A stretch of DNA of 64,000 nt from Macrostomum lignano (lineage: Eukaryota), in NCBI GenBank assembly GCA_002269645.1, contig NIVC01001233.1, forward strand, positions 76,021-140,020. Direction: 5' to 3'. This document shows, one piece after another, positions 1-64,000 of the stretch (within the stretch, counting starts at the first letter, position 1; every line of letters begins with the position of its first letter). Under the pieces are notes generated by a model. The model saw only the letters and a list, made by a program, of their open reading frames with translations. It was not told the DNA's origin and ran no database searches. The position numbers and the translations under genes are program-made.

Positions 1-3000
1 TGAGTGTGCCTGTTTGAGGATTTGAATTTTCCTGTTTAGAGATTTGAATGTTCCTTTTTAGGGATCTACATGTTCCTATTTAGGGATCTGAATGTTCCTG
101 TTTTGGGACTTGAATGTTTATGTTTAGAGATTTAAATGTTCCTGTTTAGGGATCTGAATGATCCTGTTTAAGGATCTGAATGTTCCTGTTTAGGGATCTG
201 AATGTTCCTGTTTGGATCTGAGTGTGCCTGTTTGAGGATCTGAATGTTCCTGTTTAAGAATTTGAATGTTCATGTTTAGGGATTTGAATGTTCCTGTTTA
301 GGGATTTGAATGTTCCTGTTTAGGGATCTGAATGTTCCTGTTTAGGGATCTGAATGTTTTTGTTTAGAGATTTGAATGTTTCCTTTTTAGGGATCTGAAT
401 GTTCCTGTTTAGGGATCTGAGTGTGCCTGTTTAGGGATCTGAATGTTCCTGTTTAGGGATCTGAGTGTGCCTGTTTGAGGATTTGAATGTTCCGGTTTAG
501 AGATTTGAAAGTTCCTTTTTAGGGATCTGAATGTTCCTGTTTAGGTATTTGAATGTTCCTGTTTAGAGATTTGAAAGTTCCTTTTTAGGGATCTGAATGT
601 TCCTGTTTAGGGATCTGAATGTTCCTGTTTAGAGAGATCTGAGTGTGCCTGTTTAGGGATCTGAGTGTGCCTGTTTGAGGATTTAAAGGTTCCTGTTTAG
701 AGATTTGAAAGTTCCTTTTTAGGGATCTGAATGTTCCTGTTTAGGGATCTGAGTGTGCCTGTTTAGGGATCTGAATGTTCCTTTTTTGAAATTTGAATGT
801 TCCTGTTTAGGGATCTGAATGTTCCTGTTTAGAGATTTGAATGTTCTTGTTTAGGGATTTGAATGTTCCTGTTTAGGGATTTGAATGTTCCTGTTTAGGG
901 ATCTGAATGTTCCTGTTTAGGGATCTGAATGTTTTTGTTTAGAGATTTGAATGTTTCCTTTTTAGGGATCTGAATGTTCCTGTTTAGGGATCTGAATGTT
1001 CCTGTTTAGAGAGATCTGAGTGTGCCTGTTTAGGGATCTGAGTGTGCCTGTTTGAGGATTTAAAGGTTCCTGTTTAGAGATTTGAAAGTTCCTTTTTAGG
1101 GATCTGAATGTTCCTGTTTAGGGATCTGAGTGTGCCTGTTTAGGGATCTGAATGTTCCTTTTTTGAAATTTGAATGTTCTTGTTTAGGTATCTGAATGTT
1201 CCTGTTTAGGGATCTGAGTGTGCCTGTTTAGGGATCTGAATGTTCCTTTTTTGAAATTTGAATGTTCCTGTTTAGGGATCTGAATGTTCCTGTTTAGAGA
1301 TTTGAATGTTCTTGTTTAGGTATTTGAATGTTCCTGTTTAGGTATCTGAATGTTCCTGTTTAGGTATTTGAATGTTCCTGTTTAGGTATCTGAATGTTCC
1401 TGTTTAGGTATTTGAATGTTCTTGTTTAGGTATTTGAATGTTCCTGTTTAGGTATTTGAATGTTCCTGTTTAGGTATTTGAATGTTCCTGTTTAGGTATT
1501 TGAATGTTCCTGTTTAGGTATTTGAATGTTCCTGTTTAGGTATTTGAATGTTCCTGTTTAGGTATTTGAATGTTCCTGTTTAGGGATCTGAGTGTGCCTG
1601 TTTAGGGATCTGAATGTTCCTTTTTTGAAATTTGAATGTTCCTGTTTAGGGATCTGAATGTTCCTGTTTAGAGATTTGAATGTTCTTGTTTAGGTATTTG
1701 AATGTTCTTGTTTAGGTATTTGAATGTTCCTGTTTAGGTATCTGAATGTTCCTGTTTAGAGATTTGAATGTTCCTGTTTAGGTATCTGAATGTTCCTGTT
1801 TAGGTATTTGAATGTTCCTGTTTAGGTATCTGAATGTTCCTGTTTAGGTATTTGAATGTTCTTGTTTAGGTATTTGAATGTTCCTGTTTAGGTATTTGAA
1901 TGTTCTTGTTTAGGTATTTGAATGTTCCTGTTTAGGTATCTGAATGTTCCTGTTTAGGTATTTGAATGTTCCTGTTTAGGTATTTGAATGTTCTTGTTTA
2001 GGTATTTGAATGTTCCTGTTTAGGTATCTGAATGTTCCTGTTTAGGTATCTGAATGTTCCTGTTTAGGTATTTGAATGTTCCTGTTTAGGTATTTGAATG
2101 TTCTTGTTTAGGTATTTGAATGTTCCTGTTTAGGTATCTGAATGTTCCTGTTTAGGTATTTGAATGTTCCTGTTTAGGTATTTGAATGTTCTTGTTTAGG
2201 TATTTGAATGTTCCTGTTTAGGTATCTGAATGTTCCTGTTTAGGTATTTGAATGTTCTTGTTTAGGTATTTGAATGTTCCTGTTTAGGTATCTGAATGTT
2301 CCTGTTTAGGTATTTGAATGTTCCTGTTTAGGTATTTGAATGTTCTTGTTTAGGTATTTGAATGTTCCTGTTTAGGTATCTGAATGTTCCTGTTTAGGTA
2401 TCTGAATGTTCCTGTTTAGGTATTTGAATGTTCCTGTTTAGGTATTTGAATGTTCTTGTTTAGGTATTTGAATGTTCCTGTTTAGGTATCTGAATGTTCC
2501 TGTTTAGGGATCTGAATGTTCCTGTTTAGAGATTTGAATGTTCCTGTTTAGGTATCTGAATGTTCCTGTTTAGGTATTTGAATGTTCCTGTTTAGGTATC
2601 TGAATGTTCCTGTTTAGGTATTTGAATGTTCTTGTTTAGGTATTCGAATGTTCCTGTTTAGGTATCTGAATGTTCCTGTTTAGGTATTTGAATGTTCCTG
2701 TTTAGGTATTTGAATGTTCTTGTTTAGGTATTTGAATGTTCCTGTTTAGGTATCTGAATGTTCCTGTTTAGGTATCTGAATGTTCCTGTTTAGGTATTTG
2801 AATGTTCTTGTTTAGGTATTTGAATGTTCCTGTTTAGGTATTTGAATGTTCTTGTTTAGGTATTTGAATGTTCCTGTTTAGGTATCTGAATGTTCCTGTT
2901 TAGGTATTTGAATGTTCCTGTTTAGGTATCTGAATGTTCCTGTTTAGGTATTTGAATGTTCTTGTTTAGGTATTTAAATGTTCCTGTTTAGGTATTTGAA

Positions 3001-4535
3001 TGTTCTTGTTTAGGTATTTGAATGTTCCTGTTTAGGTATCTGAATGTTCCTGTTTAGGTATCTGAATGTTCCTGTTTAGGTATTTGAATGTTCCTGTTTA
3101 GGTATTTGAATGTTCTTGTTTAGGTATTTGAATGTTCCTGTTTAGGTATTTGAATGTTCCTGTTTAGGTATCTGAATGTTCCTGTTTAGGTATCTGAATG
3201 TTCCTGTTTAGGTATTTGAATGTTCCTGTTTAGGGATCTGAATGTTCCTGTTTAGAGATTTGAATGTTCCTGTTTAGGTATCTGAATGTTCCTGTTTAGG
3301 TATTTGAATGTTCCTGTTTAGGTATCTGAATGTTCCTGTTTAGGTATTTGAATGTTCTTGTTTAGGTATTTGAATGTTCCTGTTTAGGTATTTGAATGTT
3401 CTTGTTTAGGTATTTGAATGTTCCTGTTTAGGTATCTGAATGTTCCTGTTTAGGTATTTGAATGTTCTTGTTTAGGTATTTGAATGTTCCTGTTTAGGTA
3501 TTTGAATGTTCTTGTTTAGGTATTTGAATGTTCCTGTTTAGGTATCTGAATGTTCCTGTTTAGGTATTTGAATGTTCCTGTTTAGGTATTTGAATGTTCT
3601 TGTTTAGGTATTTGAATGTTCCTGTTTAGGTATCTGAATGTTCCTGTTTAGGTATCTGAATGTTCCTGTTTAGGTATTTGAATGTTCCTGTTTAGGTATT
3701 TGAATGTTCTTGTTTAGGTATTTGAATGTTCCTGTTTAGGTATCTGAATGTTCCTGTTTAGGTATTTGAATGTTCCTGTTTAGGTATCTGAATGTTCCTG
3801 TTTAGGTATTTGAATGTTCTTGTTTAGGTATTTGAATGTTCCTGTTTAGGTATTTGAATGTTCTTGTTTAGGTATTTGAATGTTCCTGTTTAGGTATCTG
3901 AATGTTCCTGTTTAGGTATTTGAATGTTCCTGTTTAGGTATTTGAATGTTCTTGTTTAGGTATTTGAATGTTCCTGTTTAGGTATCTGAATGTTCCTGTT
4001 TAGGTATCTGAATGTTCCTGTTTAGGTATTTGAATGTTCCTGTTTAGGTATTTGAATGTTCTTGTTTAGGTATTTGAATGTTCCTGTTTAGGTATCTGAA
4101 TGTTCCTGTTTAGGTATTTGAATGTTCCTGTTTAGAGATTTGAATGTTCCTGTTTAGGGATCTGAATGTTTCTTTTTAGGGATCTGAATGTGCCTATTTA
4201 GGGATCTGAATGTTCCTGTTTGAGGATTTGAATGTTCTTGTTTAGGGATCTGAATGTTCCTGTTTGAGGATTTGAATGTTCTTGTTTAGGGATTTGAATA
4301 TTCCTGTTTAGGGATTTGAATGTTCCTGTTTAGGGATCTGAATGTTCCTGTTTAGGGATCTGAATGTTCCTGTTTGAGGATTTGAATGTTCTTGTTTAGG
4401 GATCTGAATGTTCCTGTTTGAGGATTTGAATGTTCTTGTTTAGGGATTTGAATATTCCTGTTTAGGGATTTGAATGTTCCTGTTTAGGGATTTGAATGTT
4501 TCTTTTTAGGGATCTGAATGTGCCTATTTAGGGTT
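1..4535. repeat. 22-bp satellite, consensus TTCCTGTTTAGG(T/G)AT(C/T)TGAATG; runs off the window start
   Basis: Continuous 22-bp period; diverged edges, homogeneous GGTAT core from ~1320 to ~4130. Confidence 0.97.
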
Positions 4536-4614
4536 CTGAGAGGGTTTTAGTCGCAGTACACGTTGACTCAGCAGTAAGCACACGGTAAACCGAATGTGTG
4601 TCCAACCGATTTAG

Positions 4615-5999
4615 GTCCAGCATGCCGTCCAGCAGTACAGGCAACTTGCGAGCCTGGCTGGCGTCAAACTCCCAGCAGCAGCAGCAGCAGCAGGCGCAGC
4701 ATCCGCATCAGCATCATCTAAGCGAGGGCGGCTCCAACGGGCAGGATGTCTCCGATATAGACCTGCTTGACCAGCTGATTCGCGAGAGCTCGTCTGCCGA
4801 TTCCCAGCAGGAGCAAATGCTGACCGCGACTCCGGCTGTTTGTGAGCATCTCTGCAGTATTTATTACTGCTTGTTCACTGAATCACCGGGAAAACAGCTA
4901 TATGGTAACCCAGTAAATGACCGGGTAAACAACTGGATAACAGGCCAGTGAATCACCGGTGAAACAACTGGATAACAGCCTAGTGAAGGGGTCGCTTCAT
5001 AAGCTCGAAATTTCATTATCCTCGAAAATTGTAGCAAGCGACTTCACAAGCTCGAAATTTCACAACCTCGAAAACCATTTTAGCAGGCGACTTCACAAGC
5101 TGCTAGAATGGTTTTCGAGGTTGTGAAATTTCGAGCTTGTGAAAGCAACCCCTAGTGAATCACTGGTGAAACAGCTGGATAACAAAGCCAGTGAATCACT
5201 GGTGAAACAGCTGGATAACAAGGCCAGTGAATCACCGGTGAAACAGTTGGATAACAGGCCAGTGAATCACCGGTGAAACAGTTGGATAACAGGCCAGTGA
5301 ATCACCAGTGAAAAAGTTGAATAACAGGCCAGTGAATCATTGGTGAAACAGTTGGATAACAGGCCAGTGAATCATCGGTGAAACAGTTGGATAACAGGCC
5401 AGTGAATCACCGGTGAAACAGTTGGATAACAGGCCAGTGAATCACCAGTGAAACAGTTGGATAACAGGCCAGTGAATCATCGGTGAAACAGCTGGATAAC
5501 AAGGCCAGTGAATCACCGGTGAAACAGTTGGATAACAGGCCAGTGAATCACCAGTGAAAAAGTTGAATAACAGGCCAGTGAATCACCAGTGAAAAAGTTG
5601 AATAACAGGCCAGTGAATCCCAGGGGGAATCAGCGGTTCTCTTTGCCCCAGCAAAACCGGTTGCCCCAACACCCCTAATCATCCGCCGCAGCCAACGCTT
5701 ACCGGCGCGTGCACCAGCAGCACCAGAGCGAATTCCAGCGTCCGCCCCAGTCGCCAATGCAGCTGGACGGCGTCGCCATATTCAATGACGAGCCTCTGGC
5801 TGGTGCTGCAGTCGGCTCCGGCTATCAACAGCTGCAGCAGATGTGGGACGGCGACCCGCCGCTGATGCACAGCCTGGCGGCGCCTTCGCCCATGGACGTC
5901 GGCTCTGCCATTATCGCCGCCGACATGGACATCGATCTGGACATCAGCGTTGAGGATTACTGCTCGCCGTCTGATAGCGTCTTTATTGTTGACGCTTAA
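4615..5999 (+). CDS. Last two exons (4615-4841, 5692-5999) of a Gln-rich protein of unknown function
   Basis: TTAG acceptor before 4615; GTGAGC donor at 4842 (phase 1); CCGCAG acceptor before 5692 resumes in the matching phase (T+CC) into ORF 5709-5999, ending TAA. Poly-Q and acidic/hydrophobic low complexity; no domain recognised. Confidence 0.7.
4890..5620. repeat. 35-bp intronic minisatellite AGGCCAGTGAATCACCGGTGAAACAGTTGGATAAC
   Basis: 35-bp period filling intron 4842-5691, interrupted by a MITE. Confidence 0.93.
4988..5152. mobile_element. 165-bp MITE with GGGGTCGC-type TIRs and 7-bp flanking direct repeat TAGTGAA
   Basis: Left GGGGTCGCTTCATAAGCTCGAAATTTCA pairs with right TGAAATTTCGAGCTTGTGAAAGCAACCCC; TAGTGAA at 4981-4987 and 5153-5159. 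Confidence 0.85.
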
Positions 6000-6869
6000 A
6001 TTGCTGTGATCTATGAGTTGTGTTTTGCATCACCTGCTCTGTGCAGCTGATATTATTGCTTTAATGGCACGCCTTTTCATTCTATACATCTGCTCTCATT
6101 AGCTTTCTTCGTATTTCCTCTCTTAGCCTATAAATCGCCAATGAATGCGGCTGAAGCCTATGTCAATCCCGTAAGCTAATTAGGACGTTGGTTCGAATCC
6201 TCACTATTCCTACATATCGGAAATCGACTCGACCTCTCTCTCACTCTCTTCCTCTGTCTCCTTCCCTTTCTCTTATCTCTGCATCTCCCTATCTCCCCTC
6301 TCTGCCTCTGTACCCCCCTGTTTCACTTCTCTCTCTCTCTCCTTTCCATTCGGACGCTTATAGACAAAGCTATCTATTCAAATAGAAACTGTGCGATCAT
6401 ATCATGTTTTATCGCGCTGTAAGAGCTATTTCTAATGTAATATTGTAATCACTCAACCAAAGATACGCTTCACGCCGTCAACCCCCAGCCTCGCATTGCA
6501 ATTCGCTTATTTTTTACTACTATTAACCCTGTTGTCAGTGATTTGATCGTCTTTCTTTTGTATGTGGATTAACTATTATTTAATAAGGCTATAATTATTG
6601 CAGCCCGTCTGACTGTGGTATCCAATTGGACACTTCAATCCATACGCTCGTACATACATATGCCCTATTTGTATTACTGTGTGTGCTCTATTCGAGCATT
6701 AAAATTCGTCCGAATCTAATTTCGTTTTTTTATTTGTTAAAAATTTATTATTCAGACACTTGCCTGATGTTAAATAGACAATTGCAGCACTGCTTGTAGC
6801 CTTGTTGGACTCCGCTCCTCCTTATCACTCCTTACCACTCCAACCTCCATATCACCCACTCCAACCTCC

Positions 6870-7225
6870 ATATCACGTGACTCACATTAACCTTCATATC
6901 ACGTGACCCGCTCCAACATCAATATCACGTGACTCACATTAACCTTCATATCACGTGACCCGCTCCAACATCAATATCACGTGACTCACATTAACCTTCA
7001 TATCACGTGACCCGCTCCAACATCAATATCACGTGACTCACATTAACCTTCATATCACGTGACCCGCTCCAACATCAATATCACGTGACTCACATTAACC
7101 TTCATATCACGTGACCCGCTCCAACATCAATATCACGTGACTCACATTAACCTTCATATCACGTGACCCGCTCCAACATCAATATCACGTGACTCACTCC
7201 AACCTCCATATCACGTGACCCACTG
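6870..7225. repeat. 52-bp tandem repeat with two TCACGTGA palindromes per unit
   Basis: Unit ATATCACGTGACTCACATTAACCTTCATATCACGTGACCCGCTCCAACATCA; 14 TCACGTGA counted. Confidence 0.93.
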
Positions 7226-7479
7226 CAAACCTCCATATCACTATTAACCTCACTCATAAATGGTTTTGATATTACGAGCGTAATTTTTACGCAAACCGTT
7301 TCTTTCTTTCCAAATGGCTCACACAAGCAGTATATAATCTACAAGTTTAGCTAGCAGTTAATTCTTTAGCAAATTATTTCTTCGAATCTGTTTCCATGCC
7401 GAAGTTGACTCCTCGATGTGTTCGATTTTGTCTAAATAATTCTTTTCACTACAAGACTATTATTCAGTATCGGCCGTTT

Positions 7480-7515
7480 GTATATATATATATATATATA
7501 TAGTGTGTGTGTGTG
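7480..7515. repeat. (TA)n(GT)n microsatellite
   Basis: Direct reading. Confidence 0.9.
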
Positions 7516-8858
7516 GGAACGAACTGTGCTGCATTCGTGCTGACGGATTTCGCCTTTTTTTCAAAGCTGGCGATTCTTTCTAGAAATATATTTATATCAC
7601 ATATGAATATATATGAATATTAAAGATTCAATTTTCGCAATTTTCAACCGTCCTATTATTAGTAATAAAAATAATTATTAAAATTTATCACTAATAGATG
7701 TTAACTAATTACATTTTGTGCTGCACCTGTCGATTTTTATTGATCAAAAAATAGAATTGATTGTTGCTATCGGTTCGGATTATTATTGCTATTATTATGT
7801 ATGCTAAAGTACGCTCTGTTTCAGCTGTCCCACTTGCCGGGGGCCCAGACTGTGCCAGCTTGTGCACTACCTCCGCGGTTTCCGTGTTTTGTCCCGTGGA
7901 CTGCTTTTTTCCCTCCTATATATCTAACAAGCTGGTTTGAAGCATCTGCTTTTTTGGAAAAGTAAATTCGAACAACTAACTCTTGTAGCAACGGTTGTAA
8001 GTAAATCACTAGCAGTGTGAGTCAGGCGTATATATACTCTTGTACAATGCATGCATATACATTTCGTCTTCCTAAATAATCGGATATGCGATATTCGCTC
8101 ACCATGCCCGGCCAGTTTCTATATTGCTTCATAGTCAATATATATATTCGTAGACCTTTATTATATTTTCACCCTTCCCCTCCGCGATATGTCCGGCGCC
8201 AATTTGCTGTTAACCGAATTGTCAATAGGCTAAATTTTGCGCTAACGTTTTTATCTGTGCTTTGCGCGCGCTGCATGCGTCCCCCGTGCTTACTTGTAAC
8301 AGACTTTCTACTTATAAATGCATACTTATGTCAAGACTAATTTGTGCGTAAAGAGTTTGCTTGTGTGTATTAAATGGTTTGTACATGTAATAATTGTTTT
8401 GTGCTTTATTTCTTGGTCTTACAGCTAATCTTCAAATACGGAAAATTATCAAGTCATTAAGATAATAGCAATTGTCTGGAGCTTTTTTAATGTGGGAAAG
8501 GGTTGTTATTAAATAAAAATAACTCTAGGTAAAATAATTTTGTTTCTTTTTAACATTCACAGCACTATAGCAGAGATACGAGGTTAATGAAAGCAAAAGT
8601 AATGCAGATACTTACGAATTTACATATACTCTTAGATAAAATTTGTGTGCAAATGTACCCTTACTAGAATGCATTCAAAAAACTTCAAATTCGTCTTGGT
8701 TCTCTTTTTAAGAAATTAAACTAATCCAAAAAGTGTTGAGCTGTTCCAATCTCGTATATTAAATTAGATCTAAATTGTAAAAAATTATAATCATTTTGAT
8801 AATCTCTGCTTTATGTACAGCTTACATGTACGAGTATATAATAATTTTGTCTCCCCAG

Positions 8859-8992
8859 GTGCACTACAGGCTGTCAGCATACACAATTGCAGACCGCGCT
8901 GAATTAGCAAGAAATTAAGTGTACCTAAAATGTCACATTTTGTACGTTATCGAGAGCTGCCTCACTCGCTGAGTCAATCAATTGCTCACCAG
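8859..8992 (+). other. Possible non-coding (5' UTR) exon of the LIM gene
   Basis: CTCCCCAG acceptor and AG|GTGAGC donor; all three frames contain stops. Confidence 0.35.
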
Positions 8993-9600
8993 GTGAGCAT
9001 TTTGTTTTGCATCAATATATTAATAAATGCAATTATAAAAAATTTAATTTACGATCAAGCTACACAAAATACATATCAGTTAAAACTTAAAATATTTTTG
9101 TTTTGTTTAAATGTTTATTAAGTCATTGAAAAAATTTAGTTTGCTTATTTTCTGAGAACGTTTTCACTATAACTTCCTGACAACAGATGGCGATTGTTTA
9201 TGACGTTGGCCAGCCATCGCCCTGCCAGCCACGCCCAGACCATGTGCATCTAATAACTTTCTTAAGTTTTTTATCAAAAAATATAGCAAGTTATGTTTGC
9301 CATTTTTGTTTTACAATATCAACAAATTACAAGCACACGTAGGATGCGGCCAGTCAGGCATAGCGATAGCGGCCATAGGCCCATAGCCTAGAAAGCTACG
9401 AAATAAAAAAATCGTTTTCAATTAGTATATGTATGCAAGGACTTCTTAGGTCTACAGTCTGTTTCCTTTACTTTTCATGTTGATGTTACTCAAATGAGTT
9501 TTAAATTAAGATTTTCTGGTTTTCTGTTTTGACAAGTCAAGCTAGGCCTAGCTAGGGCTAGGCTAGCCATGCTCATGCTGTTCTCTTTATAAAAATCTGT

Positions 9601-10167
9601 GGCAATAGTGCAGTTTCGTTCGCGAAATTATTTTTCGTTTAAATTCGAAAGTTCGAAACCAGAAAACAATAAAAACGATAAAAATTGATGTTTTAAACCA
9701 TTCTAATGATTGTGGCAGAGACCATGGCAGTCATCAGGTCGCACGCATTTGCCATTTAGCTCTAGTTGCGGTAGAGCATTTGCTGGCAGCACTTCATTTG
9801 GCGGAATTATCCACGAGGGTCTTGGTGGTCATCCAGCCATCATACAATATGTTGTCCAAAAAAAAGCAGATATTAGCAGCTTCTTAGCTAAAGGGAAACA
9901 GTTCAAGCCCCCCCCCACTTGAGCCCCTTTCGATTTTTTAAACTATTTTTTCCATAGACAAATTGCATTTCAAGTAGCATTCGAGTGTGGCACAGATTTA
10001 ATGAAAAAAGTATATTAATAGAGTGCCCATTTGCTTTAAAGTTCTGTGACCAGTGAGCACTGGCATAGTTGCTAGAATGGTTTAAAACATTGTTGTTATT
10101 GTTTTCTGGTTTTGAACTTTCAAATTTAAACAAAAAATAATTTCACAAACAAAATTGCACTATTGCC
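9601..10167. mobile_element. 567-bp MITE, ~120-bp TIRs starting GGCAATAGTGCA, 8-bp TSD AAATCTGT (Merlin-like termini)
   Basis: 9601-9720 is the reverse complement of ~10060-10167; AAATCTGT at 9593-9600 and 10168-10175. GG termini with 8-bp TSD fit the Merlin superfamily (established), hAT/Mutator not excluded. Confidence 0.85.
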
Positions 10168-12208
10168 AAATCTGTTTACACTTTAAAATAAACTATTTTG
10201 CATGGCTATATATTTACATGCTAAATTACAAAATAATCTAGTCAAGCTTAATATAGGTAAGGTAGCAGAATGGGCACCCGCGCCTTCCCATTGTGTCCCC
10301 TCCGGGACAGCCCTGCAGCTAAGTCAAATATAGGTAAGGGGTATCATTCTTAATTTTATAAAGATATAAAAAATATAAATTGAACTAAACATAGATTATG
10401 ATAGATACTATAGTTATATATAGTTATATGTAGCTTATAGTTATAATATAGGCCTAAAACTTTTCATGCAGTTAAATGACCAAATTAGAAGACAAAATGA
10501 TTTTATGAATATTAGTATATTAAGAAGTTTCAAATGACACAAATTAGGGGCCTATTATCAATCCTACAAACTATTTTCTTTTTTATTGAGCTACCAAGCC
10601 ATAGTAAGGAAGATAGCCTTTTTCATGGAAAATTCTAGTGCAACAGTAGGCAAGGAAGAAAAATTTGGCGCAGTACAGTGCAAGACAAAAATTGGCACAA
10701 TTTGGTATAAGACAAAACTTTTGATGAGACAATATTTTTTGACAGAAAATTAGCATGTAATTTCTTTTTATCAGCACTTTTTGTTTGCCAGTATATTAAT
10801 GGATTTTTAATTAATTTATGTTAACATTGCATTTTCTATGAAATAGATTCAAATACAAGTTTTAACCAGTATTTTTCAAATAGAAAATTACTGGTTTTTG
10901 CATTTTTTTCAAAAAGTTGCAATATATGATGCAACAAACTTTTTGATATGATTTTGTTCCAGTGCATGGTGCAATCAAAATTTTTTGATAGGATTCATTC
11001 TAGTGTAGGCCAGTCAATTGAACAGTCAATTCAATAATTCATTTTGATAATAACATTGGACTTTAATTATATTTGTTTTGGCAATAAGTACTTTTATCTT
11101 GGTTATTTTTTTATCTTAATTATGACTCAGTATTGACATTTAGAGGTTTCTAAAGAATATACTAAAATAGATAAATAATATTTTATTTAATTTTTTTTCT
11201 AAGGATACCAATCATCTTTATTTATAGTGTAGTTTTTCTAGTATAACTTTTTATAATGTAAAAGCTCATATACTGCTCTTTTTGAGCTTCAAGTGCTTTT
11301 TAGTATTTTAAGATTTACCTTGAAATTTAATTAAAGACTAGAACTAGAACTCAGATATTTTTGAATTAATTTAAAAATGTACAAATTAAATTAAACAACA
11401 TGCCCATTATTGACAGTTAGGCCTAAATAATATATTGATCTTGAAATGGAATAAATTTGTAATATTATTTTATAGCTGATCTTTTCTAATATGTTTTATT
11501 AGTAAAATGAATTAAAATGACTAGTTATCAAATCTTTTCTTTGTTGCCAAAATGTCTGCCATTAAAACAACTTATTATTGAAACATCTTATGTTTATATA
11601 ATAATGGGCAATCTAAAATATGAAGTTGCTAAATGAATTTTTGGATAAAGATAGTGCTAAAGATACTTGTTTAAGTGCAAGTTGAATAGGATGAATAGGA
11701 ATAGTGCCATATATATTTTTAAATAAAGCTTTCATATGTATCCAAGTCCCTATGATAGTTTTTTGTATATAATTGTAATATGAGCTTCTAGATAGCAACT
11801 GCAGGGTTATAAGTTTCTAATGGATATATCATTAACTAATTATAGTTGACTCTATATCAGACATCTAATAGCTCTAATAAAAAGACATCATTAGTAAAAA
11901 GCAAATTGTTTTTTTGATTGAAAACTCAATTGAAATGCTATAATTAGAACTAAAAAGGAAGAGCTCTTTAATTTTATAGAAATTTATTTAATATTTTATA
12001 AAATAATATGCAAATTTGGCTGTCTTACTTGCATGCATTATATTTTTTTTTTTTTAATTTTTAAATTTAAAAATATAATATTTTTATAATATTATAATAT
12101 AAAAAATAATATATATATATTAGGCCTAGTCCATTCATCTTAAATAGATAATTATTTTCAGATTTGCATTGATCAAATAAAATTTTTATGCATGCAACAA
12201 GCATAGCT

Positions 12209-15200
12209 ATGGCAGAAGTGGGCAACCTATTGGACTTTGGTACACCTGATGAACAAAACCAAGCACAAGTAAGAATTTGACTTTAATAAAGTTGCAAAAA
12301 ATTGCCAGGGCAAACCAGATTGTTGACCTACTAAGACAGGAAGAAATTGATATGCATTTTACATTTTTTAGAAGATTCAGACATTTTGCATCTTGCCTTT
12401 ACTATTACATATTTAATTTCAGGCTGCCATTGAGCCCAACACAGATAATCTGCTAGACTTTGCTAACAATGAGGATAGTGCCATTGAAGTAAGTATTTGA
12501 GCTAATTGTATGCTTTGCTTTGTATTAAAACAGTATATCTTATAAACATTGATATAATTCTGCTTTTCTTTGCTTGCTTTATATATAGATGCTGTGTGTT
12601 GTCATGTAGAAGTTATTATATCATATTAAACACCAACTACTTATGTATTATTATAATAATGTACTTCTTTAATGTGGTGCACCCCTATCTATTATATGAC
12701 AACTTACACAAGAAATTTATTTGAAATTTCCTCGTCAAAAAATTTCAGGACTTCCCATCAGCAATTTGAATTGCATATTGAAAATCAGCTGTTAAATGTT
12801 TTTATTTAACTAATTCTGTATCCATTGTTGACTCATGCTTTCTTCTATAGTCTAATTAAGATATTAACAATTCTGACTATATGAATTTTAACTTAGCTTA
12901 GTAATAACCATTGAGTACTTTTGAGCACACTAGATTTTTATTCTAACATCCGCTGACCCTAAATTAGACATTTTTCTGTTGCACACATTTTTACACAACT
13001 AAGCAAACTGCATTGCGCACATATGGTACGTGCCCTGCTGCTGCACCTGTGGATTTAATTACACACTGGGCCAGCTCAGTTGCTGCCGTCTGTGCATTGA
13101 ATTTTTCATTGTTTATAATAGTTGATCCAGCATGAATGCAGGATATGAAGCTTAATCATCACCCTCTAACTAGTGCTTTTCAATGCAAGAGCTTCGAACT
13201 ACCCCATATGCCTGTATATTATTACAATGTGTGCCAGTGCGGATCATTAGTGCAACCATGCCATTGACTTATTTATTTGGTTTCACCATTCCAAACTGCA
13301 TTTGAAATTTTCTTTATGAATTCCTGTGTTTTTTCGTTTAACCGTCAGTCTTGTTACATATTAACGCCTATTGTTTATTATGAATTTGTAAATCTGTTTT
13401 ATTTGTTCGGAGTTATAGCGCTAGCGCTGGCTGATACTTGCAAGGAGAAGGGGGTGCTCAACCCTAGTGCAGTGCGTCACCCGCCCAATTCGAGATAAGA
13501 GGCGTTGGGTCTGGGTGATGTTGAAGTCTGCATCATTCTCTCTCTCTCTCTTTCTCTCTGTGTTTATGACCACTCCATACTCAAGCCTGAGTCAGACAGA
13601 CGCACAGCCGGGTGTGTTCTCAGTGCTCAGTCTATTCATTGTATACAAAATTTCACCCAGACACAATAACAAATAGTTTTTTGGCCATTATTCCACACGG
13701 GGCATCACAAACCCGAAATATCACAGACCCGAAATATCACAGACCCGAAATATCATAACTCCGAAAACCAAAATAGCAACACCCAGCACAAACCCGAAAC
13801 ATCATAACTTCGGGTTTGTGATATTTCGGGTTCATGATGGGAAGTGCTTTCGGAGTTGTGATGTTTCAGGTTTATGATGGCGACCCCAAAACGCTTAATA
13901 CACACTTAGCAAAATGTTAAGAGTTTCCACCCCAAAACCACTGGTCAACTTGTCTCAGATCTCAGCCCTTAGGCCTTAGAGACGCAGTTGAAATCAAATC
14001 GAACTCTTAATTACCTGCACAGTGAGGGCGTGGAGAAAATCTGGCGTATTCTATTTTTAGCAACACATTCTATTCAGTTTACGGCTTCTACACATGTATG
14101 CCTAAAGAAATACAGTAACGCTATAGCCATTTTGCACAGTAAATATCTGCTTATTTAACTGCGCAATAAGGACTGTAACAGGTCTTTCTAGCTATATATG
14201 TTAGTCAACGTAAATTCTGACTGCGTAGGAAGCGAATATAGTTGCGTAAATAACTTTATTTGGTTCTAATTTATTAGGAAATATGATGGATGGCTTTAGT
14301 GGCGGCTTGATGAACGAATTATTGTTTGAGTTTCATGAGTGTTTGCCTTCGTTTTCAGAGCCAATCGGCACTTCCAGATTTGGAAGCGGAACCGACAGAA
14401 ACAACAACGGAAGCAGCAGAGCCTCAGGAGCAGCTCACCGAACTGGTCGAGGGGGAAGAACGCGAGGCCGACGTTTGCGAGACAGTTGGTGAGGCCTGCT
14501 GACTGGCGGGGCGAGGCGCGGTAGAGAGGAGAGGAGTAGTCAATGGAGATAGGTAGAAGGCGGAGAGGAGAATAGTAGACAGCGGAGAAGAGGATTAAAC
14601 AGCGCAGAGGAGTAGACAGCGGATAGGAGGAGTAGACAGCGGAGAAGAGGAGTAGACAGCAGAGAGGAGGAGTAGACAGCGGAGAGGTGGAGTAGACAGC
14701 GGAGAAGAGGAGTAGACAGCGGAGAGGTTGAGAAGACAGCGGAGAGGAGGAGTAGTCAGCGGAGAAGAGGAGCAGGCAGCGGAGAGGTTGAGAAGACAGC
14801 GGAGAGGAGGAGTAGTCAGCGGAGAAGAGGAGCAGGCAGCGGAGAGGTTGAGAAGACAGCGGAGAGGAGGAGTAGACAGCGGAGAAGAGGAGCAGGCAGC
14901 GGAGAGGTTGAGAAGACAGCGGAGAGGAGGAGTAGTCAGCGGAGAAGAGGAGCAGGCAGCGGAGAGGAGTAGACAGCGGATAGGAGGAGTAGACAGCGGA
15001 GAAGAGGAGTAGACAGCAGAGAGGAGGAGTAGACAGCGGAGAGGTGGAGTAGACAGCGGAGAAGGAGCTGACTGTGGAAAGGAGTAGAGAAGGTAGAGAA
15101 GGGAAAAGAAGAATAGAGGGGGTAGTGGAGTAGATCGGAGAGAAGACTGGACATAGGACCGTATGCGGCAATAATGGTAATAACAGGCGGTAGAAAGAAA

Positions 15201-16442
15201 GTGGGTCATGGCAGGGTTTGACGTCAATTTTTAGTATGCCATGTCTATTGCTCTGCATGCGTGTGGGTGTACTAAATACGCACAGCAGTGTGGCAATCAA
15301 GAGAAACCTGACATGTAGTTAGCTTACAGATAGGCAGTTCAAGTGTGCTAGGAGTTCTTCGGTCAGCTGCCAGCACGCAGCCCCGCTGCATAATTGAGTG
15401 CGCCGACATTGCTCACCCGATCCCCGCTGCTTTATTAATTCTGTTTACCTGTTTATCCTGTCCGATCTGACTGGCTGTCTCGCCTTTTTATCTCTCTTTT
15501 TGTTCTATTTGAAGCGTATCAGCTCTGTGCAGCTGCTGGAGCCAGCGGCCAGCTCAACCAGGTAAGACCCTCAGGCACCCAGGAAGTTGCATCCCGGGCT
15601 TATCTGTGAGGATAAGCCCAAATCTGAGAGGAAATGGGAGAAAATAGAAGGTGATAGATGAGAGACGGGATGAGAGAAGAGATAAGAGAGGAGATTAGAG
15701 AGAAGAGAGCTGAGAAGAGACGCAAGCATTGAGCGGGCCGGATTGCTATTGTGAAGTTTCAAAGGACCCGAGGGCCGGATAGAGAGGCTTCGCGGGCCGG
15801 AGTTTGCCGACCCCCCCCCCCCCCCCCGGTCTTAGCTGCACTCTTGTACTGCAACTAGTTTTTATCTTTCACTCACCAATATGGTCTTCCATTCACTTGC
15901 GTTCATTTAATTTATGTGTAATGTGTGTGAAATTCTTTTTTTTAAGAAAGAGTTTCTTAAAGCTTTCACTTACGCGGCCTCCTTGCTGATAACCAGTTAG
16001 CAGCCTTACGGCTGGGACTACAGTGCTCTACTGCGGCAGTGAGAGAGAGACGGAGAGCAGTCCAGATAAGACTGGGCTGCTATATCTCTTATAGCTCTCA
16101 CATGCAGGTCAGGGTTTTCCCTAATTTTTCATATCTCTTATGTAGGCCAGTCACCATGGCATGTTCTGTCTGCTCGGGGTTTTATGTACCTAAGTCATGC
16201 GGCAGCTTGAGGTTGGAAGGCTACTACTGTGAGCTCAAGTTTTGTGCCCCTTAAACTCCTGCTCATAGTAACTGGTTCTATTTCTTGTCTTTATAGCCGG
16301 GATTTGGGATGCTGGGGCCTCTTCCTACCCCTTACTGCTGTGAGCACTAGGAGCTTGAGCACTGGGGAAAGAGAGCTTGCTCAGTCATGGAATGCGAGGG
16401 TTGGAATATGGAATTGTCTATCTATTTATCTATCTATCTATA

Positions 16443-16477
<35 letters not shown>

Positions 16478-16495
16478 ATATCTATCTATATATCC

Positions 16496-16582
<87 letters not shown>

Positions 16583-16611
16583 CATCTATCTATCTATCTA
16601 TCTATATATCC

Positions 16612-16653
<42 letters not shown>

Positions 16654-16691
16654 ATATCTGTCTATCTATCTATCTATCTATCTATACATCC

Positions 16692-16742
<51 letters not shown>

Positions 16743-16771
16743 CATCTATCTATCTATCTATCTATATATCC

Positions 16772-16807
<36 letters not shown>

Positions 16808-16811
16808 GTCC

Positions 16812-16857
<46 letters not shown>

Positions 16858-16884
16858 ATATCCATCTATCTATCTATCTATCTG

Positions 16885-16937
<53 letters not shown>

Positions 16938-16943
16938 ATATCC

Positions 16944-16992
<49 letters not shown>

Positions 16993-19900
16993 GACTTGAC
17001 TAAAGTAACTATCTTATAGCTAAGAAAATATTTTGGGATAAGAGTTTCCTATCCATATTTCAAGTCAGGCAGCAGTCCATGACTGCGGCAAGTGCAAAGG
17101 CTCGCCGCCCGCCCACAGCGTGAGTCAGCTAGGGCTAAAATAGCTTTCAATGCAAATCGTGCCGCCGGCCACCAGTGGCTCATGAAGGCCGGCAGTCGCT
17201 GTGTGGTGTCAGTTCTTTTCACTCCCAGCTGCGCATTTGGGTGCACCGGCGCTGTACACACTGGGAACTCCGGGAACACTTTCTTCGCATCTGCGTTCTC
17301 TGCTCTCGCTCTCAGTCACCCTCTTCCCAGTCTATCTTCCTCCCCTCTCACACACGCAGCTCTTACCGAGCACCCTTATCCCGATCGAATATTCCGCTTC
17401 TGGGTGCAGCCTTGGAGCGGCAGCGATCGATAAATGTGCTTTCTGCGCTCAGTTTTAGCCTCTACCAAAATTCTTTGCTCGCTGTTGGGCTCAATGGGAA
17501 TAGGAAGGCTTTCTGAAGGCTAACTTGAGTATGTTTATTGATTCACAGATTGCTCATTAAGGATCCTCATGTATATATATTTCCAGATCGATGCATGCGC
17601 AGGCCTATTCTTTATCCATTTATCCATAGTCATATGATTGGTCATACTTATTCCCTGTAGCTATTATGATCGGTCATTGGAATTCCCCTGTAGCTATTAT
17701 GATCGGTCATTGGAATTCCCCTGTAGCTATTAGGATCGGTCATTGGAATTCCCCTGTAGCTATTATGGTCGGTCATTGGAATTCCCCTGTAGCTATTATG
17801 ATCGGTCATTGGAATTCCCCTGTAGCTATTAGGATCGGTCATTGGAATTCCCCTGTAGCTATTATGGTCGGTCATTGGAATTCCCCTGTAGCTATTATGG
17901 TCGGTCATTGGAATTCCCCTGTAGCTATTATGGTCGGTCATTGGAATTCCCCTGTAGCTATTAGGATCGGTCATTGGAATTCCCCTGTAGCTATTATGAT
18001 CGGTCATTGTCATTCCCTGTAGCTATTATGATCGGTCATTGGAATTCCCCTGTAGCTATTATGGTCGGTCATTGGAATTCCCCTGTAGCTATTAGGATCG
18101 GTCATTGGAATTCCCCTGTAGCTATTATGATCGGTCATTGGAATTCCCCTGTAGCTATTATGATCGGTCATTGGAATTCCCTGTAGCTATTATGATCGGT
18201 CATTGGAATTCCCCTGTAGCTATTATGATCGGTCATTGGAATTCCCTGTAGCTATTATGATCGGTCATTGGAATTCCCCTGTAGCTATTATGATCGGTCA
18301 TTGGAATTTCCCTGTAGCTATTATGATCGGTCATTGGAATTTCCCTGTAGCTATTATGATCGGTCATTGGAATTCCCCTGTAGCTATTTTGATCGGTCAT
18401 TGGAATTTCCCTGTAGCTATTATGATCGGTCATTGGAATTCCCCTGTAGCTATTATGATCGGTCATTGGAATTCCCCTGTAGCTATTATGATCGGTCATT
18501 GGAATTCCCCTGTAGCTATTATGATCGGTCATTGGAATTCCCTGTAGCTATTATGATCGGTCATTGGAATTCCCCTGTAGCTATTATGGTCGGTCATTGG
18601 AATTCCCCTGTAGCTATTAGGATCGGTCATTGGAATTCCCCTGTAGCTATTATGGTCGGTCATTGGAATTCCCCTGTAGCTATTATGATCGGTCATTGGA
18701 ATTCCCTGTAGCTATTATGGTCGGTCATTGGAATTCCCCTGTAGCTATTGTGATCGGTCATTGGAATTCCCCTGTAGCTATTATGGTCGGTCATTGGAAT
18801 TCCCCTGTAGCTATTATGATCGGTCATTGGAATTCTCCTGTAGCTATTATGATCGGTCATTGTCATTCCCTGTAGCTATTATGATCGGTCATTGTCATTC
18901 CCTGTAGCTATTATGGTCGGTCATTGGAATTCCCCTGTAGCTATTATGGTCGGTCATTGGAATTCCCCTGTAGCTATTAGGATCGGTCATTGGAATTCCC
19001 CTGTAGCTATTATGATCGGTCATTGGAATTCCCCTGTAGCTATTATGATCGGTCATTGGAATTCCCCTGTAGCTATTAGGATCGGTCATTGTCATTCCCT
19101 GTAGCTATTATGATCGGTCATTGTCATTCCCTGTAGCTATTATGATCGGTCATTGTCATTCCCTGTAGCTATTATGATCGGTCATTGTCATTCCCTGTAG
19201 CTATTATGATCGGTCATTGTCATTCCCTGTAGCTATTATGATCGGTCATTGTCATTTCCTGTAGCTATTAGGATCGGTCATTGCATTTCCTGTAGCTATT
19301 AGGATCGGTCATTGTCATTCCCTGTAGCTATTATGATCGGTCATTGGAATTCCCCTGTAGCTTTTATGATCGGTCATTGGAATTCCACTGTAGCTTTTAT
19401 GATCGGTCATTGGAATTCCCCTGTAGCTATTAGGATCGGTCATTGGAATTCCCCTGTAGCTATTATAATCGGTCATTGGAATTCCCCTGTAGCTATTAGG
19501 ATCGGTCATTGGAATTCCCCTGTAGCTATTATGATCGGTCATTGGAATTCCCCTGTAGCTATTATGATCGGTCATTGGAATTCCCCTGTAGCTATTATAA
19601 TCGGTCATTGGAATTCCCCTGTAGCTTTTATGATCGGTCATTGGAATTCCCCTGTAGCTATTATGATCGGTCATTGGAATTCCCCTGTAGCTATTATGAT
19701 CGGTCATTGGAATTCCCCTGTAGCTATTATAATCGGTCATTGGAATTCCCCTGTAGCTTTTATGATCGGTCATTGGAATTCCCCTGTAGCTATTATAATC
19801 GGTCATTGGAATTCCCTGTAGCTATTATGATCGGTCATTGGAATTCCCCTGTAGCTATTATGATCGGTCATTGGAATTCCCCTGTAGCTATTATGATCGG

Positions 19901-22900
19901 TCATTGTCATTCCCTGTAGCTATTATGATCGGTCATTGTCATTCCCTGTAGCTATTATGATCGGTCATTGTCATTTCCTGTAGCTATTAGGATCGGTCAT
20001 TGTCATTCCCTGTAGCTATTAGGATCGGTCATTGTCATTCCCTGTAGCTATTATGATCGGTCATTGGAATTCCCCTGTAGCTATTATGATCGGTCATTGG
20101 AATTCCCCTGTAGCTATTATGATCGGTCATTGTCATTCCCTGTAGCTATTATGATCGGTCATTGTCATTCCCTGTAGCTATTATGATCGGTCATTGTCAT
20201 TCCCTGTAGCTATTATGATCGGTCATTGTCATTCCCTGTAGCTATTATGATCGGTCATTGTCATTTCCTGTAGCTATTAGGATCGGTCATTGCATTTCCC
20301 GTAGCTATTAGGATCGGTCATTGTCATTCCCTGTAGCTATTATGATCGGTCATTGGAATTCCCCTGTAGCTTTTATGATCGGTCATTGGAATTCCCCTGT
20401 AGCTATTATGATCGGTCATTGGAATTCCCCTGTAGCTATTATGATCGGTCATTGGAATTCCCCTGTAGCTATTATAATCGGTCATTGGAATTCCCCTGTA
20501 GCTATTATAATCGGTCATTGGAATTCCCCTGTAGCTATTATGATCGGTCATTGGAATTCCCCTGTAGCTATTATGATCGGTCATTGGAATTCCCCTGTAG
20601 CTATTATAATCGGTCATTGGAATTCCCCTGTAGCTTTTATGATCGGTCATTGGAATTCCCCTGTAGCTATTATGATCGGTCATTGGAATTCCCCTGTAGC
20701 TATTATGATCGGTCATTGGAATTCCCCTGTAGCTATTAGGATCGGTCATTGTCATTCCCTGTAGCTATTAGGATCGGTCATTGTCATTCCCTGTAGCTAT
20801 TATAATCGGTCATTGGAATTCCCTGTAGCTATTATGATCGGTCATTGGAATTCCCCTGTAGCTATTATGATCGGTCATTGTCATTCCCTGTAGCTATTAT
20901 GATCGGTCATTGGAATTCCCCTGTAGCTATTATGATCGGTCATTGGAATTCCCCTGTAGCTATTATGATCGGTCATTGGAATTCCCCTGTAGCTATTATG
21001 ATCGGTCATTGGAATTCCCCTGTAGCTATTATAATCGGTCATTGGAATTCCCCTGTAGCTATTATGTTCGGTCAATGGAATTCCCCTGTAGCTATTATAA
21101 TCGGTCATTGGAATTCCCCTGTAGCTATTAGGATCGGTCATTGGAATTCCCCTGTAGCTATTAGGATCGGTCATTGGAATTCCCCTGTAGCTATTATGAT
21201 CGGTCATTGGAATTCCCCTGTAGCTATTAGGATCGGTCATTGTCATTCCCTGTAGCTATTATGATCGGTCATTGTCATTCCTAGATAGGCTGTTATGATC
21301 TTTCATTTTCACCCTCATATAGGCTATTATGAGCGGTCATTATCCAATCATCAAAGCCTTGCAAGGCCTAGAATTGTCATTTTTATCGTTCAGTGAACAA
21401 TTCACGATTTTAAATTTAGTCACTCAGCTCTGTTGCAACTCAGTCACTCTGTACTGTCATATTATTGTGATTATTTTGCTTCTGCATCAACTGAACTTCC
21501 TCAGAGGAGGCTCAATCGCCATTGGAGCCAGCCGAATCCGGCACTGTGCAGCAGCAGGAGCAGCAGCAGGATCCAATCATCGAACTGGACAGTCCAAATC
21601 CTGCCGACACCAGCGGCATGGCGGAGCAGCAGCAGCAGCAAGGAGACGAACCCGCCGCCATTGACTTCGGCAGCATTCTGTCCGCCGACGGGCAGTCAGT
21701 TGCCAACAACGAGGAGGTCAAGGTCGACGTTGATGCCGATGTCGATGTCAGGGCCGATGCGTCAGTATTCGACAATCGACAATATGAAGTTGAATCCAGC
21801 GGCGGTGGAGTGGTGAGTGCTCAGTGGATTTGGGAATTCCAGTCTGGCTATGCGCCTTATGCTTAAGCATGAACTCATTGTTTTTGTTGAATTATGGTCT
21901 GTTATGACTTATTCGATTCTCATTGGCTGGTGCTGGGTGTACACTGTCTCGCCATTTTGAACTGTCCTTTCTTCCTAATCCGACCCCGCTCGACTCTCAT
22001 TGGCTGGTGCTGGGTGTACACTGTCTCGCCATTTTGAACTGTCCTTTCTTCCTAATCCGACCCCGCTCGACTCTCATTGGCTGGTGCTGGGTGTACACTG
22101 TCTCGCCCTTTTGAACTGTCCTTTCTTCCCACCCCGCTCGACTCTCATTGGCTGGTGCCTTTTTCAGATCTAACTTATGTTATTATTATCTACTTTTCCT
22201 TGCATGCGACTTCCGTTGCCTAAGTGTTTTTACCTTGATTAATACCACTTTCCTACGTTATTTTCTATACCTGTGCTTGTGAATGGCTATTTCTGAAACC
22301 TGACTCTTGCTAAGTAATTAACTAATATAATTAATACTGGCAACAATAATGTACTACTCTGGTTTCCTCACATCCAGCCAACCTTTTGCTGCACTGGTAA
22401 AACTACTAAGTCTTAACTCTATTGAAACTAGGCATCCTAGAACTAGTGCTAATGACCCGTTTTCTCTTGCACACTACCTGGATTAACCTTACAGTCATGA
22501 ATCACAGTTAACCCATTCAACTGATTATTACGCGGTCAAAACAATTTACACTCATTGTTTGTTGTGTCATATTTTTATTTTGAGTTAATGGTGTGAGATG
22601 GGGTCTTGATGTGCCAGGGTGGTCCAGCGCGGCGCTCTGATGTGCCAGCGGCCCAGGCTCGATTCCAAGTGCAGTCACATTAATTTGGGGCTGAATTAGA
22701 ATCTTGGCTTGGCTCTGCTCGTGCAGTTAACGCCCTTGAGGGCAAACCCCCCCTCCAAAGGCACAGTAAAGTGTACATGCCTAACGATAAAAAAGATTAG
22801 GACCGCTGTACACTCCTGTGTGAGTGCGTGCCTGTGCGTATGACTGCGTACGTATCCGCACGCTTGTGTGCCTGCTCAGGGGAGTCGGCGGAATGGGCAG

Positions 22901-25900
22901 TAATGCCTCTCGCCGGTTGTGTGACAATGTCGCTTAAAGTGCGCCAGGGTGCACACAGCCCCCTGTCTCTAACTAAGAAACTAACTCAATATTGGTGACA
23001 GATTTCTTCAGTAAAAGTTTTAACGCTACTGACAGTAATAACATGCAGCTATAACAAGCGTATTTAGCTACAGCTTTAGTGCATAACATTGCGAATCTAC
23101 GATTAACTAACGCAGGAAATCTCTCTGCGCCCCAAATCGGAGCACGATTGGAGCACCAGCACCAAGTCTGTTGCCATGCAGTACAGCAATTCGACTCATA
23201 ATTCTTCTGGCAACGCAACGGCGGAAGTTTCTTCTCAGTCCAGAAATTCTTTCAATGTAAAAGCCCACACGTGCGCTGGCGCATGCTGTTTAGTCAGATT
23301 ATATTCTCAGATCACGCTGTTTCGGCAGCCCTGTGTGCTAATTTCATTGCGTTCCTAATTTTTATGACGATTGAAATCTTAGTCATCAGCTTGATATTTG
23401 TTGCCCATGGCAACGATTTGATTGTTGATTCAGCCTACTTTTTGTGTAGTATTATTCAATCTATTTAAATCCCCTTTGTTGTTGTCCAAGAAAACTTTGG
23501 TGCTAAGTTGTACCGGCTCGCATCACAGATACTAGAATAAAAAGTTTAACTAGATGGGCCACTCAGCACATTTGCGTGCAAGCTACTTTCAGGTCAGTAG
23601 CAAATTAAACAGAAGCATTTTAATGTATTTTTAAAGCTAAGGCTCATTTTTTGGCTTTTACCCTTTAGCTTAAACCCTCCAACCGCGCCTTTCCACACTA
23701 CCCCCCTCGCCCCGCCCCAATTTATATTGCCTTTCGGAATTCCAGCCTAAAGCTGCCATGTACATTTCAGTGGACTGGCCAATGTACGTTGTTGCTGAAC
23801 CAATTAGCAAGTTGTTTACGCCTGCAAGCTTGGCTTCTAAACTTATCAAAGTCGTTTCAACTGGCTTTATTTTTATAAAATAGCTTATGTATTCTTATTT
23901 GCTACTGAACAGAAAGTAGAAAGCTGTTTTACTAAGTATCTATGCCTGAGTGGCCCATGTAGTTATTTTTGTATCTGTGCCCTCTCCTGATTCATCTGTT
24001 TAGAACTGCTGTGAAGATAGAATCTTTATTCTTGAAAATAATTATTATATCGAAATTCATTATTGATGTTCGAAATTTATCTAGAAATTGTAAGTTTACT
24101 GCACCAAGCATATAAACACCTGGTTTGATTCCGTGGGCGGCCACATTCATTTGGGGCTTGTACACGAAAAATGGCTGAGGGGCCAACCCCCAAAGTACAG
24201 AGGGTGCACATGCGTGACAATTAGAAATTCAAACAAAAATCAAAGAACCGCTGTACACCTTGTGTGAGCGTGCATCGAAGGTTAAGGCTGGTTTTCTAGT
24301 GCTATTTTTAGCAACAATTGACTGGTCCTATTTTTTTAACCAATCAGCGGGCGCGTAGGGGTTAGAGAAATTATTTATTGGTTTCGATTTAGCAAAACTG
24401 CATTTATTATATGCTTTGTAACTTTTCACTCTGACCAAGCGTACACTAGCTTGGTATGCTGTTCTCGCGAACAGAATGTCACACAATTGTCAATTTCATA
24501 TATACTAAAAATGAAATGTCTGTAACTATCTAGCTATGCGATAGATTTCAGAAAAAGTGGCTCAACCGATTTTCTTCAAACTTGCACCATTTGATCAGAA
24601 ATTTTCCTGGGACGGTACATGCATCTTGGCTAAGAAATTGCTCAATTTTAAAGGGATTAAATATTCGAAAAACATGCTTTTTTGCAAAGGTCAAGCAGCT
24701 CTTTCGACCTGAAATGAATTGTAAAAATGCGAAAGAAAAAACTGACTGACTGAATTTCAATTGTGATAAAGATTGCATCACAACAAGATGAAAACAGTGT
24801 CGAAAAAATGCACACAAGACTTGATTGTAATTGCGTAACCATATTGCTAACTTGAATTGAGACTGATACTGGCTGACTGAGAAATTGATTATGTCATAAC
24901 TTTTTACTCTAACTGACTTGCTATAAGAATTGAATTATAAGGGCCACAATACATGTTCTCCAATTGAAAAGAGATAGCCAAGATGGGAACAGACTGGACT
25001 GCTAATGTAGCGACCTGGGTTCGAATCTTAGTAGTGCAAAAACATTTTTTTATTAAAACACTTTAAAACACAAAATGCTAAACATAAAAGAAGCGCAATG
25101 TCAAATATAAAAGAGCCACCATGCCAAACAAAAAAAAAGTGCCACCATGTAGAACACAGAAGAGACACCATGTCAAACATAAAAGAGCCACCATTTCAAA
25201 CATAAAAGAGCCACCATGTGAAACATATACGTGACTCAATGTCAAACATTAAAGAGCCACCATGTCAAACATTAAAGAGCCACCATGTCGAACATAACAG
25301 AGACAACATTTCAAACATAAAAGAGCCATCATGTCAAACATAAAAGAGCCACCATGTCGAATATTAAAGAGCCACTATGTCAAACATAACAGAGACAACA
25401 TTTCAAACATAAAAGAGCCATCATGTCAAACATTAAAGAGCCACCATGTCGAACATTAAAGAGCCACCATGTTGAACATTGAAGAGCCACCATGTCAAAC
25501 ATTAAAGAGCCACCAAGTAAAATATAAAAGAGCTACCATGTCAAACATAAAAGAGCCACCATGTCGAACATAACAGAGACAACATTTCAAACATTTAAGA
25601 GCCACCATGTCAAACATAAAAGAGCCACCATGTCGAGCATAAAAGAGCCACCATGTCAAACATAAAAGAGCCACCATGTCAAACATTAAAGAGCCACCAT
25701 GTCAAACATTCAAGAGAAACCATGTCGAACATAACAGAGACAACATTTCAAACATTTAAGAGCCACCATGTCAAACATAAAAGAGCCACCATGTCGAGCA
25801 TAAAATAGCCACCATGTTGAACATTAAAGAGCCACCATGTCAAACATTAAAGAGCCACCATGTCGAGCATAAAAGAGCCACCATGTCGAACATAAAAGAG

Positions 25901-28900
25901 CCACCATGTCAAACATTAAAGAGCCACCATGTCAAACATTCAAGAGACACCATGTCGAACATAACAGAGACAACATTTCAAACATTTAAGAGCCACCATG
26001 TCAAACATAAAAGATCTACCATGTCAAACATAAAAGAGCCATCATGTCAAACATAAAAGAGCCACCATGTCAAACATTAAAGAGCCACCATGTTCAACAT
26101 TAAGGAGCCACCATGTCAAACATAAAAGAGCCACCATGTCAAACATTAAAGAGCCACCATGTCAAACATTAAAGAGCCACCATGTCAAACATTAAAGAGC
26201 CACCATGTCAAACATTCAAGATCAGCCATGTCGAACATAAAAGAGCCACCATGTAAAATATAAAAGAGCTACCATGTCAAACATAAAAGAGCCATCATGT
26301 CAAACATAAAAGAGCCATCATGTGAAACATATACGTGACTCAATGTCAAACATTAAAGAGCCACCATGTCAAACATATACGTGACTCCATGTCAAACATT
26401 AAAGAGCCACCATGTCAAACATATATGACTCCATGTCAAACATATATGACTCCATGTCAAACATATATGACTCCATGTCAAACATTAAAAATAAAAAAGA
26501 CACCATGTCACACATAAGGGAGCCACCATATCAAACATAAAAGAGCTACCATGTCAAAACATTATTGAGCCATTATGCCCAATATAAAAAGACACAATTT
26601 CAAATGTAAAAGGGCCGCCATGTCAAACATAGAAGAGCCACCATGTCAAACATAGAAGAGCCACCATGTCAAACAACTAAGCCACCATGTCAAACATAAC
26701 AGAGACACCATTTCAAACGTAAAAGGGCCGCCATGGCAAACATAGAAGAGCCACCATGTCAAACATTAAAGAGCTACCATGTCAAACACAAAAGGGCCAC
26801 CACGTCCAACATTAAAGAGCTATCATGTCAAACACAAAAGAGCTACCATGTCAAACATTAAAAAGCCACTTTTTTAAACAAAAAAGAGACACCATTTCAA
26901 ACATAAAAGAAGTGTCATGCCAAACAAAATGAAACCATTATAAAGCTAAGGAAATTGTTGCACTAGCTACTTGTTCTCTGGTGGATGCTTGCTATTTAAG
27001 GATGGATACTTGCTATCAGGGGGATGCTTGCTCTTGGGGGTGGAGAGTACTTGCTATCTGAGAGGGGGTTGCTAGATATCTATAAGGTATCTTTGTATCC
27101 AGGTTATGCTTGCTATCAGGGGTTGCTTGCTGTCTGGGGGATGCTTGCTATCTGGGGGGGGGGATGCTTGCTATCTAGGGGATGCTTGCTATCTGCGGGA
27201 TGCTTGCTATCTGGGGGATGCTTGCTATCTGCGGGATGCTTGCTATCTGAGGGACGCTTGCTATCTGGGGTCTGGGGGAATGCTTGCTATCTGGGGATGC
27301 TTGCGATCTGGGGGATGCTTGCTATCTGAGGAATGCTTGCTATCTGGGGGATGCTTGCTATCTGCGGGATGCTTGCTATCTGGGGGATGCTTGCTATCTG
27401 GGGTCTGGGGAATGCTTGCTATCGGGGGATGCTTGCAGTCTGGGGGATGCTTGCTATCTGGGGATGCTTGCCATCTGGGGGACGCTTGCTATCTGGGGTC
27501 TGGGGGAATGCTTGCTATCTGGGGATGCTTGCGATCTGGGGGATGCTTGCTATCTGAGGAATGCTTGCTATCTGGGGGATGCTTGCTATCTGCGGGATGC
27601 TTGCTATCTGGGGGATGCTTGCTATCTGGGGTCTGGGGGAATGCTTGCTATCGGGGGGATGCTTGCAGTCTGGGGGATGCTTGCTATCTGGGGATGCTTG
27701 CTATCTGGGGGATGCTTGCAGTCTGGGGGATGCTTGCTATTTGGGGATCAATGCTTGAATGTTGTCTGAGGATGCTTGCTGTCTTGGGATGTTTTGTTTT
27801 TAAGAGGGAATGTCTGTTGTTTTTTCTGAAGGCTTTATTTCGCTGTCTATTTGTTATTTGTAAAAAACAAGGATTCTATCCAGATGTCCCCCATCGGGGG
27901 GCAAAGATTGCTAGTAGTGTACTAAAGGGGAAATAACTTAAAAATGGCATGCTTTCACTCTTATGTCAGTGATAAATTCCACTGCTCGAGTCAAAACACG
28001 ACCAATGATTATTTATCAATATTTCAAGCACACTTCACGTACTTTCTGTGTTACAGGCACCTTTTAACCTACATTAACCTGTACCTTTCTATTTATATTT
28101 ATATATATATAACACAATTTTGATGCAATCAAGGAGCGGGCTGTTCCGGTTTGGTCAGCACCGGATGCGGAACCGGTTGCTTCCGCTAGTAAGAAGCCGC
28201 AGCAGCGGAAGCTGTCAGACACGCCGAATGCATATTTTGTTGGCGTAGGAATTGTAAGCCTCGGCTATTGCAGCTAAGAACAGACTCCGTTTGCTAGCTA
28301 TTGCCTGTCCACATAACAATAAATATAAGTTTATTAATCTGCGAGTTAACACGGCCAGCCACCACTAATCCGATTATAATGGAGATCAGCATTTTATGAT
28401 GTAACTCAATATGGGTTTGAAGCTTTAACCGCTGGGCTAATCATAGCTGCCGTGGATTTTTTGTGGATTAGGGACAGATTTAGTTTAACTCGCATTTTCG
28501 AGCATTATTATAGTTGTAATCATAGCTGTATAGAGTTTATGCTGTGGGCGTTACTGTGTCACCATAATTTTGATCGTGTTTTTACGCAACAATATGTGAA
28601 AAATTTAACTAAAATAATGCGATCTGTGGGGAGCCTTGCCACACTGGCAAAAATGTCTCCAATTAGAGGTTCAAATTTCTCCAATAACTTGCGCCTAGCA
28701 CTACTTTTTTTGCCGTAGTAGTTATTTTCGATGAAAATAATAAATTAAGGAACTTTTACTCTTCGATTTCAACAGGGCAGTCCAGGCGATGTGTGCCGCC
28801 TGTGCCAGAAGAAAGTCTACCCAATGGAGCAGCTCACCTCTGACGGTCACGTCTACCACAAATCCTGCTACAGGTGCCACAAGTGCAACCGTCTGCTGAG

Positions 28901-31900
28901 GTAAGTTACTACAGACCTGACAGAATGAGTTACAGGTCTGACAGAATGAATTACAGACCTGACAGAATGAGTTAGAGGTCTGACAGAATGAGTTACAGGT
29001 CTGACAGAATGAGTTACAGGTCTGACAGAATGAGTTACAGGTCTGACAGAATGAGTTACAGGTCTGACAGAATGAGTTACAGGTCTGACAGAATGAGTTA
29101 CAGGTCTGACAGAATGAGTTACAGGTCTGACAGAATGAGTTACAGACCTGACAGAATGAGTTACAGGTCTGACAGAATGAGTTACAGGTCTGACAGAATG
29201 AGTTACAGGTCTGACAGAATGAGTTACAGACCTGACAGAATGAGTTAGAGGTCTGACAGAATGAGTTACAGGTCTGACAGAATGAGTTAGGTCTGACAGT
29301 ATTAGTTACAGGCCGAAAAAGTGAGCAGATACGATCAGATCAGCCTGAAATCAATAGAACGAATAGCAGCATGTTTTTCTACCAATCCATCAATCGTCAG
29401 CGTTGGCAACTTTGGCGTCCTTGACAACCAGCTGTACTGCCAGCCGCACTACTTGGAAATTTTCCGCATGCGAGGTGAGCCGGATATCTATCTCTATCAG
29501 TGCAAATTTTAATTTGCTCCAAAACGTCGTAAATAACGTAATTTAAATTTCAGGCCACTACCAGGCTTCGGCGGATCGCCCAGCCGCTGAAATCGTTGGT
29601 AAGTAAAATATGGCTGCTTTTGTCAAAATGATATTACTAGCAGTAGTACTATACGTTTAATTTGCGATTCCACAGGCCGAGACAATCCGGTTGACGACGG
29701 CATCTCGCAGGTGCAGAAGCTCAGCAATCTGAAGTCTCGCTTCGAATCCAGCGGCGACTCTTCGGTAAATTTTCAGCTAATTTTTTTTTCAAAAAAAAAT
29801 TTTTCGAAATTGTTTCAATGTGCCGCAATACTACTGAGTAAATGCATGAGCAACTGCAGTAGAAAGACGCTATACTCGGTTTTCTTGGAAATGTGCTGGA
29901 TGATATTAGTCGTATCGCCAGTGCATTTGGTGTGCTCCACAAAACGCATAGCGCTGTCAAAGACATCAGTAGTGTGTTGCGCACGTAAATGTACAAATTA
30001 CGCAACAGGTAAAAATATAAAAAATTGCTATGACCTTGGTTCAATAGCTTGCCCAAAACACCTGCCGGAAGTTAAGTGCTGATTTAGGGCCGAACAGAAT
30101 AGAATGATTTTAAGAAATCTACTGCAAACCATTGACCGTATCATATCAAAGTGACAGATGCTAGCTCGCAAAATAACCAGATAATTAAAGTTGTGAAAAG
30201 TACAGCCTTTACTTTTTCAGTAGTTTGTCTGCGCAGTGTCACTTATGTGTTTTGTGGCAGCAAAACTTTCCTTCCCTTCCTCGAGGTTTGCGGCCTCAGG
30301 AGCATATAGGGTTAAGAATGAACAAACTCAATGTACGCAATTTAACACGCAACCGCAAGACGGATGAAACTTAGTCTAGGGGGGGGGGCAGGCTCAATCT
30401 AGCTCAGCCAATGAGAGAGGAGTAAAGAGAGACGTCAAAGTCAGACGGACGAAACTCAACCTAGGGGGCAGGCTCAATCTAGCTCAGCCAATGAGAGATC
30501 AGTAAGGAGAGAGATCAAGGTCAGACGGACGAAACTCAGCCTAGGGGGCAGGCCCAATCTAGCTCAGCCAATGACAAAGCAGTAAGGAGAGACGTCAAAG
30601 TCAGACGGACGAAACTCAACCTAGGGGGCAGGCCCAATCTAGCTCAGCCAATGAGAGAGCACTAAAGAGAGACGTCAAAGTCAGACGGACGAAACTCAAC
30701 CTAGGGGGCAGGCCCAATCTAGCTCAGCCAATGAGAGAGCACTAAAGAGAGACGTCAAAGTCAGACGGACGAAACTCAACCTAGGGGGCAGGCCCAATCT
30801 AGCTCAGCCAATGACAAAGCAGTAAGGAGAGAGGTCAAAGTCAGACACAAGCGGGAAAGAGGAAAGCCAAAATTTATCTGCCTCGCTGGGGGCTGGGCGC
30901 CACCTCTTTTCTCGCTCGCTCTTCTCTTGCTCGCACGCACTGGATTTGGATGCAGATTCAAACGGAGTGAAGATACAAATTTAATGGTTCTGCTTGTAAA
31001 AAGCTCGAGTAGATTGTTGCTACTTCAAAAACTTTAAATGTATCGTAAGATTAAATGCTTTTAATTCTACTATATATTAAAAGTAAAAAACGATTATTAT
31101 GCTACTGAAAAAGGAGTAGATAAGCGTAAGTATCTGTGATCAACAAGTTATGTGAGAAAATCGTATTAAATAAATTAATAAATGTACTCATGCTGCTGCA
31201 GCAGCAGAGTCGCCTATTGATTGGCGATGGATCTTCGAGTCCTCGCAGAGCCTCGTCTCCCGCTGCCGCCGCGCCAGCCTCCAAACGCTTCAGCGCTGCC
31301 CCCGCGGCCAACGGCGGCGGCGGCGGCGGCGTTTGGAGCCGCGAGCCTCGTTGGAGTTCGCCAAACGTGGCCGACGTAAAAGTACACATGGAGCACTTTT
31401 TCTATGAAAAAATATTTGCGTAATATAGTATACGCTGGCGCGTCGCATTTTAATCACGAAACTTTTTATCACTAGTAGATAAGGCTAATCGCACTTGTTG
31501 ATCTCAATTATTTCAGATTTCATAATTTCATAAATCAATAAGCATGCATCCAGTTGCTGGCTGGAATTAATTACAAATTTGCGGTCAAGTTGAACCTGTC
31601 AACTGTCCTATTCATCATGCTCGCACTGTACACTACTGATAGTCAATGCCATCAGTAGTGTGTAGCAAAAAATTCATTTATTTTTATTGCTGCTAGAAAA
31701 TATTATTTTCAAACCTAAAAGTACACAAATCCGTCTCATTCAGGTTGTCGTCACCCCGCCCAGCTCTGGTGGCCACCACCCGACACCCGGCAGCCGCAAC
31801 GGTGCCCACTCCGATCCACCAGCCGATGTTGTGCGCAGCGGCGATGCTGTCCCGGCTGAAGGTGAGCTGCCGCCGCCAGGTGCCAGCAAGAGTGTGCTGG

Positions 31901-34900
31901 CCATGTTCCGCAACTTGGAGACGGGCGGCCAGCAACCAGCTAAGGACCAGCAGCAGCAACCAGGCAGACTGAAAGGGGTGAGCGCTCAGGGCATTGAGAT
32001 TGAAGTCATTTTTCAGAAAGACTTAAATCTTTTTATTGAGTAGAATCGTGCCTGTTTATTGAGGTAGACTCAATTCAGTTTACTGGGTAGACTCAATTCA
32101 GTTTACTGAGTAGACTCAATTCAGTTTACTGAGTAGACTCAATTCAGTTTACTGAGTAGACTCAATTCAGTTTACTGAGTAGACTCAATTCAGTTTACTG
32201 AGTAGACTCAATTCAGTTTATTGAGTAGACTCAATTCAGTTTACTGGGTAGACTCAATTCAGTTTACTGAGTAGACTCAATTCAGTTTATTGAGTAGACT
32301 CAATTCAGTTTACTGAGTAGACTCAATTCAGTTTACTGAGTAGACTCAATTCAGTTTATTGAGTAGACTCAATTCATTTTACTGAGTAGACTCAATTCAG
32401 TTTATTGAGTAGACTAAATTCAGTTTACTGAGTAGACTCAATTCAGTTTACTGAGTAGACTCAATTCAGTTTACTGAGTAGACTCAATTCAGTTTACTGA
32501 GTAGACTCAATTCAGTTTATTGAGTAGACTCAATTCAGTTTACTGGGTAGACTCAATTCAGTTTACTGAGTAGACTCAATTCAGTTTACTGAGTAGACTC
32601 AATTCAGTTTACTGGGTAGACTCAATTCAGTTTACTGAGTAGACTCAATTCAGTTTACTGAGTAGACTCAATTCAGTTTACTGAGTAGACTCAATTCAGT
32701 TTATTGAGTAGACTCAATTCAGTTTACTGGGTAGACTCAATTCAGTTTACTGAGTAGACTCAATTCAGTTTACTGAGTAGACTCAATTCAGTTTATTGAG
32801 TAGACTCAATTCAGTTTATTGAGTAGACTCAATTCAGTTTACTGAGTTAGAGTCAATTCAGTTTACTGAGTAGACTCAATTCAGTTTATTGAGTAGACTC
32901 AATTCAGTTTATTGAGTAGACTCAATTCAGTTTATTGAGTAGACTCAATTCAGTTTACTGAGTAGACTCAATTCAGTTTATTGAGTAGACTCAATTCATT
33001 TTACTGAGTAGACTCAATTCAGTTTATTGAGTAGACTAAATTCAGTTTACTGAGTAGACTCAATTCAGTTTACTGAGTTAGAGTCAATTCAGTTTACTGG
33101 GTAGACTCAATTCAGTTTACTGAGTAGACTCAATTCAGTTTACTGAGTAGACTCAATTCAGTTTATTGAGTAGACTCAATTCAGTTTACTGAGTAGACTC
33201 AATTCAGTTTATTGAGTAGACTCAATTCATTTTACTGAGTAGACTCAATTCAGTTTATTGAGTAGACTCAATTCAGTTTATTGAGTAGACTCAATTCAGT
33301 TTACTGGGTAGACTCAATTCAGTTTACTGAGTAGACTCAATTCAGTTTACTGAGTAGACTCAATTCAGTTTATTGAGTAGACTCAATTCAGTTTACTGGG
33401 TAGACTCAATTCAGTTTATTGAGTAGACTCAATTCAGTTTATTGAGTAGACTCAATTCAGTTTACTGAGTAGACTCAATTCAGTTTACTGAGTAGACTCA
33501 ATTCAGTTTATTGAGTAGACTCAATTCAGTTTACTGGGTAGACTCAATTCAGTTTACTGAGTAGACTCAGTTCAGTTTATTGAGTAGACTAAATTCAGTT
33601 TATTGAGTAGACTCAATTCAGTTTACTGAGTAGACTCAATTCAGTTTACTGAGTTAGAGTCAATTCAGTTTACTGAGTAGACTCAATTCAGTTTATTGAG
33701 TGGACTCAATTCAGTTTATTGAGTAGACTCAATTCAGTTTATTGAGTAGACTCAATTCAGTTTATTGAGTAGACTCAATTTAGTTTACTGAGTAGACTCA
33801 ATTCAGTTTATTGAGTAGACTCAATTCATTTTACTGAGTAGACTCAATTCAGTTTATTGAGTAGACTAAATTCAGTTTACTGAGTAGACTCAATTCAGTT
33901 TACTGAGTTAGAGTCAATTCAGTTTACTGGGTAGACTCAATTCAGTTTATTGAGTAGACTCAATTCAGTTTATTGAGTAGACTCAATTCAGTTTATTGAG
34001 TAGACTCAATTCAGTTTACTGAGTAGACTCAATTCAGTTTACTGAGTAGACTCAATTCAGTTTATTGAGGTATACTCAATTCAGTTTATTGAGGTAGACT
34101 CAATTCAGTTTATTGAGTAGACTCAATTCAGTTTACTGAGTAGACTCAATTCAGTTTATTGAGTAGACTCAATTCAGTTTACTGAGTAGACTCAATTCAG
34201 TTTATTGAGTAGACTCAATTCAGTTTATTGAGTAGACTCAATTCAGTTTACTGAGGTAGACTCAATTCAGTTTACTGGGTAGACTCAATTCAGTTTATTG
34301 AGTAGACTCAATTCAGTTTACTGAGTAGACTCAATTCAGTTTATTGAGTAGACTCAATTCAGTTTATTGAGTAGACTCAATTCAGTTTATTGAGTAGACT
34401 CAATTCAGTTTACTGGGTAGACTCAATTCAGTTTACTGAGTAGACTCAATTCAGTTTATTGAGTAGACTCAATTCAGTTTACTGAGTAGACTCAATTCAG
34501 TTTATTGAGTAGACTCAATTCAGTTTATTGAGTAGACTCAATTCAGTTTACTGAGTAGACTCAATTCAGTTTACTGGGTAGACTCAATTCAGTTTACTGA
34601 GTAGACTCAATTCAGTTTATTGAGTAGACTCAATTCAGTTTACTGGGTAGACTCAATTCAGTTTACTGGGTAGACTCAATTCAGTTTACTGAGTAGACTC
34701 AATTCAGTTTACTGAGTAGACTCAATTCAGTTTACTGGGTAGACTCAATTCAGTTTACTGAGTAGACTCAATTCAGTTTACTGAGTAGACTCAATTCAGT
34801 TTATTGAGTAGACTCAATTCAGTTTACTGAGTAGACTCAATTCAGTTTACTGAGTAGACTCAATTCAGTTTATTGAGTAGACTCAATTCAGTTTATTGAG

Positions 34901-37900
34901 TAGACTCAATTCAGTTTATTGAGTAGACTCAATTCAGTTTACTGAGTAGACTCAATTCAGTTTATTGATTAGACTCAATTCAGTTTATTGAGTAGACTCA
35001 ATTCAGTTTACTGAGTAGACTCAATTCAGTTTATTGATTAGACTCAATTCAGTTTATTGAGTAGACTCAATTCAGTTTATTGAGTAGACTCAATTCAGTT
35101 TATTGAGTAGACTCAATTCAGTTTATTGAGTAGACTCAATTCAGTTTACTGAGTAGACTCAATTCAGTTTATTGAGTAGACTCAATTCAGTTTACTGGGT
35201 AGACTCAATTCAGTTTACTGAGTAGACTCAATTCAGTTTATTGATTAGACTCAATTCAGTTTATTGAGTAGACTCAATTCAGTTTACTGAGTAGACTCAA
35301 TTCAGTTTATTGATTAGACTCAATTCAGTTTATTGAGTAGACTCAATTCAGTTTACTGAGTAGACTCAATTCAGTTTATTGATTAGACTCAATTCAGTTT
35401 ATTGAGTAGACTCAATTCAGTTTATTGAGTAGACTCAATTCAGTTTATTGAGTAGACTCAATTCAGTTTACTGAGTAGACTCAATTCAGTTTATTGAGTA
35501 GACTCAATTCAGTTTACTGATTAGACTCAATTCAGTTTATTGAGTAGACTCAATTCAGTTTACTGAGTAGACTCAATTCAGTTTATTGAGTAGACTCAAT
35601 TCAGTTTTTCCAAAAAAAATTCTATCGAAGCTTATCCAGCTGGCTTTGAAAGTTTTACAGGGAAATTTAACAGCTTTTTTGGTTGTGATTTTTGTTGCTT
35701 TTTATTAGTTGTTGGGTTGATTAGATGATAGTCTAATCGCATTAACCAGCTGTTATCATTACTGCTAGTATCCAATCTCACGATTTGATTATTATCAATT
35801 TAAGGCTGAGTGCACTGAAATGCATATCTGACTCATCGTCTAGCCTATGAGTGAATCTGCTGCACTGATCGTATGGGACTCAAGCTCTAGCACTTATTCC
35901 TAATCAGTTTTAGTCATTGAATCTGCCTCTCTGCTCCCATTGAATCTGCCTCTCTGCTCCCATTGAATCTGCTTCTCTGCTCCCATTGAATCTGCCTCTC
36001 TTCTCCCATTGAATCTGCCTCTCTTCTCCCATTGAATCTGCCTCTCTTCTCCCATTGAATCTGCCTCTCTTCTCCCATTGAATCTGCCTCTCTGCTCCCA
36101 TTGAATCTGCCTCTCTGCTCCCATTGAATCTGCCTCTCTGCTCCCATTGAATCTGCCTCTCTGCTCCCATTGAATCTGCCTCTCTGCTCCCATTGAATCT
36201 GCCTCTCTGCTCCCATTGAATCTGCCTCTCTGCTCCCATTGAATCTGCCTCTCTGCTCCCATTGAATCTGCCTCTCTGCTCCCATTGAATCTGCCTCTCT
36301 GCTCCCATTGAATCTGCTTCTCTGCTCCCATTGAATCTGCCTCTCTGCTCCCATTGAATCTGCCTCTCTGCTCCCATTGAATCCGCCTCTCTGCTCCCAT
36401 TGAATCTGCCTCTCTGCTCCCATTGAATCTGCTTCTCTGCTCCCATTGAATCTGCCTCTCTGCTCCCATTGAATCTGCCTCTCTGCTCCCATTGAATCTG
36501 CTTCTCTGCTCCCATTGAATCTGCCTCTCTGCTCCCATTGAATCTGCCTCTCTGCTCCCATTGAATCTGCCTCTATTCTCCCATTGAATCTGCCTCTCTG
36601 CTCCCATTGAATCTGCCTCTCTGCTCCCATTGAATCTGCCTCTCTGCTCCCATTGAATCTGCCTCTCTGCTCCCATTGAATCTGCCTCTCTTCTCCCATT
36701 GAATCTGCTTCTCTGCTCCCATTGAATCTGCTTCTCTGCTCCCATTGAATCTGCCTCTATTCTCCCATTGAATCTGCCTCTCTGCTCCCATTGAATCTGC
36801 CTCTCTGCTCCCATTGAATCTGCCTCTCTGCTCCCATTGAATCTGCCTCTCTGCTCCCATTGAATCCGCCTCTCTGCTCCCATTGAATCTGCCTCTCTGC
36901 TCCCATTGAATCTGCCTCTATTCTCCCATTGAATCTGCCTCTCTGCTCCCATTGAATCCGCCTCTCTGCTCCCATTGAATCTGCCTCTCTGCTCCCATTG
37001 AATCTGCCTCTCTGCTCCCATTGAATCCGCCTCTCTGCTCCCATTGAATCTGCCTCTCTTCCTCTCTGGAGTGTGCCGTTGGTAAATGGATTTCATTCAC
37101 TAGACAGCCAGGCCACTACCCCTATTCGGTAGTACTTTACCAGCTAATAGCGAGCTCATTCAGAGCCATCTGCTTTAGCAGCAGCAGCAGAAAATAGCCA
37201 TTGAAATCTTGCAGCGGCCCAACTCCAATGCCACTTTGGACCGTCGAGCCAGCGTCCCTCTGCAGAAACAGCAGCCCCAGCAGCAGCCATCGTCCTCTTT
37301 GCAAAAGCAGATTTCAGCGGAACAGCATCAGCCGTCGTCAGCTGCTGATGGCATCGTTCGCGAGTCGGACAGCAATGACATCCTGCCGCAGCAGGGCATC
37401 GCCAAGGCTCTGCTGAGCGTCTGGCGAGATAAGGAGCTGCAGAAGCAGCAGACTCAACAGCAGGAGCAGCAATTGCTTCAGAGGAAGCGACAATCTCTTG
37501 CATCATTCGAGCGCTCGCCGTCTTCGTCCTCGCTGTCCTCGGCAGCGGGGGCTCGGCGACAGTCTTCGTACAGCCAGGCGAGCGGGCCGCCGTCTCCCAG
37601 GAGGGCGGAGGTACCGGTGGCAATGTAGAATATCTCAGAGACAAAATCACCCACCCGCAGTTCACTGGGCCACGCTAATCTAATAATTACCCAAATGGAT
37701 TGCTAGTCGGAGCCTTCATCATTTCCTGTTTGAAAACAGCACAAATCCTTGGCTAATTGTTTTACAGTTTGATTTAAATCACGCCTACTAGATTAGCAAT
37801 CCATTCGAGGACAGCTAATGATTGCCAGCCAGTAGAAGCGAATGATTCACAAACACTCAAGTGAACTAGATGCTGCTCAATAATGATTGCAATGCGGTAT

Positions 37901-39011
37901 TGCAAAGCTTGCACCTGCTTAAGCCTCAGTAAAACAAGATTATAATTTATTTTCAGCACTGATTTTAGTCACCGATATCAGTTACCATGAGCTCAAGTTT
38001 TTGTTATTAAATTTCTTTGAAGTTTGAAGAAGCTCAATGATTGCAGAGTTGCTCTGAAAAAGTATGCTTTAGTTTGTCACGAATTTGCACTTTTGTACGT
38101 TTGCACTTTTGTATCCTAGGGCTCGGGCACTACGCGTAAATGTACGAGGTAATAATCAGTAAAAAACTATAAAATTATAAAGTTTTAGTGTCTAATAACA
38201 ACAGAGTGATCAGACTCGAAGTAATGAAAGGGAAAGAGCGCATATTTTCAATAAGCAGTCAAACTCTTTAAGTTGCAACTACAATTCGTGTGCACTGTAA
38301 ATGTACATGCGCACTGTTAAAAGTACATGCACATGTTAAAAGTACACGTGCGCTATTAAAGTACTGCGCACTATTTAAGTACGTGCGCACTATTAGAGTA
38401 CGTGAGCACTATTAGAGTACGCGCGCACTATTGAAGTAAATGCGCACTATTAAAGTACTGAGCGCCCGCTCGCCGTCCCACTCCAGGCCGTCGCCCCGAC
38501 CCAGCGCCGACCCTACCAGCCGCAGCCCAACATGGACTTTGACTACACCGCCCCGGTGCGCAGTGCCGCCGAATCTGAGTCCAGCCCGGTTGAGCGGCCG
38601 CCGGACGTTGTCCGGTCAGGCGATCCAAATCCGGCCGATGAGCTGCCGCCGGCCAACTTCACCCGCTCGGCGCTGCAGATGTGGAAGAACAAGGAGGTGG
38701 AAGGCGGCAAGGTTGCGCCAAATCCCGAGACCTCCGAGCGGCTCCGACAGCGCGCCCGCGAGACCTCCGGGGTCAACAACAACATCCGATTGCCGGGGGC
38801 CGCCTCCGTTGGTGTCTCCGGCTCCCGTGATTCCGACGACGCTGAGAGGCCGTCGTCGCCGCAGCCGCAGCCGCGCGACGAATCGTCGGAGAACGAACCG
38901 TCGGTGCCGCCAGCAGACGTGGCTCGCTGGGGCGCCGGCGACGGCAACGACGAAATGCCGAAACAGGGCATCACGCAGAATCTGCGCTCGATGTTCAGCG
39001 GCGGCCAGTAG
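12209..39011 (+). CDS. LIM-domain actin-associated protein (EPLIN/LIMA1-XIRP-LIMD2-class LIM), multi-exon gene model
   Basis: Phase-consistent exons: 12209-12268, 12423-12488, 14359-14488, 21505-21812, (28134-28253 possible), 28776-28900, 29401-29474, 29554-29598, 29676-29764, (31190-31375 alternative), 31744-31977, 37215-37610, 38487-39011 (TAG). All GT-AG. In-frame upstream ATG at 12188. Linkage of the N-terminal exons to the LIM exons rests on phase and strand only. Confidence 0.75.
13699..13887. mobile_element. MITE related to the 4988-5152 element
   Basis: Right end reverse complement GGGGTCGCCATCATAAACCTGAAA resembles the 4988 end; internal CCCGAAATATCAC subrepeats in inverted orientation; left end shortened, no TSD seen. 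Confidence 0.7.
14520..15070. repeat. Purine-rich degenerate minisatellite (GGAGAGGAGTAGACAGC family)
   Basis: Repeating AGTAGACAGCGGAGA core, including ~60-bp compound units. Confidence 0.9.
15733..15800. mobile_element. Fragment of a dispersed repeat (GGGCCGGATA motif), second copy at 63603-63660
   Basis: GGGCCGGAT(T/A)GCTATT...CAAAG...GCCGGATAGAGAGGCTT...CGGGCC shared; both copies follow GA-rich tracts. Confidence 0.55.
16418..16991. repeat. (CTAT)n/GATA microsatellite, ~570 bp
   Basis: Direct reading. Confidence 0.98.
17645..21300. repeat. 33/32-bp satellite CCTGTAGCTATTATGATCGGTCATTGGAATTCC
   Basis: 33-bp period, with 32-bp CATTGTCATTCC variants occurring in blocks. Confidence 0.97.
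21921..22160. repeat. 77-bp tandem repeat, ~3 copies
   Basis: CATTGGCTGGTG at 21921, 21998, 22075 and 22146. Confidence 0.92.
22741..22830. repeat. Dispersed repeat fragment, second copy at ~24181-24275
   Basis: Shared GGC(A/C)AACCCCC...CAAAG...GTG(T/C)ACATGC...GACCGCTGTACAC...TGTGTGAG. Confidence 0.55.
23524..23979. mobile_element. ~455-bp non-autonomous DNA transposon, TIR CACAGATAC...TAGATGGGCCACTCAG
   Basis: Inverted ends; near-complete reverse-orientation copy at 44523-44973. Confidence 0.88.
24973..25036 (+). mobile_element. tRNA-derived SINE head or tRNA pseudogene (Ser-GCT-like loop)
   Basis: A-box TAGCCAAGATGG, loop GGACTGCTAAT, B-box GGGTTCGAATC; no convincing acceptor stem or Ser long variable arm. 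Confidence 0.5.
25080..26900. repeat. 23-bp satellite GAGCCACCATGTCAAACATAAAA
   Basis: 23-bp period (e.g. 25622, 25645, 25668). Confidence 0.96.
26985..27790. repeat. 17-18-bp G-rich minisatellite ATGCTTGCTATCTGGGGG
   Basis: Direct reading; variable G-run length. Confidence 0.95.
28776..29474 (+). CDS. LIM domain exons (28776-28900 + 29401-29474)
   Basis: Spliced: [61 protein letters not shown]; full Cys/His LIM pattern with the VYPME and LYCxPH signatures of the EPLIN/LIMD2/MICAL class. Confidence 0.95.
28905..29310. repeat. 21-bp minisatellite GAGTTACAGGTCTGACAGAAT inside the intron that splits the LIM domain
   Basis: 21-bp period beginning just after the 28901 donor. Confidence 0.96.
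30370..30845. repeat. 80-bp tandem repeat x6 carrying AGCCAATGA
   Basis: CTAGGGGGCAGG at 30461, 30541, 30621, 30701, 30781, plus a first variant unit near 30380. Confidence 0.95.
31190..31375 (+). CDS. Candidate alternative first or cassette exon of the LIM gene
   Basis: ATG at 31190, GC-rich open frame, GAC|GTAAAA phase-0 donor compatible with exon 31744. Confidence 0.5.
32050..35607. repeat. 23-bp satellite GAGTAGACTCAATTCAGTTTA(C/T)T
   Basis: Highly homogeneous 23-bp period over ~3.5 kb. Confidence 0.98.
35912..37065. repeat. 23-bp satellite CCCATTGAATCTGCCTCTCTGCT
   Basis: 23-bp period. Confidence 0.97.
38290..38460. repeat. Degenerate ~20-bp repeat GCGCACTATTAAAGTAC just upstream of the last LIM-gene exon
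   Basis: About 8 degenerate units. Confidence 0.8.
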
Positions 39012-39594
39012 TAGACTCGCGTACTTTTAGCATGTACTTTTCGACGTTTCTTAAGATATAGACTACTAAAGTGCATATGTACTCTAGGAAGTTGTGCGCA
39101 CTCTAACAGTGTACGCTATCAAAGCAACCCCGCCCCATTCCCAATTAAAAACTCCGTTAAGCACCAATAAAAATGGAATGGACTTTTTTATTTTGCTTTT
39201 TTGTAACTTTTTTCTTAACAATATTTTTATAAGCGAGCTCGTCAGGCCTCCCAACGCTGAACACAACGATTTTGATCTTGCTTTGCTGCATAACTCGATA
39301 ATTTGCTACTCTGTTCACACTGAGCCTATGAGCTGCTATTGCTTCTGTACTCTTGTAATTTGATTTAATTCGAATGTGCTTAGCAAGCTCGCTTATCTTG
39401 GTTAGCTGGATCCCACCGATTCATTCCCACATTTTAACCGCGGTTTTTTATAAAATATAATACACAAATATTTTTCCTTCTTTTCAAAATTTCCTCTTTT
39501 GTTGCGTTCCATCGGCTTTTTGTATGCTAGCCTTTATTAGCTACTGAGCACAATAGTAGTATGTATTGTATTTTATTGCGTCGAATTTGCACTC

Positions 39595-39860
39595 CAATGC
39601 GCGCATTGGTAAAGTGCGCGCCTATATAAGCGCCCATCGATAAAAGTGCGCACCTATATAAGCGCGCATTGGTAAAGTGCGCACCTATATAAGGGCGCAT
39701 TGATAAAAGTGCGCACCTATATAAGCGCGCATTGGTAAAGTGCGCACCTATATAAGCGCGCATCGATAAAAGTGTGCACCTATATAAGCGCGCATTGGTA
39801 AAGTGCGCTTCTATATAAGCGCGCATTGATAAAAGTGCGCATCTATATAAGCGCGCTTTG
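39595..39860. repeat. 31/32-bp alternating repeat with AAGTGCGCACCTATATAAG core
   Basis: Eight CTATATAAG cores counted. Confidence 0.92.
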
Positions 39861-40244
39861 CAAATCCTGCCAGTGTGTGTGTGTTTGGTTTTTAAAAGCC
39901 TGATTCCTATTGTTATTCCATCTCCATATATAATGATATTCCTATTTGTTCCTGTTATTATAAAGTAATTGATATTTATAAATTCCGAGAATTATTTACC
40001 GAAATGATAATTGAACCCAGTATACTCGCTTATGCCTTGTTTTCGATATGCTACGGTACTGTAGTGAGTGGAAGTATTAACATTGTAGCCAGTTAGCGTT
40101 AACTGATTGTCCAATAAAATCGGTTGAAACTGTTGATTTTTTAATGAGATACCCTGCCACCGGCTCCAACACAGTGGGGAGAGTAATGCGCTGCAAACTG
40201 TTGATTGTAACTGACTTGGCATTTGTTCTTTGTGTGATTCAGTG

Positions 40245-41510
40245 GCTGGAAACCATGTGGGTTGTAGCTGGAAACCATGTGGGTTGTAGATGGAAACCAT
40301 GTGGGTTGTAAGCTGGAAACCATGTGGGTTGTAGCAGGAAGGCACGTGGATTGTAGCTGGAAACCATGTGGGTTGTAGCTGGAAACCATGTGGTATGTAA
40401 CTGGCCACCATGTGGATTGTAGTTGGCACCATGTGGGTTGTAAGCTGGAAACCATGTGGGTTGTAAGCTGGAAACCATGTGGGTTGTAGCTGGAAACCAT
40501 GTGGGTTGTAGATGGAAACCATGTGGGTTGTAAGCTGGAAACCATGTGGGTTGTAGCAGGAAGGCACGTGGATTGTAGCTGGAAACCATGTGGGTTGTAG
40601 CTGGAAACCATGTGGTATGTAACTGGCCACCATGTGGATTGTAGTTGGCACCATGTGGGTTGTAAGCTGGAAACCATGTGGGTTGTAAGCTGGAAACCAT
40701 GTGGGTTGTAGCTGGAAACCATGTGGGTTGTAGATGGAAACCATGTGGGTTGTAAGCTGGAAACCATGTGGGTTGTAGCAGGAAGGCACGTGGATTGTAG
40801 CTGGAAACCATGTGGGTTGTAGCTGGAAACCATGTGGTATGTAACTGGCCACCATGTGGATTGTAGTTGGCACCATGTGGGTTGTAAGCTGGAAACCATG
40901 TGGGTTGTAAGCTGGAAACCATGTGGGTTGTAGCTGGAAACCATGTGGGTTGTAGATGGAAACCATGTGGGTTGTAAGCTGGAAACCATGTGGGTTGTAG
41001 CAGGAAGGCACGTGGATTGTAGCTGGAAACCATGTGGGTTGTAGCTGGAAACCATTTGGATTGTAGCTGGATACCATGTGGGTTGTAAGCTGGAAACCAT
41101 TTGGATTGTAGCTGGATACCATGTGGGTTGTAAGCTGGAAACCATTTGGATTGTAGCTGGAAACCATGTGGGTTGTAAGCTGGAAACCATGTGGGTTTTA
41201 GCTGGAAACCATGTGGGTTGTAAGTTGGAAACCATGTGGGTTGTAAGTTGGAAACCATGTAGGTTTTAGCTGGAAACCATGTGGGTTGTAAGTTGGAAAC
41301 CATGTGGGTTGTAGCTGGAAACCATGTGGTTTGTAGCTGGAAACCATGTAGGTTTTAGCTGGAAACCATGTGGGTTGTAAGTTGGAAACCATGTGGGTTG
41401 TAGCTGGAAACCATGTGGGTTGTAGCTGGAAACCATGTGGGTTGTAGCTGGAAACCATGTGGGTTGTAAGTTGGAAACCATGTGGGTTGTAGCTGGAAAC
41501 CATGTGGGAA
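40245..41510. repeat. 22-23-bp satellite GCTGGAAACCATGTGGGTTGTA with a 222-bp higher-order repeat
   Basis: Variant GCAGGAAGGCACGTGG at 40334, 40556, 40778, 41000. Confidence 0.95.
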
Positions 41511-42174
41511 AAACATTCAAGCTGTGGTTTCGCTTTTAGTGGATGTTTTGAATGTCTAAATTTATATTCAACAGTTGGTAATGGGTACCGCACAGTTACT
41601 GCACTTAAACTCTTGTTAAATGCTTGCAGTCGGTTTGAAAAACCTTTATCATTTAACTACAGCTGGGGGGATGTCTGCATAGAACGCATGCAGCTGCTTG
41701 TTCCTCAAATGCGCAGAATTACACCATAAGGCAGATTGGAGCAGAATGTGAAGGTTAAAAATATCTCCCCTGCCCCCAGTTTTTCCCCCAAATCCCCTCT
41801 CCATATATGGAAATGAGCTGTGGGATGGATAGAAGCCTTCAGGACGAGTCCTGTTTCTCTCCCGCTTCCCGGTTCTCCTTTTTCCTTCCCTCCCTGCAGA
41901 GATTCTGAGTACACTGGCTGAGTACTCCAGTGTACTCACAGGATGCCTCAGCGGTCGATAATTCCAGCCTCAGTCTGGCTTAGTCTCGCCTCTTCTCTGC
42001 AGTTTTGAGCGTCTCCATGGCAACTGCGCAGAGAGGCTGTGGTGGACGGGAGAGGAGAGGAACGTTGAGGATGGATTATCGATCCGAGTCTCAGTGCACT
42101 GGCCAAGCCAGATAAATCCCCAACCAGTTGGCATCCGCAGCCCTCTCCTTCCTCACTGCGAGAAACACTCAACC

Positions 42175-43646
42175 ATGCAGTCTCCGCGCTTCATCAATAA
42201 CAGCCGCTCCCAGCTGGTGCTGGCCCTGCTGCTCCTGGCGACCGCCCTGCCGGCCCCGGCCGCTGCCTCCGGCGGCTACGCCGACTACCTGGCCAGCATC
42301 GAGAAGCGGAACCAGCGCCTTCATGACGACTACCTGGGCAGCCTGGCCGATGGACAGCGCAGCTTCCTGGACGATCTGAACGGCCATGTGGCCGACCTGC
42401 AGGCCCGGCACTACGTCAGCGACTCCGCCTACCCGGCCGGCTTCGACGCCGACCGCTACTGGTCGGAGCTGCTCGAGCGGACCGCCCAGGCTGCCGATGC
42501 CCAGCGGGCTGCTCGCAGCGGCCTCGGTGAACTCGACGACGACCGCCTGGTTGACGATTCCGACATCGTTGTCGGCGGCGGCGGCCCGGCCCGGCGCGAG
42601 GAGGAGCCGTTCCTCAACCGGATCTGGGGCGCGCAGAAGGTCAGCGGCGGCGCCGGCGAGCCTGGCCAGGTGACGGGCCCGGAGGACCGGCCGCAGCCGG
42701 CCAAGGTGATGAGCGACACCCTGCCGAGCTACTGTAACCCGCCCAACCCCTGCCCGGTGGGCGCCGATCCCGCCAAGCTGACCGCCCCCTGCGACAGCCA
42801 CGTCAGCGACACCGCCGAGTACAACCGGAACGACGCCCTGACGAAGATGGCCGCCGGGCAGTGCCCCTGCGACAACGAGCACATGGAGTGCCCGGCTGGC
42901 AGCGTTGGCGTCAATTCCAAGAAAGCCTCGCAGGTAAACATCTGACTCCCAGATTTCAGATTAGAATATTTATCTTTCATACCAGCTGAAGATAAATTCC
43001 TATTCTCAATATGCTACAGATGGGCGGTCACCTCAATCCGTTCCTGCTTGGCAACAAGCGGGACAAGCTGGACGCCAAGAAGTCGCCACGGTACTCCATA
43101 AGCAAGCGCGGCGTGCGGGCCAAATTTCAGAGCCGAGTGGTGCGTTGAGATGGGAGGGAAGGGGAGAGGGCTTTGATGATCTAAATCTTAACTTTAGACG
43201 GTAAAAAATTATCAACTATGCAGTCTGGTGCTGGCGAGATGGTTTGGCCATAGACTGTAATGAAAGGCCATAGACAATAAAATTGGCCTTCACTCCTAAT
43301 GTTGTATCTAAGGTATTTTTCTCAGAATTTTCTCCATTTAATAGTCTGTGGGTATTTTATAGTCCTTGGTAATTTTATAGTCTATGGCCATTTTATTGTC
43401 TATGGCTATTTTAAAGTCTATAACCAAACCGTTCCAACATCAACGCTGCGTTTTTTCTTTGCATTAGAAAATTTCGGAGTTTCAGTTTGATCGTCAACAA
43501 GCGGGAGAGCTGTCTAAATAATGTCTGCTCACAACCCCCCGCAGATGGAGAAGAAGAACCCCTGGCTTGATGGCGTGGACGCCCTTGACACCGTCGAGAA
43601 GAAAGCCGGGCGCCACGTCTACCTGGAGGAGCCGCTGGTGGAGTGA
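42175..43646 (+). CDS. 7B2: Neuroendocrine protein 7B2 (prohormone convertase 2 chaperone/inhibitor); exons 42175-42933, 43020-43112, 43545-43646
   Basis: Signal-peptide-like LVLALLLLATALPAPAAA; 7B2 hallmark LPSYCNPPNPCPVG...CPCDNEHMECP; two CT-peptide motifs LNPFLLGNKRDKLDAKK and KNPWLDGVDALDTVEKK; phase-0 introns (second donor GGC|GTGCGG is weaker). Confidence 0.93.
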
Positions 43647-44257
43647 CTCTCTCCGAGTGACTCTATCCTCGCACGAAGCTAAAATCATCATCAATGCAGC
43701 TCACCCTGAGAGCAATTATCCTGGAATTATCCAAAACTTTATTACGAGTACTATTTTTGATGCAAAGCTATTTAAAAGATCTCTAAGAATTTTTAAAAAG
43801 TCGCGAACTAACATCGAAACAGCGCTAGCAAATAATACAACCGGGTCTGCTAAAATTCTCTCCAAAGAAAATATTAACAAGCAAAATTTAACAACCTTTT
43901 TCTCGATTTTTCTCTGTGCAGCCCGAAGCATTCAGCAATTTTTTTCGATTTTCCCTGCCGCCTTTGTGATTTCTATTTCTTGGAAAATTGTGTTTGAACC
44001 CAGGTGTTCAGGGAAATCCCTACAGATCAAAGTGAGGCTCAAAGACGCCGGTCCCGAGACAAAAACTGCTGGTCCCGTCTGGTCTGTGAAGGCTTTTTCA
44101 AGATAATTGGCCTGGCTACGGCCGTGACACGTGTTGAGCTGCTTCGACGAAAAGTGACCAATTTTTCGAAAATAATTGCGTTTTTCTCTGCATCACCTGA
44201 TCCAGTCCAGCAGCCATTTCAATAGCCTCACCTGGTGCCACAATTCTAAGCCCAATT

Positions 44258-44408
44258 GTTGTTGTTGTTAAGCCGGGGTGGGAAGTCGGGGGCTACCCGC
44301 GGATCAGCCCTGAGAGGGGCTCTGCCGCTGAGGGGCACTACCAGGGGCATAAAGCCCGAGATACCCGCCTGATTGGACCCCGACCCAATTACGCCTAATT
44401 CTATGACC
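44258..44408 (-). mobile_element. 5'-truncated non-LTR retroelement 3' end with (AAC)n tail and 17-bp TSD
   Basis: CAATTCTAAGCCCAATT at 44241-44257 and 44409-44425; (GTT)4 at the left junction. Short tandem-repeat tails are known in RTE/CR1-type clades. Confidence 0.72.
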
Positions 44409-44522
44409 CAATTCTAAGCCCAATTACGAGTAGATAAATTCCAGATGGGGGACAAGAGCAGTCAGATTTTACAAGCGCAATCATGACGAAATTTTAATAA
44501 AACTGAGCGCAATTATCTAGAA

Positions 44523-44973
44523 AACAGATACTAGAATAACTAGACTGGATGGGCCACTCAGGCATACACTTAGTAAAACAGCTTTCTACTTTCAGTTCAG
44601 TAGCAAAGAAGAATACATAAGCTATTTTATAAAAAATAAAGCCAGCTGAAATGACTTTGATAAGTTTAGAAGCCCAAGCTTGCAGGCGTAAACAGCTTGC
44701 TAATTGGTTCAGCAATAATGTACATTAGCCAGTCCACTGAAATGTACATGGCAGCTTTAGGCTGGAATTCCGAAAGGCAATAAAAATTGGGGCGGGGCGA
44801 GGGGGGGAGTGTGGAAAGGCGCGGTTGGAGGGTTTAAGCTGGGGGTAAGAGCCAATAAATGAGCCTTGGCTTTAAAAATACATTAAAATGCTTCTGTTTA
44901 ACTTACTACTGAACTGAAAGTAGCTTACACGCAAATTTGCTGAGTGGCCCATCTAGGTATTCGAGTATCTGTG
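44523..44973. mobile_element. Second copy (inverted) of the 23524-23979 DNA transposon, 7-bp TSD TCTAGAA
   Basis: TCTAGAA at 44516-44522 and 44974-44980; internal sequence is the reverse complement of the first copy. Confidence 0.88.
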
Positions 44974-45644
44974 TCTAGAACTGACATCCAGTTTGCAAAG
45001 TGATTTCTAGAGTTTCTTCAACAGAAAATTGACCTGGCGCTGCTTGAACAGACATCCATGAGGAGCAATTCCTGGAACCAGCAGATGTCAGATTGACTTG
45101 TTGACGTCAACTGTTTGTTGCCACTGTTCTAGGGATAATCTCGTTGGCCAGATGGAAGTTCCTAATCCGCAATAGTGGCAGCTGCTGGTGAGCATCACAT
45201 TGGCCCAATAGAATGGGTTTTACCTCTCGATTTCTGCATTGCTCGAGATGCGATTGCATCAGAGACAGTCAAATTTACTCTTGTAGCACAAATAAAGCGG
45301 AGAGACTCAACTATTGACATGCAGTTTGAGTCGAATGAGTGGTCTGGGCCTGAATGTCGCTCCCGTTATCGCGACGTTCTCCGACTATTCTGCCTAGCCA
45401 CATTGAGTCTTGGAAACAGTGGGTGGCCCCCTAAGTCTTAGACGAATGTCGTAAACTACAACCTTTGATTAGGCTTATGAATTATAGAACTTAAAACTAA
45501 GACCGATGAGTCAGTGCTTATGCTAACACTATTGTTTTACGTTCTTGCTCTTTTGAGCTACTGGCTAGCAATCAGCGCCCCCCGTTGGGGAGCGAACAAA
45601 GAATGGAGCAATAAGTTTTGAATAAACTATCAAACACATCTTAG

Positions 45645-46210
45645 CAATTCCTCCTGTAAGCCTTGACATTTTAGCAATTCCCCCCTGTAAGCCTTGACAT
45701 CTTAGCAATTCCCCCCGTAAGCCTTGTCATCTTAGCAATTCCCCCCGTAAGCCTTGACATCTTAGCAATTCCCCCTGTAAGCCTTGACATCTTAGCAATT
45801 CCCCCTGTAAGCCTTGACATCTTAGCAATTCCCCCCATAAGCCTTGACATCTTAGCAATTCCCCCTGTAAGCCTTGACATCTTAGCAATTCCCCCCATAA
45901 GCCTTGACATCTTAGCAATTCCCCCCATAAGCCTTGACATCTTAGCAATTCCATCCGTAAGCCTTGACATCTTAGCAATTCCCCCCGTAAGCCTTGACAT
46001 CTTAGCAATTCCCCCTGTAAGCCTTGACATCTTAGCAATTCCCCCCGTAAGCCTTGACATCTTAGCAATTCCCCCCGTAAGCCTTGACATCTTAGCAATT
46101 CCCCCTGTAAGCCTTGACATCTTAGCAATTCCCCCTGTAAGCCTTGACATCTTAGCAATTCCCCCTGTAAGCCTTGACATCTTAGCAATTCCCCCCGTAA
46201 GCCTTGGCAC
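45645..46210. repeat. 30-bp minisatellite CTTAGCAATTCCCCCTGTAAGCCTTGACAT
   Basis: 30-bp period, about 18 copies. Confidence 0.97.
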
Positions 46211-46962
46211 CTGCGAATGTTAACAATTGTTTTACTTTCTTGCTCTTTTGAGCTACTAAAGTAGCTATAACTAAGTATAGCTCATAGTGTAAGTCAGCAT
46301 GTACTTCTGAGATCATATTCTTTATAAATAATTCTGATGCACTGACGTCTCAATGCTCGAGAGACACTACTACCTATAGTAAGTAGCATAATAGGGCAGT
46401 GTTCATGGAAAGATCAAGCCCAAAACGTTCCTGAAAACGTGATTCTAACTTTTAGCCTCTTCATTTTCTTCATTTTTTTCTATTTTTAAGTTTTGCTTCA
46501 AAGCGTGAACAAAGCTTTTCTTTACTAATTGGATCCTCAAAGCTTTGTTTGTTGCCGTCCAGCAAAATCCATTAGATAAACAGCAAGGGCAATGTTTTAA
46601 TTCTGGCAAGTTCTCTGACAGCTCGTCGAATCTAGGTCGTTTCCGCATCAATTAGCTTAATGTCTAATCAACCTGATAAAAGGGGAGCCAGAAGCTTTTG
46701 TCAGAATTTCCTCGATGCTTTCTTTAGAAGCATAGAGTTCAGTGGTCTCGGTGGCTCCCTGGTCCAGCTAGCATGGGGAGATGAAGAGAGTTCCGCTTCG
46801 AGTCAAGAACTCTAGTAGAAACCTAAAGAAGACTATTTGCAAATTAGTTCGCCACAACTACGAAAAAATTCTGGTCTTGATTGAAGCTGAAGTTTTGGTA
46901 AACTGGGTCCCAGATGTCTATGGCAAAACCCCAGGCTTACTAGGTAGTATTAACAGTAGAAC

Positions 46963-47314
46963 TACACCTTTTCCGTTCAAATTAAACAAAACTCACATGC
47001 TATTTCGACAAGCTGACATTCAATTTCATCATTCTATATTTAGCTACTTCAACCTTCATTGGAATTCGGCAAGCGGCATTCAATTTCGCAGTCGGATATT
47101 CTATTTTCATTTGAAGTTTTTCGCAAGTTTTGTCCATAGACAGAATAAACGCCCTCACTATGGTATGAAATAGAATATCCCATTGCCGAACTTGAATGGG
47201 TCCTTGCCGAATTCGAATGACGGTTGAAGTAGCTAAATATAGAATGATGGAATTGAATGTCAGCTTGCCGAAATAGAATGCGAGTTTGATTGAAATTTAA
47301 CGGGAAAAGGTGTA
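46963..47314. mobile_element. Foldback MITE with ~110-bp TIRs and TA at both ends (Tc1/mariner-like)
   Basis: TACACCTTTTCCGTT...GGAATTCGGCAAG pairs with CTTGCCGAATTC...CGGGAAAAGGTGTA. Confidence 0.83.
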
Positions 47315-47765
47315 CCCGGTGCCGACGGCATCGTGATGACGGAATGCTTGAGAGACTGTCTGCGCGGATGTTCAGCATGGCTTGCCTGCACTATCGAGGC
47401 TTGATCAGAGAAACTTGGCCAGTGACCAATGAAGTCAAGAGCTGATGCAGGCACATGTGGTCGGCGTGCTGATGAAATTTGGAGGCTTGGCAAGGCGGCA
47501 CTGAATACACTAGTGCTTATGGAAAAAATCCGACCATCTGGAAGAATCGTTGAATATCTCGATATTCCAGAGAGCTGGCGACTTGATTATTGAATCTTGT
47601 TTGAGAAGGTGCGCAACAAAAATTTAGCCCGTGTTCTTGAATTTCATGTGCCTGCGTTGCTCCGTTCCGGCGCAGCAAAAAATGTCAGGGGGACGTCTTA
47701 ATTGCTCTACGGGCGAAGAAATGACTTGATATTCCTACCGTTAAACTCGCGAACTTGGTCGCAAA

Positions 47766-47910
47766 TGTCTATGGCAAACCCCAGTCTTACTAGACTGTAC
47801 GCAGATCTCTGTAGCATTGAACTGGCAAACTTTATCGCAAATGTCTATGGCAAAACCCTTAGTCTTACTAGACTGTATGCAGATCTCTGTAGCATTGAAC
47901 TGGCAACTTG
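47766..47910. repeat. ~78-bp tandem duplication sharing GTCTATGGCAAAACCC(C/T) with 46917
   Basis: Two near-identical units, plus a related 28-bp stretch at 46917-46943. Confidence 0.8.
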
Positions 47911-49174
47911 GTCTCAGGCACTGTATATTCTGCAAACACAGATTTGGGATCAAATCATACGACCGAAGCTTCAGAAGGTTTTCCCAGCTATCTACTCGTT
48001 CGCTACTTGTGAGCTGCGGGCAGCCACTATCACAACGGTTTCGGCAAAAGACACGAGAAAGCAATTACGAATAAATAGGAAGGCTTAAAGCATGCTCATA
48101 GAGTGTATATCATACCTTGCAAAGCTGCTGAAGTCATGTCAGAGCATCAATTTTTATCAAAGTCTCATTATGTTATTATTTATTTAGGCCCTCTGCCTGT
48201 CACAGCTAGCTGTCAAAGCATCTGCAAACATAATGATTTTGCGTGTTTGTTGAGCACTTTTACTTCTACATGAGGCAAAGCTATTTAATTTTGAATTTCG
48301 CTTTGACATCAATGGTAATCCATCTTACTTTTATCTGGTAAGGGGGGGGGTTATCGAGCAATTATCTTGACCGAAACGGCGACTTTGAAGATCCAATTAA
48401 CTCGGGGCTGCGGGGGCGGGGGCTTGTGTCGGTGGGCTGTTCTGCGATTCAAACAACCCATGACGAGGTCCAGCCACTAAGACATGCATGTAGACTGTAG
48501 AGAATGTAAATGCCCGACGATTCGAAATTCAGGGCCAGCGGAGTCAGCGGAATGTCAAGAGTTGCCCCAGCGCGCTTGCTGCAGGACGATGTGGTCGAAA
48601 GCTTGCGCCAGGGTGCCCTCGTAACCCTGCTGCGAATGCTTATTAATTATGGTGCGGGTTCAGCACTCAAGGAAGCACCCGGCCTTGGGCTGCTGGACAG
48701 ACTGAGCAACACCGCTGGCGGGCCCTCATGGCCCTTAGAGTCTTCTCTCATCCCATGCTTAACGAGTTCGCTGTGCCGATATAGCATTTCTGGACAAAAA
48801 TAGCTTGATAAACTTGTGAGTCCACTGGGCAAAACACCTACGAGCTACTCGCTTTGTTTGCGAGCGCAGCGTCTTTGATACTTATTCGGAAACAAACTAT
48901 GAGTATTGACTACACTGTGAATAGCAGCTTGTTTCCTAAATAGTATCAGTCCATTTTCTGTTTCAATCATAGCAAACAAACTGTGTGTCTCCTAGCACAA
49001 ACAGCTAACTGGAAAATAGTCGACAGCTCGAGTCTGAAAGCCAATGGGAAGATAGCGGCCTAGTCAGCCAGTCGATAAATAAGACAGGACAGCATCGCTC
49101 TGGCTACGCAGCACTCAGCTCCGCCTCGCTCTCCTCGAAACCTTGAACCTTAACCGAACCTCAACCGAACTGAG

Positions 49175-49498
49175 ATGCAACCAGTTACAGTGGTTCTACC
49201 GATTCTGCTTCTGCTGGCGACGGTGCAGCAGTCTTCAGCCGCCGCGATCACTGCTGGCGATGTGGACTCAACGGACGAAACGGTCGCTGACCTCGCCCGA
49301 CACTGCGACATTCGGCGCCGACTGAAACTGCCCACTCCGGCGGCGCTGTGCGTTGAGCTGCTGCGGGACAGGGCCGCGGACGCGCCGCCAGACAAGCGGG
49401 CGTGGCTGCAGTCGTCGCAGCTGTCCTACCAGAGATTCATGGACAAAATGCGCGAGGGTGACGAGAAGCAGCGGTACAATGTCATGCGATACGGCTGA
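49175..49498 (+). CDS. Single-exon neuropeptide precursor, 107 aa, C-terminal ...YNVMRY-amide
   Basis: Hydrophobic signal peptide (VVLPILLLLATVQQSSA), Cys pair in the propeptide, KR site, terminal Gly before the stop; AATAAA at 49559 and 49570. Confidence 0.88.
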   Translation: MQPVTVVLPILLLLATVQQSSAAAITAGDVDSTDETVADLARHCDIRRRLKLPTPAALCVELLRDRAADAPPDKRAWLQSSQLSYQRFMDKMREGDEKQRYNVMRYG

Positions 49499-50359
49499 GA
49501 TGCAAATAGATTCCCTTCTATCTGACGAGTTCGCTCCTCTGTTGTTGTCATCAAGTTGAATAAATTATTAATAAATTTCAGCTTGTGGAGCATGAATCTA
49601 TTTTAAATGATTCTTAGCGGCTACTTCTATCTGTATTGGTTTTTATCTATCTATAACAGACTGCATTTTGGCGAAAATTCTCTTATAATATTTAATATAT
49701 TTCCCATGGGCCTTCACTAAAAGAGAGTCAACCCAAGGACCGCTAGGAACACTTCGAGTAGTAATCCTTGGATCGATCCTGGCCTCCTCGTTTAATAGGT
49801 ATCATTCGATCATTGCTTGATTAATAAGCTTTGTTAGAATCCCACTGGCAGCCAATGTAGATATAGGAAAAGAATAGAGCAGGCATACAATTAGTACAGA
49901 AGCAATTGACAAAAATATTGATCCCATTTAGATAGCAATTTATACTTTAAGCGTTTTGCTCATTCTAATCTCTCCAAGAGCTCATCAGTCATAGGCTCAT
50001 ATTTCGCATTGTTCACTCTTGGAGACAATATGATCCGAGTTTCTTAATGCATTTGCTTTGACAAATTGGAGAAAATGCATTGGGACTGTCATATAGTTTC
50101 CGAAGATACCCAGCAGTCCGGCCCTCGAGAAAGGAGTCAGCAGAGTTCGATTTCTGATCCGCGTTATGCACAGAAGCGATCGGACTGATCGAATTATTAA
50201 AATATGACTTCATGGCGTGAACTAATTAACCAATTACTCTGATGCAATAAAGTGTCTGTCGGACTTGACAGGGAGCTGATCGGTACTACACTGCTCAGGT
50301 TTTGTAACACATCGCAGTGGGCGACCTAAACACTCCATTAAAATCGGTGGTGGTTACTA

Positions 50360-51686
50360 AATGCTCATAAAAATGGTGCTCACACAAATGGCGCTCACAC
50401 AAATAATGCTTACACAAACGGTGCTCACACAAATGGTGCTCACACAAATAATGCTTACACAAATGGTGCTCACACAAATGGTGCTCACACAAATAATTCT
50501 TACACAAATGGTGCTCACACAAATAGTGCTCACACAAATGGTGCTCACACAAACAGTGCTCACACAAATAGTGCTCACACAAATAGTGCTCACACGAATA
50601 ATGCTCACAGAAATGGTGCTCACACAAATGGTGCTCACACAAATATTGGTCGTACAAGTGGTGCTCACACAAATAATGCTTACACAAACGGTGCTCACAC
50701 AAATGGTGCTCACACAAATAATGCTTACACAAATGGTGCTCACACAAATGGTGCTCACACAAATGCTGCTCACACAAATAGTGCTCACATAAATAGTGCT
50801 CACACAAACAGTGCTCACACAAATAGTGCTCACACAAATGGTGCTCACACGAAAAATGCTCACACAAATGGTGCTCACACAAATTGAGCTCACAGAAATG
50901 GTTCTCACAGAAATAGTGCTTACACAAATAGTGCTCACACAAATGGTGCTCACACATATAATGCTTACACAAATAATTACACAAATAGTGTTCGCACAAA
51001 TGGTGCTCACACTAATAATGCTCACACAAATGGTGCTCACACAAATAATGCTTACACAAATAGTGCTCACAGAAATGGTGCTCACACAAATGGTGCTCAC
51101 ACAAATAATGCTTACACAAATAGTGCTCACACAAATGGTCCTCACACAAATAGTGCTCACACAAATAGTGCTCACACAAATAGTGCTCACACAAATGGTG
51201 CTCACAGAAATGATGCTCACACAAATGGTGCTTACACAAATATTGGTCATACAAGTGGTGCTCACACAAATAATGCTTACACAAATGGTGCTCACGCAAA
51301 TGGTGCTCACACAAATGGTGCTCACACAAATGGTGCTCACACAAATAATGCTTACACAAATGGTGCTCACACAAATGGTGCTCACACAAATAATGCTCAC
51401 ACAAATAGTGCGCAAACAAATAGTGCTCACACAAATAGTGCTCAAACAAATAGTGCTCACACAAATAGTGCTCACACAAATAGTGCTCACACAAATGGTG
51501 CTCACACAAATGGTGCTCACACAAATAGTGCTCACACAAATAGTGCTCAAACAAATAGTGCTCACACAAATGGTGCTCACACAAATAGTTCTCACACAAA
51601 TAGTGCTCACACAAATAGTGCTCACACAAATGGTGCTCACACAAATAGTTCTCACACAAATAGTGCTCACACAAATGGTGCTCACC
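50360..51686. repeat. 15-bp satellite CACACAAAT(G/A)GTGCT
   Basis: 15-bp period. Confidence 0.97.
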
Positions 51687-52321
51687 CGTGTTTCAAATCC
51701 GCAACTGGACCAGCTATGGTACGGGTCATTTTTTCACCACATTTATTCCACGCTTGAGTTTCCGAAGCTGGCTACTGAAGAGTAGGAAGAATCGTGCAGA
51801 ATCTGCTTCTATACTACCGAGTAGAACATACGACTATACTAAGCATTCTGTAATTCATTATTACTTGCATATTAAAGCAAGCCGCAATGTTTGCCAAGCA
51901 AAAGTAATTTGTGCTTCGAGCATGAGCAGCGCCTCTGCTTGGCCTGTCCTCCAAATGTATCATTCGGTGGTGCGTCTGCAAATCACAACAAAAAGAATTA
52001 CCAGTTTTCTGACAGGCCGCGGCAGCAGCCAACTTGGACTCAAAAGTTATATAGAAGGCCAATCTTTTTAATTACGCGGTTTGGAGCTGGGGGCCTGCCT
52101 CTCTATGTGAATGTGTGTCAGTTCAGGCAGACCTGAGCCGTGGAGTCCTTGAATTACAATCTGGAGTTGGAAACTCTCTTATCTTAACCCGAATTTTACA
52201 CACAGCATAGGTAGGTGCGAAGCTGCTACAGCTTCACTGTTCGGGGCCACCCTGTTCAGCATTTGCAACACGTGACAGTGAGAGGACAAAACTTTCAATT
52301 GAAATCGTATTAACAGAAAGT

Positions 52322-52590
52322 GGTAATGATCACACAAATGGGGATCACACAAATGGTGATCACACAAATGATGATCACACAAATGGTGCTCACACAAATG
52401 GTGATCACACAAATGGTGATCACACAAATGGTGATCACACAAATGGTGATCACACAAATGGAGATCACACAAATGGTGATCACACAAATGGTGATCACAC
52501 AAATGGTGATCACACAAATGGTGATCACACAAATGGTGATCACACAAATGGTGATCACACAAATGGTGATCACACAAATGATTCCCACAC
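52322..52590. repeat. 15-bp satellite variant CACACAAATGGTGAT
   Basis: Same family as 50360-51686 with a fixed C>A change. Confidence 0.95.
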
Positions 52591-52858
52591 AGATTGAAAT
52601 TCCCCGTATTCTCAGTTATTCTTTATAAAAATATAAAATTAACAGTCTTCTGCTAACAGGCAAAACCCTAGGTGTCTTAAATATGAGGGTTTTGACTCTT
52701 TTTGAGTAGTTGTTAATTGAGAAGTTAAGAAGTTGTTTGCTAACTCTACTCCAAATTCTGGTTCCAGGTCGCCTTGACTGCTGAGTGCGGTGGACCTTAA
52801 GTGCAAACCCTTACAGTTTAAAATAGGAGGGTGTCAGCTGACAGCGACCTTGAATGCT

Positions 52859-52920
52859 GGCCAATGAGAGCTCAGGAAGCAAACTGGAAAGAGGAGAAGT
52901 GGACATAACCGCTATAAAGG
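52859..52920 (+). promoter_or_regulatory. CCAAT box and TATA box upstream of the PPP1R3-like gene
   Basis: GGCCAATGAG at 52859-52868 and TATAAA at 52913-52918, 82 bp before the ATG. Confidence 0.55.
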
Positions 52921-52999
52921 GTTTAAGCTAGCACACTGAGCGGGCAGTTTTTCCAGCAGCGAGAGAAGGCAGCATCCAGCCGCAAGAACCGGTTTAGCA

Positions 53000-53878
53000 A
53001 TGTGCCAGTTTAAAGTAGTCAACCAGCAGCAGCAGGCGGCTGGCGGCTGCCAGTGCCGCTGCGGCCAGCAACTGGAAGCCCCGCCTGCTTCTACAACAAC
53101 TGACGAGTTGCGTCAGCTACCCGTAGAGATTCTCGCCAGGTACGTCAGCGTCAGGCGGCCCATAGAAGCATGCCATCGGACAGTCTCGGACACTACGTCG
53201 GCCTATTCGCCAGCCTTGGCGGACCAGCTGACAGCCAGCGGCGAGCCGGGCTGCGCCAACGGAAGGCGACACCGAGTCCGTTTCGCCGACGACATGGGCC
53301 GGTCGCTGATCGAGATTCGACTGTACCAGCCGGACCCGCCCACCTGCTTCGATAACGAATTGGAAGACAAACAGCAGGACAGCGACTGGCAGACAGAGCT
53401 GGACGATAGCTACCAAGATGCACCAAGGCTCGTGTGCGACTTCGTGCTGCTGAGCCGGGAGCAGGTGCTGGCGTCACTAACAACTGATGGCATTCGACTC
53501 GAGAAGCTGGGCCTGAACCTGCGCACCAGCTGTATCGTCGGCAGGGCCGTGGTGACCAACTTGGTCTACCAGAAGCGAGTCTTTGTCCGCGTCACCCTGG
53601 ACGCCTGGCGCACCCATGTCGACGTGGACGCCACCTTTGCCGGATCAATCGACAACCGGTTGGACGCGTTCGCCTTCCGGTTGCCGCTGTCCGCGGCTGA
53701 GGGTCTGGATCTGGCCAACGAGCCTGCCGAGTTCGAATTCTGTCTCGGCTTCGAGTCCGGCCTGGAGCCGGCCGACAGGCGCTGCCTGTGGGACAGCAAC
53801 GGCGGTAGGAACTATCGGGCCTCGCTGCTGCCGCCGCCGCGACGGGCTACGTTTTGCATTGACAGCGACGAAGACTGA
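53000..53878 (+). CDS. PPP1R3: Protein phosphatase 1 glycogen-targeting regulatory subunit (PPP1R3 family, CBM21), single exon
   Basis: RVxF motif RVRFAD; CBM21 signatures GRAVVTNLVYQKRVFVR.T...W and WDSNGGRNY. Confidence 0.93.
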   Translation: MCQFKVVNQQQQAAGGCQCRCGQQLEAPPASTTTDELRQLPVEILARYVSVRRPIEACHRTVSDTTSAYSPALADQLTASGEPGCANGRRHRVRFADDMGRSLIEIRLYQPDPPTCFDNELEDKQQDSDWQTELDDSYQDAPRLVCDFVLLSREQVLASLTTDGIRLEKLGLNLRTSCIVGRAVVTNLVYQKRVFVRVTLDAWRTHVDVDATFAGSIDNRLDAFAFRLPLSAAEGLDLANEPAEFEFCLGFESGLEPADRRCLWDSNGGRNYRASLLPPPRRATFCIDSDED

Positions 53879-56800
53879 CGGAGATGCAGGAGATGACTGA
53901 GCACTAATAATAAGATTACTGGAATGTGCTCACAATCTTTAGTTGTTAAATACGATAAAATTTAAAATTAATTCGTATAAATGCATATCATACGACATGC
54001 ATAGGATCAACGCTAGCTAAAGTACTTTGGGAAAATGCGTTTCTTTGTTCTGCATTTTCAAGAAGCGAAGTATTTTAGAAAGTAATAAGTCCGGATTCAA
54101 AATTTTACCGCTATACACTATAAAACACTAGCTTATAGTTCTAAATTATGAAATGAGCTTTATTTGATTATTCTGTGTTGTATTGACCTGCGCAGACTGT
54201 TAATTGGACCCACTTCGATCGATAGGTCGTGTAAATTTCGTATGCTAGATTAATTGTTCATCCTGGTGTCCGATGCGCTATTTCTCATTTTTTACATGCT
54301 AAACAATTAAATGCATGCTGTTTATTTTTGTAGAGAATATACAGACTATTTTATCTAGATCGCGTCGCACTATTTATTCATGCGCGTATCATGCATCGTC
54401 ATCCTGTCATCGTGTCCTCGTGTCACCGTGTCGTTGTACTTTAACAAATTTTAAATCGAGTGTACTAAAACAAAATCATTATGTCTGGTATAGCTAGGAC
54501 ATACCGCGTACATGCTAACCGATATCAAACTAAACTATGACGTCATATTATTAATATAGTTAGTATGAAGTTTGGAATTTAATATAATGATAATAATCTT
54601 CTACTATTGTCATTTTTGTCGCTAAAAAACTTTTTAAAAGCCTTGTTCCTTTTAAAAAAGTTTACAACTAAGCAACAATTTTATTAAATAAATAACAATT
54701 ACAAAAGAAAAATAACTATTGCTTAATGTATAACGCACATATTTTAGCTATAATTACTAATTAATAGCAATATCCTTGGTGGCTTTTACTGATTTTATTT
54801 AAAAGACAGCAAATAAACTAACTAAAAATGCAGGTCAAAATTTTATATACTCGTAGAATTCTATAAAAATCAGTTCAACCCTAACCGCGAGGTCAAAGCA
54901 GTCAGTTTATTGTCAAATTAATATATATTTAGAAAAATCTGGCTTATTGAATTTTTGACAACGTGCCCCAGGCACGTTTTTAGCTCAGAAAACCGTTATG
55001 AGCCAAGCCTTCTTAATCACATATAATTTATAGTCCTTTTTAGATTTTGGAAATCTCTGACCTCCACCTGTCGAGTTTATTTACCAAGTTTTGCTCGAAT
55101 CTCCGCTTATAAGAGCGTACTGGAGGCATGGAGAGTCTAGTAAAAGTTAAATTCTCGTATCTGTCTCCAAAACCATGCAGTCCTGCTTTCAAAACACACA
55201 GTGCACTTTCTCAATCTGCTTTTTTGTAGGAGTGCTGAACGCTATTAGTCAACATACAAAAATAGCTCTCGAAAGAACTGTGCAATGAGGCAATGGTCAT
55301 TCTAATGACGTTTTTTGCTGGTTGAGCAGTATGAATGCGCTCACAATCTCTCGTAATGAATGTAACCACCCAAATACGTCACGAACCTATTTCATCACTG
55401 CAAGCGAGGTGCAAGGGTTTATTGAAACGAAAAATTTTCAAACAACTCGAATTGCATGAATTGAGGACTTGAGGCTTGAGTAGAAACCTTCATTTAGTTA
55501 GTTTAATATAATTACGGCATTAGGATGGAAAATAACTTTAGGCCTATAGTCTGCTATTTGCATGCGACATTGGGTTGAATTTGGTGCACTAAATTAACAT
55601 GCGGAAACAGTCGAATTTGGTGTGGAGAACTAATTCTGCCAGCAGCTGACACACTGCACTGGAGACTGCATGCAGTATAAAGCCGCCCCTGGGAGGAAAA
55701 GCAACCCCTTTTTCAGTACAAATCACTTTGTTTTACTGTTTTTTTCTATTGAGTCACATGCTCACTTGGTCCTGTACCATTAAATGATTTTTCCTAGAAA
55801 AAAACCTGGATAGCCCTCACCTCACCTTTAGTTAGAGTTTTGTAGAACGTCCCCTGTGGCCCTTTGTCCTTACACGGCCCCTGGCCTGAAGCAAATAAAT
55901 GTTCTAGCTTTAGTTGGGTCTGCATTATACTCTCATAATTCTAACCAGTCATAACACACCCCTTGTAAGAGCCAGCAACTGCCCTCCAGTGTGTCCCGAA
56001 GGACCCAAACGGGCAAGAAGAGTGGGGTCGATACTCTCTCTCTCTCTTTCTCTTTCTCTCTCTCTCTTGGGCCTAGCCTTGCAGTTAAAGGGAGAGAGAG
56101 GGAGCGCATAAACAAACAGGGCAGGGGACCAGGAGTAAAGAAAGGGTAAGATTTGGGGTGGGGCTAGGTGTACTCTTAGCTTCAGATCACGTGCCCTCTG
56201 TGTGAACCTGGTTTCTAATATAATTTTACTGTTTGATATAATTAATTGCATGTCCTAACTATTCTACTGCTAGTAACAGTAACAAAATTTTCTTCTAAAA
56301 AGTTTCTTCAACAAGTTAACCGACCGTGCAGAGCAATTCAGACTTCACTCGTACAATCAGGATTTTTGTACAAAATCCACTGGCCTTTTCAAAGTTAAGA
56401 TGCAATTGACACAGTTGCCAAACACAATGTGAACTCAAAGTTATAACTCCTGTTAAAAAAAAGCTCTCTCAGAAATTCCCTGATCTTGAGTCTTTTCTTA
56501 ACTTTGTCCTTTAAAATGACCCACCTTGCTGCAGCTTACTGACAATGACAGACTCAAAAGGGCACAAAAAATCAAGGTGTCATTTTGTGTGTTCCTGACG
56601 TCTTGATAGAAAATTAGGCGCAAAAAACCTTGGATACAAATAGTAGTACTTGTACAGCTGAAGCTTAGACTTTGACTTGGCCATGTTGAAAAGTGAACCT
56701 GTGCGCATCAGGTGCCTTTAGCCACGGCTCTGATGGACACAGGACCCTCTGACCTTGACAGGGTATTCGATCAGTCTGCCAGCTCCGGAGTCTCTCGCAA

Positions 56801-57699
56801 GGGCCCAGTCTAGTACCGCGCTGATGCTCCATTTGCTCAGCCTCTGGTTGGGCTCTTAGCTGGGGAGGTTGCTACCCCCATGTCGCGAACTTTTGGCTGA
56901 CTGTTGAGTTAAGCTACAAAAGCAATATCTGGCAACAACGCATCCCCGCTGTATCCGGACGCCTAGAGCCCCCTGCAACTGAGTCAAGTACGCTCACATG
57001 GGGTCACAAGAGCCTCAAAGTTGCACGAGCATGTACCAGATGTACTTCACCCACTGTTCTTTAAGTGTCACTATGTGGGGCAGAGAGTGTTTTAGGGCTT
57101 TGGAACACCAAAGCTAGAAGCTACTCGTCTGTGGGCATCAAAAATTTTCACTACATTCGAATGAAACTTGATGGTGCCGTAAATTAACTTAAAAAAAACT
57201 TTTTAGCGCTGACATGGGCGATAAAACTTGCTTTTATTAGCTAATCATAAAAAAGCTTTAGATACGCTCCTAGTTAGAAAATGATTTAAATAAATGAACA
57301 GCACAACGTGAAATTTAATTAAGCGTCCAAGTCTAAGCAATGACAGGGCGGCAGAAAAAAAGTAAGAAAGAGCGGCAGGTGGCTCAACGACTCGAACAAT
57401 CGGCCATGGCAACCGAACTCTGTCAACTATTACAAAGCTTCATCGCGCTGGTCTAACACAATCCTCTGGCCCAGCAGGAGGCTTGAATGTGCGTTTAGAG
57501 ACAGAGAGAGAGAGAGAGAGAGAGAGTAGCGCAGAGACAGGAAAGTGGCAGCCGGTGAAGCACAGAAATGTGCAGCACGAACTGCCAAGTGGCGGCGAGG
57601 CGCTCATTTAACTTGGCTGGCTTAGACCGAAACCCCCTGCCCATCGCGTGAGAGCGCTCTTTCTCATGCGAACTCTGGCGGCCGGAGCAGGCTAAGGCT

Positions 57700-60600
57700 A
57701 TGCAGAATTCGCCTCAGCGGCAAGGGCAACAGCGGAGCCCGCAGAAACTGCAGCTGAAGCAGATGCAGCCACCGGCGGCGAGGCATCAGCTGGCTGACCT
57801 GGGCGCCTCCGGCAAGCTGGTGACATTCTACCGGAATGGCGATCCGCACTTTCGCGGCCTCGGCGTCTCCATTAACGATCGGACTTTTGTTTCCATGGCA
57901 ACGCTGACCGCTTGGCTGAACGAAAAAATAAGCACGCCGTCGGGAGTGAGACACGTCTTTAGACTGCCAGATGGGAAACAGGTTCGAGTCTTTGTGTGGA
58001 GTATGTGCAATTATGCTGACTAGCATAGTTAGATTGTAAAGTAGATTCAGCTAAAACAATAAAACTGATCCTTAGAGTATCGGAGCGGCGGGTAAGGCGT
58101 CCGAGTCTTACGATTCAGTCCTAGGGTTCGATTCGACGCACGATCGTGGAATAATCTGGGGTTTGTGGACGGAATGTTTTGTACGATTCGAATCCACGAG
58201 AGCGCACTAGAGTGTGTATACTGCTGGTGAATTCCCTGGGCACTCAGGGGCCGGCACAGCCTCCTGTGATTTTATGACAAGCTATTCCTGTCCACCTGTC
58301 TATCCGAATTCTAATTTGCAAGGTGACGCAACTTGCCGATTTTGAGGCCGGCGGTCACTACGTGGTTTCCAGCAGCCCCAAGCTGGTCCGCTCCGTGGAG
58401 TACGGCGGTCCCCGGCCGGCTTGGCGAATGAAGCCGCCGAGCGCCAAAGCCGGCAAGCGCACCCGCGACGATCTTCGTCTGCTGTTCGGTCGGGAAAGCG
58501 CCGGGATCGCCGGCGAAAGCGACGAGCAGCGCCGACACCTGCAGCGGCACGGAGCTGCCGGCCCGAGGAGCGGCGGCGATGCGACTGGCCAGGGAGCTCC
58601 GAGCAAGCCGCGCAGCGTGGTCTTCATCAGCAACACGCACCGGCAGAGCCGGGAGCGTCTGCTGATCAACCCAGGCAAGGCTGCCGCAGCTGACGGGCTG
58701 GATACTATGTTGGAGGACCTCGGCAGCCTGCTGGTGATGGCCAACCCGCCTGCTACTTGCCTTTACACAGCCTACCCGCCATACAGAAAGGTTTGTTGGA
58801 AAATTTCTAATGCTATTTCTTATGAAACTGTAGATACGAAAGTATAAAACGTCCTTCTGCAGGTATTAAAGCTGTCGCAACTGTTCAGCGAGTACAAAGA
58901 CTACGACAGTTTCATCGCCTGCGGCCAAGAATTCCTGCCAGCAGAGTTGCGCAGCCGACCGCTGGAGGCGGCTGCTGTCTGGGGTGACGAACCCGTACGT
59001 GGCGGCGGCGTTGGAGACGGCAGTGAAGGAGGGGCGCAAAGACTAGGAAGGCTGGAGCCGGTGGCGCCAACGTCCGGGCAGGTCAACGGTTCGACGCAGA
59101 TGCAACAGGCTCAGGCGCAGCAGCAGACGCACCAGCCACCGCAATCACCATCGCCACCGCCGCCTCCTCCGCCGCCGCCTCAGTGGCCTCGCAATGGCGA
59201 GGAGAATCGACTTGATGAGCAGCAGCGACTGCGGCTGCTTCAACTCCAGCAGGAGCAGCTTCAGGTTCAGCAGCAGCAGCAACTGGGAGACAGGAGCCCG
59301 GCAGTTGGTATGGAGTTTCTCTAATAGAACAGAAAGCACTGTGCTAGTTTTCACTGGGCCAGCTATTTTTTATGTTTTGCCCCTCATCTCACAGCCGGCA
59401 GATACGAAGCAGCAGAAGACAGCGACGCTGTTAACAGTGAAGATGAAGAGACTGGTAGCTTCCAGCAGCTCCCGCAGCTGTCGGGTCGCGAGTCGATGCA
59501 GAAACCTCCAGCGGCTACCGTCAGAATCCGCGGAACCTTACACAGTGAGCTGCTGCTTGTTTTTTTTACTTCAACCATCATCAACAAGCACTTGCTCCAG
59601 CTGCCCATTCCACCCTCAACCGCCCCCTACTTCCAGCTTTCCCAGCTCCCACAGCAACCGTGCCGAGTCGTCAACAGCTGCAGCCACCGGACGTGTCTCT
59701 CCAATTGGATTGGGTCTACGGCTGCAATAGCTCGGCGGGTCTGCTGGCGCTGCCTACCGGGGACCTGCTGTACGCCTCCGGAAATGTTCTGATCCTACTG
59801 GACTCAAAACGGCACCGGCAGAGGCACTACACTGAGCACACTGCACGGGTCACGTGGTAAGTTGTGGGGCAGTGAAGCCATTCAGCCACTGAGACGAAGA
59901 TGCGAGGGTGGTCAGGGGCTCAGGGGTCAGCGACTGACGTCTTGATAGCTTCGGGTCTACTGTTGCCTTGGTTTTTAGCAGAGCCTAGAAAGCCCCTCGC
60001 CTGGTGAATTATCTGAGGACGAAGAACCCAGGATGGTCGTGAGATTGGAACTGAGGAAAAGCAAGGCATTTGCGTTGTATTATTGTCGGTTGTACTGTAC
60101 GGGTATGACTTGCCTTGGCTTGGCTTTTTCTCCTAGGCCACACCCAGACTGAGTCGCTCTGCTTACCCAAAAATTCGCAGCGCCGCAGCCCACCCTGTGA
60201 ATGCCTACATCGCCTCTGGCCAGGCGGCATCCCGATCCGGAGCTCCAGTCCAAATCCGCATCTGGGACGCCGAGAGTCTGGAGACTCGGGTTGTCTTGTC
60301 CGAGCCGCATCTGCAGACTGGCATCGCGTCGATTTCATTTTCGGGTGAGAGCCTCGGAGCTTACCTGCTCGCTGTGGACTCGCCGAAGCCGCCCGGACAT
60401 CGACAGACGTTGACTGTCTTTGACTGGGCAGCCCGTCGGGAGGTGCTGAAGTCGCAGACTGCGCGAGATCAAATCAGTCGAGCGGTGTTCCACCCGGAGG
60501 ACGATTCAATAATCGTGACTGTGGGTGCCGAGCGACCGAGCTTCTGGCGCATCTTCCACGACAGTGCGGGCCGGAGCCGGGCACTCCGCGACAAAAAGAG

Positions 60601-63600
60601 CGGCGTGTTTGCACCTGGATCAGCGGCACCAAGCCAGAAAGATGAGGTGACGGCCGTGGCCTTCGATCTTGTCGGCAACGTAATAACCGGGGACTCGGCT
60701 GGCCGCCTGCAACTGTGGTGTCGCGACCAAGATGACGCATTCGTGCTCAGACCAGTGGAACGACTGAATCACGCGCATTCGGTGTGTAATATCTAAATAT
60801 ACTAAATATTATACTAAAAATTAAAATTAAAATACTAACTCTAGCTTTAGTATAACCTGATGTGTCTATTCGATAAATCTTCGTCTAATTTATATGCTAA
60901 CTTCACACAGGAGGCAATCCAATGCATGTACATTCTGGGCGATGGCGCTCTGATTTCGGTGTCGGCAAAGCGAATTCACGTCTGGGACACATTGAATGGC
61001 TACAGTCATGTCAAGGAGGCATCGGTAATTCGTCAGATTTTGCTCTTGGTTGTGCCCTGGTGTCCTGAACTTACATAGGTCCTGAAATAACTCTCTGATT
61101 TCAGACCAGCGGCCAGGTCTCGGAGGACATTGCCGCATTGGCACTGAAGCATCCGCGTAGTCTAGACGGACGGCTGGTGGTGGCCACAACTGGCAATTGC
61201 ATCCTAGAGGGCTCTCTGCACGATCAGTTTTTCTGCCTTGTACAGGTGCAGCACAGTTTTACATTAAAAAAATAAGGGGCCATATCTCTACCTTTTGAAT
61301 TACGAGCTAATACTCGCACAACAGGGTCATAAATCGTCCTCAAACGCTAACGGTTTGATTGTGAGCGCCCATCCGAGTGAGCCGGATCTGGCAACCTGCG
61401 GCGGCGCTGACGACGACAGGTCAGTCTGCCGTTGGTCGGCCAGTCAATGTCGATTGGTCTGGCGGGTTGCCGTCGAAGACGCCTGCTCCAGCGCGGCCTA
61501 CCATCCTCGAGGCCACCTGCTACTGCTGGGCACGGCCACGGGTCGGATCGTGGCACTGCAGCATGCGCGCGGGGAGTACGCCATATCCTGTCAGGTCACC
61601 GAACGAGGCCAGGCCGTTGTGTGCGTCCGTTTTAGCAGCAGTGAGTGACATGCTTTGGAATTCCTTTGTAATGGAAAGATGTTGCTGACAGTAATTTGAA
61701 TACGAGCGTACAAAGCTGTCAAAATCAGCAATGCGACTGTTATGATTGATGCCATGAAGGTTCTTTCCTTCTTCGACGCTTCTGTTTAGTTCATTAAGTT
61801 TTGTTTTCAAACCTGAGATGAGACGCGTCTATAAAGTACCCGCCTAACCCAACTCCGTGCTGCCAAGACGGCCGTCTGCTGGCCCTGGGCACCAGCGACG
61901 GGCGAATCTACATGATGTCTGTCGAAGACAACGGACTCGTTTATCGAAAATACCGTCAAGGAACTCTGACCGGCCACTCAAGTCCGTTGGTCCGGCTGGA
62001 CTTTTCAGTGGATTCAGCCACCCTTCGAAGTCAGTCTGAGGACTTGGAAGTCAGATTCTGTAAGTCTGTGATGAAAATTGGATTATTGTCGAGTTTACAA
62101 GTAAAAAAGCCGCGAGTCTTTCTAGCTGTTCGCTGGTGCTTTAACTCTGCACGCAGGGTCGGTGCCAAACATGTCTGAGGTCCCTGGCGCGGAATCCGTC
62201 AGTAACGTGAGATTCTCCACCGAGACATGCTCACTGAGTTACTATCACGCTGCAGCTTGGCAGCTTCATCAAGCCAGTTCAGACACTGGCATCACAGCCT
62301 CGTGCCTGTCCGGTCACGGAGACCTGCTCTGTGCTGGCGACAGCGCAGGACAAGTGAGCATCTTCCGCTATCCAACGCATCCACTACAGGTGAGCCAGCA
62401 AAGCTGAGTGGTAGACTAAGGAATATCATCTGGCTGGGTTATTTTGGAATGGCCTTACTTTCTTATCACACAAATTATGGTTTACTTTGAGGTAACCTTA
62501 AAAGGTCATTTAGATGCAATCAAAGGGTATTGCGATCAACTACTCGTAGTATAGAGTACAAATGAAGCATAAAAATTTGTGACTCGTTTCGAAAAGTAAC
62601 CCACCCTCAAGACATCAAGTTTCATTATACCTTAGTAGCTTCGTTAAGGGTGATTTGTAGCATCAACTAATAGTACGCCGCTAAAGTTTTATAAGTTAAC
62701 ATTGTATATGTCAGTTCTACATGAAACCGCGAATGGCGTGAAATGGCGTGAAACCGCGAATGGCTCATTAAATCAGCTACATGTATGGTTCCTTAGATTG
62801 TCTCATCCTACTCGGATAACTGTGGAACATCTAGAGCTATTACGTGCTTACAAGCCCTGACCTCACGGGAGGGGCGCATTTATTAGATCAAAACAAATCG
62901 GGGCTTGCCGCGTCTGCGTGGTGACTCTGGATAACTTTTGTGCTGATCGTATGGCCTCTGCGCGGGCGAAGTATCTTTCAAGTGTCTGCCCTATCAACTT
63001 ACGATGGTAGGTGATATGCCTACCATGGTTATAACGGGTAACGGAGAATCAGGGTTCCATTCCGGAGAGGGAGCCTGAAAAACGGCGTGCACTTTAGCAG
63101 CGTACTATTAGTTGATGCTACAGATTAAGCTGAGTGATTATCAGTGACTCGAGATTAAGGCTTGTCTTTTTCATATGGTTTTTACATATAAAACTCACAC
63201 TGGAGACGAGAAGAGAGATGAGAAATCAGAGGAGAGAAGAGTAGAGAGAGGAGAGAAGAGGGGAGAAGGGAAATGAGAGGAGAGAAGGGAGAGAAGAAGA
63301 GAGAGGAAAATGGAGAGGAGAGGAGAGAAGAGAAAGGAAAGGAGAGGAAAGGATAGGATAGGATAGGAGAGGAGAGGAGAGGAGAGGAGAGAGAGGAGAG
63401 GAGAGGAGAGGAGAGGAGAGGAGAGGAGAGGAGGGAGAGGAGAGGAGAGGAGAGGAGAGGAGAGGAGGAGAGGAGAGGAGAGGAGAGGAGAGGAGAGGAG
63501 AGAAAGGAGAGGAGAGGAGAGGAGAGGAGAGGAGAGGAGAAGAGAGAAGAGGAGAGGAGAAGAGAGAAGAGGAGATGAGAGAGAGAGGAGACACAAACCT

Positions 63601-63903
63601 TGAACGGGCCGGATAGCTATTAGGAATTTCCAAAGGCCGGATAGAGAGGCTTGTCGGGCCACATGTGTCTGTAAGGAGTTTGTTAACCCCTGTATGTAGC
63701 TCGTATATAAGCGAACCCGCCCTGTGCTTAAACCCCCACCCTTCCAATCTACCACCATACAGAGCCAGTGCGTGACCTCCGACGCTCTGGTGTCGTCAGT
63801 TCGCGATTTGATGTTCGCATTCGGCGACTCCAGACTGCTGGTCACGGACAGAGAGGCCGCTTCGCTGATGCAGTGGAGTCTGGTGCCGGAGCGGCGCTCC
63901 TGA
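57700..63903 (+). CDS. DCX-EMAP: DCX-EMAP-like protein (two doublecortin domains, HELP motif, WD40 TAPE domain), 12 exons
   Basis: Exons 57700-57981, 58323-58790, 58863-59307, 59395-59544, 59637-59856, 60181-60781, 60911-61024, 61105-61245, 61325-61640, 61868-62059, 62157-62389, 63763-63903, all phase-consistent. DCX motif VTFYRNGDPHFRG...GGHYVVS; HELP-like TVRIRG...LQLDWVYG...RHYTEH; WD repeats; AATAAA at 63959. Confidence 0.92.
58080..58140 (+). mobile_element. Possible degenerate tRNA-derived SINE head in intron 1
   Basis: B-box GGGTTCGATTC at 58124-58134; weak A-box-like stretch upstream. Confidence 0.3.
62656..63122. mobile_element. Inverted-repeat-bounded segment enclosing the 18S fragment
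   Basis: TGTAGCATCAACTAATAGTACGCCGCTAAAGT (62656-62687) versus ACTTTAGCAGCGTACTATTAGTTGATGCTACA (63091-63122): 31/32 complementary. Confidence 0.75.
62748..63086 (+). pseudogene. 18S rRNA 5'-region fragment (pseudogene) in intron 11 of the DCX-EMAP-like gene
   Basis: Universal 18S strings GTGAAACCGCGAATGGCTCATTAAATCAG, TCTGCCCTATCAACTT, CCGGAGAGGGAGCCTGA; substitutions at conserved sites (GGGTTCCATTCC, CCTGAAAAACGG); no flanking rDNA. Confidence 0.95.
63200..63595. repeat. (GAGAG)n polypurine tract
   Basis: Direct reading. Confidence 0.96.
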
Positions 63904-64000
63904 GCATCAACGATGTACTCATAAATATTACCTTTATTTACCTTTTGTATTGATACAAATAAAATTCCTTAATATTAAAAATACAACTAACAGTTTTTTC

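What the first reader, a model, noticed from the sequence alone, without database searches (positions are those of the whole stretch)
49175..49498. Unassigned RYamide neuropeptide precursor with myosuppressin-like architecture and a sulfakinin-like tail
Seen: signal peptide, propeptide with C-x14-C (CDIRRRLKLPTPAALC), KR, then AWLQSSQLSYQRFMDKMREGDEKQRYNVMRY-G-stop. This predicts a 31-mer amide, or YNVMRY-amide if the monobasic Arg is cut. Established: arthropod myosuppressin precursors have a propeptide Cys pair and a single C-terminal FLRFamide; sulfakinins end YGHMRFamide, the same Y-x-x-M-R-aromatic spacing. Inference: this may be a flatworm member of one of these families or a new one. 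It does not fit NPF/NPY (no RxRFamide, and the peptide does not follow the signal peptide).
Basis: partly seen in the sequence, partly recalled or inferred. Interest (0 to 1): 0.8.

Follow-up and report, generated by a model that had tools for sequence, protein, structure and literature searches.

The report
Orphan RYamide prohormone gene, Macrostomum
This is a small, real, intronless gene of the flatworm Macrostomum lignano that most likely encodes the precursor of one amidated "RYamide" signalling peptide; it has no detectable relatives, is not a myosuppressin or sulfakinin, and resembles the spiralian NKY peptides only loosely.

Summary
Window 49175..49498(+) is a 107-aa ORF with a signal peptide, a propeptide with C-x14-C, a KR site, a 31-residue peptide ending MRY, then Gly-stop. 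The window is Macrostomum lignano (assembly Mlig_3_7), and the identical protein lies on three contigs of this neopolyploid.

The gene looks real:
- The codon signal is strong in this frame only.
- It sits on a sharp GC island, with a TATA-like box upstream and two AATAAA signals downstream.
- The copies differ by one synonymous change where 7-11 changes are expected.

No homologue turned up in 5.8 billion proteins (word search) or 1.84 billion representatives (exhaustive phmmer).

The family guesses fail. Myosuppressin profiles score no better than shuffles, and its spiralian orthologues are myomodulins. Spiralian sulfakinins end GGGRFamide, and the candidate's Tyr lies in a basic context.

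The closest known kind is spiralian NKY: same precursor layout, long peptide, [I/L/V]MRY-Gly at the precursor's end. However, the near-invariant NKY cores are absent and profile support is marginal (p about 0.007).

Verdict: a plausible new orphan RYamide prohormone, of ordinary interest. Expression and the peptide itself are untested.

The parts
49075..49081 (+). TATA-like element (ATAAATA), about 100 nt upstream of the ATG
   Evidence: Sequence reading. A role as core promoter is inferred. The region 48714-49111 is 97-100% identical between the three copies.
49175..49498 (+). Complete intronless CDS, 107 codons plus TGA: the candidate preprohormone
   Evidence: ORF. GC by codon position 0.69/0.45/0.73, like the neighbouring real genes. 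Codon log-likelihood +24.8 bits in frame, against -23 and -30 out of frame; 0 of 2000 shuffles reach it. One synonymous difference between copies where 7-11 are expected.
49175..49240 (+). Signal peptide (residues 1-22; cleavage after Ala22, Ala23 or Ala24)
   Evidence: Hydrophobic core 4-17 with mean KD 2.79; SSA|AA fits the -3/-1 rule. No SignalP run was available, so the exact site is inferred.
49241..49393 (+). Propeptide (residues 23-73): acidic start, then Cys44 (49304-49306) and Cys59 (49349-49351) with C-x14-C spacing, and an RRR (49313-49321) inside the loop
   Evidence: AlphaFold2 on the single sequence predicts helix 30-50, loop LPTP, helix 55-69, with pLDDT about 70-80. The disulfide is inferred.
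49394..49399 (+). Dibasic Lys74-Arg75 prohormone-convertase site
   Evidence: Cleavage is inferred from the general KR rule. M. lignano has a neural, essential PC2 (PMC4490696), and 7B2 is encoded in this window.
49400..49492 (+). Predicted mature peptide AWLQSSQLSYQRFMDKMREGDEKQRYNVMRY (31 aa; as the amide, monoisotopic M 3941.89)
   Evidence: Predicted helical with a kink at Gly95-Asp96. Net charge about +2, pI 9.4.
49472..49492 (+). Optional monobasic site Arg100, followed by YNVMRY (hexapeptide amide, [M+H]+ 844.41)
   Evidence: Arg100 has a basic residue at P8, and P1' is not aliphatic, so Devi-type monobasic rules permit cleavage but do not favour it. Masses.
49493..49498 (+). Gly107 (amide donor) directly followed by the TGA stop
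   Evidence: About a quarter of NKY-2 precursors end in the same way...RYG-stop.
49559..49575 (+). Two AATAAA polyadenylation signals (49559-49564 and 49570-49575), 61-72 nt after the stop
   Evidence: GC falls from 0.57-0.71 in the CDS to 0.26-0.35 here. The stretch 49118-49654 has only one difference between copies.

Best explanation
Window 49175..49498(+) is a genuine, compact, single-exon gene of Macrostomum lignano. It encodes a 107-aa secreted preprohormone.

Proposed processing and action:
1. The signal peptide is removed after Ala22-24.
2. The propeptide may fold as a helix-loop-helix pinned by a Cys44-Cys59 disulfide.
3. PC2 (helped by 7B2) or PC1/3 cuts after Lys74-Arg75.
4. The C-terminal Gly107 is converted by peptidylglycine alpha-amidating monooxygenase into an amide.
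5. The product is one 31-residue, mostly helical, basic peptide, AWLQSSQLSYQRFMDKMREGDEKQRYNVMRY-NH2. A minor second product, YNVMRY-NH2, is possible if Arg100 is also cut.
6. The peptide is released from neurosecretory cells and acts on a rhodopsin-type GPCR of the RFamide/RYamide-binding group. Its hydrophobic-Met-Arg-Tyr-amide end is the end shared by spiralian NKY and sNPF peptides, so the sNPF/NKY-type receptors that flatworms possess are the first candidates.

In family terms it is an orphan. It is either a Macrostomum-lineage peptide or an NKY-type precursor diverged beyond recognition.

Shown: the ORF and all its motifs, the coding signal, constraint between the copies, and the lack of detectable homologues.

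Inferred: secretion, every processing step, amidation, neural expression and the receptor class.
For: Gene reality:
- Codon-position GC of 0.69/0.45/0.73 matches 7B2, CBM_21 and EML in the same window. The codon log-likelihood is +24.8 bits in frame against -23/-30 out of frame and at most -0.6 on the reverse strand; 0 of 2000 shuffles reach it. The GC island coincides exactly with the ORF.
- TATA-like box, in-frame upstream stop, purine at -3, and two AATAAA signals 61-72 nt after the stop.
- Three genomic copies encode the identical protein. The CDS has 0-1 differences, the one being synonymous, where the flank rate predicts 7-11 (P=0.0002-0.005). The whole stretch 49118-49654 carries a single difference.

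Prohormone anatomy:
- Signal peptide, KR site and R-Y-G-stop. It is the only one of 146 ORFs with this combination, and none appeared in 40 shuffled windows.
- Predicted helical peptide.

Machinery:
- 7B2 is encoded 6 kb upstream (PF05281, E=8e-20).
- M. lignano PC2 is neural and essential (PMC4490696).

Receptor class:
- NKY-1 ends IMRYamide, sNPF peptides include GSLMRYamide, and both act on the Platynereis NKY/sNPF receptor. Smed-NPYR7-10 are sNPF-type.
- Fasciola has NKY-receptor-like GPCRs.
Against: - There is no transcript, peptide or expression evidence. The collections hold no M. lignano transcript assemblies: a control gene, CBM_21, is also recorded only on the genome contig. Expression therefore could not be tested either way.
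- No homologue exists in any other species, so there is no cross-species conservation to mark a bioactive core.
- Low divergence between copies could partly reflect gene conversion rather than purifying selection.
- With 18% basic residues, a dibasic site is expected by chance, and a C-terminal Gly occurs in about 7% of proteins. The case for amidation rests on the R-Y-G context.
- The signal-peptide call is rule-based, not from SignalP.
- The receptor assignment is an analogy from four C-terminal residues.
Confidence: 0.6

Rival explanations
1. It is the flatworm's strongly diverged orthologue or paralogue of the spiralian NKY family (closest to NKY-2). It keeps the precursor layout and the two ends of the peptide but has lost the conserved core.
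For: - Same layout: signal peptide, propeptide, dibasic site, then one long peptide at the very end of the precursor, ending [I/L]MRY-G with or without basic residues.
- Candidate end VMRY-G-stop; about a quarter of NKY-2 precursors stop right after RYG.
- A Trp lies near the peptide's start (AW... against xxxW...). Trp to C-terminus is 30 residues in both the candidate and Notospermus NKY-2.
- The NKY-2 profile is the only one of five tested that beats shuffles: p=0.006-0.008, even when KR and RYG are kept in the controls. hhalign gives P=0.0026.
- NKY1 is reported in a polyclad flatworm, and NKY-receptor-like GPCRs exist in Fasciola.
Against: - The NKY-2 core W-x-W-x-P-x-x-G-Y-x-x-x-P is invariant in 35-56 sequences across annelids, molluscs and nemerteans. 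Only its first Trp is present here.
- The NKY-1 core FWxxMGPLPVETRLxSFGS is also absent, and the NKY-1 profile gives p=0.15-0.18.
- The HMM score is only 5.8 bits, hhalign probability is 11.5%, and only 14-16 C-terminal residues align.
- After correction for five families the p value is about 0.03-0.04, and the comparison was chosen after seeing the sequences.
- NKY propeptides have no Cys pair.
Confidence: 0.2
2. It is a secreted peptide of a non-neural gland (prostate or seminal fluid, adhesive or rhabdite gland, or an antimicrobial peptide). The KR and terminal Gly are incidental and it is not an amidated neuropeptide.
For: - An orphan, lineage-restricted, small secreted protein.
- A basic, moderately amphipathic helix (muH 0.3-0.4, pI 9.4).
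- Dibasic sites are expected by chance at this composition.
Against: - An exact R-Y-G-stop end directly after a hydrophobic-Met pair is the signature of RF/RYamide peptides. It was found 0.025 times per shuffled window.
- The layout is that of single-peptide prohormones such as NKY, myosuppressin and PDF.
Confidence: 0.13
3. It is a flatworm member of the myosuppressin family or the sulfakinin/CCK family.
For: - Myosuppressin precursors do have a signal peptide, a propeptide with a Cys pair (C-x15-C in Diptera, C-x12-C in Schistocerca), KR, and a single C-terminal RFamide. They are also about 100 aa long.
- The arthropod sulfakinin end Y-G-H-M-R-F has the same spacing as Y-N-V-M-R-Y (from knowledge of arthropod sulfakinins).
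Against: - Myosuppressin HMM p=0.33-0.49. hhalign probability is 1.6% and covers the signal peptide only. The invariant D-V-x-H-V-F-L-R-F is absent.
- The spiralian orthologues of myosuppressin are myomodulins.
- Spiralian sulfakinins end GGGRFamide and come as two copies.
- Tyr101 is flanked by Arg and Lys, not Asp or Glu.
- No Pfam hit even at E<=10.
Confidence: 0.03
4. It is a chance ORF in a GC-rich non-coding stretch and is not expressed as protein.
For: - No homologue and no transcript evidence are available.
- About a third of the window is repeats, which produce many spurious long ORFs.
Against: - Frame-specific codon signal.
- No tandem repeat overlaps the ORF.
- Fewer substitutions than the flanks, and the only one is synonymous.
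- Promoter-like and polyA signals in the right places.
- The combination of features is absent from shuffles.
Confidence: 0.05

Closest known systems
Spiralian neuropeptide KY (NKY-1 / NKY-2; Conzelmann 2013, Bauknecht & Jekely 2015, Thiel 2021)
   Same: - Signal peptide, propeptide, dibasic site, then one long (31-43 aa) peptide at the extreme C-terminus of a precursor of about 105-140 aa.
- The end is hydrophobic-Met/Leu-Arg-Tyr-Gly, often followed directly by the stop.
- Trp near the peptide's N-terminus and an acidic or Gly-rich middle.
- Marginal profile similarity over the last 14-16 residues.
   Different: - Lacks the near-invariant cores: NKY-2 WIWMPAQGYVSVP and NKY-1 FWxxMGPLPVETRLxSFGS.
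- Has a propeptide Cys pair that NKY lacks.
- The peptide is predicted helical and rich in Lys, Arg and Glu, rather than rich in Gly and Pro.
- Statistical support is too weak for homology.
Arthropod myosuppressin precursor (e.g. dromyosuppressin)
   Same: Overall architecture and size: about 100 aa, a propeptide Cys pair with similar spacing (C-x12-15-C against C-x14-C), KR, and a single C-terminal amidated peptide ending hydrophobic-Arg-aromatic.
   Different: - The peptide is 31 aa rather than 10 aa.
- No DVxHVFLRF motif.
- It ends G-stop rather than GKRR.
- No profile similarity at all.
- The spiralian counterpart of myosuppressin is myomodulin.
- The resemblance is best read as convergence of a common prohormone design.
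Spiralian sNPF-type peptides (GSLFRFamide, GSLMRYamide, KSMFRYamide; planarian npp-4 GSVFRYamide)
   Same: The C-terminal x-hydrophobic-[M/F/L]-R-Y-amide. If Arg100 is cut, YNVMRYamide would have the sNPF size.
   Different: - sNPF precursors carry three to seven short copies flanked by GKR or GR.
- Here there is one copy at the end of a long helical peptide, and the cut would be at a monobasic site that the rules only permit.
NPY/NPF family (including flatworm NPF and the planarian npy genes)
   Same: A long (31-39 aa) helical amidated peptide ending Arg-aromatic-amide.
   Different: - The peptide does not follow the signal peptide.
- No RPRF/Y end and no Tyr at -10/-17.
- No phase-2 intron in the penultimate Arg codon.
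- NPF profile p=0.8.
Sulfakinin / CCK
   Same: Y-x-x-M-R-aromatic-amide spacing, as in arthropod YGHMRFamide.
   Different: - Spiralian sulfakinins end GGGRFamide and come in two copies.
- Tyr101 lacks the acidic context needed for sulfation.
- No Pfam Gastrin/CCK hit.

Membership tests
NKY (NKY-1/NKY-2) | Precursor layout: signal peptide, propeptide, dibasic site, and a single long peptide at the extreme C-terminus ending RY-Gly (with or without basic residues) | tested here: met
   Candidate: KR, then a 31-mer, then RYG-stop. The same layout is seen in 11 NKY-1 and 56 NKY-2 precursors.
NKY (NKY-1/NKY-2) | C-terminal hydrophobic-[M/L/F]-R-Y-amide | tested here: met
   VMRY-G against IMRY-G, LMRY-G, LLRY-G, AMRY-G and PFRY-G.
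NKY (NKY-1/NKY-2) | NKY-2 core W-x-W-x-P-x-x-G-[YF]-x-x-x-P (invariant columns) | tested here: not met
   The invariant columns are W, W, P, G, Y, P. The candidate has WLQSSQLSYQRFM: only the first Trp, plus a Tyr at the same W-to-Y spacing.
NKY (NKY-1/NKY-2) | NKY-1 core FWxxMG(G)PLPVETRLxSFGS | tested here: not met
   Absent from the candidate. NKY-1 HMM p=0.15-0.18 against shuffles.
NKY (NKY-1/NKY-2) | Statistically supported profile similarity | tested here: inconclusive
   NKY-2 HMM (54 sequences) scores 5.8 bits, p=0.006-0.008 against 3000 shuffles. hhalign probability 11.5%, P=0.0026, 14 columns.
NKY (NKY-1/NKY-2) | Activates the NKY/sNPF-type GPCR | not testable with these tools
   Needs a receptor assay.
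Myosuppressin | Single C-terminal decapeptide x-D-V-x-H-V-F-L-R-F-amide | tested here: not met
   Invariant in 12 precursors. The candidate ends KQRYNVMRY.
Myosuppressin | Propeptide Cys pair (C-x12-15-C) | tested here: met
   Candidate C-x14-C. Diptera C-x15-C, Schistocerca C-x12-C. This is a resemblance of form only.
Myosuppressin | Profile similarity of the precursor | tested here: not met
   HMM p=0.33-0.49. hhalign probability 1.6%, signal peptide only.
Myosuppressin | Phylogenetic expectation: in Spiralia the family is represented by multi-copy myomodulins ending RL/RMamide | tested here: not met
   Thiel et al. 2021. The candidate is single-copy and ends RYamide.
Sulfakinin/CCK | C-terminal motif: arthropod D-Y-G-H-M-R-F-amide; spiralian D-Y-G-x-G-G-G-R-F-amide | tested here: not met
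   Spiralian precursors: DYGIGGGRFGKR and YFYGGGRFGR. The candidate, RYNVMRYG, shares only the Y-x-x-M-R-aromatic spacing of the arthropod form.
Sulfakinin/CCK | Sulfatable Tyr in an acidic context | tested here: not met
   Tyr101 has Arg at -1, Gln at -2 and Lys at -3. The rule that acidic neighbours are required and basic ones inhibit comes from established knowledge of tyrosylprotein sulfotransferase specificity.
Sulfakinin/CCK | Match to Pfam Gastrin/CCK, or any Pfam family | tested here: not met
   No Pfam family at E<=10.
NPY/NPF | Peptide directly follows the signal peptide; C-terminal R-x-R-F/Y-amide | tested here: not met
   A 51-residue propeptide precedes the peptide, and the end is VMRY. 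NPF HMM p=0.80.
NPY/NPF | Conserved intron within the codon of the penultimate Arg | tested here: not met
   CGA TAC GGC TGA is contiguous. The feature is described for human NPY and Moniezia NPF in bioRxiv 10.1101/712687.
sNPF-type | Several short (5-8 aa) copies ending [LF]-R-[FY]-amide, flanked by G[KR][KR] | tested here: not met
   There is a single possible hexapeptide, and only after a permitted but unfavoured monobasic cut.
Luqin/RYamide | Peptide right after the signal peptide, and a Cys pair in the C-terminal part of the precursor | tested here: not met
   Here the Cys pair precedes the peptide and nothing follows Gly107. The family definition is from established knowledge (Yanez-Guerra & Elphick 2020); I did not read that paper here.
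Described flatworm prohormones (Smed npp/spp/npy; parasite npp-1..44) | Detectable sequence similarity or a shared C-terminal motif | tested here: not met
   - No hit in the word search or exhaustive phmmer, whose libraries include nr and UniRef entries.
- Planarian RYamides are AILLTRYa, GSVFRYa and ...ARPRYa.
- No MRYG or RYG[KR] in the held T. crassiceps npp supplement.
- McVeigh 2009 and Koziol 2016 themselves could not be read.

The most novel reading that the evidence does not exclude
The gene founds a previously undescribed, macrostomid-lineage RYamide neuropeptide family. It arose independently of NKY, NPF and myosuppressin, and converged both on the myosuppressin-like precursor design (Cys-pair propeptide plus one C-terminal amide) and on the NKY/sNPF-like MRYamide pharmacophore. 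That would give a new ligand for one of the many orphan RFamide/RYamide-type GPCRs of flatworms, in a species that can be made transgenic.
Probability: 0.35. Interest if true: 0.5.

Novelty: new member of a known kind. Interest (0 to 1): 0.35.

Why it matters
Flatworm neuropeptide catalogues are built mostly from planarians and parasites. Macrostomum lignano belongs to an early-branching flatworm lineage (Macrostomorpha). It has transgenesis, RNAi and single-cell data, but I found no published prohormone catalogue for it.

A validated new RYamide peptide would add a ligand candidate for the expanded and largely orphan NPY/sNPF/NKY-like receptor set of flatworms. If intermediates link it to NKY, it would show how far a peptide that is nearly invariant across annelids, molluscs and nemerteans can drift in flatworms.

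NKY's physiological receptor is still debated, so a divergent NKY-like ligand in a tractable animal could help settle that.

Beyond this it is one more predicted orphan prohormone, a routine outcome of neuropeptide mining.

Tried and rejected
1. Homologue searches with the precursor. The word-indexed search of 5.8 billion proteins at E<=10 and exhaustive phmmer on 1.84 billion representatives returned only the protein itself. The single extra hit, P0002, is a repeat protein on a prokaryote-like metagenome contig and is spurious.
2. Pfam at E<=10: nothing.
3. Myosuppressin membership: rejected.
4. Sulfakinin membership: rejected.
5. NPF and PDF/cerebrin profiles: no signal.
6. A by-eye resemblance between the NKY-1 propeptide 'VDDLHKFLIRRRR' and the candidate's 'VADLARHCDIRRR' did not survive the profile test (NKY-1 p=0.15-0.18).
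7. Expression evidence from public assemblies: uninformative, because a control gene is also absent from transcript-type contigs.
8. Literature search for the peptide's sequence strings: no paper.
9. McVeigh 2009 is not held. The polyclad NKY1 sequence is not in the held supplement. The npp supplement of PMC11196405 is small and has no matching ends.
10. The bacterial-type promoter/terminator scan is irrelevant for a eukaryote and found nothing.
11. The second R[FY]G-ending ORF in the window is the antisense ORF of the same locus and has no coding signal.
12. I did not run a structure search with the AlphaFold model. At mean pLDDT 66.7 for an all-helical small protein, the matches would be meaningless.
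Full report
WHAT IS THERE. Window 49175..49498 on the + strand is an uninterrupted ORF of 107 codons:

MQPVTVVLPILLLLATVQQSSA | AAITAGDVDSTDETVADLARHCDIRRRLKLPTPAALCVELLRDRAADAPPD | KR | AWLQSSQLSYQRFMDKMREGDEKQRYNVMRY | G | stop

- A hydrophobic signal-peptide core (residues 4-17, mean Kyte-Doolittle 2.79) is followed by SSA|AA.
- Two cysteines are separated by exactly 14 residues.
- A Lys-Arg pair precedes a 31-residue peptide, which ends Arg-Tyr.
- A glycine follows, then the stop.

An in-frame TAA lies eight codons upstream of the ATG. The ATG has a purine at -3. An ATAAATA element lies about 100 nt upstream, and two AATAAA signals lie 61-72 nt after the stop.

ORGANISM AND CONTEXT. The identical protein is encoded on three contigs of GCA_002269645.1 (NIVC01000352, NIVC01001233, NIVC01003187). 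This is the Mlig_3_7 assembly of the neopolyploid free-living flatworm Macrostomum lignano. The window is the NIVC01001233 copy. On the same strand:
- A single-exon 7B2/secretogranin V gene lies 6 kb upstream (42169..42945; PF05281, E=8e-20).
- A CBM_21 protein lies 3.5 kb downstream (53000..53878).
- An EML beta-propeller exon lies at 60197..60796.

About a third of the window is minisatellite DNA, which explains the many long spurious ORFs. None of these repeats overlaps the candidate.

IS IT A REAL GENE?
- Coding signal. GC at the three codon positions is 0.69/0.45/0.73. That is the same pattern as the three neighbouring genes (0.64-0.70 / 0.47-0.50 / 0.65-0.89), while the flanks fall to 0.26-0.48. 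A codon model trained on those neighbours gives +24.8 bits in frame, -23 and -30 in the other two forward frames, and at most -0.6 on the reverse strand. None of 2000 nucleotide shuffles reaches the observed value.
- Constraint. The three copies differ by 2-3% in their flanks. The CDS has no difference between two copies and one synonymous change (nt 60) against the third, where 7-11 are expected (binomial P=0.0002-0.005). The whole stretch 49118-49654, which matches the inferred transcript, carries only that one change. Gene conversion could contribute to this.
- Chance. Of 146 ATG-ORFs of at least 50 aa in the window, only this one combines a signal-peptide-like start, a dibasic site and an R[FY]-G-stop end. 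No ORF did so in 40 locally shuffled windows.

I could not test expression. A control gene that is certainly real (CBM_21) is likewise recorded only on the genome contig, so the collections contain no M. lignano transcript assemblies.

RELATIVES. The word-indexed search of 5.8 billion proteins, even at E<=10, and an exhaustive phmmer scan of 1.84 billion cluster representatives returned only the protein itself. One other hit, P0002, is a repeat protein on a prokaryote-like metagenome contig and is spurious. Pfam gives nothing at E<=10. No paper in the library contains the peptide's sequence strings.

Myosuppressin. I retrieved authentic precursors.
They are about 100 aa, with a propeptide Cys pair (C-x15-C in flies, C-x12-C in Schistocerca), KR, and one C-terminal [14 protein letters not shown].
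- The similarity is architectural only. A myosuppressin HMM scores the candidate no better than shuffles (p=0.33-0.49). hhalign gives 1.6% probability and aligns only the signal peptides.
- Thiel et al. 2021 state that the spiralian orthologues of myosuppressin are the myomodulins, which are multi-copy precursors ending RL/RMamide.

Sulfakinin.
- Spiralian sulfakinin precursors carry two copies ending DYGIGGGRF-G and YFYGGGRF-G, so the HMRFamide comparison holds only for arthropods.
- The candidate's Tyr101 is preceded by Lys-Gln-Arg. By what is known of tyrosylprotein sulfotransferase specificity, that context is unfavourable for sulfation.

NPY/NPF.
- There is a propeptide before the peptide, and no RxRF/Y end.
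- The NPF profile gives p=0.8.
- The conserved intron in the penultimate Arg codon is absent.

THE CLOSEST KNOWN KIND: NKY. NKY peptides are long (up to 43 residues) and end IMRYamide or LLRYamide.

Their precursors have a signal peptide, a propeptide, a dibasic site and one long peptide at the very end, finishing ...[I/L/F][M/L/F]RY-G with or without basic residues. A profile search with NKY-2 found 56 members. About a quarter of them stop directly after RYG, like the candidate. Other points of resemblance:
- The candidate has a Trp at position 2 of the peptide, where NKY has it at positions 4-6.
- Trp to C-terminus is 30 residues, the same as in one nemertean NKY-2.

Of the five family profiles I tested, only NKY-2 exceeded the controls:

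| Profile | Fraction of 3000 shuffles scoring >= candidate |
|---|---|
| Myosuppressin | 0.33-0.49 |
| NPF | 0.80-0.83 |
| PDF/cerebrin | 0.42-0.53 |
| NKY-1 | 0.15-0.18 |
| NKY-2 (54 sequences, 5.8 bits) | 0.006-0.008 |

The NKY-2 result holds even when the shuffles keep the signal peptide, KR and RYG. hhalign gives P=0.0026. Against this:
- Only the last 14-16 residues align, and hhalign probability is 11.5%.
- After correction for five families the p value is about 0.03-0.04.
- The NKY-2 core W-x-W-x-P-x-x-G-Y-x-x-x-P is invariant across annelids, molluscs and nemerteans. Only its first Trp is present here.
- The NKY-1 core FWxxMGPLPVETRLxSFGS is also missing.

So two defining features are met (layout, C-terminal motif), two are not (both cores), and the statistics are inconclusive. 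I therefore do not file it as an NKY. I name NKY as the nearest known design and give about 0.2 to true but unrecognisable homology.

Known planarian RYamide-ending peptides are different in kind: npp-3 AILLTRYamide, npp-4 GSVFRYamide and NPY-5 ...ARPRYamide.

HOW IT MOST LIKELY WORKS. The following is inferred except where stated.
1. The signal peptide is removed after Ala22-24.
2. AlphaFold2 on the single sequence (mean pLDDT 66.7; 70-80 over residues 41-107) predicts helix 30-50, a loop at LPTP and helix 55-69. This places Cys44 and Cys59 on facing helices. The mature peptide is predicted as a helix with a kink at Gly95-Asp96.
3. A prohormone convertase cuts after Lys74-Arg75. M. lignano has a neural PC2 whose knock-down is lethal (PMC4490696), and its helper 7B2 is encoded next door.
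4. Because Gly107 is the last residue, no carboxypeptidase step is needed on the peptide. Amidation gives AWLQSSQLSYQRFMDKMREGDEKQRYNVMRY-NH2 (monoisotopic 3941.89, net charge about +2).
5. Arg100 satisfies the monobasic rules only permissively (basic residue at P8, Tyr at P1'). YNVMRY-NH2 ([M+H]+ 844.41) is therefore a possible minor product, and it would look like a spiralian sNPF peptide (GSLMRYamide, KSMFRYamide).
6. The RRR inside the Cys loop has Leu at P1', which disfavours cleavage.

The hydrophobic-Met-Arg-Tyr-amide end is the feature shared by NKY and sNPF peptides, and both activate the Platynereis NKY/sNPF receptor. Flatworms possess sNPF-type receptors (Smed-NPYR7-10) and NKY-receptor-like GPCRs (Fasciola). 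That receptor group is the first candidate target. This rests on four residues and deserves no more than about 0.3 confidence.

NOVELTY AND VERDICT. The proposed family links do not hold, and the score of 0.8 is too generous. What remains is a well-supported gene model for an orphan, single-peptide RYamide prohormone in M. lignano. It is a new member of a familiar kind, the RF/RYamide neuropeptide precursors. Dozens of lineage-restricted examples are already known in flatworms.

It would gain interest in three cases:
- Orthologues in other flatworms bridge it to NKY.
- It turns out to be the ligand of an orphan flatworm GPCR.
- It is shown to be a recently born neuropeptide gene.

Transcript mapping, in situ hybridisation, peptidomics and receptor assays would decide these. 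None of them can be done with the tools at hand.

Noticed in passing
window 42169..42945 (+): Apparently single-exon gene for neuroendocrine protein 7B2 (secretogranin V), the PC2 chaperone. It carries the PPNPCPVG motif (PF05281, E=8e-20) and lies 6.2 kb upstream of the RYamide gene on the same strand. The exact 258-aa product is not on record as a called gene.
   Followed up: partly
window 53000..53878 (+): 292-aa ORF with a CBM_21 starch/glycogen-binding domain (PF03370, E=2e-18), like a protein phosphatase 1 glycogen-targeting subunit. It was used as the control gene for the expression look-up.
   Followed up: partly
window 60197..60796 (+), probably with further exons at about 58300-64000: Exon encoding the first beta-propeller of an EML (echinoderm microtubule-associated protein-like) protein (PF23409, E=8e-41). 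GC-rich ORFs at 58323..58847 and 59194..59730 may be upstream exons or UTR.
   Followed up: no
window 1-4532, 17653-21281, 25080-26910, 32054-35607, 35915-37059, 40245-41508, 45636-46206, 50362-51685 and others: About a third of the window is minisatellite arrays with 15-35-nt units and up to 206 copies. They generate most of the long ORFs. The 15-mer array at 50362-51685, just 3' of the RYamide gene, is where the three genomic copies differ most by indels.
   Followed up: partly
window 38440..39076 (both strands) and 37156..37665 (-): A GC-rich stretch (GC about 0.5-0.54) with overlapping ORFs of 159-196 aa and no Pfam match. It may be an unannotated gene or exon.
   Followed up: no
window 49150..49311 (-): Antisense ORF of 53 aa overlapping the start of the RYamide CDS. 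It also ends ...RLRFG-stop but has no coding signal (codon score at most -0.6 bits on the reverse strand). It is a mirror-image artefact that could mislead motif-based peptide mining.
   Followed up: yes
proteins P0003-P0056: The NKY-2 mature peptide is remarkably invariant (NNG[IV]WIWMPAQGYVSVP...GKIMRYG) across more than 50 proteins, with named hits from Urechis, Tubulanus and Mytilus. Most come from unnamed metagenome or Logan contigs. I saw no obviously flatworm-like divergent member, but the taxa of most hits are unknown.
   Followed up: partly
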